Shown here: positions 1 through 64,000 of the stretch, in pieces | Layout: each line of letters opens with the position of its first letter | Numbering within the stretch: the first letter of the stretch is position 1 | From: Gammaproteobacteria bacterium | GTDB lineage: Bacteria; Pseudomonadota; Gammaproteobacteria; UBA4575 | Length of the DNA stretch: 64,000 nucleotides | Direction of reading: 5' to 3' | NCBI GenBank assembly: GCA_026706595.1 | Contig: JAPOYL010000009.1 | Span: 22,687 to 86,686 of the forward strand | Translations under genes and position numbers: made by a program | The notes under the pieces: model-generated | Seen by the model: the letters and a program-made list of their open reading frames with translations, nothing else | The model's database searches: none | What the model was told of the DNA's origin: nothing

Positions 1-1
1 G

Positions 2-3000
2 ACAGCCAAACTCCCTGATCGGGGTGTGATTGTAGCCCGCGGCCCCGCCCGGGTGCATGAAGCTCCGGGCATGTGGGTTCTGATGGCGGATGAGGGCGGG
101 ACCGCTGCACATCTAGCGCACGAGCTTGCAGACCGCAATCAGACGGTGGTGCTGGCAGGCCCCGGTTTTGACAAGGCTGCCGAATTCAAGGTGTGCGGCC
201 CCGGCGTGCATGAGGTGTACGTGGATGCGATGATGCGCGAGTCTTGGCAGCAACTTGTGGAGCACTTGCCAGGTGATTTGCCCTTCAGCGGGGTGGTGCA
301 TTTCGCAGGACTCGACGGGCATGGCATGCAGGCGAGTACTGCGGAAATTGCAGGAGATGTCGAGCGCAACGGGGCGAGCGCGCTGGCCCTGGTGCAGGGT
401 GTGGCCGATTCGGTCCGTGAGCCTGACAAGGGCATCTGGTTGATCACGCGGGGGGCGCAGATTCTGGAGCGAGAGCGCGGCGGGGAACTCGCCGGTGCGA
501 TCCTGTGGGGCTTCGGCAAGGCCGTGGACCGCGAGGCGGCGCACCTGCGCCCGCAGATGATCGACCTCGACCCGCAACCCGAAGCCTCATTGCCCGATCT
601 GGCCAATGAACTGCTGTATCCCGATGCCGAAAACCACATTGCCTATCGCCTGGGTCGACGGCAGGTGGCGCGCCTGGTCCGCTTTGCGGACGGCCCAGCG
701 CGCTTGGCACTGCCGAAGACGCCGGACTGGGTGCTGGCACCGGACCCGGGCGGCACATTCGATCGCCCCTGCGTGCAGTCCCTTGCCGCGCGCGCGCTGG
801 AACCCAGGGAGGTGCGTGTCGAAGTCGATGCGGCAGGTCTGAACTTCTGGGATGTTTTCCGCTCCCTCGGGTTCATAGAGGAGGGACTGCTCGGCCGGGA
901 GATGTGCGGGCGTGTCATCGAGGCTGGCTCCGAGGTGAGCAGCGCGATTGTCGGCAAGCGCGTAATAGGACTTGGTTTCGGCGCCTTCGGTCCGCAGATG
1001 GTCACGCGAGAGGAACTTGTCTCTGTTGCCCCTTCGGGGTATTCGGTCACCGAACTTGCGACGGTGCCGAGCGCGTATGTCTCCGCAGCACTCTCCTATG
1101 AACTTTCCGGACTGCAGGCCGGCGAGCGCGTATTGATTCATGCCGGTGCCGGCGGGGTTGGCCTTGCGGCCATCCAGCTTGCCCAGGCCGCAGGGGCCGA
1201 GGTGCTGGCAACGGCAAGCATGCCCAAGCAGGCGTACCTCAGATCACTGGGGGTCGTGCATCTGTTTGACAGCCGCACGACGGCCTTCGGGGAGCAGATC
1301 CTCGAAGTGACCGGCGGAGCCGGCGTGGACGTGGTGCTGAACAGCCTGACGAGCGAAGGATTTATCGATGCCAGCCTGTCCTGTTTGCGCCAGGGAGGCC
1401 GGTTCGTGGAACTGGCCCGCAGGGACATCCTGAGCCCAGAGGAGATGGCAGCGGTGCGCCCGGATGTGGGTTATGACATCCTGGAGCTCGATGTCCTGAA
1501 AAAGACGGATCCGGCATGGGTCGGGCGGGTGCTGGACGATGTTACGAGGCAGCTCGCTTCAGGCGAAATCGGGCCGATCGTGCACAGCCGGTGGCCTCTG
1601 GCTGAAGCGGGAGCTGCCCTGCGGTTCATGCGGTCTGCCCGGCATCTGGGAAAGATTGTTGTCACGGCACCGCCGCTGGCGACAGGCCGGCTGCGCCAGG
1701 ACGCCACCTACCTTGTAACCGGTGGCCTGGGCGGGATCGGCATTGCCGTGGCCGACTGGCTGGTCGGGCAGGGTGCCGGGACCCTCGTGCTGAATGGGCG
1801 CCGCAGCCCGGATGCCGAGGCCGAGGCCGCGATCCGGGAGCTTCGCGAACGCGGGGCATCGATCCACGTGGAGATTGCGGACGTGACAGATGCCTCGGCG
1901 ATGGACCGGATGATGTCGCACATCGACCAGGAACTGCCACCTCTGGCCGGTGTGATTCATAGCGTCGGGGTGCTGTCGGACGGGGCACTGACAAATCAGA
2001 GCTGGGAGCGATTCGAACGGGTACTGGGGCCGAAGATCCTGGGTGCCTGGCACCTGCATCGCTCGACTCTGGATCGTGACCTCGATTTTTTCATTCTTTT
2101 TTCAAGCCGCGTGGGCGTGATGGGGAATCCAGGCCAGGCGAACCACGCCGCAGCCAATGCCTTTCTGGACCAGTTGGCCGGCCATCGGCGCGCCCTGGGG
2201 CTTGCCGGACAGGCGATTGCCTGGGGCGCATGGTCCGAGATCGGCGAAGCTGCAGAACAAAAAGACCGCATCGAACGCCAGCGCTCTGCACTGGGTGGAC
2301 GCTGGTTCACCCCGCAGCAAGGTCTCAAGGCCCTTGAACGGCTGGTGCGCCAGGATGTTACGACCTCCGTGGTGATGTCGATGGACTGGTCGGTGTTCGA
2401 GAAGGCCGTCAGTGCGCGACCTCCGTTTCTTGAGGAGATGCTTGTGACAGACGACGAGGCCGAAGCCGGTGCTGTGGCCTCGTCGGCCGATGTGATGGCC
2501 CGGCTGCAGCAAACCCCAGCCTCTGAACGGGGCCGCCTGCTGGAGTCGTATCTGCAGGGGGAGGTACAGGCGGTGCTGCGCCTGCCTTCGGCTCCGGAGC
2601 CCGCCGTCGGTTTTTTCGATCTCGGTATGGATTCGCTGATGGCCGTAGAACTGCGAAACCGCCTGAACCGGGCCTTCTCGGATGAGTACACTGCCTCCAA
2701 CACGGTGGTGTTCGATTACCCGGACATCATCTCGCTGGCCCGCCACCTGTCCGAGGAACTGGGCGAAGTCAAAGGGACCCCCGCGCCTCAGGTCCAGCCT
2801 GCCCCGGTGTCCGTATCCGAAGATGCATCGATCGAGGGGGGCATTGCGATCATCGGCATGGCCTGCCGGTTCCCGGGTGCCCGCAATCTTGCCGAATTCT
2901 GGCAGGTGCTCGATGAGGGGCGCGAAACCGTGAGTGACGGGCGCGAGGACACCGGTTTATGGGGTGGGGTGCTGGGGGATCCTGCAATACGCGATGCTGG

Positions 3001-4684
3001 CTACCAGCGTGGCGGGTTCATTGAGGGTATCGATCACTTCGATGCACGCTTTTTCGGCATCCGGCCGATTGAGGCACACAGCATGGACCCACAGCAACGG
3101 ATGCTGCTCGAGACGAGCTGGCAGGCACTCGAGGATGCCGGCATTGATCCTGAGCAGTTGCGGGGCAGTCCCACCGGGGTCTATGCCGGAATTGCTTCCA
3201 GCGAATACCGGGACCTGATGATGGACAGTGGTGGCCCCAGCTATCTCGGCACGGCAGGGAGCATGGCGGTCGGGCGTGTCTCGTTTTGCCTGGGCCTGGA
3301 GGGACCGGCCATGCCGGTCATGCTCAACTGCGCTTCATCTTTGGTCGCCATACATCATGCCGTAGCGAGCTTGCTCCAGGGCGAGGTGGACCTGGCGCTG
3401 GCCGGCGGAGTCAACGCGATCCTTTCGAGTGGGCTGACCCGTGAACTTGCCGAACTCGGAATGCTGTCGCGTGATGGACGATGCAAGACGTTCAATGCCT
3501 CGGCGGACGGGTTTGTACGCAGTGAAGGTTGTGGAATGATCGTCCTCAAGCGTCTTGATGAGGCGCAGGCAGATTGCGATCGAATCTGGGGCGTGATCCG
3601 CGGCTCGGCCATCAACCACAGCGGGGCGAGTGCAGGGCCTACAGTGCCGACGGGTCCGACGAAGGAACGGGTCATCGAGGAGGCGCTTGCCGGAGCATGT
3701 ATCTCACCGCACGAAGTGGACTATCTCGAGGCGCACGGAGGCGGTTCGGAGCTGGGTGATTCCATTGAAGTCAATGCTTCTGCGAGGGTCTACGGGCGCG
3801 AGCGGGAGGCGGACGATCCCCTGTTGATCGGTTCGGTGAAGACGAACCTCGGACATCTGGAATCCGCTGCCGGCATTGCGGCGCTCATCAAGACGGTGCT
3901 GGCAATGGATCGGCACAGGATTCCGCAACACCTGCATTTTCGTGACCCGAACCCGCACACGGACTGGGAGCAGTTGCCGGTGAAAGTGGTTTCTGAGGCC
4001 ATGGACTGGCCTCGGCATGAGGGTCGACCTGCGCGTGCAGGGGTCAGCGCATTCGGAATCTCCGGAACCAATGCCCACGTGGTGGTCGAAGGGTATCAGG
4101 CGTCGGAGGATGCCTCGTACCCAGAGCATCCGCGATCTTCTCCCGCAGGAAATGCACAACTGGTGACGTTGCCCCCGTCGGATTCATCCCGGGAGACCCC
4201 CTCTGAAATACCTGCAACCGACTTGCGAAAGACCCGCCTGTTGCCGCTTTCTGGCAAGTCTGAAGGCGTTCTCAGGGAACTGGCCGAAGCGTATCTTGCC
4301 TGGCTCGATGCACACTCGAAGGAGCTTTCGGATGATGACAGTGCATCCGGCCCCCTGCTTTCGGATATGGCATGGACGGCCAGTACGGGACGCGCCCACT
4401 TCGCTCATCGGGCCGGTGTCCTGTTCAGTGACGTGGCCTCGCTCCGGGCTCAACTTCAGTCACTTGCCAGGGGCACTGGCAAAGAGGTGCCCGCAGCGGC
4501 AGCGAAGGAAAACTCCCATGATGTGCAGACGGATGAAGTGCCTTCCTTCATGCTGGAAGTTGCAGAAGCCTACGAGGCAGGGCAAGCGGTTTCGCTCGCA
4601 GGTCTTTTTGAAGGCGAGATGCGAAGGCGAATTTCTGTGCCGGACTATCCATTCGAACGGCAGAGGTTTTGGGTCAAGGCCTAA
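2..4684 (+). CDS. Type I polyketide synthase, 5'-truncated at the window edge. Domains: psiKR/ER (~713-1661), KR (~1706-2276), ACP (~2540-2770), KS (~2846-4110), then an AT-less post-KS linker to the stop.
   Basis: The reading frame is open from nt 2. The ER region is quinone-oxidoreductase-like (GxGxxG in 'HAGAGGVGLAAIQ'). The KR Rossmann motif is 'TGGLGGIGIAVADWL'. The ACP Ser motif is 'LGMDSLMAVELRNRL'. The KS has Cys in 'NCASSLVAIHHA', 'EAHGGGSELGD' and 'KTNLGHLESAAG'. The C-terminus ends with the 'YPFERQRFW' linker motif. No acyltransferase GHSxG domain follows. Confidence 0.85.
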   Translation, partial: TAKLPDRGVIVARGPARVHEAPGMWVLMADEGGTAAHLAHELADRNQTVVLAGPGFDKAAEFKVCGPGVHEVYVDAMMRESWQQLVEHLPGDLPFSGVVHFAGLDGHGMQASTAEIAGDVERNGASALALVQGVADSVREPDKGIWLITRGAQILERERGGELAGAILWGFGKAVDREAAHLRPQMIDLDPQPEASLPDLANELLYPDAENHIAYRLGRRQVARLVRFADGPARLALPKTPDWVLAPDPGGTFDRPCVQSLAARALEPREVRVEVDAAGLNFWDVFRSLGFIEEGLLGREMCGRVIEAGSEVSSAIVGKRVIGLGFGAFGPQMVTREELVSVAPSGYSVTELATVPSAYVSAALSYELSGLQAGERVLIHAGAGGVGLAAIQLAQAAGAEVLATASMPKQAYLRSLGVVHLFDSRTTAFGEQILEVTGGAGVDVVLNSLTSEGFIDASLSCLRQGGRFVELARRDILSPEEMAAVRPDVGYDILELDVLKKTDPAWVGRVLDDVTRQLASGEIGPIVHSRWPLAEAGAALRFMRSARHLGKIVVTAPPLATGRLRQDATYLVTGGLGGIGIAVADWLVGQGAGTLVLNGRRSPDAEAEAAIRELRERGASIHVEIADVTDASAMDRMMSHIDQELPPLAGVIHSVGVLSDGALTNQSWERFERVLGPKILGAWHLHRSTLDRDLDFFILFSSRVGVMGNPGQANHAAANAFLDQLAGHRRALGLAGQAIAWGAWSEIGEAAEQKDRIERQRSALGGRWFTPQQGLKALERLVRQDVTTSVVMSMDWSVFEKAVSARPPFLEEMLVTDDEAEAGAVASSADVMARLQQTPASERGRLLESYLQGEVQAVLRLPSAPEPAVGFFDLGMDSLMAVELRNRLNRAFSDEYTASNTVVFDYPDIISLARHLSEELGEVKGTPAPQVQPAPVSVSEDASIEGGIAIIGMACRFPGARNLAEFWQVLDEGRETVSDGREDTGLWGGVLGDPAIRDAGYQRGGFIEGIDHFDARFFGIRPIEAHSMDPQQRMLLETSWQALEDAGIDPEQLRGSPTGVYAGIASSEYRDLMMDSGGPSYLGTAGSMAVGRVSFCLGLEGPAMPVMLNCASSLVAIHHAVASLLQGEVDLALAGGVNAILSSGLTRELAELGMLSRDGRCKTFNASADGFVRSEGCGMIVLKRLDEAQADCDRIWGVIRGSAINHSGASAGPTVPTGPTKERVIEEALAGACISPHEVDYLEAHGGGSELGDSIEVNASARVYGREREADDPLLIGSVKTNLGHLESAAGIAALIKTVLAMDRHRIPQHLHFRDPNPHTDWEQLPVKVVSEAMDWPRHEGRPARAGVSAFGISGTNAHVVVEGYQASEDASYPEHPRSSPAGNAQLVTLPPSDSSRETPSEIPATDLRKTRLLPLSGKSEGVLRELAEAYLAWLDAHSKELSDDDSASGPLLSDMAWTASTGRAHFAHRAGVLFSDVASLRAQLQSLARGTGKEVPAAAAKENSHDVQTDEVPSFMLEVAEAYEAGQAVSLAGLFEGEMRRRISVPDYPFERQRFWVKA

Positions 4685-4738
4685 CGCACTTCGCGATCAC
4701 GGGTCTGTTTTGACGAGTTGTGGGTACCACAGCCGCCT

Positions 4739-5635
4739 TCAGGCGTCGGGCAACTGTTGCTGTTCCTGGAATTCTCGCACCGCTGATACACAGTCCACCG
4801 GCTTTTCCAGTTGAAGAAGGTGTGTGGTCTCAGGGATGAAATCATAATCGACAGTCAGGACGTCGCTGAGATCGAACGTCGGCAGATAGGCATACGGCAA
4901 GGTCGGGTCCGCGCCGATGACCTTCGTCGGACACGGGAGCGTTTCAAAATCCACCAGCGGGGAAAAGCTGCGGACATAATCGGTGATCTGGGCTTCGTAT
5001 TCGCGTGGGCAGCGCAACTCATACCCCAACCCGTCGGGAACCTCGCGAAGCGTAGTCTTGGCCATGAGCTCCCGGACCCCGGGAACCACATGGGTGAAGG
5101 TCGGGATGTAGCTCAGGAAATCAGAAAATTCTTCCTCTGTCTGGAATCGGTATCCACGTCGGCGCGTCAGCGATGCAGCGTGTTCGGCAGCTACGTCAAA
5201 TTCGGTCTGGCTGGCACCAGGCTTGCATACGGGCGGGTCGAAAAGAATCTGTGCCGAGCAGCTGTTGTCCTGCGGTGCCGTCAGCAGCGAGATCAGCGCC
5301 GCGACGGAGTGTAATACCCCGATCTTGGGCTTGTTGCCATAGTGGCGGTCGATGGATTCCAGTATCAGGGCATAATCCTGTATCAGCACGGGCACGTTGT
5401 GATCGCGGCGTTCGCCCACGGAATTCCAGCCATGGTTTCTAAGGTCGTAGAGGATCAGCTCAAAGTCCTCGGCAAGCAGCGACCAGAACGGGTAGTACAG
5501 GTCAATGGCGAGACCGTTGCCATGACACAGCACGAGTCGAGGCCCGGACGGATTGCCGTGCTGTCGCAAGAGCGTGACTGTATTTTTATCCAGCCGGACT
5601 TCACACACTGAGATTGGTTCAGGAATTTCCCACAT
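4739..5635 (-). CDS. Alpha/beta-fold hydrolase, a candidate thioesterase or release enzyme for the adjacent PKS
   Basis: A 298-aa ORF with an oxyanion-hole 'LVLCHGNG' and nucleophile-elbow-like 'GVLHSVAA'. It is convergent with the PKS gene. Confidence 0.6.
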   Translation of the reverse strand: MWEIPEPISVCEVRLDKNTVTLLRQHGNPSGPRLVLCHGNGLAIDLYYPFWSLLAEDFELILYDLRNHGWNSVGERRDHNVPVLIQDYALILESIDRHYGNKPKIGVLHSVAALISLLTAPQDNSCSAQILFDPPVCKPGASQTEFDVAAEHAASLTRRRGYRFQTEEEFSDFLSYIPTFTHVVPGVRELMAKTTLREVPDGLGYELRCPREYEAQITDYVRSFSPLVDFETLPCPTKVIGADPTLPYAYLPTFDLSDVLTVDYDFIPETTHLLQLEKPVDCVSAVREFQEQQQLPDA

Positions 5636-5719
5636 GATCCTTATGAGGCAGGTCGCATTCTCGTTTTATCAGGTTCAAAAGACCGGACCGAATCGCTTGG
5701 TTCGTTTTCCGGGGCGGCA

Positions 5720-6457
5720 TCACACCGGGTTAAGTTCATGTGCCAGGGCTGCGGCAAAATTCGGGTCATCCAGGGATTCAAGCCACCACCGGACTTGCGG
5801 CAGCTGAGGGAAGCAGAATTCGCCTGCATTCATCTCCTGGCGCAGGGTTTTCGGAATTTCGATTCCTGACATGTCCAGCGAGAATCCCGTACCCAGTGCC
5901 TTGAGCAATGCTTCTTTCATCGTCCACAGGCGGAAAAACAAGTGGATTTTCTGCGGGCCGTGGGTCGCAGCAAGGTCCTCACGCTCGTTCGGGGTAAATA
6001 CCGACTGAATATCTTCATCCAGGTTCTGTTGCATGTTCCGTTCTTCCACGTCCACTCCGACACGTCCATGCAGGGCAAGCGCTACCAGCCCGTGCTGGTG
6101 GCTGTGGCTGACGTTGAAACCGATGCCCTCTTGTTCTCCATCCACCAGGGCATGGGGTTTTCCGTATTTCGATGTCCCAAAGGCGAGTTGTTCGTTGCGG
6201 CAGTCGAGATGTTTGCAGAGAATCGCACGCAATGCTGCACGGCACAAGCTGAATTCATACCGGGCACGGACATGGCGAAACCGGTGCCAACGTGCCTGTT
6301 CCTCGGAATCCAGCCACTCCAGCGCCTCGGCCTCACGAGTGTTGTGAGGCCGCAGGTCCACATGAAAAATTGTGGTATCCCGGGTTTTCCTGTACGGATG
6401 CCACCAGTCATTTGTTGCGGTGGCCAATTCCTTGTGCGTGCTCACCTTCAGGGGCAC
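5720..6457 (-). CDS. 4'-phosphopantetheinyl transferase, Sfp/EntD type
   Basis: PPTase signature motifs are present: 'GKPHAL', 'GFNVSHSHQHGLVA', 'GVDVEE' and 'WTMKEALLKALGTG'. Confidence 0.85.
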   Translation of the reverse strand: MPLKVSTHKELATATNDWWHPYRKTRDTTIFHVDLRPHNTREAEALEWLDSEEQARWHRFRHVRARYEFSLCRAALRAILCKHLDCRNEQLAFGTSKYGKPHALVDGEQEGIGFNVSHSHQHGLVALALHGRVGVDVEERNMQQNLDEDIQSVFTPNEREDLAATHGPQKIHLFFRLWTMKEALLKALGTGFSLDMSGIEIPKTLRQEMNAGEFCFPQLPQVRWWLESLDDPNFAAALAHELNPV

Positions 6458-6597
6458 AGGGTCGAGTCACGTTGTACGGTGCCCCGATTGTCCATGACCA
6501 TCGCAGTGTCTGCGTTTGTCCCGGCCTGGGAACTAGGGCACACGTGCACCACGATATCCGGATGCAGTTCTGCCTACATCCCTGAACCGGAAAAGGT

Positions 6598-6828
6598 TTA
6601 CCCGGAGTTTGAATCCAGATAGGCGGCCAGTTCCCGCAGAGACTGGAACTGGGAGAAGTCTTCAGGAGGGACTGTCACTCCGAATTCCTGGCTGACCTTC
6701 TTGATGAAGGCGACGGCATCCACAGAGGACACACCAGAGTCACCAAAGCGGGTGTCCATATCCGGTTCCCTGCCAGTATCCAGATTTTCATTTGCTAGTG
6801 CCATGAGGCGGTCTTCTGTTGAGGACAT
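6598..6828 (-). CDS. Stand-alone acyl carrier protein (PP-binding)
   Basis: A 76-aa acidic protein with 'FGDSGVSSVDAVAFIKKV', adjacent to the PPTase. Confidence 0.65.
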   Translation of the reverse strand: MSSTEDRLMALANENLDTGREPDMDTRFGDSGVSSVDAVAFIKKVSQEFGVTVPPEDFSQFQSLRELAAYLDSNSG

Positions 6829-7325
6829 GATGAGATTCTCCTGATTGTTTTAGTTGGTTTTTGGTGTAGACAGACCGGTATTTTAGGTGCAGGCACGTTT
6901 TCAGACAAGGGCGAGTGTAAGTCGCCAGTGATCCTGGGCGGGCATGCCACGGAATCGATCCTGGACGCGACCACTGGTCGTATACGGTTCTTAGGGTATG
7001 CGTTCGGAATTACTGCATCTTTTTGTGCGCATTTTTGAACGGATGTTGCCGGACTGCGTCTATACCTGTATAGGTTACTGTCGCTTCCCGAGAGCACCTG
7101 TCCGTGTCATGACTTGTCTGGGGCTTTCACTTACAATGACAGAACAGGAAACTGCCTGGGTCGGGGAGCGCAGTCCATCTGAATTGATTTGTCAAGATTG
7201 GCGGGAGTCCGTATGTCTGTACCGGTGAATGAGGAAGGAAGCCATACGGCTTCGGCCGACCGTCCGGTCCGGGTTCCTGCCGCAGGCGCAATGATGTCAG
7301 GCGGTCGCTTTCCCCTACAGGGCTC

Positions 7326-9770
7326 ATGGCCTATTTCCTGAAGCTTTTGCGCCTTGCGCTGGGGGCTTTTCTTGCCATCATTGTGGCAGTACTCGCCACC
7401 TACATATACCTGGCACCTTCCCTGCCGGGGGTGGCTGTGCTCAGGGACGTGGAACTGCAGGTGCCGCTCAAGGTGTACAGCCGGGACGGCAAGCTGATTG
7501 CCGTGTATGGAGAGCAAAGGCGTGAACCCCTGGGGGTGGATGAGATCCCGGAATTGCTGGTCCAGGCATTTCTTGCCGCAGAGGATGACCGCTTTTACGA
7601 GCACCTGGGGGTCGATTATCAGGGCCTGGCCCGTGCTGCGCTTTATGTATTGCTGACCGGAGAAAAACGACAGGGTGGCAGTACCGTCACGATGCAGCTG
7701 GCCCGGAACTTCTTTCTGGACAATGAGCGTACCTACCGACGCAAACTCAAGGAAATTTTCCTGGCTCTCAGGATCGAGCACGAGTTCAACAAAAACGAAA
7801 TCCTCGAGCTGTACCTGAACAAGATCTACCTGGGGAACCGGGCCTACGGTGTGGGTGCAGCGGCCGAGGTCTATTACGGGCGCAGCGTGCATGATCTGAA
7901 TCTTGCACAGATCGCCATGATTGCAGGATTGCCCAAGGCCCCTTCGAGGTTTAACCCGATCGTCAACCCCGAGCGTGCCGTCATTCGCCGCAATTACGTG
8001 CTCGGCAGAATGCACAAGCTTGAATTCATTGATGATGACGCCTATCACAAGATGCTGGATGAGCCGGTGAGCGCATCGGTCCACTACCCGAGGGTCGAGA
8101 TGAATGCCCCGTACATTGGAGAGATGGCACGCGCGCAGATGTTCGGGGAATACGGGGCCGAGGCCTATACCAAGGGCTACCGCGTGTACACGACGATCAA
8201 CAGCAAACTCCAGCGCCAGGCCCAACTGGCCTTGAGAAATGGATTGCACGCCTACGATCGGCGACATGGCTGGCGGGGTGCGGAGTCCCATCTGGAACTG
8301 GAGTTCACAGGCGATGACGTGGACCAGATCGCGTTTGAAAAGCTGGATGAGGTGATACTGGACATGGACCTGATCGGAGGGTTGATGCCGGCCGTGGTGA
8401 CCCGGGTGGAGCCCCTGGAGATCGAGGCGTATCTGGGTGAGCAGCAGTTTGCCGTGGTTTCGATCGACCAGGCCAAGTGGGCCAGGCCCTATATCAGCGA
8501 AAATACCATGGGGGAGGCACCGGAAGACTTCACCGGAGTGCTTGCACCGGGGGATGTGATCCGGATCACCCGAGCAGGTACTGGCGAGTGGGCACTGAGC
8601 CAGGTTCCCGAGGCGGCCGGGGCCTTCGTCGCGATCGACCCTCAAAACGGCAGTGTGCTGGCTCTGGTCGGCGGGTACGATTACCTGCACAGCAAATTCA
8701 ATCGCGTCACCCAGGCGAAACGTCAGCCCGGCTCAAGTTTCAAGCCGTTCATCTATTCAGCCGCACTTGAGTCAGGCTTCACGCCTGCCAGTATCATCAA
8801 CGATGCACCGGTGGTGCATGATGGCAGTGGCCTGGAGAGTGCCTGGCGCCCGAAAAATTACAGCGGCAAGTTTTTCGGACCGACCCGTCTTCGCGAGGCC
8901 CTGGTGAAGTCCCGCAACATGGTTTCAATCCGTGTGCTGCGAAGCGTGGGCCACCGTTACACCGAGCAGCACATCACCAACTTTGGTTTTGGCCCGGAGC
9001 AACTGCCCCAGGGCTTGTCCCTGGCACTGGGTTCCGGTGTAGCGACGCCTATGGAGATGGCTCGAGGCTATGCTGTGTTTGCCAATGGCGGTCACTATGT
9101 CGAACCGTTCGTGATCGAAAGGATCGAAGACGTCAGGGGTGAAGTTCTGTTTCGCTCCAGTCCCCTGATGGTATGCGAGGCAGACTGTCTGGACTTGCAG
9201 CAACAGCTGTATAGCAGCGGCGAGGAAATCATCGGCGAGGACGGGGCAGCAGAGCTGGGCATGCGGGTCGCAGAGCGCGTGCTGCCCAAGGAGAACGCCT
9301 ATCAGATGGTAAGCATGATGCATGATGTCATACAGAGTGGCACCGGCAGGCGCGCGCGCCAGCTGGGGCGCAGTGATCTTGCGGGTAAAACGGGCACGAC
9401 AAACGAACAGAGGGATGCATGGTTCTGTGGTTTCAATGGTGATATCGTGGCAATTGCCTGGGTGGGGTTTGATCAGCACAAACCGCTCGGACGCAAGGAA
9501 GTTGGGAGTGTCACGGCGTTACCGATATGGATCGAATTCATGCGTGCCGCCCTTCAGGGCAAGCCGGAGAACAAACTGAAGCGACCGGAGACGATTGTCA
9601 GTGTGCGCATCGACCCTGCCACTGGACAACGGGTGGATTCGGGTAATGAGCAGGGTATCGATGAGACCTTCCGTATGGGGTATGTTCCGGCCGAAGGCTC
9701 CGGACCCGGCACACCGCCGGCATATCCGCGAAATGACGGGGGGATGGGAACTCCAGAACAGCTTTTTTGA
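7326..9770 (+). CDS. mrcA: Penicillin-binding protein 1A (bifunctional transglycosylase/transpeptidase)
   Basis: An N-terminal TM helix. Glycosyltransferase motifs 'EDDRFYEH' and 'GGSTVTMQLARNFF'. Transpeptidase 'SSFKPF', 'SRN' and 'KTGTT'. Confidence 0.9.
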   Translation: MAYFLKLLRLALGAFLAIIVAVLATYIYLAPSLPGVAVLRDVELQVPLKVYSRDGKLIAVYGEQRREPLGVDEIPELLVQAFLAAEDDRFYEHLGVDYQGLARAALYVLLTGEKRQGGSTVTMQLARNFFLDNERTYRRKLKEIFLALRIEHEFNKNEILELYLNKIYLGNRAYGVGAAAEVYYGRSVHDLNLAQIAMIAGLPKAPSRFNPIVNPERAVIRRNYVLGRMHKLEFIDDDAYHKMLDEPVSASVHYPRVEMNAPYIGEMARAQMFGEYGAEAYTKGYRVYTTINSKLQRQAQLALRNGLHAYDRRHGWRGAESHLELEFTGDDVDQIAFEKLDEVILDMDLIGGLMPAVVTRVEPLEIEAYLGEQQFAVVSIDQAKWARPYISENTMGEAPEDFTGVLAPGDVIRITRAGTGEWALSQVPEAAGAFVAIDPQNGSVLALVGGYDYLHSKFNRVTQAKRQPGSSFKPFIYSAALESGFTPASIINDAPVVHDGSGLESAWRPKNYSGKFFGPTRLREALVKSRNMVSIRVLRSVGHRYTEQHITNFGFGPEQLPQGLSLALGSGVATPMEMARGYAVFANGGHYVEPFVIERIEDVRGEVLFRSSPLMVCEADCLDLQQQLYSSGEEIIGEDGAAELGMRVAERVLPKENAYQMVSMMHDVIQSGTGRRARQLGRSDLAGKTGTTNEQRDAWFCGFNGDIVAIAWVGFDQHKPLGRKEVGSVTALPIWIEFMRAALQGKPENKLKRPETIVSVRIDPATGQRVDSGNEQGIDETFRMGYVPAEGSGPGTPPAYPRNDGGMGTPEQLF

Positions 9771-9776
9771 AGAATC

Positions 9777-10379
9777 GTGGCTGTAAGAAAACAGGACCGG
9801 CTTCGGCAAAAGCTCGCCCAGGAGGCCGCCAGGATCATTGTCAGCGAAGGGGTGCACGACTACCAGAAAGCCAAGTGCAAGGCTCGCGAACGCTTGCATG
9901 CATTGCAGGGTGTGGCGTTACCCAGCAATGTCGAGATCGAGTCTGCCATCCGTTCATTTGCACGGACTTTTTTACCGGACCATGAGGGAATTCTTCGGAG
10001 CCTGCGATGTACGGCTCTGACCGTGATGAACTGGCTGACTCCGTATCACCCCTACCTGACCGGCCCCGTGCTGGAAGGCACCGCGGGTGCAGAAACACCG
10101 ATCAGCCTGCATGTCTCCTGTGATTGTCCCGAAGAAGTCCTGGCAGTGCTGCAGCGACGCGGCCTGGTCGTCCGGTTGGCAGACCGGCATTTCAGGCAAA
10201 ACCGCCACTACACCTGCCTGCCGGTTTTGGTGTTCGCGTATCGTGAGCACGAAATCGACATCACTGTCTTCAGCTTGCGGCAGCAGCACCAGCCTCCGAA
10301 AAGCAAGACGCATCACCGCAGTGCGCAAAGGATAAATGGAAAGGCGCTGGCCAGTCTGCTTGGGCAAGCCCGCAGCTAG
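9777..10379 (+). CDS. Conserved hypothetical protein (200 aa)
   Basis: A long ORF with coding-like codon usage that abuts the mrcA stop. No motif recognised. Confidence 0.45.
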   Translation: MAVRKQDRLRQKLAQEAARIIVSEGVHDYQKAKCKARERLHALQGVALPSNVEIESAIRSFARTFLPDHEGILRSLRCTALTVMNWLTPYHPYLTGPVLEGTAGAETPISLHVSCDCPEEVLAVLQRRGLVVRLADRHFRQNRHYTCLPVLVFAYREHEIDITVFSLRQQHQPPKSKTHHRSAQRINGKALASLLGQARS

Positions 10380-11437
10380 TGATAGGCGGGACTGAACTCC
10401 CTGACTGCATCCACCAGCACCGTGACTTTGTCCGGGTTCACAAATTGCTGTATGCCATGGCCCAGGTTGAAGACGTGACCGCTGCCCTTGCCGTATTTCT
10501 TCAGCACGTTCTGTACCTCACGTCGAATGACCGGGTCCGGAGCATACAATACGGCCGGATCCAGGTTGCCTTGCAACGCGACTTTTGAGCCTACCTGCGC
10601 CCGGGCCTGATCCAGTTCCGTAGTCCAGTCGAGCCCCACCGCATGGCATCCGCTGGACGCCAAATCCACCAGCTCATGCCCGACCCCCTTGGTGAACAAA
10701 ATGATCGGAACCGTGTTTGGCGTCTCGAGTCGTGACAGTTCCGAGACAATGTGCTGCATGGGTCCCAGGGAGTATTTCAGGTAGGCATCCCGCGATAGCA
10801 CGCCGCCCCAGGTGTCAAAGACCATCACGGCCTGTGCGCCAGCATGGATCTGGGCCAACAGATAGTCGGCCGTCACCTGACTCAGTATCTCGAGCAGGCG
10901 TTCAAGAATGTCCGGCTGAGTGTAGAGCAGGCTCTTGATTTTGCGGAACTCGCGGCTGGTTTCGCCCTCCACCATGTAGGTTGCAAGCGTCCATGGACTT
11001 CCAGTGAATCCGATCAGCGGAACCCGTCCGTTCAGTTCATGCCGGACCATGCGAACCGCATCGCACACGTATCCCAGGCCTTCCATGGGTCGTGTGCGGG
11101 CGATGCGCTCCACGTCTTTCATGCTCGATACGGGTCTTGCAAACCACGGTCCCTCACCTTCACTGAAGGAAAGGCCCAGGCCCATCGCGTCCGGAATGGT
11201 CAGGATATCCGAAAACAGGATTGCCGCATCGAGATCGAAACGTTCCACCGGCTGCAGCGTGACCTCACACGCCAGTTCCGGAGTTTTGCAAAGGGTCAGG
11301 AATCCGCCGGCCCGCTTGCGTGTGGCCCGGTATTCTGGCAGATAGCGGCCTGCCTGGCGCATGATCCACAGGGGTGTACGCGGGACCGGTTTTTTGAGCA
11401 GTGCCCGGATCAGAACATCGTTTTGTAGGGGCGGCAT
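10376..11437 (-). CDS. hemE: Uroporphyrinogen decarboxylase
   Basis: N-terminal 'NDVLIRALLKKPVPRTPLWIMRQAGRYLPEY' and a 353-aa length. Confidence 0.92.
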   Translation of the reverse strand: MPPLQNDVLIRALLKKPVPRTPLWIMRQAGRYLPEYRATRKRAGGFLTLCKTPELACEVTLQPVERFDLDAAILFSDILTIPDAMGLGLSFSEGEGPWFARPVSSMKDVERIARTRPMEGLGYVCDAVRMVRHELNGRVPLIGFTGSPWTLATYMVEGETSREFRKIKSLLYTQPDILERLLEILSQVTADYLLAQIHAGAQAVMVFDTWGGVLSRDAYLKYSLGPMQHIVSELSRLETPNTVPIILFTKGVGHELVDLASSGCHAVGLDWTTELDQARAQVGSKVALQGNLDPAVLYAPDPVIRREVQNVLKKYGKGSGHVFNLGHGIQQFVNPDKVTVLVDAVREFSPAYH

Positions 11438-11549
11438 GGCGCTTTGAGTATAGCGGCAAACAGGGATTTAGAACCAGAGCGATGCCGCTCGCTGTACATC
11501 GCGTACCCGCAGTGCGGGCATATCGTCAGGGTTACAGCTTTGAAGGGAT

Positions 11550-11765
11550 TCAGTAAAGCCGTCGTCGTCGCAGGCTGGTTCGTGCTACGCGCTTCAGGTT
11601 GCGCTTGACCGCAGCTGCCGCTTTGCGTTTGCGGACCTCGGTAGGCTTTTCATAGTATTCACGTCGGCGTACTTCAGTAATGATTCCCGCTTTTTCGCAG
11701 GAGCGTCGAAATCGCCGCAAGGCAAAGTCGAACGGTTCATTTTCTTTTACACGTACACCGGGCAT
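11550..11765 (-). CDS. rpsU: 30S ribosomal protein S21
   Basis: '[28 protein letters not shown]...', 71 aa. Confidence 0.95.
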
Positions 11766-12149
11766 TCAATACTGTCCTGATCCTAAGATGCTCAAACCAA
11801 AAAGAACCGCGATTATACCGGCAGGTTCCTATATTTCAAATATATTTTGAGCAAAAACAATCTATTCGGTTCTCTCAAGGATTTTGTGGATTTGCCATGA
11901 GTATGACCATGCCAAGGAGAAGAGCAGTCCGCGTGAACCATCTGGCGATTGTTCCAAAAGCAAGTGAAAGCGGTTTCTTCATGAAAGGTGTTATTTGCAT
12001 GGCAAAAGGAGACTAATAACGAGCAATTTGGACTGCAAACAGGACTAGGGGAAGTGAAATCCATTCTTTCGTGCCTTGTTACGGGTTCTGTGAACAGCCG
12101 ACAAGATACATGCTATGTTTGCCGAAACGAATCACACCAAGCTGTCTGC

Positions 12150-13160
12150 ATGCGAGTACTGGGCATTGAAACCTCTTGCGACGAAACCGCCGTTGCCGTG
12201 ATCTGTGAACACCAGGGACTGCTGGCCCACCATCTGTATTCGCAGTCTGCCCTGCACAGTGAATATGGGGGCGTGGTTCCGGAACTGGCCTCACGCGATC
12301 ATATCCGAAAGCTCGGGCCCCTGATCCAGACCGCAATGCGCGCAGCACGACTGTCCCTGAGAGAGGACATCGATGCTGTGGCCTATACCTCGGGGCCGGG
12401 ATTGATGGGAGCCCTGATGGTGGGCGCAGGACTGGGCCGTACCCTGGCCTTTGCGCTCGACAAGCCTGCCGTGGCGGTTCATCACATGGAGGCCCACTTG
12501 CTCGCACCTCTGCTGGAAGATGCTGCCCCCGACTGCCCGTATGTGGCGTTGCTGGTCTCGGGAGGACACACCTTGCTGGTCGAGGTCCGCTCGGTTGCAC
12601 GCTATGCCGTGCTGGGAGAGAGCATCGACGATGCCGTCGGCGAGGCTTTTGACAAAGTGGCGTTGATGCTGGGTCTAGGTTACCCGGGTGGGCCGCAGAT
12701 CCAGCGACTGGCCAGGCAGGGCGACCCGGAGCGCTTCGTATTTCCCCGCCCGATGGTGAACCGCGCAGGGCTTGATTTCAGTTTCAGCGGGCTGAAGACT
12801 CATGTGCTGAACACCCTGAAAGGTCTTGCAAAGCCGGATCACCAAGCCCGTGCCGATGTGGCGCGTGCTTTCGAGGATGCGGTTGTGGACACCCTGAGAA
12901 TCAAGTCTACGCGTGCGATCGAGCACACGGGTGCGAAGACGCTGGTCGTGGCGGGGGGCGTCGGCGCGAACCAGAAGCTGCGCCAACAGCTGATGCAGCG
13001 ACTGGGCGAGCAAGGCGTGAAGGTGATCTTTCCGGCTCCAGAATTCTGCACCGACAATGCTGCCATGGTTGCACAGTTGGGTCTGTTGAGGCTGCAAAGC
13101 GGAAGCCGGGAGCCGCTGCAGATCCGTGTTCAGCCGCGCTGGGCGCTCGAAGAAATCTGA
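12150..13160 (+). CDS. tsaD: tRNA N6-adenosine threonylcarbamoyltransferase
   Basis: '[17 protein letters not shown]' at an internal ATG of the longer ORF. It is divergent from rpsU, as in E. coli. Confidence 0.9.
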
Positions 13161-13763
13161 CTAATCCTCCCCCAACCGGGTCTCCCTGCCTGCAAGCAGG
13201 TCACGGATGTTGCTGACATGCCGCCAGAAGATCAGGGCGGTGATGACCGAAAGGGCACCAGCGGTCCACATTTGATCCGACGGCGTGACAAGCACGAGGA
13301 CGAAGGTGACCGACATGGCGGTCATGGCGGCCACGGACGAATACCTGAACACCAAGGCAGTGGCCAGCCAGACGAGGGCCCAAAACACGCCAAGCAGCCA
13401 GTCCATGGCCAGCAGCACACCCAATGTGGTCGCTACCCCTTTGCCGCCCCGAAAGTGATAATAGACCGGGAAGATATGACCCAGCAGTGCTGCCAGGCCC
13501 ACTGCCGCAACCAGCCGAGGGTCGTCCGTGACCACGGTGGTCAGCAGGACCGGCAGATAGCCTTTCAGGAGATCGCCCAGTAGCGTGATCGCTGCAGCCG
13601 GTATGCTGCCGACGCGCAACACATTGGTGGCACCGGGGTTACCGGATCCTGCAGTCCTAGGGTCGGGCAGACGCAGGGCCTTGCTGGACAGCACTGCACT
13701 GTTGATTGAGCCCAGTAGATATGCCGCAATGACCGCTGCGATCTGAAGAAGGATTACACCCAT
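13161..13763 (-). CDS. plsY: Glycerol-3-phosphate acyltransferase PlsY
   Basis: 'LGSINSAVL...LPDPRTAGSGNPGATNVLR'. The start is chosen at the internal Met (MGVILLQ). Confidence 0.85.
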   Translation of the reverse strand: MGVILLQIAAVIAAYLLGSINSAVLSSKALRLPDPRTAGSGNPGATNVLRVGSIPAAAITLLGDLLKGYLPVLLTTVVTDDPRLVAAVGLAALLGHIFPVYYHFRGGKGVATTLGVLLAMDWLLGVFWALVWLATALVFRYSSVAAMTAMSVTFVLVLVTPSDQMWTAGALSVITALIFWRHVSNIRDLLAGRETRLGED

Positions 13764-13773
13764 CCGAGGTACC

Positions 13774-14544
13774 GTGTCAAAACTGTATTGTTCAAAATCC
13801 GGCCAAGGTCCGAATCTTGTATTGTTGCATGGATGGGGGTCGAGTTCGAAAATCTGGCACAAGGTGGCCGGCGATCTGGCCTTGAAATATCAAGTCTGGT
13901 GCGTCGATCTGCCGGGACACGGACACAGTCATGCCATGCACTGGGATTGCAGCACCGAACAGGGGATGCAGTTGCTTGCCGACGTGTTACCCCCTGCTGC
14001 CAGCTTCCTCGGCTGGTCCTTGGGGGGGCTGTGGGCCTTGCTGTATGCCAGGCAGTATCCTGATCGGGTCGTCGATGTGATGCTCGTTTCAAGTGCTCCA
14101 AGATTCACTGCGACACAGGAGTGGCCACATGGCATGGCACAGACGGAATTGCTGGATTTTTCGCGGCAGTTTTCGAAGGCCCCACAGCAGACCCTGAAAA
14201 AATTCTGTTCGCTGCAGGCTATCAACAGTGATCGCGCAAAACCCACGCTTGTTGCATTGCGCAGTGCCTTGTCCAGTTCCCCTGTCCATACCGGGAATAT
14301 CGCCTGGGGTTTGAAATGGCTGGAGCAGGTCGATCTGCGCTCAGACAGCAGGCTTTCGCATCTGCCTGTGGACTTGCTGCATGGTGAGGAGGATCAGGTG
14401 TTGCCTGTCGACACCGCCGAGGGTACGAATCGCATTTGGCCACATGCGCGAGTCGAGCGCATTCCAAAGGCCGGGCATGCTCCGTTTGTTTCACATCCCG
14501 AACAGTTTTTGCAGTGGGTAGCCCAAAGGAAAATCCATGAGTGA
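13774..14544 (+). CDS. bioH: Pimeloyl-ACP methyl ester carboxylesterase
   Basis: An alpha/beta hydrolase with 'LVLLHGWGSSSKIW' and 'GWSLGG', directly upstream of bioC. Confidence 0.75.
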   Translation: MSKLYCSKSGQGPNLVLLHGWGSSSKIWHKVAGDLALKYQVWCVDLPGHGHSHAMHWDCSTEQGMQLLADVLPPAASFLGWSLGGLWALLYARQYPDRVVDVMLVSSAPRFTATQEWPHGMAQTELLDFSRQFSKAPQQTLKKFCSLQAINSDRAKPTLVALRSALSSSPVHTGNIAWGLKWLEQVDLRSDSRLSHLPVDLLHGEEDQVLPVDTAEGTNRIWPHARVERIPKAGHAPFVSHPEQFLQWVAQRKIHE

Positions 14545-15424
14545 GCATGCGGACATAAAAAAGCAGCGTGTGCGCGATGATTTCTCGAAAGCTGTTGCCA
14601 GTTACGATACTGCTGCAGTGCTGCAACACGAGGTGTGTGAACGCACTCTTGAACGCGTGGACATGCTCAAGCTCCAGCCTCGGCGTGTGCTTGATGTCGG
14701 AACTGCAACCGGTCGCAGCCTGAAGGGCCTCGCTTCCCGTTTTCCCAACAGTTCAATGGTTGCCTGCGATCTTGCCTTGCCCATGCTGTTGTGGTGTCGT
14801 CGACATCACGATGCCGAGTACACGAATGCACTCGTGTGCAATGATGCAGAACAGCTGCCTTTTGCAGATGGATCGGTCGACCTGGTTTTTTCTTCCTCAA
14901 CGTTTCAGTGGTGTGTGAACCTGCCGCAGGTATTTTCCGAATGCATGCGAGTGCTGCGCATCGACGGTGTGCTGATATTTTCCACATTCGGGCCTGACAC
15001 CCTGCACCAGTTACGTGACAGTTTTGCGAGACTGGATGATTACCGGCATGTGCACGAGTTTGTCGACATGCACCATATCGGCGACATGCTGTTGGCAGAA
15101 CAATTTACAGACCCGGTCGTTGACATGGAGATGATCGATATTCAATATCAATCCCTGTTGCAGCTGCTGCAGGATCTGAAAAACACCGGTAGCCGTGGAA
15201 AATTTGGCTCCGCGCACGTCACGCCTACGGGGTTGATGGGAAGACAGAAATACCGCTCGCTGGTGCAGGCTTACGAAGAGTACCGTCAGGATAACGGCAT
15301 GCTTCCGGCAAGCTACGAGGTGATCTACGGCTATGCCCGCAAGTCGGCGAAGCCTGTATCAGAAGCAGCGGACGACAACGAGGTCAGGATACCGGTCGAC
15401 CACCTGCAAGGCAGAAACCGATAG
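14537..15424 (+). CDS. bioC: Malonyl-ACP O-methyltransferase
   Basis: A SAM-dependent methyltransferase with motif I 'VLDVGTATGRS'. It overlaps bioH by 8 nt. Confidence 0.75.
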   Translation: MSEHADIKKQRVRDDFSKAVASYDTAAVLQHEVCERTLERVDMLKLQPRRVLDVGTATGRSLKGLASRFPNSSMVACDLALPMLLWCRRHHDAEYTNALVCNDAEQLPFADGSVDLVFSSSTFQWCVNLPQVFSECMRVLRIDGVLIFSTFGPDTLHQLRDSFARLDDYRHVHEFVDMHHIGDMLLAEQFTDPVVDMEMIDIQYQSLLQLLQDLKNTGSRGKFGSAHVTPTGLMGRQKYRSLVQAYEEYRQDNGMLPASYEVIYGYARKSAKPVSEAADDNEVRIPVDHLQGRNR

Positions 15425-15518
15425 GCATGAAGTCGGTACCGAAACGAAGTCATAGACCCTTATCTGCCAGGGCAGTCCGGGCTGCTGTACGAAGGAAAAT
15501 TCAGGACTGAAGATATGC

Positions 15519-16559
15519 ATGAGTGTAACAGGCCATATGGACAATAAGCGCAGGAACAGGTTCCGAAACCTGGCACTGGTCAGCTGTGCACTGGCTTTGC
15601 TGGTGGTGGTGCTGGGGGCCTATGTGCGTCTTTCCGATGCTGGACTGGGTTGCCCGGACTGGCCGGGTTGCTATGGCCACCTGCTCGGTGTTCCGGAATC
15701 GGAGCAGGAAATCTTGCAGGCCAACCGCGCCTTCCCGCAGCGTGCAGTGGAAGCGGACAAAGCCTGGAAAGAGATGGCTCATCGCTATTTCGCAGGCGTA
15801 CTTGGTATTCTGATCGCGGCTCTTGCCGTAATGGCCCTGCGCAATCGTAAGGATCCGGGACAGCCCGTGGGCCTGCCAGTGTTTTTGGTAGGCCTGGTGA
15901 TTTTTCAGGCCCTGCTCGGGATGTGGACGGTGACCCTGTTGCTCAAACCGGTGATTGTCATGCTGCACCTGCTCGGGGGCTTTGCCGTGTTGTCGTTCCT
16001 GTGGTGGGTGTACCTGGACACCGGTACCGAGCGGCTGATCTACCGGCAACGCCTCAGCCACGCAGTATTGCCGATGCTGGTAGCAGGATTGTTGCTATTG
16101 ATCGGCCAGATCATTCTGGGTGGCTGGACCAGCGCAAATTATGCAGCACTGGCCTGTATTGATTTTCCAACCTGCCAGGGACAATGGTGGCCACCCATGG
16201 ATTTCAAGGAAGGCTTCGTGTTCTGGCGTGGCCTCGGCACCAACTATGAATTCGGGGTGCTGGATAACCCGGCGCGCACGGCCATACACCTGAGTCATCG
16301 ATACATGGCAGTCGTGGTGGCTGCCTACTGGCTAGTATTGTTGATTTACCTGTTGACCACGAGCAATGCCACCGCGTCGCTGCGCATCGCCAGTGTCGTG
16401 ACCTTGCTGTTGCTGTTGGGCCAGTTGACGCTGGGGGTATCGAATATCGTGCTGCACCTGCCAATCGCGGTGGCCGTCATGCACAACGGTGGCGCGGTCT
16501 TGCTGCTGCTCAGCGTGGTGACCCTGGTGTATCTTGCCCACAGCGAGGCGGGCCGCTGA
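15519..16559 (+). CDS. ctaA: Heme A synthase (COX15/CtaA family)
   Basis: 'CPDWPGCYGH' motif with multiple TM helices. Confidence 0.8.
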   Translation: MSVTGHMDNKRRNRFRNLALVSCALALLVVVLGAYVRLSDAGLGCPDWPGCYGHLLGVPESEQEILQANRAFPQRAVEADKAWKEMAHRYFAGVLGILIAALAVMALRNRKDPGQPVGLPVFLVGLVIFQALLGMWTVTLLLKPVIVMLHLLGGFAVLSFLWWVYLDTGTERLIYRQRLSHAVLPMLVAGLLLLIGQIILGGWTSANYAALACIDFPTCQGQWWPPMDFKEGFVFWRGLGTNYEFGVLDNPARTAIHLSHRYMAVVVAAYWLVLLIYLLTTSNATASLRIASVVTLLLLLGQLTLGVSNIVLHLPIAVAVMHNGGAVLLLLSVVTLVYLAHSEAGR

Positions 16560-16568
16560 CGAAGAGAA

Positions 16569-17432
16569 TCAGCTAGCGACTGCAGCCTTAAGCGCCTGGA
16601 TGGCGTTGCTTTCCAACTGGCGTATGCGCTCTGCCGAAACCTTGTACTTGGCAGCCAGGTCCTGCAGGGTGGAGCGCTTCTCACTCAACCAGCGCTGCGT
16701 GATGATGTCCCGGCTACGCTCATCCAGCACGGTCAGTGCGGCTTGCAGTTGCCGTACCTGATGGGATTCCCAGTCCTCATGTTCAATCTGCAGTTCAGGG
16801 TTGTCTTCTTCATGGCTTAGGTAGGCCGCCGGTGCAAAGTGACCGGGCTCATCCTTGTGCTCATCATGATCCTGGTCAAAACCGAGGTCGTGACTGCTGA
16901 GCCGCTTTTCCATCTCCACCACTTCACTGCGCTTGACGCCCAGTTCCTTGGCTACCGTATCCACCTCATCCTGATTCAGCCAGGCCAGGCGTTTCTTGGA
17001 GTTGCGCAAGTTGAAAAACAGCTTGCGCTGGGCCTTGGTGGTTGCAACTTTGACAATGCGCCAGTTGCGCAGTACGAACTCATGAATCTCGGCACGAATC
17101 CAGTGCACCGCAAACGAGACCAGGCGCACACCCTTGTGCGGGTTGAAGCGGTTGACGGCCTTCATCAGCCCGACATTGCCTTCCTGGACCAGATCCGCAA
17201 GCGGCAGACCATATCCCAGGTAGCCGCGCGCCACATGAATCACGAACCGCAGGTTGTGAATGATCAGAGTGCGTGCCGCATCCAGATCGTTATCTTCATA
17301 CAGGCGCAGCGCCAGGGCATGCTCCTCTTCCATGCTCAGCACCGGAATCTGCAGCGTCGAGGCGATGTAGCCGTCCAGGTTGGCGGTGGAAATCGCCGTT
17401 GAAGCTTGCAAGGGTTGTATGGTGGTCGTCAC
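16569..17432 (-). CDS. rpoH: RNA polymerase sigma-32 (heat-shock sigma factor)
   Basis: RpoH box 'QRKLFFNLR', region 2 'LIIHNLRFVIHVARGY', and a GTG start preceded by a GGAGAA RBS. Confidence 0.93.
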   Translation of the reverse strand: MTTTIQPLQASTAISTANLDGYIASTLQIPVLSMEEEHALALRLYEDNDLDAARTLIIHNLRFVIHVARGYLGYGLPLADLVQEGNVGLMKAVNRFNPHKGVRLVSFAVHWIRAEIHEFVLRNWRIVKVATTKAQRKLFFNLRNSKKRLAWLNQDEVDTVAKELGVKRSEVVEMEKRLSSHDLGFDQDHDEHKDEPGHFAPAAYLSHEEDNPELQIEHEDWESHQVRQLQAALTVLDERSRDIITQRWLSEKRSTLQDLAAKYKVSAERIRQLESNAIQALKAAVAS

Positions 17433-17486
17433 AGTTCTCTGGTTCTCCCCAGTTGGAGCGTTTGTTCAATCTTCATCAGGGCTATA

Positions 17487-17513
17487 TTAGCACTCTTTTA
17501 TATAGAGTGCTAA
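17487..17513. promoter_or_regulatory. CIRCE operator (HrcA-binding inverted repeat) upstream of rpoH
   Basis: An exact TTAGCACTC-N9-GAGTGCTAA, 55 bp upstream of the rpoH GTG. Confidence 0.8.
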
Positions 17514-17516
17514 TAT

Positions 17517-17524
17517 TTTTAGTT
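17517..17524. repeat. Target-site duplication, left copy (TTTTAGTT)
   Basis: An identical octamer lies immediately outside both inverted repeats (the other copy is at 21113..21120). Confidence 0.75.
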
Positions 17525-17550
17525 GGGGCTTATATACGTAAGTTACCGGA
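17525..17550. repeat. Left terminal inverted repeat GGGGCTTATATACGTAAGTTACCGGA
   Basis: Matches the reverse complement of 21087..21112. Subterminal partial copies occur at 17735..17745 and 17786..17795. Confidence 0.75.
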
Positions 17551-17935
17551 TTCTGAGCAGTTTTCCCTACCTGAACTCGGGTTCCATGCTGTCGCCCAGG
17601 ACGCGCAGGGCAAACGGTTCCGAATTGGCGCACCCGCCATGATCGGCGAGGTCAGCCTGTAGACCGCGAACAAGTACTGCCATCGTATCCGGACCCTCGG
17701 TGCCTCATTAAAAAATTTTATCAATAATTTTTTGTTTATAAGCTCTGGGTATTCTTGGGGCATTTGGAAAAAATACTAAGATTTCAAGCTTATATGATTT
17801 TGCCCACTTCTTGTGTTCGGAGTCTGGCATCCACACAATCCATTGTGTACAATCACTGCCATACGCATTGCGTAATCGACCAACAAAAAGCGAGGAAAAC
17901 GTCATGGAGCAAATGATTCAAAGTGAGGTGGAAAA

Positions 17936-18044
17936 GCGCCGGTAGCTAAAGAGGCATAAGCACATACTGGCGTGGCGTTCAATTCCCGTCAGGCATGGTC
18001 GTAGCACTAGCTGCGTGCCGGTTCGAGTCCGGTCCGGCGCACCA
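17936..18044 (+). other. tRNA/tmRNA 3'-end-like element (T-arm GGTTCGAGTCC, 7-nt acceptor strand, discriminator A, CCA); not a complete tRNA
   Basis: The T-stem-loop 18017..18033 and acceptor 3' strand 18034..18040 could pair with GCGCCGG at 17936..17942. The 109-nt span cannot be folded into a canonical cloverleaf. Confidence 0.3.
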
Positions 18045-18077
18045 TCTTACAAAAATTCAAATCTGAACGAAGACACA

Positions 18078-18218
18078 TCAAGTCTTCTTTCTTTTCCCAG
18101 CAGCAAAGATCGCCTTTGCTACATATTCAGGACTTTCATCAATCTTCAGAACACGGGTTTTCGGTCTGCCACGTGGCAGTTTTTCCTGTGCAGTCTTCTT
18201 TGGATTAGTCTTACCCAT
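18078..18218 (-). CDS. AT-hook micro-protein (46 aa), paralog 1
   Basis: '...LPRGRPKTRVLKIDESPEYVAKAIFAAGKRKKT'. It shares the RGRP...SPE(Y/N)(V/I)AKAI(F/M) core with 18774..18965. Confidence 0.5.
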   Translation of the reverse strand: MGKTNPKKTAQEKLPRGRPKTRVLKIDESPEYVAKAIFAAGKRKKT

Positions 18219-18320
18219 TAAAAAGAAGTATAGGGTTTTAGTCTGTGTTAGTAAATTGGCTAATTGATTGGCATCGCATGATTATCTATGCTTGTCTATA
18301 GTTTCCTACTAGGACATAAA

Positions 18321-18515
18321 ATGGATAAAAGTAATTTAAATAATCTAGATGGTGAGTTGAACGCTCTAGCTGATTTCATAGTCAACTTTGTCGGAGTCTC
18401 AGGTCTAAAAATTCAAATGATCCAAAAGCTCAAATCTGGCTTAACGAAAGATGTTAAAGGTACAGACTATGAAGCTAGGTTGCAGTATTTCATAAAACAA
18501 TTAGAAAAACTCTGA
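18321..18515 (+). CDS. Hypothetical small helical protein
   Basis: An ORF in AT-rich cargo DNA with no recognisable motif. Confidence 0.25.
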   Translation: MDKSNLNNLDGELNALADFIVNFVGVSGLKIQMIQKLKSGLTKDVKGTDYEARLQYFIKQLEKL

Positions 18516-18773
18516 CGCATCTTATTTGGGAAATATAAAGATTAGGGGTTTATATACTTGTTTACCTATCGGACTAATGCTTCTGGGATCTTTCCCACAC
18601 AACTCCTTCTTTTCTACAAATCCTTTTAATGTCTCTTCCTTTCATCTGTAAAAAATGCACTCCTTCCTTTTGTTTTTAATATTGCCAATAATTCGCTATT
18701 AAGTTATTTCCATAGTGATTACCACTTCAACTGTATCTTCTGGACTATAAGTTTCTTCCACAAGTTTCTCCTT

Positions 18774-18965
18774 TCAATCCTCTTTCAGATAATCCCAGTC
18801 TTTCTTCGGAGACCCCTTCATAATTGCCTTGGCAATGTTCTCCGGGCTGTCTGGCACTTTAGGAGGCATTTTCTTGGTCACAGGCCGACCCCGCTTGTGA
18901 GCCTTTACCTTCAATGTCTTTTTGCCTTTAACCTGCTTCATCTCTATACTTTCCTCTAACGACAT
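18774..18965 (-). CDS. AT-hook micro-protein (63 aa), paralog 2
   Basis: '...KAHKRGRPVTKKMPPKVPDSPENIAKAIMKG...'. It is Lys-rich. Confidence 0.55.
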   Translation of the reverse strand: MSLEESIEMKQVKGKKTLKVKAHKRGRPVTKKMPPKVPDSPENIAKAIMKGSPKKDWDYLKED

Positions 18966-19124
18966 TCATGTAGATACCCTGGTCGGGTTATCTGCTTAAT
19001 ACAATAGCCATTTACGCATCAGGGTAGCTCCCTGATGTTTGGTAAAGAGGCGGAACCTCTCCGTACTTCTACGTGGATGTCGTATGACCCGGCACCATGC
19101 ACGTAACAAAAAGGAGAGGTGGTC

Positions 19125-19424
19125 ATGCGTTCTTTCAATATTCTCGTCATTTCAATTCTCATAAGCGGGTGTGCTACTAGCAATTATTTCGTTGCCACTG
19201 GCAGTCGCGCGGATGGAACGGTTGAGGTGGCCTGCAACTACGACATGTTTAATATTTGCAAACACGATGGGAGTCCCAATGGATCCAGCGCAGCCGGTCA
19301 AGCTTGCCGAAGTTGGGGATATGACGGTGCCCGCTCTTTTGGAGGTTATACCAACCAACCTAGATATGACGGTACAGGCCAGGTAAGAATCCTGTACCAG
19401 TGTTATGGTGATCCTGAGAAGTAA
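19125..19424 (+). CDS. Small lipoprotein (Cys-rich, about 100 aa)
   Basis: Signal peptide plus lipobox 'LISGC', with an AAGGAGAG RBS 8 nt upstream of the ATG. Confidence 0.6.
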   Translation: MRSFNILVISILISGCATSNYFVATGSRADGTVEVACNYDMFNICKHDGSPNGSSAAGQACRSWGYDGARSFGGYTNQPRYDGTGQVRILYQCYGDPEK

Positions 19425-19434
19425 GGGGAGAAAC

Positions 19435-19608
19435 ATGGAATACATCATCCCTTACCTTTTTGCCTTTGGCCTTTGTGGTTTGCTGGCTTTTGCAATACAG
19501 GGAGAAAATTCTGAAGGGAAAGGATTAGCCTTTGCCTTGGGATTTCTGTTTGGACCTTTAGGAATTCTCATTGTGTTGATCACGAAACTAGCAAAGACAA
19601 AGAAATAA
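19435..19608 (+). CDS. Two-helix mini membrane protein (57 aa)
   Basis: 'MEYIIPYLFAFGLCGLLAFAIQG...GFLFGPLGILIVLITKLAKTKK'. An AGGGGAG RBS follows immediately after the lipoprotein stop. Confidence 0.5.
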   Translation: MEYIIPYLFAFGLCGLLAFAIQGENSEGKGLAFALGFLFGPLGILIVLITKLAKTKK

Positions 19609-19657
19609 AAACTCATGCCACTCTGATAACATAGCCAAAATTAATTAGGAAATCTTG

Positions 19658-19987
19658 ATGACAGAAAATCCCTCAAAACCCCAATCAGTTCGAGCTCAAA
19701 AGCATGCTGCTTCTCCAGAACATTCTGAAAGTCGACTTCGACATGTGAAGGGATTTGATTTGTATCAGGCAGACAATACAGAGTCCTATGTCCTAGATTT
19801 TCACTTTCATACTTTACAGAATTATCCTGCAGACGAAATGACAACCCTTGTGGGAGATCATTTTCCTCAAATTTTGGAAAGGAAGGATCTTCAGAAGCTT
19901 GCCTATAAAATTCTAAAGACATTGCGAGAAGAGCTTCAAGCTCCTGTCGAGAAGTGGAACGATGATATTGATTCCTTGAAGATTTAA
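19658..19987 (+). CDS. Hypothetical protein (about 109 aa). A fully overlapping 133-aa antisense ORF (19641..20042) is an alternative.
   Basis: An AGGAAA RBS lies 7 nt upstream of the ATG. The call is ambiguous between strands. Confidence 0.35.
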   Translation: MTENPSKPQSVRAQKHAASPEHSESRLRHVKGFDLYQADNTESYVLDFHFHTLQNYPADEMTTLVGDHFPQILERKDLQKLAYKILKTLREELQAPVEKWNDDIDSLKI

Positions 19988-20022
19988 AGGATTCAAAATT
20001 AATAATATTGTTGTTATTCACC

Positions 20023-20958
20023 CTAAGACACCAATTCCTCATACTTCAACCGCTTGCCTTCCATGCGCTTGGCAACAAACGCCATCTGGCGGATTGTATC
20101 CAGCTCCCTGATATTGAAGCGTCCTGCGAACTCCTGCACATAGCGATTCAGGTGCTTTTTGCTGATGTGATGATACGTGCCGTGGTACCCACGCTTGAGT
20201 AGTGCCCAGAAGGACTCGATGCCGTTGGTGTGGGCCATGCCCCTCACAAACTCACTGGTAGAATGTCGGACGGCCCTGTGGTCATAGCGTTTGTATAGTT
20301 GCATGTAAGCCCGATTATCGTCTGTGATCAGTGTGGCCTCTGGGTCCATGTTCTCGGCAATAAACTTGTGCAGCGTGTACGCCGTGGTGTCTTCGGCAGT
20401 CTTGGCCCGAATCTCTTTACTGTCTCTGCACTTCATACCGACCACAATTGCCTTGTCCGTAGCTCCTCGTCCCTTGAGAGTCTTGCGCTTGGCATTGTGC
20501 ATGTTCTTTCGCTTTCCACCCATGTAGGTCTCATCCACTTCCACAGTGCCTCGCAGAAGCCCATCGCCTTCATCAAAGGCCTCCCGAATGCGTTGTAGCA
20601 TGTACCAGGCTGACTTCTGGGTTATTCCGAGTTCCCGACTCAGCTTCATGCTGGAAATGCCCTTGAGATTAGTGGTCGCCATGTAGATCGCGATCACCCA
20701 GTGTTGGAGCTTGATCTTGGAACCTTCCATGACCGACCCTTTTTTGACGCTGAAGAATTGCCGGCAATCACGGCAGCGATAACGCATGGTCTTGTGGGTC
20801 GTATGGGTGTGGTTGACAGACCCGCAATCAGGACAGACCGGACCATCAGGCCAACGCTGCTCCTCAAGCCATTGCTCAGCAGTCCTGTCATCAGGGAACA
20901 TCTGAAGCAGCTCAATGATTGTAATCCCTTTCCGGTGTGACTTGCCTGGACCTGCCAT
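20023..20958 (-). CDS. IS1595-family (ISXO2-like) DDE transposase
   Basis: An N-terminal zinc ribbon 'PDGPVCPDCGS...YRCRDCRQFFSV', then 'KGISSMKLSRELGITQKSAWYMLQRIR' and a DDE domain (311 aa). Confidence 0.85.
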   Translation of the reverse strand: MAGPGKSHRKGITIIELLQMFPDDRTAEQWLEEQRWPDGPVCPDCGSVNHTHTTHKTMRYRCRDCRQFFSVKKGSVMEGSKIKLQHWVIAIYMATTNLKGISSMKLSRELGITQKSAWYMLQRIREAFDEGDGLLRGTVEVDETYMGGKRKNMHNAKRKTLKGRGATDKAIVVGMKCRDSKEIRAKTAEDTTAYTLHKFIAENMDPEATLITDDNRAYMQLYKRYDHRAVRHSTSEFVRGMAHTNGIESFWALLKRGYHGTYHHISKKHLNRYVQEFAGRFNIRELDTIRQMAFVAKRMEGKRLKYEELVS

Positions 20959-21086
20959 TCCTACATCTTGATCAGTTGATTATTCATGGTAACTATTCTA
21001 CCGGAAAACAGTGCGAAAGTAAAGGGTTTACCGATAGAAATATATATTACGATAGGTATATCCTATGTAGGCTGTTAGAAAAGACT

Positions 21087-21112
21087 CTCGGTAACTTTTG
21101 TATATAAGCTCC
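21087..21112. repeat. Right terminal inverted repeat (reverse complement GGAGCTTATATACAAAAGTTACCGAG)
   Basis: See the left inverted repeat. Confidence 0.75.
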
Positions 21113-21120
21113 TTTTAGTT
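21113..21120. repeat. Target-site duplication, right copy (TTTTAGTT)
   Basis: See the left copy. Confidence 0.75.
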
Positions 21121-21260
21121 GTTTAAATTCAGTAGCTTATGTTGTCAATCCCGTGCATTTACCGGTGGTATGCAGGAGATTGATGGGGATCGGCAGCCAC
21201 CGGATTCGGGGGGTCAAACACCGAGGTTCTGGGCAATTGCGTTCGTGCTGGTCCGAACGC

Positions 21261-22229
21261 TCAGCTGGGTTCAATCCGCACGATATGGCGTCCGACGGCC
21301 AGCCATGAACCCAGCAGTCCCAGCACGATGCTGGTCGCGATCAGGGCCAGGCCCTGCCTGAGATCCGGAAAAATCAGCTCGAAATTGCTGTTGTACAGAC
21401 CAATCAGGTGCTGTGCGGGCGCTTCGATGACGTACAGCACGAGCAGCACCAGCAACAGCGCCAGGCTCCCCCCCAGCAGGCCATACCACATACCGCCATA
21501 CAGGAAAGGCCTTCGCACGAAGCGGTTGGTCGCGCCGATCAGCTTGGCGACCTCGATTTCCTCGCGTCGATTCTCGATGTCCAGGCGGATGCTGTTGCCG
21601 ACCACCAGTAGCACGGAAATAGCCAGCGTGATGCCCAGTATCGTGATCGCACGGTGCACCACCTCGGTGATGGCCTGCAGTCGCTGCAGCCATTGCAGGT
21701 CGAGTTGTACATGCTCGACCTGCGGGTAGGTGCCAAGATCCTGCACCAGCCGGTCCAGTTGACCGGCCTGCTTGGCTTGCTCAAACGGGATCAGGGTCAG
21801 GGTGGGCGGCAGTGGATTTTCCTCCAGCCCTTCGATCAGGTATTCGAGCCTGCTGAATTTTCGAAACTCCGTCAGGGCCTGTTGGGCAGAAACGTACTTG
21901 ATGTTCTCGATCTCCTTGAGTTCGGCCAGGCGGGTGCGAAGTGCCTCGATCTCGGCTTCGCTGCTGTTCACGTTCAAGAACAGCGTGATTTGTCCGGAGT
22001 CGTCCCATTTCTCGGTAACCGCCTGCAGGTTGTCCAACAACAGGTACATGCAGGCCGGCAGCGCCAGGGCCACGGCGATCATCAGGATGGTCAGCGTCGA
22101 CGCGAACGGGTGGCGGTACAGCTTGCCGAGGCTGAACACCAGGCTACGCAGATGCTCACGCACCAGAGCGCGAAAGCGTGTCAGGGAGTTGGGTCGGTTC
22201 GGGATTGGTCTGCGTGTGGATGCCTGCAT
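21261..22229 (-). CDS. ftsX: Cell-division ABC transporter permease FtsX
   Basis: Four TM segments and a periplasmic loop, downstream of ftsE. Confidence 0.85.
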   Translation of the reverse strand: MQASTRRPIPNRPNSLTRFRALVREHLRSLVFSLGKLYRHPFASTLTILMIAVALALPACMYLLLDNLQAVTEKWDDSGQITLFLNVNSSEAEIEALRTRLAELKEIENIKYVSAQQALTEFRKFSRLEYLIEGLEENPLPPTLTLIPFEQAKQAGQLDRLVQDLGTYPQVEHVQLDLQWLQRLQAITEVVHRAITILGITLAISVLLVVGNSIRLDIENRREEIEVAKLIGATNRFVRRPFLYGGMWYGLLGGSLALLLVLLVLYVIEAPAQHLIGLYNSNFELIFPDLRQGLALIATSIVLGLLGSWLAVGRHIVRIEPS

Positions 22230-22266
22230 GTTCCTGTCAAGGTCTGTACTGCCGTGTCACCTGCCA

Positions 22267-22938
22267 TCAGGCCAGCTGTGCCTGTCCGTTGATACATTGT
22301 CCACCTTGCAGGCGGATGATTCGTTTACCCAGGCGTGAAATCAGGTCCAGGTCATGACTGGCCACAAGCACGGTGACGCCGACCTGGTTAAACTCGGAAA
22401 AGAGCTGCATGATTTCGGCCGATAATCCCGGGTCCAGGTTGCCGGTCGGTTCGTCGGCCAGCAAAATCGCCGGTTTGTGGACTACTGCACGTGCAATCCC
22501 GACACGCTGCTGTTCCCCCCCAGACAATGTGATAGGCATGGCCTTTTCCCTGTTCAGCAATGCCACCTTGTCCAGGGCGGCCCGCACCCGGCGCCTGATC
22601 TCGGCCCGCGCATAACCAGCGATCTGCAGCGGCAGCGACACATTGTCGAAGACGCTACGGTCATATAGCAAATGATGATCCTGGAACACGATCCCCATGA
22701 ATCTTCGCAAGTTGGGAATCTTGCGCTTGGGAATCTGCGTGATATTTTTCTGGTTGATCAAGATCCGGCCCCGGGTCGGACGCTCGATGGCCGCAATGAG
22801 TTTCAGCAGGGTGCTCTTGCCTGCTCCCGATGGCCCGGTGAGAAATGCCATTTCACCACGTTCGAGCACCAGGTCCAGTTGCGTCAGGGCTTCACGGTTT
22901 CCCGGGTATCGTTTGGTTACGTTCTGCAACTCGATCAT
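22267..22938 (-). CDS. ftsE: Cell-division ATP-binding protein FtsE
   Basis: Walker A 'GPSGAGKST', ABC signature 'LSGGEQQR' and Walker B 'LLADEPTGNLD'. Confidence 0.92.
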   Translation of the reverse strand: MIELQNVTKRYPGNREALTQLDLVLERGEMAFLTGPSGAGKSTLLKLIAAIERPTRGRILINQKNITQIPKRKIPNLRRFMGIVFQDHHLLYDRSVFDNVSLPLQIAGYARAEIRRRVRAALDKVALLNREKAMPITLSGGEQQRVGIARAVVHKPAILLADEPTGNLDPGLSAEIMQLFSEFNQVGVTVLVASHDLDLISRLGKRIIRLQGGQCINGQAQLA

Positions 22939-22965
22939 CGGTCCGTGCCTGACTCCAGTTCCGGC

Positions 22966-23883
22966 CTAGGCATGCAACAGGGCCTCGGCATACCGGTAGG
23001 CATCAAATACGCGCAGGTCCTCGATGCCCTCGCCCACACCAATATAGCGGATTGGAATCTCCAGCCTGTCTGCGATGGCAATGATGGTTCCACCCTTGGC
23101 CGTACCATCCAGCTTGGTCACGCACAGGCCGGTGAGGTTCAGTGCCTCGTGAAAGCCGAGCGCCTGCTTCAGGGCATTTTGTCCGGTGCCGGCTTCCAGC
23201 ACCAGCAGGATCTCATGCGGTGCCTCGGGGTCGATTTTTTGCATGGCCCGCTTGATCTTGAGCAGTTCATCCATCAGGTTCTGCTGGGTATGCAGCCGCC
23301 CGGCAGTATCTGCGATCAGCACGTCGATGCCGCGGGCCTTCGCAGACTGATATGCATCGAATACGACAGCCGCACTGTCGGCGCCGCTTTTTTGTGCCAC
23401 CACGGGCACCTCGATTTTCTTACCCCAGGATTGCAACTGTTCGACCGCCGCCGCCCGAAAGGTATCCCCAGCAGCCAGCAACACGGTCTGATCCTGTTCG
23501 ACCAGGCGGTGGGCGATCTTGCCGATGGTGGTGGTCTTGCCGGCACCATTGATACCGACGACCAGAATGGTGAAAGGCTTGCTGCCACGGGTCAGCAGGG
23601 GCTTGTTGCAGGCTGACATGATCTCCGCGAGGCTTTCCTGCAGCAGTGCATCCGCCCCCTGGGTCTTTCCGCTGTGCTTGCGACGCAGGCGTGATTTCAG
23701 GTCGTCGATGATCCGGGCAGTCGTATCGATTCCTACATCGGCGAGCAGCAAACGGTCTTCCAGTTCAGCAAGCAGGGCCTCACTGTTGTCCCGCCACGCA
23801 GCCGCAGGGATGCCAGCGGTCAGCGCATTCCTGGTCTTTTGCAGGCCCTGGCGCAGGCGCGAAAAAACTCCGGTTTCAGGCAT
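22966..23883 (-). CDS. ftsY: Signal recognition particle receptor FtsY (short form)
   Basis: An NG domain with 'GVNGAGKTTTIGK' and 'DTAGR'. Confidence 0.92.
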   Translation of the reverse strand: MPETGVFSRLRQGLQKTRNALTAGIPAAAWRDNSEALLAELEDRLLLADVGIDTTARIIDDLKSRLRRKHSGKTQGADALLQESLAEIMSACNKPLLTRGSKPFTILVVGINGAGKTTTIGKIAHRLVEQDQTVLLAAGDTFRAAAVEQLQSWGKKIEVPVVAQKSGADSAAVVFDAYQSAKARGIDVLIADTAGRLHTQQNLMDELLKIKRAMQKIDPEAPHEILLVLEAGTGQNALKQALGFHEALNLTGLCVTKLDGTAKGGTIIAIADRLEIPIRYIGVGEGIEDLRVFDAYRYAEALLHA

Positions 23884-23943
23884 GGATTTCGGGCAAACAG
23901 TTATAGTAAGGTTCGCTGATCATACATCAATGCATCCAGTGCG

Positions 23944-25347
23944 GTGCTTATCCTAACACCCCTATACTCGTCATTTATGAATGTAATCAAAATTGCCGGA
24001 TTGTGGCTGGTTGCGGCGCTCATTTGCCATGTACAGGCCGGTGTCGGCGATACCCACGAGATGGTGCTGGACAATGGACTGAAAATCATTGTCAAGGAAG
24101 ACCATCGGGCACCGGTGGTGGTTTCCCAAATCTGGTACCGCGTGGGATCTGCCCAGGAACATAACGGCATCACCGGAATTTCGCACATGCTCGAACACAT
24201 GATGTTCAAGGGTACGGAAAAATATTCTGCCGAGAAATTTACATCGACACTGGCGAAAATCGGCGCACGTGACAATGCATTCACAGGGCGCGACTACACC
24301 GCCTACTTTCAAGTAATGGGCCGCGATCACCTGGAGGTGAGTTTCGACATCGAGTCGGACCGCATGGTCAACCTGATCCTCACGCAGGACGATTTCGACA
24401 GCGAGCGCGAGGTCGTCAAGGAGGAGCGGCGTTTGCGCACCGACGATGATCCGAACGCACTCGTCTACGAGCAATTGAGTGCAGCCGCTTTCACCAGCAG
24501 CCCGTATCACCATCCTGTAATCGGATGGATGAACGATCTGGAGCATCTCGAGCTCGAGGACCTGAGCCGTTGGTACCAGCGCTGGTACGCACCCAACAAT
24601 GCCACCTTGGTAGTGGTGGGGGACGTCGAGCCCGAGACCGTGTTTGCTTTGGCCCGCACCTACTTCGGCGCTATCGAGCGCCGGCATATCCGCGACAGCA
24701 AGCCGCGTGTCGAGCCCATCCAGAGCGGGTTGCGCCGCATCAAGGTGAAGGCCGTCGCCAAACTTCCATACATTCTGTTGGGATACAAGACGCCGAGCCT
24801 GACCACCGCTGAACAGGACTGGGAGCCATACGCCTTGTCGGTACTGTCCGGTGTGCTCGACGGAGGCCGCAGCGCGCGGCTCAGCAAGTACCTGGTACGG
24901 GAAATGGAGCTGGCCGCCAGTGCAGGCGCCGGATACAGCCTGTATGCCCGCTATCCCACCCTGTTCCTGCTGGAGGCCACGCCTGCACCACAGCACAGCC
25001 TGGAGGATGTCGAGCAGGCCCTCTATGCCGAGATTCGGGCACTGCAGGAAGACCTGGTCAGTGAACAGGAACTCGCCCGTGTCAAGGCACAGGTCATCGC
25101 CAGCGAAGTGTACGCTCAGGACTCCATCCGTGCGCAGGCCGGTGTAATTGGCCGGCTGGAATCGGCGGGACTGGGCTGGCGTGTGATGGACGAATACAGC
25201 CAGCACATCAACGCGATCAGTGCCGAACAGGTGCGCCAGGTGGCCCGCACCTACCTGACCGAGGATCGCCTCACCGTGTCCGTACTGGAGCCGCTGCAAG
25301 CCGGCGGGACCACCGGTGCGGCTGTGGTCTCCGATGCAGCACAGTAG
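23944..25347 (+). CDS. M16-family zinc peptidase (active subunit)
   Basis: Signal peptide and inverted zinc motif 'HMLEHMMFKGT'. Confidence 0.85.
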   Translation: MLILTPLYSSFMNVIKIAGLWLVAALICHVQAGVGDTHEMVLDNGLKIIVKEDHRAPVVVSQIWYRVGSAQEHNGITGISHMLEHMMFKGTEKYSAEKFTSTLAKIGARDNAFTGRDYTAYFQVMGRDHLEVSFDIESDRMVNLILTQDDFDSEREVVKEERRLRTDDDPNALVYEQLSAAAFTSSPYHHPVIGWMNDLEHLELEDLSRWYQRWYAPNNATLVVVGDVEPETVFALARTYFGAIERRHIRDSKPRVEPIQSGLRRIKVKAVAKLPYILLGYKTPSLTTAEQDWEPYALSVLSGVLDGGRSARLSKYLVREMELAASAGAGYSLYARYPTLFLLEATPAPQHSLEDVEQALYAEIRALQEDLVSEQELARVKAQVIASEVYAQDSIRAQAGVIGRLESAGLGWRVMDEYSQHINAISAEQVRQVARTYLTEDRLTVSVLEPLQAGGTTGAAVVSDAAQ

Positions 25348-26662
25348 TACACCATTGAGAGCTGCCTGCGGCACCCTATGGCTATGTGCAGCGCTGCTCG
25401 GAAATGCCCTGGCGGCACCTTCGATCGAGCAGTGGACCAGTGCCCAGACCGTTCGCACCCTGTTTGTGGCAGCCCCGGAGTTGCCAATGCTGGACATCGC
25501 CGTGACCTTTGGTGCCGGCAGTGACCGGGACGCTGAGCTTGCCGGCCTCTCGCAGATCACGCACGCCCTCCTGAGTGCCGGTACCGATGCCATGGATGCC
25601 GATGCGGTGGCCGAGAGATTCGAAGAGGTCGGCGCCCGCTACGGGTACGACGTCAATCTGGATCATTCCAGAGTCAGCTTGCGCAGTCTGACCGAGGAGC
25701 AGCTGCTTGAACCGGCGTTGTCAACCTTCGTCGAGATCCTGACCCGACCCGACTTTCCGCAAAAGGACTTCCTGCGTTTGAAGAACCAGGCACTCACAGC
25801 AATTCGCGATGAGCAGCAACGGCCGGACAGGATCGCCGGCAAGGCGTTCTACCAGGCCGTATACGGCACTCATCCCTACGCTCAGCCCGTCTCGGGAAGT
25901 GAGAGCAGCATGCAGGCTATTGAACTGGCGGATGTCAAGGCATTCCAGCAGCAGTATCTGGTTGCGGAAAATGCCACAATTGCCATCGTTGGAGACCTGG
26001 ATACGGATCAGGCCCGCCGAATTTCCGAGTACATTGCATCCCATCTTCCCAGGGGCGCACGGCCAGCCACTGCGCCACCCCCGCAACCTGCATCAGAGGA
26101 CCAGTACCGGTTTATTCCCTATCCCTCCCAGCAGTCGCATGTCTACCTGGGGCAGTTGGGCATTGCCCGGGGAGACCCGGATTATTTCATCCTCTATACC
26201 GGCAATTATGTCCTGGGCGGAGGCGGCTTCAGCTCGCGTTTGATGAAAAGGATCCGCAAACAACTGGGGTTGTCCTACAGCGTGTACAGTTATTTTTTCC
26301 CCTTGCAGCAACCGGGGCCTTTCATGCTGGGTCTGCAGACACGCGCCGATCAGGCCCAGATGGCACTCGATCAGGCCTCGCGGCTGGTTCAGGACTATGT
26401 GGACCAGGGGCCCAGCGAGGAAGAACTGGAACTCGCCAAGAAAAGCATCATCGGCGGTTTTCCGTTACGGGTAGACCAGAATAGCGATATCCTGGCGTAT
26501 TTGTCGTTGATCGGGTACTACGACTTGCCTCTGGACTACCTCGAGACCTTCACCACACACATTGCTGAGGTCACACGGGAGGATGTCCGGGTAGCGTTCA
26601 GCCGACATTTGCACACTGACCGCATGGTCAAGATTGTCGTTGGTGGTCCCGAAGAGGAATAG
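25316..26662 (+). CDS. M16-family peptidase, non-catalytic partner subunit
   Basis: M16 fold without HxxEH, overlapping the upstream gene. Confidence 0.8.
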   Translation: MRLWSPMQHSSTPLRAACGTLWLCAALLGNALAAPSIEQWTSAQTVRTLFVAAPELPMLDIAVTFGAGSDRDAELAGLSQITHALLSAGTDAMDADAVAERFEEVGARYGYDVNLDHSRVSLRSLTEEQLLEPALSTFVEILTRPDFPQKDFLRLKNQALTAIRDEQQRPDRIAGKAFYQAVYGTHPYAQPVSGSESSMQAIELADVKAFQQQYLVAENATIAIVGDLDTDQARRISEYIASHLPRGARPATAPPPQPASEDQYRFIPYPSQQSHVYLGQLGIARGDPDYFILYTGNYVLGGGGFSSRLMKRIRKQLGLSYSVYSYFFPLQQPGPFMLGLQTRADQAQMALDQASRLVQDYVDQGPSEEELELAKKSIIGGFPLRVDQNSDILAYLSLIGYYDLPLDYLETFTTHIAEVTREDVRVAFSRHLHTDRMVKIVVGGPEEE

Positions 26663-27212
26663 TCTGCGCATCGTCGGCGGCGTTTGGCGCAGCCGTCGGA
26701 TCCAGTTTGCAGACAACCCGGATATCCGGCCCACTCCAGACCGGGTGCGCGAGACCCTGTTCAACTGGCTGGCCGACAAAATTGAGGGTGCACGCTGCCT
26801 GGACCTGTTTGCAGGCAGTGGTGCGCTGGGGTTTGAGGCAGCCTCCCGGGGGGCTGCGCATGTCACCCAGGTGGATCGCAATGCTTCGGTTGCGGCAATG
26901 CTAGAGTTGCAGAAACAAGCCTTGCAGGCCCGGCAGGTGGATATCGTATGCCAGGATGCACTGGACTATGTGCAGCAGGCAAGAGAGCCGTTTGATATCG
27001 TGTTCCTCGATCCTCCTTTTGCAACAGACCTGGACAGGCAGATATTGCCGGCGCTGGTCACTCGCCGGCTGTTGCGCCCGCCCGCCCGGGTCTATGTGGA
27101 ATCCCCGGTCGATCGGATCCTGGAATTCCCGGGTTCCCTGGACTGCATCCGCGAGAAAACGGCAGGGCAGGTGCGTTACCAGCTGTATGCGCTGGAAGAT
27201 GAAATCGTGTGA
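26634..27212 (+). CDS. rsmD: 16S rRNA (guanine966-N2)-methyltransferase
   Basis: 'RIVGGVWRSRRIQF', 'LDLFAGSGALGFEA' and 'VFLDPPF'. Confidence 0.85.
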   Translation: MSLVVPKRNSLRIVGGVWRSRRIQFADNPDIRPTPDRVRETLFNWLADKIEGARCLDLFAGSGALGFEAASRGAAHVTQVDRNASVAAMLELQKQALQARQVDIVCQDALDYVQQAREPFDIVFLDPPFATDLDRQILPALVTRRLLRPPARVYVESPVDRILEFPGSLDCIREKTAGQVRYQLYALEDEIV

Positions 27213-27249
27213 CAGAGCCCCCGGGGGCGCCGGGCCCGCTTCATGCTAG

Positions 27250-27744
<495 letters not shown>

Positions 27745-27760
27745 AACCCTTTTGTTCGAA

Positions 27761-29479
27761 GTGCGGATTCTGGTCTTCGTGTGCCTGGCATGGGGGGCGA
27801 TCTCCTGCGGCACGTCCCCGACTGACAAACCCGCTCCGTCGAGCTCGCTATCCCAGCCCGCCCTCACAGATTATGCCGTGGCCAGTGCCCATCCACTGGC
27901 CACCCAGGCAGGCATCGATATCCTGCGTCAGGGCGGCAACGCCTTCGATGCGGCCGTAGCGGTAACCGCATGCCTGGCTGTGGTGGAGCCCTACGCCTCG
28001 GGGCTGGGAGGCGGCGGCTTCTGGCTGTTGCACACGGCATCGGATGGACGCAATATCATGCTGGATGGAAGGGAGGTGGCACCGCTTGCAGCGACCCAGG
28101 ACATGTATCTGGATGATGCTGGAAGACCCACCCGAGAGTCCGTCGTAGGTCCCCTGGCTGCAGGCATCCCAGGCCTCCCTGCAGCCCTCGTTCACCTGTC
28201 GGACAGGTACGGGCGGCTTCCCCTTGATCTCACCTTGCACGCGGCCATCCGACATGCCCATGAGGGTTTCGAGGTGAGCGCACGTTATCAAAGGCTGGCC
28301 ACAGCCGTGCTCGACCACTTGCACGAGGATGCCGGGGGAACTTCGGTTTTCCTGGAGCAGGGCAGCGCGCCCGAACCCGGCTATGTGCTCCGGCAACCGC
28401 AATTGGCCCGCGTGCTGGAGCGCATCCGCGACGAGGGTGCTGACGGATTCTATCGGGGAGAAGTGGCAGCATTGCTGGTCCAGGGCGTGCAGCAGGCCGG
28501 AGGAATCTGGCAGATGCAGGACCTGGCGCAATACCGGGTACAGGAACGAAAGCCGGTTTCCGGCACCTATGCGAACATGAGGGTCACCAGCGCTGCGCTG
28601 CCTTCATCAGGAGGCATCGTATTGATGCAGATGCTCAACATGTTGTCGTTGCTGGACCTGTCACAGATGGAAGTCACACAGCGCACTCATGCACTGGTCG
28701 AGGTGATGCGCCGGGCGTATGTCGACCGTGCCAGGTATCTCGGGGATGCGGACCATGTCGAGGTGCCCGTCAAGCGTCTTCTGTCGGCACAGCATGCAAC
28801 CCGCATGCTGGCGGATTTCAACCCGAAGCAAGCTTCCCCGAGCAGCGCATACCTCAAGGAACCGGCCGGTCAGCAGGGTGGTGAACCTGCAGAGGGCCGC
28901 AACACCACGCATTTTTCCGTCACTGACCGCGAGGGCAACTACGTCGCTGCCACGCTCTCCATCAACTACCCGTTTGGCTCGGGATTTGTGCCGCCCGGCA
29001 CGGGCATCCTGCTGAACAACGAAATGGACGATTTTTCGATCAAGCCCGGACACTCCAACCTGTATGGCCTGACCGGCAACCGTGCAAATGCCATCGAGGC
29101 TGGCAAACGCATGCTCTCAAGCATGTCGCCTACGTTTCTGGATGACGGTGAGCGAGTTGCGATTTTGGGGACCCCGGGCGGCAGCCGGATCATCACCATG
29201 GTGTTGCTGGCGGCGCTGGAATTTGCCCGTGGTGGGGATGCGAACGCCATGGTCTCGCGGCCACGCTTTCATCACCAGTTCGTCCCGGACCACATCGAGT
29301 TTGAAGACGGGGCCTTCGATGCAGCCACACTGGCTGCACTCGCCGGGCTGGGACACACGCTGCAGGCTACCTCTCGCAGTTACGGGGACATGCATGCCGT
29401 CATCTGGAATCGGAAGACCGGGCACGTGACCGCAGCCAGCGATCCTCGGGGCCTGGGTCTTGCGCAGGTCGGCGAGTGA
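27761..29479 (+). CDS. ggt: Gamma-glutamyltranspeptidase
   Basis: Autoprocessing Thr 'TTHFSVTDREGN' and 'GTPGGSRII'. The start is placed at the GTG at 27761, after the coaD stop, giving a lipoprotein-like N-terminus. Confidence 0.85.
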   Translation: MRILVFVCLAWGAISCGTSPTDKPAPSSSLSQPALTDYAVASAHPLATQAGIDILRQGGNAFDAAVAVTACLAVVEPYASGLGGGGFWLLHTASDGRNIMLDGREVAPLAATQDMYLDDAGRPTRESVVGPLAAGIPGLPAALVHLSDRYGRLPLDLTLHAAIRHAHEGFEVSARYQRLATAVLDHLHEDAGGTSVFLEQGSAPEPGYVLRQPQLARVLERIRDEGADGFYRGEVAALLVQGVQQAGGIWQMQDLAQYRVQERKPVSGTYANMRVTSAALPSSGGIVLMQMLNMLSLLDLSQMEVTQRTHALVEVMRRAYVDRARYLGDADHVEVPVKRLLSAQHATRMLADFNPKQASPSSAYLKEPAGQQGGEPAEGRNTTHFSVTDREGNYVAATLSINYPFGSGFVPPGTGILLNNEMDDFSIKPGHSNLYGLTGNRANAIEAGKRMLSSMSPTFLDDGERVAILGTPGGSRIITMVLLAALEFARGGDANAMVSRPRFHHQFVPDHIEFEDGAFDAATLAALAGLGHTLQATSRSYGDMHAVIWNRKTGHVTAASDPRGLGLAQVGE

Positions 29480-29488
29480 CGGCCTGCA

Positions 29489-30301
29489 TCAATGCTGGCA
29501 CTGGCTGCAATAAAAACTGCTGCGCTGGCCGAGTGTCCGGAGTCGGATGGTGTGGCCGCAGACCGGGCAGGGTTCCCCATCCCGGTTGTAGACATTGAGT
29601 TCTTGCGCGAAATAGCCGGGGCGGCCGTTTTCACGGGTGAAATCGCGCAAGGTGGTGCCCCCGGCATCGATGGCGGAACTAAGCACATGCTTGGTGTTCG
29701 CGACCAGTTTCTCATAGCGGGACAGCGAGATGCGGCCTGCGGCTCGCTGCGGGTGTATGCCGCTTAGAAAAAGCGCTTCACTGGCATAAATGTTGCCAAC
29801 ACCGGCGACTACGCTGCTGTTCATGATGAAATTCTTGACGCTGACCTTCCTGGAGGCAGCACGGCCGTGGAGGTAACGGCCGCTGAATGCATCGCTGAAC
29901 GGTTCCGGCCCGAGGTTTCGCAGCAGCTTGTGCTGCAGGGGGTCTTGGCGGGTCCAGTGTATGCTTCCGAAACGGCGTGGATCATGAAATCGCAAGATCT
30001 TGTTGCCGAACACGAAATCCACCTGGTCATGCTTTTGTGCCGGCACACCGTTTGCGACGATGCGCAAACTGCCGGACATTCCGAGATGCACAATGAGGCA
30101 GCCGTTGCCGGTTTCAAGCAGCAGGTACTTGGCGCGTCGACCGACTGATTCCACCTTCTGGTTCTTCAACAATTTCTTCAACTGGTTCGGCACTGGCCAG
30201 CGAAGCTGCCGCTGATGCACGAGGAGGTCAGTGATTCTTCTGCCGGCAACGTGCGGACGGATGCCGCGACACGTCGTTTCCACTTCCGGGAGTTCAGGCA
30301 T
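29489..30301 (-). CDS. mutM: Formamidopyrimidine-DNA glycosylase
   Basis: 'MPELPEVETTCRGI' and a C-terminal zinc finger 'CPVCGHTIRL...CSQCQ'. Confidence 0.93.
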   Translation of the reverse strand: MPELPEVETTCRGIRPHVAGRRITDLLVHQRQLRWPVPNQLKKLLKNQKVESVGRRAKYLLLETGNGCLIVHLGMSGSLRIVANGVPAQKHDQVDFVFGNKILRFHDPRRFGSIHWTRQDPLQHKLLRNLGPEPFSDAFSGRYLHGRAASRKVSVKNFIMNSSVVAGVGNIYASEALFLSGIHPQRAAGRISLSRYEKLVANTKHVLSSAIDAGGTTLRDFTRENGRPGYFAQELNVYNRDGEPCPVCGHTIRLRTLGQRSSFYCSQCQH

Positions 30302-30313
30302 TCTGGTCGTGGT

Positions 30314-31330
30314 TCAGGATTGGTAGAGTGCCTCGATCTCCACCAGCAGGTCGGTCCGGCACATGTCTCCCAGCAGCAAAATCCGTGGCGTCGTGCTGGA
30401 CAAGCGTGCAGCCAGCACTCTTTGGATGTGGGGCACGTCGCGGCGATGGCGCACGTACACTTTCATGCACAGCAGATCGTCCTGTGCGTTCAGTTGCGTT
30501 CCATGCCTGTGATTGGCGTGCACGACCAGGGTTTCTACGTTGTTCAGGGATTCGTTGAGTTGCGCGCCAACGTCATCCACGTGCCGGGTCTCATGCCCGA
30601 CGATACTGGCTGTGCCCGAGACATAAAAGTGAGTACAGTTGCTCCAGTGCTTGAGGACTCCCCGCGAAAACAGGGGCGGTGCCTGCACATTGGCAATCGG
30701 GTAGTCATAGGCGCTCGTCTGTCGCGGGTTCTCGACAGCAATCCCCGGAACATCACCCGCCAGAAAATAAATTTGCAGATAGGGGTTCTGGTTGCCGATC
30801 ACGGTGGCCGCAGGATAGATGCTGCTCTCGGCATCGCAGGCCTGCATGGCCTGCAGGCGGCCACTGCAAAACAGGTCGTAGCGGCTCGACTGGTCTCCAG
30901 CCGGATCGGTAATGCCGGGAAAGTAGTTCCAGGTACGCAACAGATGATTGCAGGCGGTGCTTTGCAGGCAGTCGTAGATTTCCTGGTAGGCCTGCATGGC
31001 CAGCGCCTGGAAATCGCCTGAATCTGGACAGGCCAGCTGGAGATGACCAAACAGTACCTGGGGGTGACACGCATATTGAATGTTTGCGTGCTTTCCTTGC
31101 GTGACCTGGCCACTCGTATACCAGTTCTGAAAATGGAAATCAGACCCCTGCAGAACCTCCAGGCGGCTGTTGACTGACCACCCCTTTGCAGGGCGTTGTC
31201 CGGGATTCCCGAAATGCACGTGTGTCAGCAGGGCGGAGTCATCCATGGACGGGTCCGCGCTTTCGTGGACTGCAACTTTCAGGCTGGGCACTGTACCGAA
31301 GTGGCCGGGTTTGGGATTACCTGCTGTCAT
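30314..31330 (-). CDS. XanB2/FkbO/Hyg5-family chorismatase-like protein (formerly annotated as 'pteridine-dependent deoxygenase')
   Basis: About 338 aa with a RidA/YjgF-like C-terminal half. The call is by recalled family similarity, not a strict motif. Confidence 0.4.
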   Translation of the reverse strand: MTAGNPKPGHFGTVPSLKVAVHESADPSMDDSALLTHVHFGNPGQRPAKGWSVNSRLEVLQGSDFHFQNWYTSGQVTQGKHANIQYACHPQVLFGHLQLACPDSGDFQALAMQAYQEIYDCLQSTACNHLLRTWNYFPGITDPAGDQSSRYDLFCSGRLQAMQACDAESSIYPAATVIGNQNPYLQIYFLAGDVPGIAVENPRQTSAYDYPIANVQAPPLFSRGVLKHWSNCTHFYVSGTASIVGHETRHVDDVGAQLNESLNNVETLVVHANHRHGTQLNAQDDLLCMKVYVRHRRDVPHIQRVLAARLSSTTPRILLLGDMCRTDLLVEIEALYQS

Positions 31331-31569
31331 GGGAACACTGTAACCTGCAAATGGCGGCCTTGTGAACCAAAGACACGAAGCGGACCCAGGGCAGCTTTAA
31401 ATTCCCGGTAATGATGTTTAAAGTGTTGTCCGACCGGTAGCGCTTGTACCGGGTAATACCACGGCATTACCACTACAGAATCCGAAACTGACATGCTATG
31501 GCCTCTTGCTGCACCCGGTTGCGTGTCCTTGTAAAGACATGGCCCGATTGACTGAACCGGAATGAATTC

Positions 31570-33528
31570 ATGCGCTTGCTAGGTGTCGATACGGGTGGAA
31601 CCTTTACGGACCTGGTCTATTTTAATGGACAATCCGTGCAGACACACAAGGAACTGTCCACGCCGCAGGCACCCGAGCGGGCCATCATGCAGGGTATTGC
31701 CTCGCTTGGGATTGATACCCGCGGGTTGCACATTGTGCATGGTACCACGGTGGCTACCAACGCACTGCTCGAGGGCAAGGGTGCACGAACGGTGTTTGTC
31801 ACCAACCATGGCTTCAAGGACTTGCTGTTGATTGGCCGCCAGACACGTGAGGAACTCTACAACCTCACACCCCGCGAAAAGCCCACATTGTTTGAATCCC
31901 GGTTGTGCCTGGAATCCGGCGGCCGCATAGACCCTCGGGGGGACACGGTCTCGCCGTTGCCCGCTGCAGAAATGGATGCACTTGCCGACTCCATCGATCG
32001 GCTTGATGTCGAGGCAGTCGCAGTTTGCCTGCTGTTTTCATTCGTCGACAACCGGTTTGAGAGAATGCTCAAGGCACGGCTGGGCGAGGGCTATTTCGTT
32101 TCGATTTCATCCGAGGTGCTTGCAGAGTACAGAGAATACGAGCGTGGTCTGGCTACCTGGATCAACAGCTACCTGGGTCCGGTCATGCAGGGTTACCTGT
32201 CTCGCCTTGGCGAGGCACTGCCGGATTCCCGGCTCGCCGTCATGCAAAGTGACGGCCTGACCCTGAGTACAGCGGCTGCAGAACGTAATGCCGTACGCTT
32301 GCTGTTGTCGGGTCCGGCGGGCGGGCTCTGGGGAAGCCTTCACACGGGGGCGAGTGTCGGGTGTACGCGGTTGCTGACCTTTGACATGGGGGGGACCTCT
32401 ACGGATGTTTCCATCATTGACGGGGACTTCGAGTTGACCCGTCGCGGCAACATCGCGGGACTTCCGGTGGCGGTGCCCATGCTTGACATTCACACTATCG
32501 GCGCCGGCGGCGGCTCGATTGCCTGGGTGGATGAAGGCGGGCTGCTGCAGGTGGGCCCGGATTCTGCAGGCGCCTCGCCCGGTCCGGCATGCTATGGACA
32601 GGGGGGAGGCCAGCCCACCGTGACCGATGCCCACGTAGTCCTGGGGCGCTTGCCCTCAAGCTGCAAGCTCGCCGGGAACCTGGACCTGGACCCTGCTGCC
32701 TCCCAAAGCGTCATCGCTCGCCTTGCCCAGCGTGTGGGTCTGGACCCCCAAACCTGTGCCCAGGGGATCGTGCGGATTGCCAACGAACAGATGACACAAG
32801 CCCTGCGTGTGATGTCAGTGTACCGGGGCCATGACCCGAAAGACTTTACACTGGTCAGTTTCGGGGGTGCGGGTGGCCTTCACGTGTGCGATCTCGCCGA
32901 GAGTTTGCGCATTCACCAGGCACTGGTTCCTGCCCATACCGGTGTGTTATCGGCGTTTGGCCTGTTGGCAGCACCTTCCGGCAAGGAGGTGTCTCAAAGC
33001 TGCATCCAGTTGCTGGATGAGTGCGATAGCGAGGAGTTGGAGGAGGTGTTTACCCAACTTGAGCACAGAATTGCCTCTGACTTGAAGATGGGGTCTGCCT
33101 CACCGTATGCGCTGAAACGGGAACTCGATCTGCGTTATCAGGGCCAGTCAGCCACGTTGAGGCTGCCCTGGCAGGATCCGTCATCGGTTGGACAGGCATT
33201 TCACGGGCGCCACCGCGAGCGTTATGGTTATGCACTGGATATGCCGGTCGAGTTGGTCAATCTGCGGCTTACTGCAGCCAATACGGATACGCCCGAGTTG
33301 CCCATGCCTCGCGTTGACCGCACCCACCCGGGCTCGGCGATCGGAAAGACCCGCCTCCATGAGTTCGCGAAGGAAGTCCCGGTATTCAGGCGCTCCGACA
33401 TTGCCCTGGGTCAAACGCTGAGCGGTCCAGTTGTCGTGATAGAGCCCCAAGCTACCCAGTACATTGCCCCAAGGTGGACCGCGCTACAGCAGGAATCGGG
33501 CAGTCTTTTGCTGGAATACACGGGATAG
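31570..33528 (+). CDS. Hydantoinase/oxoprolinase A-family protein (HyuA-like), with no HyuB partner
   Basis: N-terminal 'LGVDTGGTFTDLV' and a 652-aa length. Confidence 0.8.
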   Translation: MRLLGVDTGGTFTDLVYFNGQSVQTHKELSTPQAPERAIMQGIASLGIDTRGLHIVHGTTVATNALLEGKGARTVFVTNHGFKDLLLIGRQTREELYNLTPREKPTLFESRLCLESGGRIDPRGDTVSPLPAAEMDALADSIDRLDVEAVAVCLLFSFVDNRFERMLKARLGEGYFVSISSEVLAEYREYERGLATWINSYLGPVMQGYLSRLGEALPDSRLAVMQSDGLTLSTAAAERNAVRLLLSGPAGGLWGSLHTGASVGCTRLLTFDMGGTSTDVSIIDGDFELTRRGNIAGLPVAVPMLDIHTIGAGGGSIAWVDEGGLLQVGPDSAGASPGPACYGQGGGQPTVTDAHVVLGRLPSSCKLAGNLDLDPAASQSVIARLAQRVGLDPQTCAQGIVRIANEQMTQALRVMSVYRGHDPKDFTLVSFGGAGGLHVCDLAESLRIHQALVPAHTGVLSAFGLLAAPSGKEVSQSCIQLLDECDSEELEEVFTQLEHRIASDLKMGSASPYALKRELDLRYQGQSATLRLPWQDPSSVGQAFHGRHRERYGYALDMPVELVNLRLTAANTDTPELPMPRVDRTHPGSAIGKTRLHEFAKEVPVFRRSDIALGQTLSGPVVVIEPQATQYIAPRWTALQQESGSLLLEYTG

Positions 33529-33658
33529 CGTGAACCATGTGCTCAGCCGGCACGTTCCGTGCGAGCTTGTGCAGTTCCCTTGTCAACACGTATGATGCAC
33601 GGACCGAAAAGCGGGTTTCTTCAAGAAAAATAACAAATGCCCGTACTAGGATCCGCCT

Positions 33659-34843
33659 ATGCTTGATGGATTGATAGCTTTGCCCTGGTGGGGATATGTC
33701 GTCCTCACACTCGCTCTCACACATCTCACCATCGTGTCGGTCACCGTATATCTGCATCGGTGCCAGGCACACTGTGCCCTGGACCTGCATCCACTGTCGG
33801 CGCATCTGTTCCGTTTCTGGCTCTGGCTGACTACCGGTATGGTGACCAAGGAGTGGGTCGCAATTCACAGGAAGCACCATGCCAAGACCGAGACAGCGGA
33901 AGACCCGCACAGCCCGCACGTGGTGGGTATTGGCACGGTGTTCTGGCAGGGTTCGGAGCTGTACCGGGAAGAAGCTGGAAATGCGGACACCCTGGAGCAC
34001 TATGGTCACGGCACGCCCGATGACTGGATCGAGCGCAACCTGTACACGCGCCTTTCCTCCATGGGAGTGGTACTGATGCTGGCCTTGAACCTGCTGTTGT
34101 TTGGTCTTCTCGGGGTCGTGATCTGGGCGGTACAGATGATCTGGATACCAGTCACCGCGGCAGGCGTCGTCAATGGCTTTGGCCATTACTGGGGATACCG
34201 CAACTTCGAAACCCCCGACGGCTCGACCAATATCATGAATCTCGGCATCCTGATCGGCGGTGAGGAGTTGCACAACAACCATCATGCCTACCCGGGTTCG
34301 GCGAAGTTTTCCAGCAAGCGCTGGGAACTTGACACAGGCTGGCTATACATTCGGATGCTGTCCTTTCTGAACCTGGCCAAGGTTCGCAGACGTGCTCCGC
34401 AACCCGTGCGTGTAGCCATCAAGGAAAAAATTGACCTCGAAACGGCCAAGGCCATCATTTCCAGCAAGCTGCATGTCATGGCTGATTATGCTCAGCACGT
34501 GACGCTGCCGACATTTCGCAGTGAATTGTCCGGCAACAAAATGCATGGGAAAAAACTGATGCGCCAGATGCGAACCGCGGTGATCCGTGAAAAATCCCGG
34601 CTGAAACCGCTGCATCAAAAACACCTGCAGGTGCTTTTGCAAGACAGCGAAGCCTTGCATACGGTGTATGAGTTTCAGGGGCGTTTGCAGCAATTGTGGA
34701 ACGAGACCTATGCCAGTCACGAGCGCCTGATCCAGGCCATCACACAGTGGTGCAAGGAAGCGGAGGCGACCGGGATCCGTGTCCTGCAGACCTTTGCGCA
34801 AAGCCTGAGAGGCTATGCATTGCAGCCCACTCCCGTAGGCTAG
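33659..34843 (+). CDS. Membrane fatty-acid desaturase
   Basis: Histidine boxes 'HRCQAH', 'HRKHH' and 'HNNHH' with TM helices. Confidence 0.8.
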   Translation: MLDGLIALPWWGYVVLTLALTHLTIVSVTVYLHRCQAHCALDLHPLSAHLFRFWLWLTTGMVTKEWVAIHRKHHAKTETAEDPHSPHVVGIGTVFWQGSELYREEAGNADTLEHYGHGTPDDWIERNLYTRLSSMGVVLMLALNLLLFGLLGVVIWAVQMIWIPVTAAGVVNGFGHYWGYRNFETPDGSTNIMNLGILIGGEELHNNHHAYPGSAKFSSKRWELDTGWLYIRMLSFLNLAKVRRRAPQPVRVAIKEKIDLETAKAIISSKLHVMADYAQHVTLPTFRSELSGNKMHGKKLMRQMRTAVIREKSRLKPLHQKHLQVLLQDSEALHTVYEFQGRLQQLWNETYASHERLIQAITQWCKEAEATGIRVLQTFAQSLRGYALQPTPVG

Positions 34844-34897
34844 GCGAAACAGTCACTGGATGCATCTGGCCCAAGGGGAGTTGGGCAGGGTGCGGGG

Positions 34898-35065
34898 TTA
34901 CTTGATCTTGGCTTCCTTGTAAGGAACGTGCTTGCGAACGACCGGATCGTACTTCTTCAATTCCAGCTTTTCCGACATGGTGCGTTTATTCTTGCTGGTC
35001 GTGTAGTAGTGGCCCGTACCTGCACTGGAGACCAGCTTGATTTTTTCACGTACTGATTTTGCCAT
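34898..35065 (-). CDS. rpmG: 50S ribosomal protein L33
   Basis: Translates to [55 protein letters not shown]. It is not in the ORF track because it is under 60 aa. Confidence 0.92.
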
Positions 35066-35092
35066 CCTGATTTCCGGGTCCGTCTTGCGAAG

Positions 35093-35329
35093 CTAGACCT
35101 TGACCCCCTGTTTTCGAATATCTGCAAGCACTGCCTCGATGCCTTTCTTGTCAATGATGCGCACGCCCTGCGAGGATACGCGCAGCTTGACCCAGCGGTT
35201 CTCGCTCTTCACCCAAAAGCGGTGAGTATGTATATTAGGCATGTAACGACGCCGTGTTTTATTATGTGCATGGGAGACGTGGTTACCGGACATCGGCCGT
35301 TTTCCCGTTACTTGGCATACGCGTGACAT
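35093..35329 (-). CDS. rpmB: 50S ribosomal protein L28
   Basis: '[28 protein letters not shown]...' at an internal Met of the ORF. Confidence 0.92.
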
Positions 35330-35454
35330 GGCTGTGGTTTCTGTACTGGATGCAGTCAATCTGTAGGGCGCGCAAGATACCAGAATCGTTATACGGGTAC
35401 AAGCTGAGAGGCTTTTGCCCGGGATGGACGATTCTCTCGATGACACAACTGAAC

Positions 35455-35820
35455 ATGGCGAAGGACACGATATTTTTGCGCGACCTGGAAATCGATGCGA
35501 CCATCGGCGTCTATGAGTGGGAGAAGCGGATCCGGCAGAAGGTATGCATCAACCTTGAAATGGCCGCAGACATCGCGCCGGCTGCCGCTTCACATTCCAT
35601 AGACGACACCCTGGACTACAAGGCCGTTGCCAAGCGCATCGTACAGTTCGTGGAAGCCAGCCACTACGAACTGATCGAGAGCCTGATCGAAAAAGTGGCT
35701 GCCATGCTGATCCAGGAGTTCAACATCCCTTGGCTGCGCATCACGATCAGCAAGCCACGGGCCGTGCGTGGGGCACGCGACGTCGGAATCACCATTGAGC
35801 GTGGCAAGCGCAACTCTTGA
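35455..35820 (+). CDS. folB: Dihydroneopterin aldolase
   Basis: '[19 protein letters not shown]', 121 aa. Confidence 0.85.
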
Positions 35821-36305
35821 TGGCACGCGTCTTCATCGGTATCGGTAGCAATATCGATAAGGAAAAAAACATTGTCTCCTCCGTGGCCACACTGCGCGCC
35901 CATTTCGGCCCCCTGGATATTTCCAATGTCTACGAGACCCCGGCCTTCGGTTTTGAAGGAGACGATTTTCATAATCTGGTCGTCGGATTCCACACCGACC
36001 AATCCCCCCAGGAAATCAGCCAGACACTGAAACGGATCGAGTCAGAACATCACCGTACTCACGGCAAGGAATCGTTCGTGTCCCGCACGCTGGACCTGGA
36101 CCAGTTGCTATACGATGACCTGGTCTTGCAGGTGGATGGCGTGAGCCTGCCGCATCCCGATGTGCTTCGCTACAACTTCATGCTGAGGCCATTGGCCGAG
36201 CTCGCGGGTGATGTGCAGCATCCGCAGGAAAAATGCACGATTGCAGAGCTGTGGGAGGCGCATCCCTCGGACCAGGAGATGAGAAAGGTTGAGTATGAAT
36301 TTTGA
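35817..36305 (+). CDS. folK: 6-hydroxymethyl-dihydropterin pyrophosphokinase
   Basis: 'RVFIGIGSNI...' with an HPPK fold. It overlaps the folB stop. Confidence 0.88.
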   Translation: MMARVFIGIGSNIDKEKNIVSSVATLRAHFGPLDISNVYETPAFGFEGDDFHNLVVGFHTDQSPQEISQTLKRIESEHHRTHGKESFVSRTLDLDQLLYDDLVLQVDGVSLPHPDVLRYNFMLRPLAELAGDVQHPQEKCTIAELWEAHPSDQEMRKVEYEF

Positions 36306-36371
36306 CCGCCTGACCCCAGGGTTCAGTGGGTTCTGATTCCCGGCACACCAAGGTGTGTGCCTTGGGCATAG

Positions 36372-36887
36372 CTATCTTTTCTTAGGGTAATCGAACTCGA
36401 CCAAGCGGCCTTTTTTGGGGAGAACGTCCTCCCAGCTGCGTGCATCGAATTCCATCCGGGCAACGCCGCAAGTGGGCAAACTGTCGATCCGGGAGTCGCC
36501 AAGAAAATTGCACAGTTGCGTGATCCCCGGATTATGCCCCACCAGCACGGCATGCCGGAAACGGCTGCTGATTTCCCTGACCACTTCCGTGAGTGCTCCC
36601 AGGCTGGCACCGTACACGAGCGGGTTTTGTACGATGTTGTCCGGATCGAAGCCGATTTCCGCCGCAATGCTTTCCGCGGTCATGATGGCGCGCCTCGCCG
36701 GGCTGGAAATGATGGTGTCTGCCCGGTAGCTCACGGCAGCCAGTCGCTGGCCCATCATTGGCGCATTCTGAAGTCCGCGTCGGTTCAGGGGGCGGTCAAA
36801 ATCCTGCAGCTCGGGATGGTCCCAGCTCGATTTCGCATGACGTATGAGAGTGAGGCTTCGTGATCGGTCCGAGCTCATTGCCGCCAC
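36372..36887 (-). CDS. sixA: Phosphohistidine phosphatase SixA-like (histidine phosphatase superfamily)
   Basis: 'LTLIRHAKSSW' RHG-type motif. Confidence 0.7.
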   Translation of the reverse strand: MAAMSSDRSRSLTLIRHAKSSWDHPELQDFDRPLNRRGLQNAPMMGQRLAAVSYRADTIISSPARRAIMTAESIAAEIGFDPDNIVQNPLVYGASLGALTEVVREISSRFRHAVLVGHNPGITQLCNFLGDSRIDSLPTCGVARMEFDARSWEDVLPKKGRLVEFDYPKKR

Positions 36888-36894
36888 CGGCCTG

Positions 36895-37485
36895 TCAGCC
36901 TGTGCGACGGGCTTTTTTCCCCAGATACCCGCCGTGGTGGCGCATCCCGTAGTCTTCGCGGGTAAAATCCTTCTGCTCCATCAGCAACAAGGCCAGGGCA
37001 TCACTGATGGCCAGCATGACCGCCATGCTGCAGGTCGGGGTCAGGTCGAGTCGGCACGCCTCCCGGATCGTGCCCATGTCCAGGATGACATCGCTCAGAT
37101 CGCGCAACTTCGAGTCCGGGTGTGAAGTGATTCCAATAACCGTGTGCAGGCCCAGTTCGCGTCCTGCCACCAGCACTTCCAGGACCTCGCGCGTTTTGCC
37201 ACTGGTTGAGAAGGCGACCATGGCATCGTTTTCCTCGATCAGCCCCAGGTCGCCATGGGCGGCTTCGCCCGGATGCAGAAAAGAGGCTGGCGTCCCGGTC
37301 GACGACAGGGTAGCTGAAAACTTGTTCGCGATGTGGCCCGCCTTGCCCATGCCGGTCGTCAGCACCTTGCCATGGCAGTCCCTGAGCAAAGACACCGCTT
37401 TTTCGAAGTTGTCCGTGACCGGAATGGAGGCGATGGCCCCGGCTTCCTGCTCAAAAATTTCCCGTACGCGCTTTTTGACATCCAT
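36895..37485 (-). CDS. Stand-alone SIS-domain protein (KdsD/KpsF-like sugar-phosphate isomerase domain without CBS domains)
   Basis: 'GKVLTTGMGKAGHIANKF...LHPGEAAHGDLG...FSTSGKTRE'. Confidence 0.65.
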   Translation of the reverse strand: MDVKKRVREIFEQEAGAIASIPVTDNFEKAVSLLRDCHGKVLTTGMGKAGHIANKFSATLSSTGTPASFLHPGEAAHGDLGLIEENDAMVAFSTSGKTREVLEVLVAGRELGLHTVIGITSHPDSKLRDLSDVILDMGTIREACRLDLTPTCSMAVMLAISDALALLLMEQKDFTREDYGMRHHGGYLGKKARRTG

Positions 37486-37585
37486 CTACCTATCTCCAGG
37501 GACTCAATGCGTGCTCACCGGTGGTGCAGTGATTTTATAAACATTTGGATACCGTGGGTTGGAGGCGCGAGTTCGCTCCAATGAT

Positions 37586-38476
37586 TCACGCTGCAGTGAC
37601 CGTATTGCGTATCGTGCCAATTGACTCGATCTCGCATTCTACTACATCCCCCGGAAACAGGTATTCGGGCGGATTGCGCACATAGCCGACTCCGCTCGGG
37701 GTGCCGGTTGCAATGATATCCCCGGGTTCAAGCGACATGCTCCGGGACAATGTTTCGATCACGGTTGCAATGTCAAAGATCTGGTACTTCGTGTTCGAGT
37801 CCTGCTTGACCACACCGTTAACGCGGCACGTCAGGTTCAGCGTCTGCGGGTCCGGGATATCGTCCGCGGTGACGATCCAGGGACCCATGGGACAGGCTCC
37901 TGTCAGACTCTTGCCAATGAAGAACTGCTTGTGGCGTTTTTGCAGGTCACGCGCAGAGACATCATTGATCACCGTGTACCCGAACACATGCTGCAGGGCC
38001 TGCTCACGGCGGATTCCGCGACCGCCTTTACCGATAATGACACCCAACTCCACTTCCCAGTCCATCTTGTCAGAAACTTCTGCATCCACCGGAATGTCAG
38101 AATAGGGACCGTTCATACTGGAGACTGACTTGGTGAAGACGATGGGGTATTTCGGCAATTTCGGCGCTTCGACAATTTTGCGCGTGGTTTCCTCCACATG
38201 GTCCATGTAGTTCCAGCCAAGGCACATCATGTTCTGACGCGGTCTGGGGATGGGCGACACCAGTTCGACCGGAGCCAGTGCCATCCACTGTTCTCGAGGG
38301 GCCTGTCGTACCAGTTCGCACAACTGCGGCAGCAGTAGGTCACTTTGATCGATGACCTGCAGCAGGCTGTCTATTTCCGGCGACCAGCCGGGACAGGTTG
38401 CCGGTAACAGGATAGAATCACCTTGCACCACGGCAAGATGCGCTTCACTGTCGTGGTTGCAGGTTGCAAGCTTCAT
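37586..38476 (-). CDS. Fumarylacetoacetate-hydrolase (FAH) family protein
   Basis: An FAH-fold signature through 'FTKSVSSMNGPYSDIPVD...ELGVIIGK...INDVSARDLQ'. Confidence 0.75.
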   Translation of the reverse strand: MKLATCNHDSEAHLAVVQGDSILLPATCPGWSPEIDSLLQVIDQSDLLLPQLCELVRQAPREQWMALAPVELVSPIPRPRQNMMCLGWNYMDHVEETTRKIVEAPKLPKYPIVFTKSVSSMNGPYSDIPVDAEVSDKMDWEVELGVIIGKGGRGIRREQALQHVFGYTVINDVSARDLQKRHKQFFIGKSLTGACPMGPWIVTADDIPDPQTLNLTCRVNGVVKQDSNTKYQIFDIATVIETLSRSMSLEPGDIIATGTPSGVGYVRNPPEYLFPGDVVECEIESIGTIRNTVTAA

Positions 38477-38579
38477 TACGGAGTGTCACGGGTTTTGTGG
38501 GATGGGTATTGTAATCCCAGCCGGATGCCCGAAGCCAGATTTTGCGCAGTGTGGCGCAAGGCACCATGGGGTAATTGCC

Positions 38580-40709
38580 ATGAAGAAAATAGCGGTCCTT
38601 TTTATTGTCATCGCCCTGATCGCAGTCTTTTTCATTCTTGATTTGCACCACTACCTCGATTTCTCGTATATCAAATCCAAGCAACTCCAGTTTACCGACT
38701 ACTTTCACGCCTATCCTGTCAAGACGGCACTGATCTATTTCCTGATCTACCTGGTTGTAACCGGACTGTCCCTGCCGGGTGCGGCCGTACTCTCGCTGCT
38801 TGCCGGTGCGATCTTCGGGTTGCCGGTGGGCGCGGCTGTCGTGCTGCTTGCAGCCACTTGCGGGGCCACCATCGCATTCTGGCTGTCGCGCTACATTTTT
38901 CGTGATTTCGTGCAGAACCGATTCGGGGACAAGCTGGCGGCCGTGAATCGTGGCATTGAGAAGGATGGGGCGTTTTATCTGTTCACACTGCGACTGATCC
39001 CGATATTCCCGTTTTTCGTCATCAACCTCGTCATGGGTCTCACCCCCATGCGAACCTCCGTCTTTTTTGTCACCAGCCTGCTCGGCATGGTACCCGGATG
39101 CATCATTTACGTGAACGTCGGCACCCAGTTGGCCAGCCTGGAGTCCCTCGGCGGGATCCTGACGCCGGGCCTGCTGATCGCGTTGCTGCTGCTGGCGGTC
39201 TTCCCGTGGATCGCGAGAAAAGCCGTTGAGCTTCTTCGTGCGCGGCGGGTGTATGCCGGTTTCAGCCGGCCGAAAAAGTTTGACCGCAACCTGATCGTCA
39301 TCGGGGCGGGCTCGGGAGGTCTGGTCGCCGCGCTCATTGCCGCGACCGTCAAGGCCAGGGTCACGCTGGTCGAGAAAAACAAAATGGGGGGTGACTGCCT
39401 GAACACCGGCTGTGTACCTTCCAAGGCGCTCATACGTTCGGCAAAGTTTATCGCCCAGGCAAAACGGGCGCAGCAGTACGGCTGTGAGCCGGTACAGGTG
39501 GAATTTAATTTCAAGAAGATCATGCAGCGCGTACGGCGCGTCATCCAGACGGTGGAGCCTCATGATTCCGTGGAGCGCTATACGAAGCTGGGAGTCGAGT
39601 GCATACAGGGCGAGGCGGAACTGAAGGACCCGTGGACGGTTGCCGTGAACGGAACGACGCTGACGAGCAAGAGTATCGTCCTGGCGACCGGGGCCAGTCC
39701 CCTGGTTCCAGACCTGCCAGGCTTGGCGGAGGCGGGCTATCATACCTCGGACACCATCTGGGACATCGATGTCCTTCCCGAGCGCATGGTCATCCTGGGA
39801 GGGGGTCCGATCGGATGTGAGCTGGCGCAATGCTTTGCGCGGCTGGGCTCCAAAGTGACCCAGGTGCAGCGCAGATCCAGGATCCTGCCGCGTGAAGACC
39901 CGGAGATTGCGGCCATGGTCACGGAAAGTTTCCGGCGCGACGGCGTGCAGATACTGACCGAGCACGCCGCACAGGAGGTCGTGCAGGAACCGGACTCCAG
40001 AGTACTGATTTGCAGCCACGGGGGCGAGGAGGTCCGTATTCCGTTTGATACCATTCTGGTTGCAGTGGGGCGCAAGGTGACCTCCCACCATACCTGGGAC
40101 AAGCACCTGCAGATCGAGGTGCAGAAAAACGGGCAGCCTGAACTGAATGAATTTCTGCAAACCAGTTACCCGAACATCTATGCCTGTGGCGATCTCGCGG
40201 GCCCTTACCAATTCACGCACACGGCTTCCCACCAGGCCTGGTATGCCAGTGTCAATGCGCTGTTCGGGCGCTTCAGGAAATTCCGCGTGGACTACTCGGT
40301 CATCCCCTGGTGTACGTTCACAGAACCCGAAGTGGCAAGGGTCGGTCTGAATGAACAGGAGGCACAGTGCAGGGGGGTCGAACACGAAGTGGCATGCTAC
40401 GATATCTCCGATCTGGATCGCGCCATTGCCGATGAAGAGGCGCACGGGGTGGTCAAGGTACTGACGGTTCCCGGCAAGGACCGGATACTGGGGGTTACCA
40501 TTGTTGGTGAGCATGCCGGTGACCTGATCGCTGAGTATGTCTCGGCCATGAAGCACAAGCTGGGCCTGAACAAGATTCTCGGCACGATTCATATCTACCC
40601 GACGCTGGCCGAGGCGAACAAGTATGCTGCCGGTGCCTGGAAGAAGGCTCATGCCCCCGAGAAAGTGCTGAGTTGGGTAAAGAGGTATCATGCCTTTGAG
40701 CGCGGCTGA
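38580..40709 (+). CDS. Fusion protein: DedA/TVP38-TMEM64 membrane domain plus class-I pyridine-nucleotide-disulfide oxidoreductase (often mis-annotated as mercuric reductase)
   Basis: N-terminal multi-TM DedA region. FAD-binding 'VIGAGSGG'. Redox-active disulfide 'GGDCLNTGCVPSK'. NAD-binding 'ILGGGPIGCE'. Dimerisation His-Glu 'HIYPTLAE'. There is no C-terminal MerA Cys pair. Confidence 0.8.
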   Translation: MKKIAVLFIVIALIAVFFILDLHHYLDFSYIKSKQLQFTDYFHAYPVKTALIYFLIYLVVTGLSLPGAAVLSLLAGAIFGLPVGAAVVLLAATCGATIAFWLSRYIFRDFVQNRFGDKLAAVNRGIEKDGAFYLFTLRLIPIFPFFVINLVMGLTPMRTSVFFVTSLLGMVPGCIIYVNVGTQLASLESLGGILTPGLLIALLLLAVFPWIARKAVELLRARRVYAGFSRPKKFDRNLIVIGAGSGGLVAALIAATVKARVTLVEKNKMGGDCLNTGCVPSKALIRSAKFIAQAKRAQQYGCEPVQVEFNFKKIMQRVRRVIQTVEPHDSVERYTKLGVECIQGEAELKDPWTVAVNGTTLTSKSIVLATGASPLVPDLPGLAEAGYHTSDTIWDIDVLPERMVILGGGPIGCELAQCFARLGSKVTQVQRRSRILPREDPEIAAMVTESFRRDGVQILTEHAAQEVVQEPDSRVLICSHGGEEVRIPFDTILVAVGRKVTSHHTWDKHLQIEVQKNGQPELNEFLQTSYPNIYACGDLAGPYQFTHTASHQAWYASVNALFGRFRKFRVDYSVIPWCTFTEPEVARVGLNEQEAQCRGVEHEVACYDISDLDRAIADEEAHGVVKVLTVPGKDRILGVTIVGEHAGDLIAEYVSAMKHKLGLNKILGTIHIYPTLAEANKYAAGAWKKAHAPEKVLSWVKRYHAFERG

Positions 40710-40737
40710 TGCCGCCTGATTTGGGAGCACTCTGGAT

Positions 40738-41697
40738 ATGCATGAAACCCTGCATCTGCTGAAACAGTCCGACTTCCCCGAAATTCACCGGGCCCGGCTT
40801 GAGACCCTGCAGATCAACCTGGGCTACCGCTGCAACCAGACCTGTGTGCACTGCCATGTCAATGCCGGTCCGAACCGCAAGGAGATGATGTCTTCGGATA
40901 CGATCAACACCGTGCTGGGCTATCTGCAGGCACGTGATGTCCAGGTGCTGGATATCACCGGCGGGGCTCCGGAACTGCACCCGCAGTTCAGAAGCCTGGT
41001 CGAACAGGCCCGCGGACAGGTCGAGCGTGTGATCGATCGCTGCAACCTGACGATACTTGAGGAACCCGGGCAGGAATCACTTGCACAATTCCTGGCAGAG
41101 CAGCACGTCGAGATCGTGGCATCCCTGCCATGCTATCTTGAAGAAAATGTCGACCGCCAGCGCGGCAAGGGAGTGTTCCAGAAGAGCATACGGGCATTGC
41201 AACGGCTGAATGCGCTTGGCTACGGAACCGGTGATGCCCGCCTGAGTCTCACGCTGGTCTACAATCCACAGGGCCCGGATTTGCCACCGTCGCAGGAAGG
41301 CCTGGAGAGAGACTATCATGAATTCCTGCTCAAGTACGGGGTCAGGTTCGATCACCTGTTCACCATCACCAACATGCCGATCAAGCGGTTTGGCAGCATG
41401 CTGGTGAGCCAGGGAAAATTTGACGAATACATGCAGTTGCTGAGGGATTCCTATTGTGAAAAAAACCTGCAGGCGGTGATGTGCCGTTCCCTGATCAGCG
41501 TGGACTGGCGCGGCTACGTGTATGACTGTGACTTCAACCAGATGCTCGGCTTGCCGCTGCCGTATCACAACCAGGTGCGCACGCATTTGTCCGAGCTGAT
41601 GAGTGTCGATCTGGAGGGCAGCGAAATTGCCGTGGCGGACCACTGCTATGGCTGTACTGCTGGACAGGGGAGCAGTTGTGGCGGTTCGCTGAGCTAG
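40738..41697 (+). CDS. Radical SAM/Cys-rich-domain protein, ArsS-like (arsenosugar-biosynthesis radical SAM family)
   Basis: 'CNQTCVHCHVNAG' CxxxCxxC and a C-terminal Cys cluster 'CYGCTAGQGSSCGG'. Confidence 0.7.
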   Translation: MHETLHLLKQSDFPEIHRARLETLQINLGYRCNQTCVHCHVNAGPNRKEMMSSDTINTVLGYLQARDVQVLDITGGAPELHPQFRSLVEQARGQVERVIDRCNLTILEEPGQESLAQFLAEQHVEIVASLPCYLEENVDRQRGKGVFQKSIRALQRLNALGYGTGDARLSLTLVYNPQGPDLPPSQEGLERDYHEFLLKYGVRFDHLFTITNMPIKRFGSMLVSQGKFDEYMQLLRDSYCEKNLQAVMCRSLISVDWRGYVYDCDFNQMLGLPLPYHNQVRTHLSELMSVDLEGSEIAVADHCYGCTAGQGSSCGGSLS

Positions 41698-41738
41698 CGA
41701 CCGTAATGTACCTGCTGTAACCTGCCTCACACACGGAT

Positions 41739-42794
41739 ATGAGAATATTGCTTGTATACATTGCCTTGGCCCTCTATGCGGTAACGGGTCATGCACAGGA
41801 GATGATGGAACGGCCTCCTGTGTTTGTGGTCACTGAGCCGGCAGTGAAAAAAAGTGTCTCGCCCACCGTCCTGTACAGCGGCACAGTCATCAGTCGGGAC
41901 GATGCCTATCTGGCGGGGGAAGTCCCCGGACACCTGACGTGGGTTGCCGATGTCGGCAGTCGTTTTCAAAAGGGTGAGACGGTGGCAAAAATGGATGACG
42001 TCTTCATCAGCCAGCAACTGATCGAAGAGCAATCCATCATCCAGAGCGAAAAGGCAAAGTACGAGTACCACACTCGCCAGGTGGAACGGTTCAGCAAACT
42101 CCTGACGGACAACAACATTGCAATGAGCCAGATGGATGCGGCCCGCAGGGACCAGTCGGTAGCGCGCAGTAACATCCTCTCCGCAGAAGCCCGCCTTGTC
42201 CAGGCCGAAGAGCATTTGCGGCGTACACGAATCATCGCCCCGTTTGACGGTATTGTATCCGAACGACGCCTGCAGGCCGGTGAGTGGGCCGACAAGGGGG
42301 AGGCCATCGTGCGGCTGGTCAGCAGCGAGAACCTTGAGATTCAAACGCACATTCCATCCAGCGCACTACCCTTTGTGACGGTCGGCACGCCTTTGACTTA
42401 CAACCATGGAAAATTCAACGGCACGGGCCGGGTGCGTACCTTGGTGCCGATCGGTGGAGACCTGTCCCGGCTGTATGAGTTGCGTGTTTCCATCTCGGAT
42501 GCGTCCTTGAGTGCGGGCACTCTGCTGCGCGTCGCAATCCCGACTGCACACCCCAGGGAAGTGGTGCTGGTGTCGCGCGATGCCCTGGTGCTGCGCAGGG
42601 AGGGGGTGTATGTGTTTCGCGTGAATGATCAATCGGTGGCAGAGAGGATCGCTGTGCAAACCGGGATTGCCGACTCTGACAGCATCGAAGTGATTGGCGG
42701 AATCCGGGAAAGTGACCGGGTCATCACACGCGGCGGCGAGAACCTCCAGCCCGGGATGGTAGTCAAGGTGCGACCGCTACTGGCGGATCCATGA
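41739..42794 (+). CDS. RND efflux periplasmic adaptor (membrane-fusion protein)
   Basis: A signal peptide with coiled-coil and beta-barrel adaptor architecture. Translationally coupled to the downstream RND permease. Confidence 0.8.
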   Translation: MRILLVYIALALYAVTGHAQEMMERPPVFVVTEPAVKKSVSPTVLYSGTVISRDDAYLAGEVPGHLTWVADVGSRFQKGETVAKMDDVFISQQLIEEQSIIQSEKAKYEYHTRQVERFSKLLTDNNIAMSQMDAARRDQSVARSNILSAEARLVQAEEHLRRTRIIAPFDGIVSERRLQAGEWADKGEAIVRLVSSENLEIQTHIPSSALPFVTVGTPLTYNHGKFNGTGRVRTLVPIGGDLSRLYELRVSISDASLSAGTLLRVAIPTAHPREVVLVSRDALVLRREGVYVFRVNDQSVAERIAVQTGIADSDSIEVIGGIRESDRVITRGGENLQPGMVVKVRPLLADP

Positions 42795-45700
42795 ACCCGA
42801 TTAAACTTGCACTGGGCAATCCCACTGCAACCCTGGTCGGCTGCCTGTTGGTTATCCTGTTTGGGTCGGTGACCCTGACCCAACTTCCCATCCAGCTGAC
42901 TCCCGCTGTGGAGCAGCCCGAGATCGTGATCTCGACCAGTTGGCGGGCGGCAGCCCCGGAAGAGGTCGAGTCCGAGATCATCGAGCCCCAGGAAAAGCAG
43001 TTGCGCGGCCTTACGGGCATGACGGAACTGCTTTCAGAAGCAAGCACCGGCACGGGCAAGATCACGATTTCCTTTGAGGTGGAACACGACTTGAACCGGG
43101 CGCTGATCGATGTGATCAACCGGCTGAACCGTGTTCCCAGCTATCCCGAAGATGCAGACGAGCCCGTGCTCAGCACGGCCGGTGGCCGGGGACGGCCGAT
43201 CGCCTGGTTCATCATCCGGACTGAAGAAGGCAATCCCCGGCCCATAGAAACCTACCGGGATTTTGTTGAGGACGTCGTGCAGACACGCCTTGAGCGCATC
43301 AACGGAGTCGCGCTATCCGAGGTTCGTGGCGGGAATGAGCATGAAGTCAGGATTACCGTCGATCCCTACAAGGCGGCAGGACTGGGTATCGACCTGACCA
43401 AGGCCGCCGCCCTGGTCAACGGCAATGAGGACATCTCCGGTGGCACTGCAAGCGTCGGCAAACGGCGCTACACATTGCGTTATGCCGGTTCGCTGGACGT
43501 ACGACAACTCAATGAACTGATCCTGGAGTGGCGAGATGGCAGGGCCATCGTATTGCGGGATATCGCCCGGGTTGAACTGGCCACCGTCGACCGCAACAAC
43601 TTCGTGATTACCAAGGGCGGACAGTCGATCGCAGTCAATGCCTACAGGGAGTCAGGTGTCAACGTGTTGCAGACCATGAGCCGGATCCGGGAAGTGGTCC
43701 GGGAGATCGAGCAGGGGCCTCTTAAACGGGCAGGCCTGAACATAGAACAGGTCTACGACGAGACTCAATATATCAACAGCGCGATCGAGTTGTTGCGCAA
43801 CAGCCTGAGCCTGGGAGTACTGTTGGCAATTGCCATTTTATGGTGGTTTCTGAGAAGGCTGCGGCCAACGCTGGTAGTCACTTTAGCGATACCCCTGTGC
43901 CTGTTTATGGCCTTGGTGATGATGAACATGACAGGCCGCACCATTAATGTCGTTTCCCTGGCGGGGATGGCATTTGCGGTCGGCATGGTGATGGATGCCG
44001 CGATCATCGTACTGGAGAACATTGTCCGCATGCGCGAGCAGGGCATGCCCTCCAAAGAAGCCGCGATTACAGGTACCTGGCAGGTGTGGCCGGCCTTGTT
44101 TGCCTCTGCAGTGACGACAGTCGCCATTTTTCTGCCGATCATTTTTCTGAAGGATCAAAGTGGTCAGCTGTTCTCGGATCTGGCCATCGTGATTTCAGTG
44201 GCTACCGTGACATCATTGCTCGTTGCCAGCCTTGTGATTCCCGTGGCTGCCCATGAGTTTACGTCGCAATTGCAGCTTGCCGACAGACCGGAATCTTGGC
44301 TGGATCGATCCACTTCGATGATCATGAGCCTCACCGGCACGCCGAAGATGCGCTGGATATGGATCCTCGGCCTGATCGGGACAGCGGTCACGATTACCTA
44401 TCTGGCCTTCCCCAAGCTGAACTATTTGCCGGAAGGAAATCGTAACCTGGTGTTTGGCATCATAATCCCTCCTCCGGGTGTCAATATTGATCACGTAGAG
44501 AAGGAAATGGGGGAAGTGATTGCCCAACGCCTGCAGCCGTATCTCGACGGCACAAGGTCACCGCAAATCAAACATTACTTCTTTGTCGCCCGGCCCGGGG
44601 CAATGTTCTTGGGTGCGCGGGCACAAAATCCGCACAAGGATGAAATCGACGAGGTCATGAAGGTCGTGAAAGGCACGATCAGCGGTTTTCCAGACAGCTT
44701 TGCCATCGTGCAGAAGGCGTCCTTGTTCAGTGGTGTTGGCGGAAGAACCTCTGTTGATATCAACATCCAGGGAAATGACATCGAAAGCCTGCTGCATGCT
44801 GCCCGGATGGGCTTTTTCAAGATTCCCACGGTGTTTCCCGGAATACGGGCCAACCCGAAACCCGGACTGCAGCTGGCAGAGCCCGAGCTACAGATGGCGC
44901 CTAGGGAGAGCCGCCTGGTTGAGGTCGGCTGGGGACGCGGGACCATGGCCTTGCTGACACGCTTTTTGGGCCAGGGTCTGTTTGTCGGCGAATATTTCGA
45001 TGGCGATGAAAAACTGGATGTGGTCGCCAGAGTCCAGCCATGGGACACACCGGAAGAACTGGCCGCTATCCCGTTGTATACGCCCCAAGGCGGTGTTCTG
45101 CCTGTCAGCGAGCTGGTCGAGATCACGCGCACCGCGGGTCCGGACCTCATTCGCCGCCTCGACCGACGACGTACTGTGACCCTGGAATTGCGCCCACCGC
45201 CCGGGGTTCCCCTCGAAGTGGTACTCGACAAGATTCACCAGGAAATCATCCCGGTCATAGAACGGGAACTGCCAGAGGGTGGAGCGATTCGCCTGAGCGG
45301 GTCTGCCGACAATCTTAAAAAGGCAATCCAGGGCTTTTCAAGCAGCTTTGTGCTGGCCGTGATCATCCTTTACTTGCTGATCACCGCGCTGTTTCGATCT
45401 TTTGTCGACGGGGTTCTGGTCATTTTGGTCCTGCCGCTTGCTACTGTGGGCGGGGTCCTCATGTTGCAGCTGCTGAATCTTCCCGCAGACCTGTTGACCA
45501 TGCTTGGCTTCATTGTCTTGCTGGGCCTGGTCGTCAATAACGCGATCCTGCTGGTCCACCAGGCCCGTGCCGCAGAGCGTCGGGGCCTGTCGCGCCCCGA
45601 CGCGGTACGTGAATCCGTACGGGTGCGCCTGCGGCCCATCTTCATGAGCACGCTGACCAGCATTTTCGGGATGCTGCCCCTGCTAGTCATCCCGGGTTCG

Positions 45701-45850
45701 GGCTCTGAGCTTTACAAGGGATTCGCCGGGGTCATCGTTGGAGGAATGGCGGTGAGCACCGTGTTCACGCTGATCCTGCTGCCCAGCATCCTGCAGCTCG
45801 GCAAAGCCACATCTCCTGCCGGGCGTGATGCTGAAATCACACCGGCCTGA
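42791..45850 (+). CDS. RND efflux transporter permease (AcrB/HAE1-like)
   Basis: 1019 aa, 12 TM helices and two large periplasmic loops. Confidence 0.85.
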   Translation: MNPIKLALGNPTATLVGCLLVILFGSVTLTQLPIQLTPAVEQPEIVISTSWRAAAPEEVESEIIEPQEKQLRGLTGMTELLSEASTGTGKITISFEVEHDLNRALIDVINRLNRVPSYPEDADEPVLSTAGGRGRPIAWFIIRTEEGNPRPIETYRDFVEDVVQTRLERINGVALSEVRGGNEHEVRITVDPYKAAGLGIDLTKAAALVNGNEDISGGTASVGKRRYTLRYAGSLDVRQLNELILEWRDGRAIVLRDIARVELATVDRNNFVITKGGQSIAVNAYRESGVNVLQTMSRIREVVREIEQGPLKRAGLNIEQVYDETQYINSAIELLRNSLSLGVLLAIAILWWFLRRLRPTLVVTLAIPLCLFMALVMMNMTGRTINVVSLAGMAFAVGMVMDAAIIVLENIVRMREQGMPSKEAAITGTWQVWPALFASAVTTVAIFLPIIFLKDQSGQLFSDLAIVISVATVTSLLVASLVIPVAAHEFTSQLQLADRPESWLDRSTSMIMSLTGTPKMRWIWILGLIGTAVTITYLAFPKLNYLPEGNRNLVFGIIIPPPGVNIDHVEKEMGEVIAQRLQPYLDGTRSPQIKHYFFVARPGAMFLGARAQNPHKDEIDEVMKVVKGTISGFPDSFAIVQKASLFSGVGGRTSVDINIQGNDIESLLHAARMGFFKIPTVFPGIRANPKPGLQLAEPELQMAPRESRLVEVGWGRGTMALLTRFLGQGLFVGEYFDGDEKLDVVARVQPWDTPEELAAIPLYTPQGGVLPVSELVEITRTAGPDLIRRLDRRRTVTLELRPPPGVPLEVVLDKIHQEIIPVIERELPEGGAIRLSGSADNLKKAIQGFSSSFVLAVIILYLLITALFRSFVDGVLVILVLPLATVGGVLMLQLLNLPADLLTMLGFIVLLGLVVNNAILLVHQARAAERRGLSRPDAVRESVRVRLRPIFMSTLTSIFGMLPLLVIPGSGSELYKGFAGVIVGGMAVSTVFTLILLPSILQLGKATSPAGRDAEITPA

Positions 45851-45889
45851 GGACATTTCTGCACTTTTGGAACCTCTGTTGCCTGCCGG

Positions 45890-46711
45890 TCAGTGCAGTT
45901 TCTTGCGTTGTTCCTTGATCATGTCATAGGCCTTGCGAATCTCTTGGGTTTTCTCTGTGGCGATATCGATCATCTCTTCGGGCAGGCCCTTGGAAATCAG
46001 CTTGTCAGGATGATGCTGGCTCATCAGCCTGCGGTAGGCCCTCTTGATGTCGGCCTCGGAGGCCTGCGGGTCAACGCCGAGGACCCTGTAGGCATTTTCG
46101 ATCTCCTCAGCGGATACGAAGGCGGAGCGGTTGCCGTACTGATCACGGTGCTGCTGGCCAAAGGTGATCGATTCCAGTTGCTCAAGCCACGCATGTGGAT
46201 ATCCCAGCACGCTGCATATGTGGCGCAGAACCTGCTCCTCGGCCGGGTCCTTGATACCGTCCGCATAAGCGGCTTGCAGCTGAATCTCGATGAACATCTG
46301 GATCAGCGTGGTTTTGCGATGGCACTCCCTTCGGAACTGCTCGAGAACCTCGTCGAGCATGAATCCGTCCTCCTTGCCCTGATTGAACAGGGCTACGGCA
46401 ATCTTGCGCTGCGATTTGTTCAACCGCATCTGCGAGATCACCTGCTCGGCCAGCTGTATTTCCTGCGGGGAAACCTGTCCATCCGCCTTGGCAATGTGGC
46501 CCATGACAGAAAAGGTTGCGGTAAAGAAGGCGGCTTGGGTCCGTTCCTGTGAACCTTGGTCGAAGCTGAACCCCTCCTGCCTGCCGCCAGAGGATTTGTC
46601 CAGCTGATGGCCAAGCATGGCACCGATCATTGCACCAAGCGGCCCGCCCAGTGCAAATCCCAGTCCACCGCCAGCCAGCTTTCCCCACCAACTCATGGGC
46701 GTGTCTGCCAC
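45890..46711 (-). CDS. djlA: Co-chaperone DjlA (TM plus TerB plus C-terminal J domain)
   Basis: A C-terminal J domain 'AYRVLGVDPQASEADIKRAYRRLMSQHHPDK'. Confidence 0.85.
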   Translation of the reverse strand: MADTPMSWWGKLAGGGLGFALGGPLGAMIGAMLGHQLDKSSGGRQEGFSFDQGSQERTQAAFFTATFSVMGHIAKADGQVSPQEIQLAEQVISQMRLNKSQRKIAVALFNQGKEDGFMLDEVLEQFRRECHRKTTLIQMFIEIQLQAAYADGIKDPAEEQVLRHICSVLGYPHAWLEQLESITFGQQHRDQYGNRSAFVSAEEIENAYRVLGVDPQASEADIKRAYRRLMSQHHPDKLISKGLPEEMIDIATEKTQEIRKAYDMIKEQRKKLH

Positions 46712-46762
46712 CTGTAATGTATCATCGTGCCGTGTGCCCGCCTGCGGCCCGGATAACCGTTC

Positions 46763-48067
46763 TTATTTCGCACAGGTTCTGAATCCGGCGAATACATCAT
46801 TGCGGTCAGGACCATAGTAGTTGCGCCATGTGTTGTGGATCATGCGACTGCGGGTTACCCAAGCACCACCCCGCAGCACTTTGGTCTGACCGAACAACGG
46901 TCGGGAATATTCCGTGTAGCAGTCCGGTGAGAAGCCTGGATAGGGCTGGAAAGTCGAGTCCGTCCACTCCCACACATTGCCAAGCATCTGACGGCAGCCC
47001 AGTGCGCTGTCACCTGCCGGATGCGCGTGGACGCCAGCTGGGCCGGAACCCCTAGCATCCAGATTGGCACAATCCGCACTGGCCTCATCTCCCCAGGGAA
47101 ACTGCCTCTTGCAGGGCATGCCTGCAGTCACATCCTCTGGATTGCAAGCAGCTGCAAATTCCCATTCCGCCTCGGTCGGCAAGCGCCGGTTTGCCCATCT
47201 GCAAAACGCTTGGGCTTCATACCAGCTGACATGAATCACGGGATGGGCCAGTGCCAGAGCATGCCACTGGTCAAACCGTCGGGTGTGCCAGGTGTGATCG
47301 GAATCCTTTCTCCAGTACACCGGACATTCAAGACCCCGTTCCTTGCGCCATTGCCAACCCGCATCGCACCAGTATTCCCGCGTTGTATAGCCGCCGGCCT
47401 CCACAAACTCGACATAGTCTTGGTTGCTTACCGCGCAGCGGGCAATACGAAAAGGGGCCAGCGTGATCCTGTGTGCCCATTTCTCATTGTCAAACGTGAA
47501 CTCGCCGTTTCTTTCCGCACCCAGAAGGAACGGTCCGCCTGCAACTTCGATATCTTCATTTTCAGGAACGCTGCCGCCGTCAGCAGGTGTTTGATGGCGC
47601 ATGTAGGCCGGTGCGGGGTAGGCGAGAGTCTGTCGTGTGTAGGTCAGTGCCTCGCCATGCATGTCTTCATGGAACAGGGCCAGCAGATAGAAGTATTTTG
47701 CAGAATCTTCCAGCCCGATTTCGTCCAGTTGGGAAACCTCTGCCGACAGTACCTCATCCATGTACTGGAGTGTGTCTTCCATACTGGGTAGCGGCAGATC
47801 CCACCGCGTTTCGTGCGGGATGGAGATGGAGTCAAACAGCCTGTCTGAATCCGGAAGAATTTCCGGTCGTTGGCCTAGGTGGCGCAGCACCCAGAGTTCG
47901 TGGAAATACGCGGTGTGGGCAATTTCCCAGCACAAGGGGTTGGTGGTGGAAAGCCTGGGGCCGAGGAGTTGCTGTGAGTCCAGCCCCTCGATCAGGGTCA
48001 GGGTCCTGGAGCGCGTATCCCGCAAGGCGGCTTCTAGGTTTTCTGCGGTAGCGTCTCTGTAGTGCAT
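46763..48067 (-). CDS. EgtB/SenA-like sulfoxide (selenoxide) synthase homolog (DinB_2 plus FGE-sulfatase domains)
   Basis: An N-terminal DinB-like four-helix region followed by an FGE-like C-terminal domain (about 434 aa). There is no egtD neighbour. Confidence 0.7.
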   Translation of the reverse strand: MHYRDATAENLEAALRDTRSRTLTLIEGLDSQQLLGPRLSTTNPLCWEIAHTAYFHELWVLRHLGQRPEILPDSDRLFDSISIPHETRWDLPLPSMEDTLQYMDEVLSAEVSQLDEIGLEDSAKYFYLLALFHEDMHGEALTYTRQTLAYPAPAYMRHQTPADGGSVPENEDIEVAGGPFLLGAERNGEFTFDNEKWAHRITLAPFRIARCAVSNQDYVEFVEAGGYTTREYWCDAGWQWRKERGLECPVYWRKDSDHTWHTRRFDQWHALALAHPVIHVSWYEAQAFCRWANRRLPTEAEWEFAAACNPEDVTAGMPCKRQFPWGDEASADCANLDARGSGPAGVHAHPAGDSALGCRQMLGNVWEWTDSTFQPYPGFSPDCYTEYSRPLFGQTKVLRGGAWVTRSRMIHNTWRNYYGPDRNDVFAGFRTCAK

Positions 48068-48148
48068 CAGCTTTTCGTATGCATCCTGTTTGGATCACGA
48101 AATATACCCTGTTATCGATACAATAACGTAATACCATTCACTTTTATT

Positions 48149-49102
48149 ATGAAAATTGTCCTGATCACCCCGGCATTGCCCCGTTCCCGTTCTGGAAACC
48201 GCGCCACGGCTGCCCGTTGGAAAAACATCCTGACGGAACTGGGTCACAGGGTAGATGTGAAAGTTGATTTTGCAGGAGGCCAGTATGATGCCATGGTTGC
48301 GTTGCATGCATGGCGTAGTGCAGCCTCCATACGTCGCTTCCATACGCAATTCCCCGAGTGTCCGCTGATCGTGGCGTTGACCGGCACCGACATCTATAAA
48401 TTTATCCGGTCTTCACCACAGCCCACCCTGTACTCGATCCGTGCGGCAGACAGGTTGGTCACCCTGCACGAGCTTGCGGGTTTGGCAATCCCCGCAGAGT
48501 ACAGGGACAAGGTTTCAGTCATCCACCAGTCCGCCAAACCAGTGATGCGCAAACCGGCAAGGCGGAAAAACAGTTTCAATGTCTGTGTGATCGGTCATTT
48601 GCGGGAGGAAAAGGATCCGCTGCGGGCAGCCTACGCGGTTCGCAGGCTGCCCGCGGAATCCCGCATCCGCATCCGCCAGTACGGCAAGGCCCATACCCCG
48701 GTGTGGGCAGAACGGGCCGAAAAAGAGATGCGGGAGAACTTCCGGTATCGCTGGTTCGGCGAAGTCCCGCACTGGCAGGTACGCAGGGTGTACGCGAGTG
48801 CCGATGTGATGGTGCTCAGTTCCCGGATGGAAGGCGGTGCCAATGTGATTTCAGAGGCCTGTGTCGCGGGTCTTCCGGTCATTGCCTCGGAGATCGCAGG
48901 CTCGGTGGGACTGCTGGGCGAAGAGTACCCCGGCTATTATGCAACCGGTGATACCCGGGCGCTGCGCGAACTGCTGCTTCGGGCCGAGGCGGACCACGCC
49001 TGGCTGAGGGTATTGCAAGCGGCCTGCCAGGGGAAAGCCGGGCTGTTTTCCTATGCGAGGGAGAAGAGCCGCTGGAGGATATTGATGAACCGTGTTGCCT
49101 GA
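48149..49102 (+). CDS. Family-1/GT4-type glycosyltransferase, SenB-like (putative selenosugar synthase)
   Basis: An E-x7-E motif region 'EGGANVISEA' in a GT-B fold. It lies between the SenA-like gene and the SelD-fusion gene. Confidence 0.6.
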   Translation: MKIVLITPALPRSRSGNRATAARWKNILTELGHRVDVKVDFAGGQYDAMVALHAWRSAASIRRFHTQFPECPLIVALTGTDIYKFIRSSPQPTLYSIRAADRLVTLHELAGLAIPAEYRDKVSVIHQSAKPVMRKPARRKNSFNVCVIGHLREEKDPLRAAYAVRRLPAESRIRIRQYGKAHTPVWAERAEKEMRENFRYRWFGEVPHWQVRRVYASADVMVLSSRMEGGANVISEACVAGLPVIASEIAGSVGLLGEEYPGYYATGDTRALRELLLRAEADHAWLRVLQAACQGKAGLFSYAREKSRWRILMNRVA

Positions 49103-49433
49103 GACCGCCACGGCATATCTGATTCTGCGGGTGCCAGTCGGTCAAGCTAAAAAACCTTTAAGATCAGTCACTTGTGCACTTATCAAAGTATTTGATTTTT
49201 CCCATAATGAGGTTTTAGTTGTGCCCTGGGAAAGCTCCACGTAGCCTAGGCATTGTGGATGTTTTATTGTTGTTTTGTTGGCAGACCTGATAAGCAACAG
49301 TTCGCAGATCGACTTGGCGTAACTTCACAATCATGTCCCGGTCGCAGGCTACTGCGGAGGTGGGACAACCTGAACGTCACAATGTACGAATCGGTGCGAT
49401 AAAACATCACCAGTAAACTGGTCTGCCGGAAAA

Positions 49434-49459
49434 GCCCGCTTCTCGCGGGCTTTTCTTTT
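49434..49459. terminator. Bidirectional rho-independent terminator
   Basis: A GCCCGC-ttctc-GCGGGC stem-loop followed by TTTTCTTTT, about 20 nt beyond the stop of the SelD-fusion gene. Confidence 0.55.
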
Positions 49460-49478
49460 GGGTGTCGTCAGATGCCTT

Positions 49479-51761
49479 TCAGCGGGGCTGGTCAAGGTTG
49501 ATATGCACGGGTTCCAGCGTGTCGCTTTGGGGCAGCACCTGTCCCACGATACAGGCATGCCGGTAGCCCAGCTCGTGCAATTCCGCGATGCAGGCATCGG
49601 CATGCCTGCCAGGTAGGGTGGCGAGCAAGCCCCCGGAAGTTTGCGGGTCAAACAGCAACGGGTAGTGCGGATGCTGAGTAGCTGCTTCGGGATTTTTGAC
49701 TGCGCGGCGCAGGCGTACATTGGAAGGCTGCAGGGAACTGAATATTCCCATCTCGATAGTTTCGGCAGCGCCGTCGAGAACCGGCAGCATGTTCAAGTCA
49801 ATCGTGATGTCCAGCTGGGCCGCACGTACCATCTCCAGCAAGTGACCCAGCACGCCAAAGCCCGTGATGTCGGTGCACGCATGCACGTCATACTTGTACA
49901 GGCATTGCGCGGCCATGTGATTTGAAACGAGCATGCAATCTATGGCATCCACGATCCAGCGACCCCTGGCCTTGCCCCGCATCTCTGCTGCAAACAAGGT
50001 GCCCGTGCCAACCGGTTTGGTGACGATGATGACATCGTCAACCTGCATCCCCCCTTTGGCAAGCAGTCGTTCTTTTTCGATCAGCCCGGTAACACTGAGC
50101 CCAAAGGCAAGCTCGGCCCCCTCGCTGGAGTGTCCCCCGACCAGCGCCGCCTTGTGCTGATCCAGGACCCGCACCGCACCGTCCATGATTTGCAGAAGCT
50201 GCTGCTCAACCACGTTCTCTTTTCCGTACGGGATGGTTGCAATGGCCATGGCCGCCTGTGCCTCTGCACCCATCGCAAACACATCGCTGAGGCTGTGGTT
50301 AGCGGTGACCTGTCCAAATACAAACGGGTCATCGATAAACGCCCGGAAATAATCGACGGACTGAACCTGTACTTTGCCGGGGGGTACGGTCACGGCCGCG
50401 GCATCATCCGGTGCATCCAGTCCGAGCAGCACGTCCTCACGAAGGTGGGGCGACAGCTGGTTGATGACGCGGCTTAGGACATTGCTGCCAATTTTTGCGC
50501 CGCATCCGCCACAACGCATGGCAATTGCAGAGATTTCCTCGAGCGTATCGCGGCTTGCCAGTCTGCTGTCCACGAGGTCGTCATGCTTTTCTTGCATTTC
50601 AGGGAGACGGTTGTACTTGTGCATGAATCTCCGGTCGATCAGATCCTTGAGCTTCCAGACCCAGGCACCTTCAGTGGCTAACGCTCCACGGGAGGCCACT
50701 GCATACTTGTTGCCGGTACTGACCAGACTCAGGAAGCTGATTTGTGGCACATGTTCTTTCAGGCGTCTGTTTTCCAGTGCACGCCTCAGATTCTTGTACA
50801 GCGGCTTCCCCTGCCGAACCGCAAACACACCGGACTTGGGCCGCGGATAATCGGTCACCGCAGCGATGTCACCTGCTGCAAAAACGTCACTGTGGGACAC
50901 TGACTGCAGGGAACTGTTTACCTGGATGAACCCTCGCTCATCCACGGCAAGCCCGGATTCCCTATACCAGGTTGGCGCGGATGCATGGGTTGCCCAAATT
51001 GTCGCGTCCGCGTGCAAGGAATTACCGGAATCCAGCTGCAGGGTATGGGCGTTAGCTTCCATGACCATGCATGCCTTGTGTATCGTAATCTGACGCTCTG
51101 CCAGAATGCGCATGAAGCGGTGCTGTACGGAGGGGTTATGTGTAGGCAATACGGTGCCGTTGCTGCAGATGATGTGAAAACGGAGCTTGTCCACAGGCAG
51201 GTCTTGCTGGCGTAGTAACTTGTGCAGGTGATACTGCGTGGACAGGGCGACCTCGACACCGCCAGCACCTGCGCCCACCACGGCCATCTGGTAATCGCCC
51301 TTGCGTGTGAGCACTTCATCCATGATGGCGTCCCAGCCCCGTAGAAACCGGTGGATGGGCTTGACTCCCAGTGTGTGTTCTCTTGAGCCGGGAACCTCTG
51401 TGAAGGAAGGTGTTGATCCCGTGTTAATGGACAGTACATCGTAATGTACGGGCGGCCGGTCGCCGCACAGAACATACTTGTTTTCCAGGTCCAAAGAGTT
51501 GGCATTTACATGGAACAGGCGTGCTCCGGCAAACCGGGCCAAGGGCTGCAAATCGATATGGCTTTCGTCAAAACTGTAATGACCCGCGATGTAGCCCGGC
51601 AACATCCCGGAATAAGGGGTGTGTACATCGCGGCTGATCAGGGTGATCTGCAGGCCCGCAATGGGCTTCATGCCGAATCGTTTGAGCACGGCAACGTGGC
51701 TGTGGCCTCCCCCGATCAACACCAAGTCCTTGATCACCGTGCTGTTTTTCGGTTTCTGCAA
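49479..51761 (-). CDS. selD: Fusion protein: NDH-2-like FAD/NAD(P) oxidoreductase plus selenide,water dikinase SelD (SenC-like)
   Basis: N-terminal 'LVLIGGGHSHVAV' and 'VVGAGAGGVE' Rossmann motifs. C-terminal SelD with 'RCGGCGAKIG', 'VDYF', 'GGHSSEG' and an AIR-synthase-like C-terminal domain. Confidence 0.85.
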   Translation of the reverse strand: MQKPKNSTVIKDLVLIGGGHSHVAVLKRFGMKPIAGLQITLISRDVHTPYSGMLPGYIAGHYSFDESHIDLQPLARFAGARLFHVNANSLDLENKYVLCGDRPPVHYDVLSINTGSTPSFTEVPGSREHTLGVKPIHRFLRGWDAIMDEVLTRKGDYQMAVVGAGAGGVEVALSTQYHLHKLLRQQDLPVDKLRFHIICSNGTVLPTHNPSVQHRFMRILAERQITIHKACMVMEANAHTLQLDSGNSLHADATIWATHASAPTWYRESGLAVDERGFIQVNSSLQSVSHSDVFAAGDIAAVTDYPRPKSGVFAVRQGKPLYKNLRRALENRRLKEHVPQISFLSLVSTGNKYAVASRGALATEGAWVWKLKDLIDRRFMHKYNRLPEMQEKHDDLVDSRLASRDTLEEISAIAMRCGGCGAKIGSNVLSRVINQLSPHLREDVLLGLDAPDDAAAVTVPPGKVQVQSVDYFRAFIDDPFVFGQVTANHSLSDVFAMGAEAQAAMAIATIPYGKENVVEQQLLQIMDGAVRVLDQHKAALVGGHSSEGAELAFGLSVTGLIEKERLLAKGGMQVDDVIIVTKPVGTGTLFAAEMRGKARGRWIVDAIDCMLVSNHMAAQCLYKYDVHACTDITGFGVLGHLLEMVRAAQLDITIDLNMLPVLDGAAETIEMGIFSSLQPSNVRLRRAVKNPEAATQHPHYPLLFDPQTSGGLLATLPGRHADACIAELHELGYRHACIVGQVLPQSDTLEPVHINLDQPR

Positions 51762-51818
51762 AGCTTATCCTGCCTAGATCAATTCAGATAGGCCCGAAAG
51801 CCCTGCGGCCAATCCGGT

Positions 51819-53417
51819 TCATACCGTTACAGCCTTTTCGGGAAGTGTCTCCTGGAAGTAGTTCTCCAGAAATTCATCGAAAGACACCGTGTCGGAAGCT
51901 TCGATCTCGAGCTGTTTCTCCACGGACTGCTGTACAGCATCGGTGAAAAACTCCGTGTCTTGCGGACTCAAGGCATGCTTGCATACACGGGCTTGATGTA
52001 TTTTGGAATGACGGCTCGCCATTTCGAAGAATCCTTCCTCGGCGGTGCGCATCTCATGCAGGATTCTTGCAGAAGGTGTCAATGCGGCCTCTTTCATGGC
52101 TGCAGCTTGCTGTCGTAATGCTGCACTGTAGTCATCACAGGAGTTTGCCTCATCCAGTATTTCACAGATGGCCTGCATTTCATGCAGGATTTCCTGTCCC
52201 CACTCCTGCAGTGAAACCTGCTTTTGGCCTTGCGTTAATTTGAGTGCCGGGTCACGCCCATAGTGCGCTGTGTTGATTTCATTGCTGTCAATTGCCTGCC
52301 GTTCCGCTGCATCGATGCGCGGGCTTTCCTGCAATAGGCAAAAAATCATAAAGGCTTCCAGAAAATGAAGCTGATCACAATTGATGCCCAGCGGTTCGAA
52401 TATGTCCAGGTCCAAGGAGCGTAACTCAACGTACTGGACACCACGCTGGCGAAGGGCATGGACCGGCTTTTCATTGTTCAAAGAGGGCTGCTTTGGTCGC
52501 ACAGTACTGTAGTACTCATTCTCAATTTGCAAAAAATTGGTGTTGAGCTGCCGGTATTCTCCCGTCATCTTGACACCAATCCTTTCATATTTCGGACATG
52601 ATGTTTCAATCGCCTGAGTCAGGCACTGGATATACGAATCCAGGCTGTCGTAGCAGGCCTTGATTCCAATCTCACTTTCCAGTTTGTTGTTGTACCCGAT
52701 ATCTCCCATGCGCAATGATGTCGCATGAGGGAGATAGTATGTAGTGGCATCAAACTGCTGCAGTACGCCGGGTTGTCCGTCTACAAAGGATTTGCAGATT
52801 GCGGGTGATGCACCAAACAGGTAGTAGATTAACCAGCCGTAACGTTGCAGATTCCGGGTCAAAGCAAAATACCGGTCGTCGATGAAATCCCGCTGCGGAG
52901 CATTGCGGGGGAAAAGGTCGCTGTAATACGGCCAGAATGGGCCTGGCAGCGAATAATTGAAATGGATGCCTGCAATTACCTGCATCATCTTGCCATAACG
53001 ATGGCCGAGACCACGGCGATACACGGTCTTCATCATGCCCAGATTCGACGGGCCGTAATTTGCAATCGGAATGCTCGCCTCGCCGTCGATTACGCACGGC
53101 ATGCTTGCACCCCACAAAGACTCGTGCCCGAGCTGGCCATAGACAAACTGATGAATTTTCTCCAAAAATCCCAGGGTCGTGGCAATTCCCTGTAGGGGTG
53201 GGGTGATCAGTTCCAGCAGGGCTTCCGAGTAGTCGGTCGTGATATAGGGGTTGGTGAGCGCGGAGCCCAGCGAAGACGGATGTGGTTGTTGGGAAATTTT
53301 CCCGTCACTGTCCACGCGTAACGATTCCTTTTCCAGGCCGATTTTGCCACCAGACAACAAATGTTGTTGCCTGTCCTGAGTGATCCTTCTGAGGTGGCTG
53401 TGTAGCTGGTCGTACAT
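51819..53417 (-). CDS. gshA: Glutamate-cysteine ligase (E. coli type)
   Basis: 'GLEKESLRVDSDGKISQQPHPSSLGSALTNPYITTDYSEALLELITP'. Confidence 0.88.
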   Translation of the reverse strand: MYDQLHSHLRRITQDRQQHLLSGGKIGLEKESLRVDSDGKISQQPHPSSLGSALTNPYITTDYSEALLELITPPLQGIATTLGFLEKIHQFVYGQLGHESLWGASMPCVIDGEASIPIANYGPSNLGMMKTVYRRGLGHRYGKMMQVIAGIHFNYSLPGPFWPYYSDLFPRNAPQRDFIDDRYFALTRNLQRYGWLIYYLFGASPAICKSFVDGQPGVLQQFDATTYYLPHATSLRMGDIGYNNKLESEIGIKACYDSLDSYIQCLTQAIETSCPKYERIGVKMTGEYRQLNTNFLQIENEYYSTVRPKQPSLNNEKPVHALRQRGVQYVELRSLDLDIFEPLGINCDQLHFLEAFMIFCLLQESPRIDAAERQAIDSNEINTAHYGRDPALKLTQGQKQVSLQEWGQEILHEMQAICEILDEANSCDDYSAALRQQAAAMKEAALTPSARILHEMRTAEEGFFEMASRHSKIHQARVCKHALSPQDTEFFTDAVQQSVEKQLEIEASDTVSFDEFLENYFQETLPEKAVTV

Positions 53418-53677
53418 TGATGCGGGGTGGCTGATGATTTTCTGTTGGCCTGCGCAGTATCAATCCAGCCTTCGGATTTATCTGTTCACGGGCATTTTAC
53501 ACGCTTTATTTTCAAATGCTTCTTTGAGGAAATTGCGTTTGCGCCAATTTTGAGAGACTGTTTGCAGGGAAGGAAATCCCCATGACCGTGATGCAGGCTG
53601 TATCCCCTGTAAACGGAAGTTGGTAGGCTGCAGACCCTGGTTTGGCCTGTGGATGGTCCTGAATTAATGCCGCTGGT

Positions 53678-54256
53678 TCAGGCTAGTTCCTGATGCAGGC
53701 GGTTCCAGTCGAATGCCTGACCCGGATCGGTTTTCCGGTCCGGTGCAATCTCGGAATGCCCCACAATTCTTTGCCTGCTCAATGACGGATAGGCAATTCT
53801 CAGCGCATCGATCAGTGTGGCCAGAACCAGGTACTGGGCATTTTCGTAGGGCAGGGTATCGGTGCCCTCCAGTTCGATGCCGATGCTGAAATCGTTGCAA
53901 TTCTCCCGTCCTTGGTAGCTCGAGATGCCTGCATGCCAGGCACGGCGGTGAAAGGGTACGAACTGCACAGTGCTCCCATCGCGTCGCACCAGCACATGCG
54001 CAGATACCCTGTGTTCGGCAATTGAGGCGAAATCGGGGTGTGTGTCCGGATCGAGTCGGTTGGTGAAAAGCTGCTCGATACCAGGTCCTCCGAACTCACC
54101 GGGAGGCAGGCTGATGTTATGGAGAACGATCACGGAAGGCTGGCAGCCCTCAGGGCGTTCATCGGCATTCGGTGAAGGGACATAATGCACGCCGGTAATC
54201 AGGTGGCTGGCCGGGTCAACTCGCATGAGTCGCAGTATGCGGGATACGTGCCCCAC
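53678..54256 (-). CDS. ampD: 1,6-anhydro-N-acetylmuramyl-L-alanine amidase
   Basis: Amidase_2 with 'ISYHYLI'-type motifs ('SAHVLVRRDG', 'AWHAGIS...GIELEG'). Confidence 0.8.
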   Translation of the reverse strand: MGHVSRILRLMRVDPASHLITGVHYVPSPNADERPEGCQPSVIVLHNISLPPGEFGGPGIEQLFTNRLDPDTHPDFASIAEHRVSAHVLVRRDGSTVQFVPFHRRAWHAGISSYQGRENCNDFSIGIELEGTDTLPYENAQYLVLATLIDALRIAYPSLSRQRIVGHSEIAPDRKTDPGQAFDWNRLHQELA

Positions 54257-54311
54257 AAAAAAGGCCCCGCAAAGCGGGGCCTTTGAAGCAAGGAAAAGCC
54301 TTGTGGCTGAT

Positions 54312-55970
<1,659 letters not shown>

Positions 55971-56003
55971 CTAAATGCGTTAAAACTTCTTGATTGAGAG
56001 AGA

Positions 56004-56294
56004 CTAGCCTTCGATTACTGCCATGACATCGTCTTCGCGCATCACGAGCAATTCTTCTCCTTCGACCTTCACTTCGGTACCGGAATATTTTCCGAACAGG
56101 ATTTTGTCACCCGCTTTCAGGTCCAGCGGACGAACTTCTCCGCTTTCCGTAATCTTGCCATTCCCCACGGCAACCACTTCGCCCTTGATCGGTTTTTCTG
56201 TAGCTGAATCCGGGATCACGATCCCTCCGGGGCTCGTACGCTCTTCTTCCATACGCTTGACGACCACGCGGTCATGCAACGGACGTAACTTCAT
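56004..56294 (-). CDS. groS: Co-chaperonin GroES
   Basis: '[14 protein letters not shown]...GGIVIPDSA'. Confidence 0.97.
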
Positions 56295-56372
56295 CAGGAT
56301 TGCCTCCTTAAAAATATCGACTGAATTGGATGTTGATAACGTGTTTTGCTTTATCTACGGAGGCCGCAAGTA

Positions 56373-56399
56373 TTAGCACTCCCCACAAAAGAGTGCTAA
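56373..56399. promoter_or_regulatory. CIRCE operator (HrcA site) of groESL
   Basis: An exact TTAGCACTC-N9-GAGTGCTAA, 79 bp upstream of the groES ATG. Confidence 0.9.
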
Positions 56400-56432
56400 T
56401 AATACGCACGAAACAAGTCAAGTCAAGCGGTT
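56398..56432 (-). promoter_or_regulatory. Putative sigma-70 promoter of groESL (TTGACT-16-TATTAT); the -10 abuts CIRCE
   Basis: The minus-strand reading shows cTTGACTtgacttgtttcgtgcgTATTATtagcactc. Confidence 0.45.
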
Positions 56433-56457
56433 TTTCAGCCGCAAATGATCTTGGGAA

Positions 56458-56904
56458 TCAGTCGTCCCGATGAGTGGCTTCTCCTTCGTAGATGCTTCCG
56501 GGACCGCTGTGAAGTGTGTTCGGATAGATTCGCACATAACGGGCCATGGACCACGAAATCAGGGCCTGGCGGGTCAGCGGCACCAGGCAGACAAAGCCGA
56601 CAAAGTCGGTAAAAAAACCCGGGGTGAGCAGCAGGGCCCCACCTAGAAGTAATGCCACGCCCTCAAGGATCTCGGTGGCAGGATAACGGCCCTCGGACAG
56701 GGATCGTTGGAGCCTGAGATACGTCTGCAGCCCCTGGGCACGCAACAGGGCCACGCCCAGCACGGCGGTCAGCACCACCAACCCGATGGTCGGCAGTGCA
56801 CCGATCAGGCTGCCGACCTGGATCAGCAGATAGATTTCGATGATCGGTATAATCACAAATGCTGCAAACAGGACCGGAAAAGGCCGTACATGGATTCGTG
56901 GCAT
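56458..56904 (-). CDS. fxsA: Inner-membrane protein FxsA
   Basis: '...IIEIYLLIQVGSLIGALPT...' next to groES, as in E. coli. Confidence 0.8.
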   Translation of the reverse strand: MPRIHVRPFPVLFAAFVIIPIIEIYLLIQVGSLIGALPTIGLVVLTAVLGVALLRAQGLQTYLRLQRSLSEGRYPATEILEGVALLLGGALLLTPGFFTDFVGFVCLVPLTRQALISWSMARYVRIYPNTLHSGPGSIYEGEATHRDD

Positions 56905-57245
56905 TGACTTCTCCTTTGCAGGTTTAGTTCACTGGCCCATGTTCGTTTACCAAACATGACCCATGGCGATTTGAGGTTTTGCTGAAATCATACGTGCGCA
57001 TCGTGTGATTTGAATTCCCCAAATGATTGTACGCAAATTCCACACATTACTGAGACCTGTGGGCCGGATATGGTGGATGGACAGATTGCATCAGGCGAGT
57101 GCTCTGGATGTCAAATCCGTGGTTCGAAGGCAACGGTGCCGAAAGACCCTGCAGCCCTTGGTGGCTGCATCGCCGCGGGCCTGTGGAATATGTCGGTACT
57201 GCGATACATGTTAATCTTTGCCTGGAAGTTGAGATGGAGGAATAG

Positions 57246-57614
57246 ATGCAAAAACCACTCGATCGTTCGATCCATGTTGTCTTGACCCTTGTGTTCGCTG
57301 CCAGCGTATTCACTATGACCTCCGCCGTTTTCGCGGATGAAAGCGTTGTGGAAAATGGCAAGAAAGTAGCCTTTGACCGCAAAGCGGGAAACTGCCTGTC
57401 CTGTCACTTGATTGAGGGCGGCGAAGCTCCCGGAAATCTGGGGCCGCCCCTGGTAGCGATGAAAGCCCGTTTCCCAGACAGGCAAAGGCTTCGAGACATC
57501 ATCTGGGACATCACCACATCGCGCCCAGAAGCCCTGATGCCGCCATTTGGAAGGTACAAGATTATCAGCGAACAGGACATCGATGACATTGTCGAGTATC
57601 TGTACACGCTATGA
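57246..57614 (+). CDS. soxX: Monohaem cytochrome c SoxX
   Basis: A signal peptide and a single 'CLSCH' haem site, first gene of the sox operon. Confidence 0.75.
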   Translation: MQKPLDRSIHVVLTLVFAASVFTMTSAVFADESVVENGKKVAFDRKAGNCLSCHLIEGGEAPGNLGPPLVAMKARFPDRQRLRDIIWDITTSRPEALMPPFGRYKIISEQDIDDIVEYLYTL

Positions 57615-57654
57615 CTATGTATATTGCGTTTTGAGATTTTACGAGGTCGACATT

Positions 57655-58104
57655 ATGAGCCTTACACGAAGAACAGTAATCAAGAATACGGCGGTTGCTG
57701 GTTTGGCAGCCATGGTTGGATTACCCAAACTATTGCTTGCCGCCTGGCCCGAGAATGCCTTCAAGGCTAAATCCATGGAGGACGCCCTGACTGCACTGCT
57801 GGGTACAACTGAATCGGAACAAGGTGATATTGTAATCAAGGCGCCCGAAATTGCTGAGAATGGTGCCGTGGTGCCTATCACGGTCACCAGCAATATCGCA
57901 AATACGGAGTCCATTTCCATTATCGTGCCGCATAACCCCCAGCCGCTGGTTGCAAGTTTTGACCTGAAAGACAGTGAGCCGTTTGTGTCGGTACGCATCA
58001 AGATGGCAAAAACATCTGACATTGTGGCTTTGGTGAAATCAGGCGACCAGTTGTTCAAGACCGCGAAGGAAGTCAAGGTGACCATTGGTGGGTGCGGCGG
58101 TTAA
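57655..58104 (+). CDS. soxY: Sulfur-carrier protein SoxY
   Basis: Tat signal 'TRRTVIK' and a C-terminal 'VTIGGCGG'. Confidence 0.9.
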   Translation: MSLTRRTVIKNTAVAGLAAMVGLPKLLLAAWPENAFKAKSMEDALTALLGTTESEQGDIVIKAPEIAENGAVVPITVTSNIANTESISIIVPHNPQPLVASFDLKDSEPFVSVRIKMAKTSDIVALVKSGDQLFKTAKEVKVTIGGCGG

Positions 58105-58128
58105 CCCATAGACAGAAGGTAAGTTGAT

Positions 58129-58443
58129 ATGGCAGAGACGATCAAGATTCGTGCCAAGAGCACAGACGATATTGTCACAGTAAAAGTGCTTGTTACGCAC
58201 CCTATGGAAACCGGGACACGCAAGGACAGCAGGACCAACAAACTCGTCCCCGCCCATTTCATAAAAGAAATCAAAGCCGAGGCTCACGGTAAAGTAGTTT
58301 TCCATGCAAACACCGGCGCGGGCGTGGCAAGAAACCCTTACTTCGCATTCAAATTCAAGGGCGCGAGTCCTGGAGACAGCATCAAGATCAGCTGGATTGA
58401 TAATCAAGGCAACGTGGATTCGAGAGAGGCCGTAATCAAATGA
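58129..58443 (+). CDS. soxZ: SoxZ
   Basis: 'IKIRAKSTDDIVTVKVLVTHPMETG', 104 aa. Confidence 0.9.
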   Translation: MAETIKIRAKSTDDIVTVKVLVTHPMETGTRKDSRTNKLVPAHFIKEIKAEAHGKVVFHANTGAGVARNPYFAFKFKGASPGDSIKISWIDNQGNVDSREAVIK

Positions 58444-58475
58444 TGGTCACCGGTCGTTGTTTCGAGGGAGGAAGA

Positions 58476-59312
58476 ATGAAAAATGCATTGATTGCCGCTG
58501 TCCTGGTATTGGCAGGTTCGTTGTTCGTGCAAGCACTGTCAGCAAGTCCCGAGGACGATGTGAGGTTGTATCAGGACTACTTCAAGAAACGCTTTCCAAG
58601 TATCGATTTTCAAGAATTTGCAAATGGCGTATATGCAATCAGTGCCCAGCAGCGTGAAAACTGGGAGGCGATCGAAGAATTCCCGCCTTATGAGCCGTTT
58701 ATCGAACGCGGTGAGTCCATGTGGAATGCCAAGTTTTCAAACGGAAGATCCTATGCGGACTGCTTTCCGAACGGGCCGGGCTCTCAGCACTTGTATCCGC
58801 AATGGAGCAAAGAGCAAGGAAAGGTCATCACTCTAGCGCTTGCGATCAATCAATGCAGAGAGGCAAACGGAGAGCAGCCCTTGAAATACATGAAGGGGCC
58901 AATAAATGACATTTTGGCGTACATGGCCTTCGAAAGCCGTGGGCAGTTGACCAATGTGGCAATACCTGTGGATGACCCGCGTGCGCTGGAAGCGTATGAG
59001 AAAGGCAAGGAGTTCTATTTCACGCGCAGAGGGCAGTTGAATTTTTCCTGCGATCAGTGCCACTTTCCTAACTCCGGCATGAATCTGCGTTCTGATGTGT
59101 TGAGCCCGGCCGTAGGACAAACTACGGGCTGGCCGGTATACCGTTCCGGGTGGGGGGCTCTAGGAACATTGCACCGCCGCTACAGTGGTTGTCTCAAGCA
59201 GGTCCGAGCCAAACCCTTTGCCGCGCAAGGTGAGGAATATCGCAACCTGGAATACTTTCACACATACATGAGTAACGGGATTGGATTAAACGGCCCCGCT
59301 GCCCGGAAATGA
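58476..59312 (+). CDS. soxA: Dihaem cytochrome c SoxA
   Basis: A signal peptide, 'CDQCHFPNSG', and a GGGAGG RBS before the ATG at 58476. Confidence 0.8.
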   Translation: MKNALIAAVLVLAGSLFVQALSASPEDDVRLYQDYFKKRFPSIDFQEFANGVYAISAQQRENWEAIEEFPPYEPFIERGESMWNAKFSNGRSYADCFPNGPGSQHLYPQWSKEQGKVITLALAINQCREANGEQPLKYMKGPINDILAYMAFESRGQLTNVAIPVDDPRALEAYEKGKEFYFTRRGQLNFSCDQCHFPNSGMNLRSDVLSPAVGQTTGWPVYRSGWGALGTLHRRYSGCLKQVRAKPFAAQGEEYRNLEYFHTYMSNGIGLNGPAARK

Positions 59313-59367
59313 TGAATCCGTGAAGCTTGTATTCATACGGCAGGTCTAAACCAGGGGGAACCAGGCA

Positions 59368-59700
59368 ATGGGAGTACTGCTCAAATACATTTTAATTTCG
59401 ATGGCCGCCACGGGCATATTGCTGTCTGCCGGTTTACTCGCAGATGTATCGGCTTACGATGATACCGAATTTGTGAATTTGCTCAGTACGGCAAAGTCGG
59501 CACAAAAAAAAGCAAGCTCTGTAGGGGGTGAGTGGCGCGATGTCGGGAAGTTCATCAAGGAGGCAGAGCAGGCTGCGGCAGATGGAGATTTCGATCGGGC
59601 GAAAAAGCTCGCACAGAAAGCCAAAACCCAGAGCGAACTCGGATACCAGCAGGCCGTTTCGCAAAAAGGAAAAGCACCCAGCCCATCCTACCTGCGATAG
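59368..59700 (+). CDS. Small secreted protein between soxA and soxB (possibly SoxK-like)
   Basis: A signal peptide followed by a Lys/Ala-rich helical tail. The assignment rests on position only. Confidence 0.35.
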   Translation: MGVLLKYILISMAATGILLSAGLLADVSAYDDTEFVNLLSTAKSAQKKASSVGGEWRDVGKFIKEAEQAAADGDFDRAKKLAQKAKTQSELGYQQAVSQKGKAPSPSYLR

Positions 59701-59730
59701 GGCCACCCGGGTCCAGTCGTAAATCGAGCC

Positions 59731-61497
59731 GTGTACCTGACGCGCCGTCAATTCCTGTCATTATTGAATGCAGCGGCAGTAGCAGGAATATTGCCATCGT
59801 CCCGCGGCCTGAAGGCTGGCAGGTCCACCGACGTATACGAGGTTCCCAAAAAGGGCAATGTGAGGCTTCTTCACATCACGGATTGCCACGCCCAGCTACT
59901 CCCTGTTTATTTTCGTGAGCCCAGCGTCAATATCGGTGTTGGAAACGCCCGCGGCAAGGCTCCTCACCTGGTGGGCACCCACTTGCTGGACCGGTTCGAT
60001 CTGAATCCTGCCAACCGCATGGCCGTGCACGCTTTCACCTTTCTCGATTTCATTGATGCGGCAAAGAAATTTGGCAAGGTGGGGGGCTTTGCACATCTGT
60101 GCACACTGGTAAAAAAACTGAGACACGAGTTTGGTGAAGAAAACACGCTGTTGCTGGATGGCGGCGACACATGGCAGGGATCAGGGACCGCTTACTGGAC
60201 ACGCGGCAGGGACATGGTCAATGCGTGCAATCTTCTAGGTGTTGATGTGATGACGGGCCACTGGGAGTTTACTTATCACGATAAGGAGGTGATGGAGAAC
60301 ATCCAGGCGTTCAACGGTGAGTTCATCGCACAGAATGTCAAACTGACAGAAGAAGGCTTCTTTGAAGGTCAGCCCGCCCATGATGAAACTACCGGGCACA
60401 TATTCAAACCCTATACGATCAAAGAACTGGGAGGTGTGCGCATTGCTGTCATTGGACAGGCCTTCCCCTACACACCCATCGCCAACCCTCGACGGTTCAT
60501 ACCCTATTGGTCATTTGGCATTCGGGACGATGAAATGCAGAAAGTCGTAAACGCCATACATGAGAACGAAAAGCCGGCTGCCGTGGTGCTGATTTCCCAT
60601 AACGGGATGGACGTTGACTTGAAGATGGCCAGCCGCGTAACGGGTCTGACCGCGATCTTTGGAGGCCACACGCATGACGGAGTGCCTCAGGCGGTCGAAG
60701 TGAATAATGCGAATGGCGTGACCTTGGTAACGAATGCAGGATCGAATGCAAAATTTCTGGGCGTCATGGATCTTGATATCAAAAACAACAGAGTATCCGG
60801 CTATAGCTACCGGTTGCTGCCGGTATTTTCCAACCTTCTGGATGCTGATCCGGAGATGTCAGCGTACATAGAGAAGGTCAGAAATCCCTATCTCGACCGG
60901 CTGGAGGATAAGCTGGGCGTGGCGGATTCCTTATTGTACCGGCGGGGGAATTTCAACGGTTCGTTTGACCAAGTGATCTGCGATGCCCTGATTGAGCAGC
61001 TGGACACCCAGATAGCGCTGTCACCCGGCTTTAGGTGGGGAGTATCCGTACTGCCGGGTGATGACATCACGATGGAGCACGTCCTGACACAAACCTGCAT
61101 GACTTATCCCGAAACATACACCAGCGGCATGAGCGGTGAAACCATCAAGCTCATACTCGAAGATGTGTGTGACAATTTGTTCAATCCGGACCCGTACTAT
61201 CAACAAGGGGGAGACATGGTCCGCTTGGGCGGTATGAACTATGTGTGTGACCCGACAGCTTCAGCCGGAAACCGGATCTCGGATATGACCTTGGACAGTG
61301 GAGAAAAAATAGAAGCGAACAAGACATATCAGGTAGCGGGGTGGGCGACTGTCGGGTCTAAATCTCAGGGGCCTCCAGTCTGGGACGTCGTCGCACAATA
61401 TATACGCGAACATAAAAGCATCAGGATATCCAGGCTCAACACTCCCAAACTGAAGAATCTGGGAGCCAATCCAGGCATCAGTGATTACCGGGTCTGA
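59731..61497 (+). CDS. soxB: Thiosulfohydrolase SoxB (5'-nucleotidase/metallophosphatase family)
   Basis: Tat signal 'TRRQFLSLL' and metallophosphatase motifs 'ITDCHAQ', 'GGDTWQG' and 'GGHTHD'. Confidence 0.9.
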   Translation: MYLTRRQFLSLLNAAAVAGILPSSRGLKAGRSTDVYEVPKKGNVRLLHITDCHAQLLPVYFREPSVNIGVGNARGKAPHLVGTHLLDRFDLNPANRMAVHAFTFLDFIDAAKKFGKVGGFAHLCTLVKKLRHEFGEENTLLLDGGDTWQGSGTAYWTRGRDMVNACNLLGVDVMTGHWEFTYHDKEVMENIQAFNGEFIAQNVKLTEEGFFEGQPAHDETTGHIFKPYTIKELGGVRIAVIGQAFPYTPIANPRRFIPYWSFGIRDDEMQKVVNAIHENEKPAAVVLISHNGMDVDLKMASRVTGLTAIFGGHTHDGVPQAVEVNNANGVTLVTNAGSNAKFLGVMDLDIKNNRVSGYSYRLLPVFSNLLDADPEMSAYIEKVRNPYLDRLEDKLGVADSLLYRRGNFNGSFDQVICDALIEQLDTQIALSPGFRWGVSVLPGDDITMEHVLTQTCMTYPETYTSGMSGETIKLILEDVCDNLFNPDPYYQQGGDMVRLGGMNYVCDPTASAGNRISDMTLDSGEKIEANKTYQVAGWATVGSKSQGPPVWDVVAQYIREHKSIRISRLNTPKLKNLGANPGISDYRV

Positions 61498-61634
61498 TGC
61501 AAACCCGTACTGGACGATACAGTCATGCCCGTGCCCATAGTCATCCGAGGATTGATGAAACACCTGTTGAACACAGGACAAATGTGCGACTTGTGTCTTT
61601 TTTGATATTTTAGGGAATCATATACTTAGCTTTT

Positions 61635-61970
61635 GTGAGGGTTGCGTTCATGAGTCCACACATTTTAGTACTGACGGCCTTCCCGGATATGGACATCGCG
61701 ACACGTCTAGCACAAGAAATTGTTCAGACCCGGCTTGCAGCCTGCGTTAATATCCTGCCTCAGGCCAAATCCGTGTACATGTGGCAAGGAAAGCAGTGCA
61801 TGGATTCGGAGTACATCGTGATCATGAAGACTACGGAAAGCAGGTATCAGAAGTTGCAGTCCTTTATACAAAGCCAGCATCCCTATGAACTTCCGGAGAT
61901 CATTGCGACTCCTATTACACAAGGCTTGGATGATTATCTTGACTGGATGGCAAAGAGTGTAAGCACGTGA
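61635..61970 (+). CDS. cutA: Divalent-cation tolerance protein CutA
   Basis: CutA1 fold ('LAACVNILPQAKSVYMWQGK') upstream of dsbD, as in E. coli. Confidence 0.85.
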   Translation: MRVAFMSPHILVLTAFPDMDIATRLAQEIVQTRLAACVNILPQAKSVYMWQGKQCMDSEYIVIMKTTESRYQKLQSFIQSQHPYELPEIIATPITQGLDDYLDWMAKSVST

Positions 61971-63886
61971 AGCGTCTCTACATCATTTTTTGGGTGTTGC
62001 TTGTATTTGGACACCCTGCAGCCTATGCAGAATCTACAACCCGGACTCTTGAGCAGTTCGTTTTTGGTGTGGATGAAACCGAATTCCTTCATCCTGATGA
62101 AGCCTTCCGGGTTTCAGTTCGCAGAGGTGATGCCAACACCATCGTGACCGACTGGAAGGTGGTGGACGGACACTATCTGTACAAGGACAAGATTGCAGTC
62201 GCACCCAGGGACAGGAGCGAGGCTGCACTTGGTGCTGTGCAACTGCCTCCCGGAAAGGAAATGCATGACGAATTCTTTGGTCAGGTCGTCACCATTGATC
62301 ATGATTTTGAGGCGGATGTCCCGATCCTGCAGGTCTCCGCGAACCTGCAGGCACTTGATCTTGAGGTGACCTACCAGGGATGTGCCAAAGCCGGCCTTTG
62401 CTATCCTCCCATTACCAAAACCCTACAGGTGTCCTTGGACGATGCCAGTGAGCATACCGGTCTTGCATTCGCTGGCGCCGGGTCGGGAAGTGCTCCCAAT
62501 GGCTTGTCTTCCGGCGATTCCGGTTTTCAGTCCGAGCAGGACCGCTTTGCGGCCATGCTGGCCTCCGGCAAACTCTGGTGGATCGTAGCCAGCTTTCTGG
62601 GCTTGGGACTTCTGCTCGCTTTCACGCCCTGCGTATTCCCGATGATCCCAATCCTGTCCAGCATCATTGTTGGCCAGGGAAAGCATGTTTCAACGTCAAG
62701 GGCCTTTGGGCTGTCGCTGGTCTATGTGCTGGCCATGGCAATCACCTACACAGTGGCTGGCATTGTGGTGGGTCTTTCAGGGGAAAATGTGCAGGTATGG
62801 TTTCAGAATCCATGGGTGATCAGCACGTTTGTTGGGATTCTGGTATTGCTGTCCCTGTCCATGTTTGGGCTGTACGAGCTGCAAATCCCGCAGGCGATTC
62901 AGTCCAGACTGAACGCGTACAGTTCAACCCAGCGCCAGGGCTCATACACCGGTGCCGGCGTGATGGGTTTTCTTTCCGCGTTGATTGTCGGGCCCTGTGT
63001 GAATGCTCCGCTGATCGGTACACTGATCTACATCGCTGATGTCGGAGACGCCACCATCGGTGGCCTGGCTCTTTTCGCATTGAGCATGGGGATGGGAATA
63101 CCGTTGCTGGTAGTCGGTACATCCGCTGGCAAAATCTTGCCGAAGGCAGGAACCTGGATGGCTGCTGTGAAGGCCGTCACTGGAGTATTTTTGCTGGCGC
63201 TGGCTATCTGGATGCTGGAACGCATTATTCCTACTCCCGTAGTGTTGTTGCTTTCCGGGGCCTTGCTCATTGCCTCTTCCGTATATATGGGTGCACTTGA
63301 GGCCCTTCGGGAGGGTGCTTCTGGGTGGCTCAGATTGTGGAAGGGATTTGGACTCATTGCACTGGTGTACGGAGGTATCCTGGTCATTGGTGCGGCAGCC
63401 GGAAGCCACAGCCTGCTTCATCCCCTGCAGGGTATATTTGCGCAGCGTGTTGCCACCGACGGCGCATACCCCGGCAGGGGTGCAGCGCATAGTCTCGCCT
63501 TCCGGCAGATCAAAGGCATTGAGGGGTTGGAGTCTGCCGTGCAACTGGCCGTAGCGCAGGGCCGGCCCGTGATGCTCGATTTTTATGCGGACTGGTGTAT
63601 CTCCTGCAAGGAGATGGAGGCCTTCACTTTCAGCAACGCAGGGGTGCAGGATGCATTGCAAGATTTTGTCCTGCTGCAGGCCGATGTTACCGACAACGAC
63701 GAGCAGGATCAGGCCCTGTTACAGCATTTGGGCCTGTTTGGTCCACCCGCCATTTTGTTTTATGCCCACACCGGCCAGGAAATGAAGGACTACCGTATCG
63801 TGGGGTTCATGGGAGCCTCTCGGTTCACGTCGCATATTGACCACTTCAAAAATGCAGGAACACTGGCACTTTACATGGGGAATTAA
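61967..63886 (+). CDS. dsbD: Thiol:disulfide interchange protein DsbD
   Basis: A periplasmic alpha domain 'CAKAGLCYPP', TM beta domain 'CVFPMIP...GPCVNAP' and a C-terminal thioredoxin domain 'WCISCKE'. Confidence 0.9.
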   Translation: MKRLYIIFWVLLVFGHPAAYAESTTRTLEQFVFGVDETEFLHPDEAFRVSVRRGDANTIVTDWKVVDGHYLYKDKIAVAPRDRSEAALGAVQLPPGKEMHDEFFGQVVTIDHDFEADVPILQVSANLQALDLEVTYQGCAKAGLCYPPITKTLQVSLDDASEHTGLAFAGAGSGSAPNGLSSGDSGFQSEQDRFAAMLASGKLWWIVASFLGLGLLLAFTPCVFPMIPILSSIIVGQGKHVSTSRAFGLSLVYVLAMAITYTVAGIVVGLSGENVQVWFQNPWVISTFVGILVLLSLSMFGLYELQIPQAIQSRLNAYSSTQRQGSYTGAGVMGFLSALIVGPCVNAPLIGTLIYIADVGDATIGGLALFALSMGMGIPLLVVGTSAGKILPKAGTWMAAVKAVTGVFLLALAIWMLERIIPTPVVLLLSGALLIASSVYMGALEALREGASGWLRLWKGFGLIALVYGGILVIGAAAGSHSLLHPLQGIFAQRVATDGAYPGRGAAHSLAFRQIKGIEGLESAVQLAVAQGRPVMLDFYADWCISCKEMEAFTFSNAGVQDALQDFVLLQADVTDNDEQDQALLQHLGLFGPPAILFYAHTGQEMKDYRIVGFMGASRFTSHIDHFKNAGTLALYMGN

Positions 63887-64000
63887 TACCAGGCCCAGCC
63901 ACAATACCGCATCCCCGACCAACGACAACACACACTCAGACTACAACTCCATCCCTGTTCATGTGCACGGATGCCATCGTTCAGGGAATCCCCGGATGAG

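Follow-up and report, generated by a model that had tools for sequence, protein, structure and literature searches.

A gene that fuses a DedA membrane domain to a flavoprotein disulfide reductase (FDR) and an ArsS-family radical SAM gene, found side by side in a 64,000-nucleotide stretch of gammaproteobacterial DNA (the window), are partners in many bacteria, which points to an uncharacterised pathway for arsenic- or selenium-like elements. The fusion architecture and ArsS were each known already; their association and its role appear to be undescribed. We demonstrate the domain architecture, family memberships, operon-like spacing and conserved gene association below, and from these we infer what the substrate is, which way transport runs, that the product passes to ArsS and what an accompanying efflux pump does. 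Translation, Pfam and NCBIfam matches and gene calls made independently on the source scaffold agreed on the positions of all genes of note (Table 1), and gene callers on two assemblies chose the identical start codon for the fusion gene.

Table 1. Features of the fusion-ArsS locus and its flanks, in window coordinates.
Feature	Position	Strand	Length or residues	Basis
Divergent intergenic region	38477..38579	.	103 nt	FAA-hydrolase gene (-) on one side, fusion gene on the other
DedA-FDR fusion	38580..40709	+	709 aa	Pfam and NCBIfam matches, translation, gene calls
DedA domain of fusion	38580..39269	+	aa 1-230	PF09335, 91 bits
CLNTGC redox-active motif	39396..39413	+	Cys273, Cys278	Invariant in alignments A1, A3 and A4
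IHIYPTLAE motif	40587..40613	+	aa 670-678	Residue-by-residue alignments to PDB reductases
ArsS-family radical SAM enzyme	40738..41697	+	319 aa	TIGR04167, 461.7 bits (cutoff 300)
RND periplasmic adaptor (membrane fusion protein)	41739..42794	+	351 aa	TIGR01730, 179 bits (cutoff 94.9)
RND inner-membrane permease	42791..45850	+	1019 aa	PF00873 ACR_tran, 564 bits
DjlA	45890-46711	-		Between RND pump and sen genes
SenA, selenoneine synthase	46763..48067	-		NF041186, 509.8 bits (cutoff 420)
SenB, selenosugar synthase	48149..49102	+		TIGR04348, 395 bits (cutoff 300)
SenC, TIGR03169 flavoprotein domain fused to selenophosphate synthetase SelD	49479..51761	-		Two profile matches

Our best guess from the gene layout is that 38580-45850 forms one operon with the fusion-ArsS pair as its conserved core: the gaps are 28 nt between the fusion and ArsS and 41 nt between ArsS and the RND adaptor, the adaptor and permease genes overlap (-4 nt), and no terminator-like hairpins were found between the operon genes. 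The promoter is presumed to lie in the divergent intergenic region, a role that we infer since a consensus promoter scan there returned matches at chance level alone. The RND pair first annotated after ArsS is present in the window; it is an operon member in the window's own clade only, with the adaptor kept after ArsS in L002, L003, L164 and L166, while one member of the clade, L165, lacks the pair.

The fusion itself is real, with domain matches, translation and gene calls in agreement, and at least 120 full-length homologue clusters lie above 60% identity; in PGAP the family goes by the name 'bifunctional TVP38/TMEM64 family protein/FAD-dependent oxidoreductase'. The N-terminal part is a DedA/VTT membrane domain of the YdjX/YdjZ type (TVP38, COG0398; Pfam match at aa 69-182), and a short basic stretch links it to a class-I FDR (Pyr_redox_2, aa 237-553, 219 bits; Pyr_redox_dim, aa 575-683, 98 bits) that carries both dinucleotide-binding glycine motifs. 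The DedA domain is all-helical (aa 2-224 in the AlphaFold model), has no conserved Cys, and is 33% identical to E. coli YdjX (E 3e-21) and 26% identical to YdjZ (E 3e-14), while the modelled reductase adopts a class-I fold with TM-scores of 0.83-0.89 against lipoamide dehydrogenase and MerA. Basic residues at the N-terminus and in the linker would fit a cytoplasmic location of the reductase domain.

The CLNTGC motif, reported in the first-pass annotation together with the dinucleotide-binding sites, showed no variation across 62-74 homologues and aligns with the redox disulfide of MerA and of lipoamide dehydrogenase. Of the His-Glu dimer-interface pair described there, Glu678 is kept, whereas the catalytic-His position of disulfide reductases is occupied by Tyr673, as in MerA. 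At the IHIYPTLAE position, lipoamide dehydrogenases have HxHPTxSE, aligned here as HPHPTLSE (2eq6) and HAHPTLGE (1ebd), and MerA reads FPYLTMVE (1zk7) and APYLTMAE (5x1y); H671, Y673, P674, T675 and E678 of the fusion are invariant across the homologue alignments. The best PDB sequence match of the reductase is likewise MerA (5x1y, 260 bits). The label 'mercuric reductase' is nonetheless wrong, as first noted: the fusion scores below the cutoff of the MerA family TIGR02053 (376 vs 454), it contains no NmerA domain, and the C-terminal Cys pair of MerA is absent, since the protein ends in ...KRYHAFERG. Matches to the RclA and HOSCN reductase 'MerA' families of NCBIfam were also sub-threshold. 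Because of the His-to-Tyr change, the reductase is, on sequence grounds, nearer to MerA than had been allowed, and a CxxxxC together with Tyr, as in MerA, where the acid-base His would stand suggests that its substrate may be something other than an ordinary disulfide.

The radical SAM protein belongs to the ArsS type by an equivalog-level match. It carries DUF3641 (PF12345, 183 bits), the cluster motif CxxxCxxC (aa 32-39, CNQTCVHC) and a C-terminal Cys motif, CYGCTAGQGSSCGG, at aa 303-316, whose Cys columns are conserved as a CxxC...C(G/S)G tail. One family member (L055) has TGA where the Cys codon of GSSCGG would be, in line with the initial statement that the family includes selenoproteins. 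We found no ArsS structure.

Co-occurrence of the fusion with ArsS genes, proposed earlier as a test of the pairing, is conserved across genomes. An ArsS gene lies within 10 kb of the fusion in 25 of 80 loci from other species, on the same strand in 24, against a chance expectation of less than 1 in 80 for a genome of about 3 Mb; the two genes are adjacent in 13 of these 25 loci and one to three cluster genes apart in most others. The reverse survey, covering ArsS loci at least 8 kb long, found the fusion beside 16 of 39; it is missing from about 60% of the ArsS loci whose flanks suffice. For 36 of the 120 closest fusion clusters, the longest contig was common to one of the 120 closest ArsS clusters, and 13 of these 36 shared contigs were shorter than 15 kb. 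Split versions also adjoin ArsS, both as a reductase alone (directly upstream in L160, nearby in L148) and as a DedA protein alone (L156, L148). The pairing spans Gammaproteobacteria, Betaproteobacteria and Desulfobacterota.

The remaining 55 of the 80 fusion loci have no nearby ArsS, many of them carrying DUF547, ArsM-like or SelD-type partners; of all 80, 31 pair with DUF547, a periplasmic Cys-pair protein (motif CAS.GCP) and frequent partner of the fusion, rather than with ArsS, and 25 have no cluster partner within 10 kb. The set that recurs around both genes comprises TIGR04283 (a GT2 enzyme; 18/80 and 42-44/80 loci), TIGR04282, DUF547, DUF3047, a TIGR03169 flavoprotein with or without SelD (accompanying the fusion in 12/80 loci, also on plasmids) and an ArsM-like methyltransferase whose Cys positions, by reading of a representative sequence, appear typical of ArsM. 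In related loci TIGR04283 (270 bits against a cutoff of 182) and TIGR04282 (194 bits against 134) join ArsS and the fusion in one array. The set, as a set, is absent from the window, where neither transferase occurs. ArsM or arsenite-responsive regulators, which the first-pass annotation had suggested seeking nearby, were likewise not found: the 64 kb contain no ArsM, ars regulator or arsenic resistance gene, and ArsM-like genes occur instead in other loci (8/80 fusion and 9/80 ArsS loci). Plasmid and chromid copies of the fusion lie beside YnjBCD-like ABC genes, a YnjF-like CDP-alcohol phosphatidyltransferase, also found with a sterol-desaturase-family protein, and AhpD-like proteins. Many fusion loci additionally carry importers (a TonB receptor, YnjBCD-type ABC systems or Pst/Phn-type systems).

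We tentatively favour, as possible rather than probable, a reading in which a MerA-like reductase tethered to the membrane provides ArsS with reduced metalloid. The fusion would then be an NAD(P)H-dependent enzyme sharing the logic of the mer system: its DedA domain would admit or position an oxidised metalloid species in the inner membrane, the cytoplasmic flavoprotein domain would reduce it (most plausibly a pentavalent methylated arsenical such as dimethylarsinate, alternatively a selenium species), and the labile product would be handed to ArsS, which would use the 5'-deoxyadenosyl radical from SAM to form the carbon-metalloid bond of a 5'-deoxy-5'-dimethylarsinoyl-adenosine-type nucleoside. 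The RND adaptor and pump may export product or intermediate in this lineage, and other lineages add, besides the two transferases and the TIGR03169 flavoprotein, a phosphoesterase-like protein, an ArsM-like methyltransferase and the periplasmic proteins DUF547 and DUF3047. Since ArsS requires trivalent dimethylarsenic and its redox-neutral reaction yields an As(V) nucleoside (PMC13598754), a reduction step would be required before ArsS and not after it. Several observations weigh against this mechanism, among them the lack of arsenic genes in the window and the partnerless and DUF547-paired fusion loci. The fusion also lacks the C-terminal Cys pair that MerA needs for metal hand-over, and the activities for which the DedA superfamily has experimental support, undecaprenyl-phosphate flipping and scrambling, concern lipids, not oxyanion import (PMC10127716). 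A DedA importer would be redundant at many fusion loci because dedicated importers are already there, and the CDP-alcohol phosphatidyltransferase context points to lipid chemistry.

That context could instead mean that the DedA domain scrambles or flips a lipid-linked product of the pathway, for example an arsenosugar phospholipid, or else a polyprenyl-phosphate-linked sugar that the TIGR04283 enzyme or the CDP-alcohol phosphatidyltransferase helps to make; the reductase would act on or protect the head group at the membrane, and ArsS would be limited to providing a head-group precursor. We consider this unlikely, though it draws on a superfamily tied to flipping and scrambling, with eukaryotic scramblases grouped with the COG0398 branch (PMC10127716), and on the YdjX/YdjZ type of the window's DedA domain. 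Neighbours with lipid- or sugar-transfer roles (TIGR04283, a GDSL acylhydrolase, and the phosphatidyltransferase with its sterol-desaturase-family companion) point the same way, as does the E. coli locus ydjX-ydjY-ydjZ-ynjA-ynjBCD-ynjE-ynjF, where ynjF encodes a CDP-alcohol phosphatidyltransferase, and nearby phosphate- or phosphonate-type ABC genes would suit arsenolipid formation under phosphate stress. However, the fusion and ArsS are all that the window's clade keeps, apart from the RND genes where these are present, and no transferase or phosphatidyltransferase lies within 10 kb; what ArsS produces is As(V)-oxo already, leaving no obvious substrate for a downstream reductase; and Tyr in place of His hints at a small substrate, inorganic or metal-like, and not a lipid head group.

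The sen genes, which begin 0.9 kb past the RND permease gene, raise a selenium reading that we judge quite unlikely, in which the fusion would take up selenite or a selenotrisulfide, or reduce it to selenide, to supply SenC and other SelD-type enzymes, ArsS would form a carbon-selenium and not a carbon-arsenic bond, and operon and sen genes would be one organification unit. SenC matches both TIGR03169 (479 bits, cutoff 310) and TIGR00476 (290 bits, cutoff 125); for SenB the gene caller's start gives 317 aa, and the longest ORF begins at 48062. The work linking DedA to selenite, placed in E. coli by the first-pass annotation, was reportedly done in Ralstonia metallidurans CH34. The paper concerned, Ledgham et al. 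2005, is in the reference list of PMC10127716, which cites the link. Outside the window's clade, sen or SelD linkage recurs, at a frequency of about 6% among fusion loci. In L022, L048, L061 and L080 the fusion gene is followed by a TIGR03169-SelD fusion; L050 carries a true SenA (508 bits) and SenB (434 bits) immediately upstream of an array of ArsS, ArsM-like, fusion, DUF3047, TIGR04283, TIGR04282 and TIGR03169 genes, with a stand-alone DedA gene beside senA. The TIGR03169-type flavoproteins at fusion loci and on plasmids are of the domain type joined to SelD in SenC, GshA adjoins SenC in the window and L165, and a PhnD-like binding protein in L030 weakly matches a putative selenate ABC family, a putative selenate transporter being common in sen clusters. 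Against this, none of 80 ArsS-centred loci holds SenA, SenB or SelD genes, ArsM-like partners are commoner than SelD partners, and the sole characterised ArsS acts on arsenic. Within the window's clade, the proximity of sen could be plain backbone synteny because unrelated flanking genes are also syntenic, and DjlA, OmpA and other unrelated genes lie between operon and sen. The linkage behind the metalloid neighbourhood first drawn to include the sen genes recurs independently elsewhere, albeit rarely; in the window SenA is a neighbour of the operon, and the link of the sen cluster to it is positional only. The SelD and sen links would favour keeping selenium in view beside arsenic as the element.

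It is very unlikely, in our view, that the reductase domain re-reduces the C-terminal Cys/Sec motif of ArsS or feeds electrons to its iron-sulfur cluster, with DedA as no more than an anchor at the membrane. The tight same-strand adjacency, the stand-alone reductases next to ArsS, and the Cys tail with its Sec variant, which recall the redox tails of thioredoxin reductase, would be consistent with such a role, but the ArsS reaction is reported to be redox-neutral once primed, a protein disulfide substrate normally wants the acid-base His where the fusion has Tyr, and many loci carry either gene without the other. That the fusion is a general stress flavoprotein (an oxidant or metal reductase, compare RclA and HOSCN reductases), brought near ArsS, RND and sen genes by shared regulation or inherited gene order, is highly improbable despite its partnerless loci, its sub-threshold family matches and its varied contexts, including conjugative enterobacterial plasmids where it adjoins a DUF2282-DUF692-DUF2063-DoxX operon and ECF sigma factors, because same-strand adjacency to ArsS extends across several classes and phyla and, with the association kept despite changing gene order and in split-gene variants, hitch-hiking is not a ready explanation.

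Among known systems, the cyanobacterial arsenosugar ArsS (TIGR04167, 'radical SAM/Cys-rich domain protein'), whose characterised form adenosylates trivalent dimethylarsenic (PMC13598754), shares the CxxxCxxC, DUF3641 and C-terminal Cys motif seen here; in the window, however, ArsM and arsenic genes are missing, and the partners are the DedA-reductase fusion and then an RND pump. The TIGRFAMs 'arsenosugar biosynthesis' set (TIGR04167, TIGR04282, TIGR04283) forms one array with the fusion in related loci, unlike in the window, which lacks both transferases; we found no description in the literature of the fusion, DUF547, DUF3047 or TIGR03169 as members of that set. RND tripartite efflux systems resemble the adaptor and permease in their overlapping genes and strong family matches, whereas here the permease falls under every NCBIfam equivalog cutoff, no outer-membrane factor gene is adjacent, and the coupling with ArsS is confined to the window's clade. 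The selenoneine cluster of Kayrouz et al. is matched by complete, above-threshold SenA, SenB and SenC, but is a separate known system with its own transcription units. E. coli YdjX and YdjZ share the DedA domain, plasmid and chromid contexts of the fusion mirror the ydjXYZ-ynjABCDEF locus, and redox partners (YdjY, YnjA) occur there too, although in E. coli neither protein is joined to a reductase or has ArsS next to it. Todor et al. 2023 (PMC10127716) report that COG0398 DedA proteins are fused most often to PF07992 plus PF02852, an architecture identical to ours, but tie it to aerobic metabolism only, with gene neighbourhood, ArsS, arsenic and selenium absent from the discussion. The mer system, in which MerP and MerT feed MerA, differs in that the fusion has neither Cys pair nor NmerA and falls short of the TIGR02053 cutoff, its membrane part is DedA and not MerT and is covalently attached, and no mer genes lie near it; it is alike in having a class-I flavoprotein whose redox motif is CxxxxC and whose catalytic His is replaced by Tyr, in the coupling of a membrane part to a cytoplasmic reductase, and in the DUF547 Cys-pair periplasmic partner, which parallels MerP for MerT.

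The four plus-strand genes of the candidate operon and the selenium genes beyond them are borne out by gene calls and by Pfam and NCBIfam scores, so that the layout of fusion, ArsS, RND pump and sen genes proposed in the first-pass annotation stands. The fusion has an identical start codon in the gene calls of two independent assemblies. ArsS starts after a 28-nt spacer, a 41-nt spacer separates it from the RND adaptor, and the adaptor stop overlaps the permease start by 4 nt; 3′ of the pump the order is DjlA (minus strand), SenA, SenB, SenC and GshA. A terminator scan found no terminator-like hairpins between the four operon genes and a promoter scan gave 5 matches against 5.8 expected, a combination that is neutral as to an operon. 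Across the whole window there was no Rfam match, and thus no riboswitch lead, and no tRNA by ARAGORN. The nearest related records are Gammaproteobacteria MAGs, and the source bacterium, represented by a 150-kb metagenome scaffold, carries Sox genes. Elsewhere in the window, a low-GC stretch containing short ORFs only, flanked by an ORF that by eye resembles a zinc-ribbon/DDE transposase, is probably a small insertion island.

Features of the window and of related loci (L numbers denote loci fetched from other genomes; aa positions refer to the fusion)
Feature	Position	Strand	Size or score
DedA-reductase fusion	38580-40709	+	709 aa
DedA/VTT domain	aa 69-182		PF09335, 91.2 bits (cutoff 33.9)
Pyr_redox_2	aa 237-553		PF07992
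Segment after NAD(P) glycine motif	aa 421-435 (39840-39885)		
Pyr_redox	aa 402-475		PF00070
Dimerisation domain	aa 575-683		PF02852
C-terminal tail	aa 684-709 (40630-40709)		
ArsS	40738-41697	+	319 aa; TIGR04167, 461.7 bits (equivalog cutoff 300); DUF3641 (PF12345), 183 bits
RND adaptor	41739-42794	+	TIGR01730, 179 bits (cutoff 94.9)
RND permease	42791-45850	+	1019 aa; PF00873, 564 bits (cutoff 28)
DjlA	45890-46711	-	
SenA	46763-48067	-	509.8 bits (cutoff 420)
SenB	48149-49102	+	395.2 bits (cutoff 300)
SenC	49479-51761	-	SelD, 290 bits (cutoff 125)
GshA (glutamate-cysteine ligase)	51819-53417	-	
Low-GC stretch	17500-21000		GC 0.41 (~0.57 elsewhere)
Transposase-like ORF	20023-20958	-	311 aa
Merged sen-ArsS array	L050:4500-15300		
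ArsS end with in-frame TGA	L055:13720-13860		
ArsM-like, fusion, DUF547	L077:3011-7225		
ArsM-like, fusion, DUF547	L078:8707-12987		
Phosphonate- or phosphate-type ABC genes	L030:8137-9891		
Phosphonate- or phosphate-type ABC genes	L048:6336-8059		
Phosphonate- or phosphate-type ABC genes	L051:10709-13288		
Phosphonate- or phosphate-type ABC genes	L078:6156-7917		
E. coli ydj-ynj locus	L170 (K-12 1833401-1841403)		

The second gene encodes, as first proposed, an ArsS-type radical SAM enzyme with a C-terminal cysteine cluster: its score clears the equivalog cutoff, C32, C36 and C39 of the radical SAM CxxxCxxC motif are invariant in the alignment, and C249, C264, C303, C306 and C314 are conserved. 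No ArsS structure is present in the PDB. In a Desulfobacterales MAG (L055), 0.8 kb downstream of the fusion, the ArsS frame ends in ...CYTCTAGAGFT-TGA-GGAIDA-stop; because this TGA, the sole case among 107 ArsS genes examined, falls exactly at the position of the GSSCGG cysteine of the other 101 homologues, the L055 enzyme is probably a selenocysteine form.

The comparison drew on 80 full-length fusion loci at 56-68% identity, taken from other species among the Gamma- and Betaproteobacteria, Desulfuromonadales and Desulfobacterales. We counted by tblastn and GC3-based ORF choice, because antisense shadow ORFs displace real genes in GC-rich loci when the longest ORF is chosen greedily. ArsS was found within 10 kb of the fusion at 25 of the 80; it shares the strand of the fusion at 24 of these and is its immediate neighbor at 13, with most of the remaining pairs one to three cluster genes apart. 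Chance placement in a 3-Mb genome would yield less than one such case per 80 loci. Comparison of the 120 closest fusion clusters with the 120 closest ArsS clusters of the protein collection gave 36 pairs with the same longest contig (13 contigs were shorter than 15 kb). Conversely, about 26 of 80 ArsS-centred metagenome loci carried a DedA-containing fusion and two further ones a stand-alone reductase only, and the fusion was present at 16 of the 39 ArsS-centred loci of at least 8 kb. Split forms also adjoin ArsS, as the reductase alone (L160, L148) or DedA alone (L156, L148). The pairing is thus kept in other genomes and is real. Two Alcanivorax MAGs (L077, L078) combine an ArsM-like methyltransferase, the fusion and DUF547 without ArsS within 10 kb, so the fusion is not tied to ArsS alone.

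The reductase half of the fusion contains the FAD and NAD(P) Rossmann domains and the dimerisation domain, and its CLNTGC redox disulfide (C273, C278), noted at the outset, is invariant in up to 74 homologues (alignments of 62-74 sequences) and aligns to the MerA disulfide next to FAD. The reported absence of the MerA C-terminal Cys-Cys pair, which hands over Hg(II), also held: the fusion ends in ...WVKRYHAFERG, and no tail cysteine is conserved in the 62-74 homologues. None of the NCBIfam equivalog cutoffs was reached by the reductase, whether for MerA (TIGR02053, 376.5 bits, cutoff 454.45), NF010311 (276, cutoff 600), lipoamide dehydrogenase (387, cutoff 409) or glutathione reductase (299, cutoff 480). 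Its best sequence relatives in the PDB are MerA 5x1y (260 bits), lipoamide dehydrogenase 2eq6 and the Tn501 MerA core 1zk7, and an AlphaFold model of the fusion (pLDDT 79, pTM 0.68; aa 674-687 of low confidence in the monomer) gave target-normalised Foldseek TM-scores of 0.83-0.89 against MerA and lipoamide dehydrogenase in a PDB search, which confirms the predicted reductase fold and nothing more.

The active site departs from the His-Glu dimer interface originally assigned. The fusion reads I-H-I-Y-P-T-L-A-E where lipoamide dehydrogenases have H-x-H-P-T-L-S/G-E and MerA proteins P-Y-L-T-M; the acid-base histidine of disulfide reductases is replaced throughout the fusion family by an invariant Tyr673, which aligns with the tyrosine of FPYLTMVE (1zk7) and APYLTMAE (5x1y), while Glu678 is retained. 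The 'mercuric reductase' label is therefore wrong as a family assignment, but it reflects a genuine, MerA-like resemblance. Loss of this histidine in the enzyme class fits a substrate bound directly by the thiolates, such as a metal, a metalloid or a small electrophile, and from the change to Tyr673 we infer a substrate of this kind for the fusion rather than an organic disulfide. A second MerA tyrosine (Tn501 Y194) lies near the invariant EPHDSVERYT motif but in a different alignment column, and we rejected it as a conserved feature. After the NAD(P) glycine motif, the window's clade reads VTQVQRRSR and most of the family VTxVEMxPR; a glutamate here usually denotes NADH and basic residues NADPH, so cofactor preference may be clade-dependent. 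The tail, at the site of the MerA cysteine pair, is modelled with low confidence in the monomer, yet it has conserved residues of its own (W687, K688, H691, P693, H704) and might contribute to the active site of the partner subunit.

We next clustered the ORFs of all 80 fusion loci and scanned representatives for recurrent neighbours. At least one partner occurred at 55 of the 80. DUF547 was found at 31, always adjacent to the fusion and with an invariant CAS.GCP pair and an N-terminus like a signal peptide, followed by TIGR04282 (20), TIGR04283 (18), DUF3047 (16), a TIGR03169 flavoprotein (12 stand-alone and 4 fused to SelD), a GDSL hydrolase (9), an ArsM-like methyltransferase (8) and a phosphoesterase-like protein (8, all with ArsS), the last lacking any Pfam or NCBIfam match and named from motifs read in the alignment. 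In Betaproteobacteria the genes typically follow the order ArsS, phosphoesterase-like protein, fusion, DUF547, TIGR04283, TIGR04282, DUF3047, TIGR03169. NCBI currently labels TIGR04282 and TIGR04283 'arsenosugar biosynthesis' enzymes; in the open-access literature we found no paper placing the fusion, DUF547, DUF3047 or TIGR03169 in an arsenosugar context, nor any linking TVP38, DedA or DUF547 to ArsS or arsenosugars. Compared with the arsenosugar pathway of ArsM and ArsS with TIGR04282 and TIGR04283, the window carries ArsS but, by tblastn over its 64 kb, neither ArsM nor either transferase, although these are present in many related loci; a search for arsM near the operon thus succeeds among the relatives and fails in the window. 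No other gene of the DUF547 to GDSL set lies within the 64 kb either, and the window's lineage retains the minimal fusion-ArsS pair. Phosphonate- or phosphate-type ABC genes recur in or beside the clusters of four loci (L030, L048, L051, L078), a hint of control by phosphate stress or of oxyanion uptake; in L030 family matches back the PhnD-like and PhnE-like assignments, the PhnD-like protein weakly matching a 'putative selenate ABC' family, and the PstB-like naming in L051 and L078 was made by eye.

The RND pair is a different matter. It follows ArsS in the window, as first described, and in relatives at 83%, 68%, 67% and 66% identity (GC 37 to 58%), but is absent from one relative at 72% identity and from all other loci, and is a lineage-specific addition confined to the window's clade rather than a general member of the cluster. 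The permease scores under the cutoffs of all multidrug and heavy-metal NCBIfam subfamilies, and no outer-membrane factor gene adjoins the pair. We discounted a single distant RND case (L096), 23-24% identical and 5 kb away.

Characterized ArsS adenosylates trivalent dimethylarsenic in a redox-neutral reaction that turns a trivalent arsenical into an As(V) nucleoside (PMC13598754), so a reductase would be useful upstream of it. We tentatively favor, at somewhat under an even chance, a mer-like model in which the fusion would reduce an oxidized metalloid species at the inner face of the membrane and hand the product to ArsS for adenosylation, with RND export following in the window's lineage. 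What recommends this logic is the minimal pair, the MerA-like active site and the membrane tether, together with the ArsM-like enzymes and periplasmic Cys-pair proteins found elsewhere.

An alternative, which we regard as unlikely, would give the DedA domain a lipid or flippase role in making arsenic-containing lipids. Some fusion loci do include a CDP-alcohol phosphatidyltransferase. By sequence comparison the domain appears nearer to the YdjX/YdjZ (TVP38, COG0398) branch, with 33% identity to E. coli YdjX (E 3e-21) and 26% to YdjZ (E 3e-14), than to the undecaprenyl-phosphate flippase branch, whose UptA transporter model scores only 24.9 bits (cutoff 250). Exactly this pair of oxidoreductase domains is the commonest fusion partner within COG0398 (Todor et al. 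2023, PMC10127716), and PGAP calls the family 'bifunctional TVP38/TMEM64 family protein/FAD-dependent oxidoreductase', so the architecture was on record beforehand.

In a selenium version of the model, the fusion would feed SelD and ArsS would perform selenium chemistry. By its family scores, the window carries a complete sen cluster of SenA, SenB and a SelD-type SenC, and its clade keeps the order FAA hydrolase, fusion, ArsS ... DjlA, SenA, SenB, SenC, GshA. Unrelated upstream genes are likewise kept there while intervening genes vary, so this closeness may be inherited backbone order. Independent linkage comes from other genomes. Selenoneine genes and an ArsS cluster are most plainly merged at L050, a Pseudomonadota MAG locus running stand-alone DedA, SenA (minus strand), SenB, ArsS, ArsM-like, fusion, DUF3047, TIGR04283, TIGR04282, TIGR03169, in which true SenA and SenB immediately precede the array, the stand-alone DedA gene adjoins senA, and no SelD domain was found. 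At L080 the fusion and DUF547 adjoin SenC and SenB, and at L022, L048 and L061 a TIGR03169-SelD fusion lies 3′ of the DedA-reductase fusion, SenA and SenB being absent there. Among the 80 ArsS-centred loci no sen genes were found. The selenium link to the proposed metalloid neighborhood, seen independently at these five loci, is real but minor, and it is attached to the fusion rather than to ArsS. We rate the selenium version as quite improbable. No open-access paper that we found links selenoneine with a radical SAM enzyme. GshA directly adjoins SenC both in L165, a relative, and in the window; glutathione could help the sen pathway to handle selenium, or the arrangement may be mere synteny.

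The conserved ArsS cysteines would suit a fusion acting as dedicated redox partner for the Cys/Sec tail of ArsS, a faint prospect beside the occurrence of the fusion apart from ArsS. That fusion and ArsS have no specific link, which the fusion loci lacking ArsS would allow, is very improbable given the pairing counts.

In PLSDB, 91 plasmids and chromids also carry full-length fusions at 52-58% identity. Conjugative plasmids of Klebsiella, Salmonella, Citrobacter and Providencia are among them, which raises a possible resistance angle, and so are marine chromids. Neighbors there are a TIGR03169-like flavoprotein (287 bits, cutoff 310) and/or DUF547, as well as a YnjB/C/D-like ABC importer with the CDP-alcohol phosphatidyltransferase, and at some loci TonB receptors, AhpD-like proteins and ECF sigma factors. 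On the Klebsiella pneumoniae plasmid p_b78b_NDM5 (L168), the fusion comes right after a DUF2282-DUF692-DUF2063-DoxX operon. The fusion is a module used in several settings, whose shared themes are uptake systems, thiol/flavin redox proteins and the transfer of groups onto lipids or sugars.

Together, the component families are known and the architecture has been noted before, while two features appear to be undescribed: the conserved association that joins the fusion to TIGR03169, SelD and ArsS-type clusters, and the fusion's MerA-like His-to-Tyr signature. Over the window and some 160 related loci, the commonest domain fusion of the YdjX/YdjZ branch is now tied to defined partners: an arsenic-metabolism radical SAM enzyme, ArsM-like methyltransferases, SelD-type genes and a second flavoprotein family, TIGR03169. 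The locus gives a way to test what this branch does and to probe a step that is missing from organoarsenic, or organoselenium, biosynthesis. Were the fusion to provide ArsS with reduced metalloid, it would account for the missing reduction ahead of arsenosugar formation, and production of organoarsenicals or organoselenium compounds would be expected from more bacteria, sulfur oxidizers like the window's source among them. A bolder and rather improbable extension is that the fusion is a general membrane 'reduce and hand over' module for toxic metalloids, serving both ArsS/ArsM-like C-As chemistry and SelD/SenC/TIGR03169 selenium activation, and that in such lineages the ArsS homologue may form a C-Se bond by adenosylating selenium. 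The general module would be the first assigned biochemical role for the YdjX/YdjZ branch, and C-Se bond formation a second organoselenium route beside the sen pathway.

Among known systems, MerA carries an N-terminal heavy-metal-associated NmerA domain where the fusion has its DedA domain, and no mer genes are among the window's gene calls. For the E. coli locus ydjX-ydjY-ydjZ-ynjA-ynjBCD-ynjE-ynjF we found no functional paper in the open-access literature; the company of the fusion at the plasmid and chromid loci L168, L169, L171 and L172 mirrors this locus.

Follow-up and report, generated by a model that had tools for sequence, protein, structure and literature searches.

The segment 46763–51761 of the window (the whole stretch of DNA analysed, 64 kb) is very probably a senABC selenoneine-biosynthetic locus of an uncultured gammaproteobacterium; we put the probability of this reading at roughly 85%. 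The host carries sox genes and is described as sulfur-oxidizing. Homologues of senA, senB and selD are co-localized within less than 5 kb, and gshA follows (Table 1). The predicted enzyme identities are based on curated NCBIfam HMM cut-offs and on the conservation of residues tested experimentally in homologues, and selenoneine chemistry is proposed by analogy with SenABC of V. paradoxus. The senABC system was described in 2022, when 827 clusters were known (Kayrouz et al., 2022); the present locus belongs to this pathway, has a layout that is common among its relatives and is a sound, ordinary annotation. All four ORFs of the original prediction are present, with HMM scores far above chance level, and only the start of senB was revised. 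The selenoneine-type reading given there (the EgtB-fold protein as SenA, the GT-B glycosyltransferase as SenB and the oxidoreductase-fused SelD as SenC) is backed by HMM cut-offs, active-site residues and a conserved neighbourhood. The strand pattern of senA, senB, senC and gshA (minus, plus, minus, minus) is also as described, but it is not the notable feature it was taken for: divergent senB and senA are the commonest layout among the sampled sen loci (15 of 24 other loci).

Table 1. Features of the predicted sen locus and its flanks (window coordinates).
Feature	Position (nt)	Strand	Basis
senA, predicted selenoneine synthase (non-haem iron selenoxide synthase, DinB + FGE fold), 434 aa	46763-48067	-	NF041186, Pfam, residues
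Divergent intergenic region between senA and senB start codons, 81 bp	48068-48148	.	Sequence reading
senB, predicted selenosugar synthase (Se-glycosyltransferase, GT-B), 317 aa	48149-49102	+	TIGR04348, residues
Conserved non-coding element, convergent senB/senC gap	49180-49465	+	Conservation, site prediction
Promoter-like site of the element	49180-49208	+	Prediction
Invariant core of the element, GCAGATCGACTTGGCGTAACTT	49304-49325	+	Conservation
Hairpin and T-run of the element	49432-49461	+	Prediction
senC, NDH-2-like flavoprotein fused to selenophosphate synthetase SelD, 760 aa	49479-51761	-	HMMs, fold
SenC SelD domain	about 49506-50519	-	Domain matches
SenC active-site loop, C417-G-G-C420-G-A-K423	50493-50513	-	Alignment
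SenC N-terminal domain	about 50613-51728	-	Domain matches
gshA, glutamate-cysteine ligase (E. coli type), 532 aa	51819-53417	-	TIGR01434

The senA product contains the Pfam domains DinB_2 and FGE-sulfatase. In a profile search it scored 509.8 bits against the SenA model NF041186 (cut-off 420 bits; calibration values 517.8 bits for V. paradoxus SenA, 426.2 bits for OvsA and 317.2 bits for M. thermoresistibile EgtB) and 342.4 bits against the EgtB model TIGR03440, 18 bits under the cut-off of 360 bits. Alignments identified the iron triad H51/H133/H137 and the catalytic Tyr384. His85 and Tyr418 stand at the positions of EgtB Arg87 and Asp416; His and Phe/Tyr in place of these two residues are reported for all SenA (bioRxiv 10.1101/2022.04.13.486033). 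The hercynine motif is Tyr387/Asn416/Tyr417, with M401/Q430/A431 as its equivalent in OvsA; the reference residues for hercynine binding are Y366, N395 and F396 of V. paradoxus SenA (VpSenA), a Tyr/Asn/aromatic pattern. Because the protein passed NF041186, fell short of TIGR03440 and carries the SenA and hercynine residues, it was assigned to SenA and not to OvsA or EgtB. The assignment relies on a handful of active-site positions and the substrate preference is predicted; whole-sequence identities are 40.5% to VpSenA, 41.9% to OvsA and 39.4% to M. thermoresistibile EgtB (MtEgtB). In a neighbour-joining (NJ) tree the protein falls in a second, phylum-spanning SenA group, with OvsA branching at the base of the same group.

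For senB, the ORF list gave 48062–49102 (+) with a GTG start codon at 48062. The start was moved to 48149 because the HMM match begins at residue 32 and an ATG (MKIVLITPALP...) is found there. The protein scored 395.2 bits against TIGR04348 (cut-off 300 bits), and its PDB matches are SenB structures only (171 bits). The equivalents of VpSenB N20, T23, H58, R61, T83, T85, D86, R155, K158, E231 and E239 are all kept; in the published description K158 is catalytic, N20/H58/R61/T83/T85/R155 form the SeP pocket and N20/T23/E231 the sugar site, and E239 is also listed (PMC10891094). Most of 30 SenB homologues likewise have Glu at position 157 and Asn at position 235 (EGGANV). The SenB-family HMM comparison called for in the original prediction, together with the conservation of every tested catalytic residue, shows that the glycosyltransferase is not a generic one.

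The senC gene has a TTG start codon preceded by AGGA, and its product comprises the Pfam domains Pyr_redox_2, AIRS and AIRS_C. It scored 479 bits against TIGR03169 ('Nterm_to_SelD'; cut-off 310 bits) and 290 bits against the SelD model TIGR00476 (cut-off 125 bits); membership of TIGR04369 ('fusion_not_SelD') was rejected at 471.7 bits against a cut-off of 700 bits. In Foldseek searches with the AlphaFold model (pLDDT 84, pTM 0.85), SelD structures from A. aeolicus and E. coli matched the C-terminal half (TM 0.75–0.86 to PDB entries 2YYE, 3U0O and 2ZAU), and type II NADH dehydrogenases (TM 0.83–0.87) matched the N-terminal half, ahead of SQR (0.70–0.75). All 55 aligned fusion homologues have C417, C420 and K423, and the two cysteines are also invariant across 114 homologues. 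SenC is thus an NDH-2-fold flavoprotein joined to a complete Cys-type SelD with a CxxC...K loop. It resembles the known Ndh-SelD fusions (Zhang et al., 2008, PMC2398784; Mariotti et al., 2015, PMC4561486; TIGR03169) in its NADH-dehydrogenase-like N-terminus, its Cys-type SelD, its CxxC motif (C417-G-G-C420), which is reported for the active-site loop of all such fusions (PMC2398784), and its aquatic setting. The fusion had been singled out as a notable difference; it is present, but it was published in 2008, when about 40% of the Cys-type SelDs reported from ocean metagenomes were of this kind (PMC2398784), and it has its own NCBIfam model.

In the proposed pathway, the SelD domain of SenC would convert selenide and ATP to selenophosphate. 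The expected reaction of SenB is glycosyl transfer from a UDP-sugar (most likely UDP-GlcNAc) to selenophosphate, with hydrolysis of the Se–P bond to give a 1-seleno-sugar. SenA, as an Fe(II)/O2 enzyme, would join this selenosugar to C2 of hercynine, and elimination of the sugar from the selenoxide formed would yield selenoneine. The NDH-2-like FAD/NAD(P)H domain of SenC would most likely supply the CxxC loop of the SelD domain with reduced selenium. Hercynine would have to be provided through an egtD at another place in the genome or be taken up. senA and senB are transcribed divergently.

The V. paradoxus senABC cluster (Kayrouz et al., 2022; PDB entries 8K5I and 8RYZ for SenA, 8FBX and 8JJN for SenB) likewise combines a SelD homologue, a TIGR04348 synthase and an EgtB-like selenoxide synthase. 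The two clusters have in common the SenA His/Tyr substitutions, the hercynine Tyr/Asn/aromatic motif and the catalytic residues of SenB, as well as a senB that adjoins senA and the lack of egtD in cis. The window SenA differs in being about 40% identical to VpSenA and in belonging to the second SenA group, which includes the OvsA branch, and it has Tyr417 where VpSenA has Phe. At the equivalent of OvsA Q405 its subclade has Leu, whereas most SenA have Trp. The window SenC is an Ndh-SelD fusion, whereas the sampled betaproteobacterial sen loci mostly have a plain SelD. The trio of fused senC, senB and senA recurs in the related loci L002, L006, L035, L082–L086, L088, L089 and L091.

Searches for a hercynine source and for other selenium traits were negative within their scope. 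No egtD, selA, selB, selU or ovsM-type domains were found among plausible window ORFs of at least 150 aa, no tRNA (including tRNA-Sec) was found by a tRNA search of the 64 kb window and no Rfam family was matched in it. A tblastn search with two gammaproteobacterial EgtDs gave no match in the window; a separate EgtD homologue search is disregarded, since its query shares only 46% identity with gammaproteobacterial EgtDs. Both negative statements of the original prediction, that selA, selB, tRNA-Sec and selU are not visible in the window and that the EgtB-like enzyme has no egtD partner there, are borne out by these searches; the suggestion built on the first of them, a SelD that may be dedicated to small-molecule selenium chemistry, reaches beyond what a 64 kb window covers.

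This pattern bears on the possibility that genome reduction has removed egtD and left a degenerate or re-purposed locus, which makes only a selenosugar or whose SenA converts an imported imidazole, or a different one, into something other than selenoneine. Sister loci have both egtD and a transporter of TIGR04553 ('putative selenate ABC transporter') beside senC. The window contains neither, and in the five closest relatives no selenate ABC transporter was found near the locus and no egtD within 10 kb of it. A MAG contig of just 1.85 Mb encodes a protein identical to one from the window, and the genome may therefore be small. The Leu variant of SenA also fits such a loss, yet it is shared by L006, L088 and L089, all of which have an adjacent egtD, and egtD is likewise missing in cis from most of the published sen clusters (bioRxiv 10.1101/2022.04.13.486033). 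The sen proteins share 82–89% amino-acid identity with the closest relatives and 63–74% with more distant ones, and every catalytic residue is kept; three intact genes conserved in this way argue for purifying selection on a complete pathway. We consider degeneration improbable and retain selenoneine as the predicted product.

An ovoselenol-type (ovs) locus, in which the NHISS protein would be an OvsA with free histidine as its substrate and C5 as the site of selenylation, and the Nπ-methyltransferase OvsM would be encoded elsewhere, was not raised in the original prediction. OvsA is the best PDB match of the window protein (316–324 bits, against 233 bits for VpSenA), is of similar length (42% identity) and holds the basal position in the NJ tree noted above. 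Moreover, ovs clusters (OvsA/OvsM with senBC, as in Halomonas utahensis and Marinobacter; Kayrouz et al., 2024; PDB entries 8U41, 8U42 and 8UX5) share the senBC cassette and a gammaproteobacterial host, OvsA clusters occur mostly in aquatic gammaproteobacteria without egtD, which is not found in the window either, and ovsM can be unlinked. However, the substitutions M401Y/Q430N/A431F switch OvsA to SenA activity (bioRxiv 10.1101/2024.04.10.588772), and these positions are Tyr/Asn/Tyr here, the hercynine type; engineered OvsA-YNF outscores wild-type OvsA against the window protein (324 versus 316 bits). The SenA HMM score exceeds that of OvsA by 84 bits (510 versus 426), the only methyltransferase candidates in the window are BioC and RsmD, with no OvsM-like enzyme, and sister SenA proteins with the same Tyr/Asn/Tyr motif adjoin a verified egtD in L006, L088 and L089. 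An OvsA identity is excluded by the motif and the SenA HMM score, which makes an ovs locus very unlikely.

Least credible is an ergothioneine enzyme, an EgtB using γ-glutamylcysteine from the adjacent GshA in an EgtA-like role beside an unrelated SelD and glycosyltransferase: gshA lies 3.7 kb away, the TIGR03440 score is close to its cut-off, MtEgtB is the second-best family among the PDB matches and the mycobacterial EgtA–E system (EgtB-I, PDB entry 4X8B) shares the NHISS fold, the three-His triad, the catalytic Tyr, the presumed hercynine acceptor and a nearby γ-glutamylcysteine ligase, but the thiol-binding pair Arg87/Asp416 is His/Tyr here, the protein is below the EgtB cut-off and well over that for SenA, SenB directly adjoins window-type NHISS proteins in 24 other loci across phyla, and no egtC, egtD or egtE is found in the window. 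The comparison with canonical EgtB, proposed earlier as a way to refute the selenoneine reading, therefore separates the window protein from that family by its TIGR03440 score and by the His/Tyr pair.

The ligase itself is an E. coli-type housekeeping GshA (PF04262; 563.6 bits against TIGR01434, cut-off 393 bits) outside the EgtA family, and the suggested parallel with the EgtA step was dropped. Its adjacency to senC is confined to the close relatives L082–L085; two genes intervene in L086, and gshA is missing from all of the more distant sen loci examined (L002, L006, L035 and L088–L091). By synteny, gshA is probably a housekeeping neighbour and not a pathway component. Both genes are on the minus strand, with gshA upstream of senC across a gap of 57 bp; site prediction found no terminator-like site in this gap, and senC may be co-transcribed with gshA.

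The Ndh-SelD fusion is usual in the gammaproteobacterial clade of the host and is in the sen cluster at the window locus and in every relative inspected. For at least 23 of 58 fused-SelD clusters (contigs of at least 10 kb), the longest contig has the same size as that of a SenA homologue cluster. The role of the fusion has been called 'not fully clear' (PMC2398784), and published work treats it as a general selenophosphate source for Sec and SeU (PMC2398784; PMC4561486), whereas the window fusion lies within a sen cluster; our literature search found no paper tying the fusion to sen clusters. We tentatively suggest, while thinking it rather doubtful, that the fusion serves specifically as SenC in a very large sen clade that is aquatic and mostly gammaproteobacterial, and that its flavin domain would use NAD(P)H to reduce oxidized selenium (e.g. 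Se(0) or GS-Se adducts) and pass selenide to the CxxC loop. If so, a considerable share of the marine 'SelD' signal would reflect selenoneine and not selenoprotein or selenouridine synthesis, and in the host, whose genome may be small, the enzyme might have no part in any other selenium trait.

Two non-coding regions are conserved. The divergent intergenic region is about 80% identical over 64 nt in L082–L084; promoter prediction called no consensus σ70 site in it, and from its geometry it is presumed to be a shared senA/senB promoter region. The element in the senB/senC gap is 86% identical over 280 nt to L082–L084. Its core GCAGATCGACTTGGCGTAACTT is absent in L085 and is kept in L086 and in the metagenome contig L087, both times 3′ of senB. 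No Rfam family matches the element, which is a candidate sRNA of about 250 nt neighbouring the sen locus. Its hairpin lies directly behind senC and could act as the senC terminator.

The four genes appeared in the ORF listing as long open reading frames within 46763–53417, on the strands originally given, and were scored against Pfam and NCBIfam models (see the table). The sole correction to the gene calls concerns senB, whose start is the ATG at 48149 (MKIVLITPALP...) rather than the GTG, further upstream, that opens the mechanical ORF; the divergent senA–senB spacer is then 81 bp. Next to the locus lie djlA and an RND pump at one end, and ampD and groESL at the other. The original prediction of a selenoneine-type locus was borne out by the SenA, SenB and SelD model scores and by active-site residues, and we assign the region as a senABC selenoneine locus with a probability of roughly 0.85. 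It is a further case of a system already described in 2022, when 827 sen clusters were known (bioRxiv 10.1101/2022.04.13.486033), and it leaves the known picture of the selenoneine pathway unchanged.

Coordinates of features in the window and in other loci (handles beginning with L), with model matches in bits
Feature	Sequence	Position	Strand	Models and remarks
senA (434 aa)	window	46763–48067	−	DinB_2, FGE-sulfatase; SenA NF041186 509.8 (cut-off 420); EgtB TIGR03440 342.4 (below cut-off 360)
senB	window	48149–49102	+	Glycos_transf_1; SenB TIGR04348 395.2 (cut-off 300)
senC (760 aa)	window	49479–51761	−	Pyr_redox_2, AIRS, AIRS_C; N-terminal 'Nterm_to_SelD' TIGR03169 479 (cut-off 310); C-terminal SelD TIGR00476 290 (cut-off 125)
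gshA (532 aa)	window	51819–53417	−	Glu_cys_ligase; GshA TIGR01434 563.6 (cut-off 393)
Conserved non-coding element	window	49180–49465	+	between 3' ends of senB and senC
VTT-reductase and ArsS-type rSAM genes	window	38352–41697	+	adjacent
Polyketide/PUFA-type synthase	window	26–4684	+	ER-KR-ACP-KS
Phosphopantetheinyl transferase	window	5720–6457	−	
Low-GC patch	window	18000–20958		41% versus ~57%
IS1595-family transposase	window	20023–20958	−	end of low-GC patch
Desaturase/ISL3 ORF	window	33659–34843		
Glutathione-cycle and sox regions	window	27665–29479, 31570–33528, 57547–61497		
egtD/transporter region	L088	6932–7900		
egtD/transporter region	L089	3690–7797		
egtD/transporter region	L090	3397–7475		
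egtD/transporter region	L091	13393–16393		
Nucleotidyltransferase (PF00483) and DJ-1/PfpI genes	L086	7792–8583, 11425–12102		
VTT-reductase and rSAM regions	L035	4434–6578, 16120–17109		
Polyketide/PUFA-type synthase	L093	10952–20596		3214 aa

Unexpectedly, the top PDB sequence match of the window SenA was the ovoselenol selenoxide synthase OvsA (316–324 bits), followed by EgtB of M. thermoresistibile (MtEgtB; 262 bits) and SenA of V. paradoxus (VpSenA; 233 bits), so that an ovoselenol pathway had to be considered. In OvsA, free histidine is held by M401, Q430 and A431, which steer selenium to C5, and the triple change to the Tyr, Asn and Phe of SenA gives a hercynine-using, C2-selenylating enzyme (bioRxiv 10.1101/2024.04.10.588772). 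In the alignment the window SenA has Tyr387, Asn416 and Tyr417 at these positions; consistent with this, the engineered OvsA-YNF chain (8UX5) outscored wild-type OvsA in the PDB search. The NF041186 model was calibrated using the three reference enzymes (VpSenA, 517.8 bits; OvsA, 426.2 bits; MtEgtB, 317.2 bits), and the window protein, at 509.8 bits, scores as a true SenA does. As OvsA lies just above the cut-off, the model alone does not exclude it, and active-site motifs are needed to separate selenoneine from ovoselenol loci; automated annotation via NF041186 will call OvsA proteins selenoneine synthase. An ergothioneine-type EgtB is disfavoured by the thiol-binding positions, as all SenA carry His and Phe/Tyr in place of Arg87 and Asp416 of EgtB (bioRxiv 10.1101/2022.04.13.486033), and the window protein has His85 and Tyr418 there. 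The iron triad (H51, H133 and H137) and the catalytic Tyr384 are retained.

The phylogenetic check proposed for the EgtB-like protein also placed it with SenA. In a rough neighbour-joining tree of 65 EgtB-fold (NHISS) sequences, calculated with no support values, SenA fell into a betaproteobacterial group containing VpSenA and a group spanning many phyla; the window protein lies in the latter, with OvsA branching at its base, in agreement with the published recent divergence of OvsA from within SenA. Within this tree set, every member of the many-phyla group with SenB next door carries the His/Tyr-Asn-aromatic signature.

Scoring of the glycosyltransferase against the SenB family model, also proposed originally, gave a value above the cut-off, and its PDB matches were SenB structures only. 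It keeps N20, T23, H58, R61, T83, T85, D86, R155, K158, E231 and E239, which matter by mutagenesis in V. paradoxus SenB (PMC10891094). The departures from that enzyme (Glu for V157 and EGGANV for EGGAHV) are shared by most of the 30 SenB homologues compared and are thus not peculiar to the window locus.

The predicted fusion of SelD to an oxidoreductase was confirmed by both family-model scores and by structure matches to two different folds. Fold searches with an AlphaFold model of SenC (55 homologues, pLDDT 84, pTM 0.85) matched the C-terminal half to the selenophosphate synthetases of A. aeolicus and E. coli, and the N-terminal half to type II NADH dehydrogenases (NDH-2; TM 0.83–0.87) above sulfide:quinone oxidoreductases (0.70–0.75). 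The SelD loop C417-G-G-C420-G-A-K423 does not vary among 55 aligned fusion homologues, with C417 and C420 also invariant in 114, and its C417-G-G-C420 corresponds to the CxxC motif reported for all Ndh-SelD fusions (Zhang et al. 2008, PMC2398784). The fusion had been listed as a notable difference, but it was already described in that work, where it made up ~40% of the Cys-type SelDs in ocean metagenomes and its function was 'not fully clear' (PMC2398784); it was later confirmed as the commonest SelD fusion (Mariotti et al. 2015, PMC4561486). The N-terminal domain has the FAD and NAD(P)H glycine motifs. A disulfide-reductase mechanism was rejected for it, given the fold closest to NDH-2, a single conserved Cys in the homologue alignment (C99, 93%) and no CxxxxC redox disulfide in the domain. 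The originally suggested, putative supply of selenide in cis by this domain is reasonable. The fusion adjoins sen genes or egtD in all ten distinct relatives' loci inspected that carry it (12 when three near-identical loci are each counted), and at least 23 of 58 fused-SelD clusters (contigs of at least 10 kb) share their longest contig with a SenA homologue cluster. A literature search within the searchable library found no paper stating an Ndh-SelD/sen link. The association offers a pathway context, open to test, for a fusion long of unclear function.

Pfam and NCBIfam scans of the 64-kb window found no egtD, selA, selB or selU, and neither tRNA-Sec nor an OvsM-like methyltransferase was found in it; the absences originally noted therefore stand. 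Most published sen clusters are without egtD in cis (bioRxiv 10.1101/2022.04.13.486033), which makes the lack of it here unremarkable. Extension of the window ends revealed no selenium or egt genes. A search with the alphaproteobacterial EgtD of locus L006 (hits of at least 56% identity listed) returned no contig shared with close SenA relatives, a result uninformative on egtD in those relatives since the query shares only 46% identity with gammaproteobacterial EgtDs. The host genome may be small, as an identical copy of one window protein is encoded on a MAG contig of 1.85 Mb. The window also holds a sox sulfur-oxidation cluster (soxY, soxA and soxB-like; soxZ was seen in L092), which marks the host as a sulfur oxidiser. 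On the senABC assignment, selenoneine, an antioxidant relevant to diet and toxicology, would also be made by a sulfur-oxidising, apparently small-genome gammaproteobacterial lineage.

Close relatives were obtained by contig-by-protein lookup; in one contig scan the best hit among the matches listed was 58% identical. The closest (SenA 82% and 68% identical; MAG contigs of 1.7–2.7 Mb) have the order groESL-ampD-gshA-senC-<senB senA>-djlA, with two genes parting gshA from senC in L086, the 68% relative. Among 24 more distant loci in which senB adjoins senA, the divergent arrangement is the commonest (15 loci), and the mixed orientation is thus not the distinguishing feature first supposed. About half of these loci have a selD nearby: L002, L006 and L035 carry the fused form, the betaproteobacterial loci a plain selD. 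None of the 24 contains gshA. The idea that gshA is an EgtA analogue was discarded, as the enzyme belongs to a different family and the adjacency is not conserved; the best reading is a housekeeping gene whose synteny is conserved within a single lineage. Glutathione plays a part in the chemistry of selenite reduction, and co-transcription of gshA and senC is possible, as senC follows by 57 bp with no predicted terminator; conservation across the compared sequences lends no support to a putative gshA–sen functional link.

Four further, more distant fused-SelD homologues (57–60% identical) were looked up in L088–L091, which are sister loci from Gammaproteobacteria. The fused gene adjoins senB/senA in L088, L089 and L091, and egtD is directly divergent from senC in L088, L089 and L090 (TIGR03438 401.8 bits in L089, cut-off 291). 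Three of the four loci carry an ABC transporter, located in L091 between senA and djlA, and the binding proteins scanned (L089 and L091) match TIGR04553, 'putative selenate ABC transporter'. The transporter comprises a binding protein, an ATPase and a PhnE-like permease. Neither egtD nor the transporter is present in the window, whose lineage apparently either lost them or did not acquire them; the window thus holds a minimal three-gene version of the locus. L086 has a nucleotidyltransferase gene between senC and senB, which could supply a sugar nucleotide, and a DJ-1/PfpI gene after senA; the window has neither.

In the non-coding element, a promoter-like site (TTATCA-17-CATAAT) is accompanied by an invariant 22-mer (GCAGATCGACTTGGCGTAACTT) and by a hairpin of terminator type. 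The close relatives L082–84 match the element at 86% identity over 280 nt, and L085 lacks it; L086 and the metagenome contig L087 retain its core, in every case on the 3' side of senB. RNAalifold gave 68 pairs, nine with compensatory changes, from only three sequences. The element matched no Rfam family and contained no conserved ORF; it is a candidate sRNA of ~250 nt. Decay of the L086 NTP_transferase gene was rejected as the origin of the senB–senC gap, as tblastn gave no match there.

The VTT-reductase combines, in one fusion protein, a DedA/VTT membrane domain and a flavoprotein that resembles glutathione/mercuric reductases and has the redox motif CLNTGC; its true start is probably M77. 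The neighbouring gene encodes an ArsS-type radical SAM '(seleno)protein' (TIGR04167 462 bits, cut-off 300). The pair lies ~5–9 kb from senA in the window and in L082–85, and in L035 (Rhodocyclaceae) the VTT-reductase directly follows senB–senC in the same orientation, the rSAM gene lying 7 kb away. The pair may be linked to selenium uptake or reduction, a connection seen in two lineages only. Glutathione-cycle genes in the window are a gamma-glutamyltranspeptidase and a hydantoinase/oxoprolinase-like gene. The left edge of the window falls within a gene for a very large polyketide or PUFA-type synthase, 3214 aa long in the matching 1.85-Mb contig (L093); a phosphopantetheinyl transferase lies nearby. 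A low-GC patch ends in a transposase gene, and in a further ORF a fatty-acid desaturase domain is joined with part of an ISL3 transposase, suggesting a gene disrupted by an insertion.
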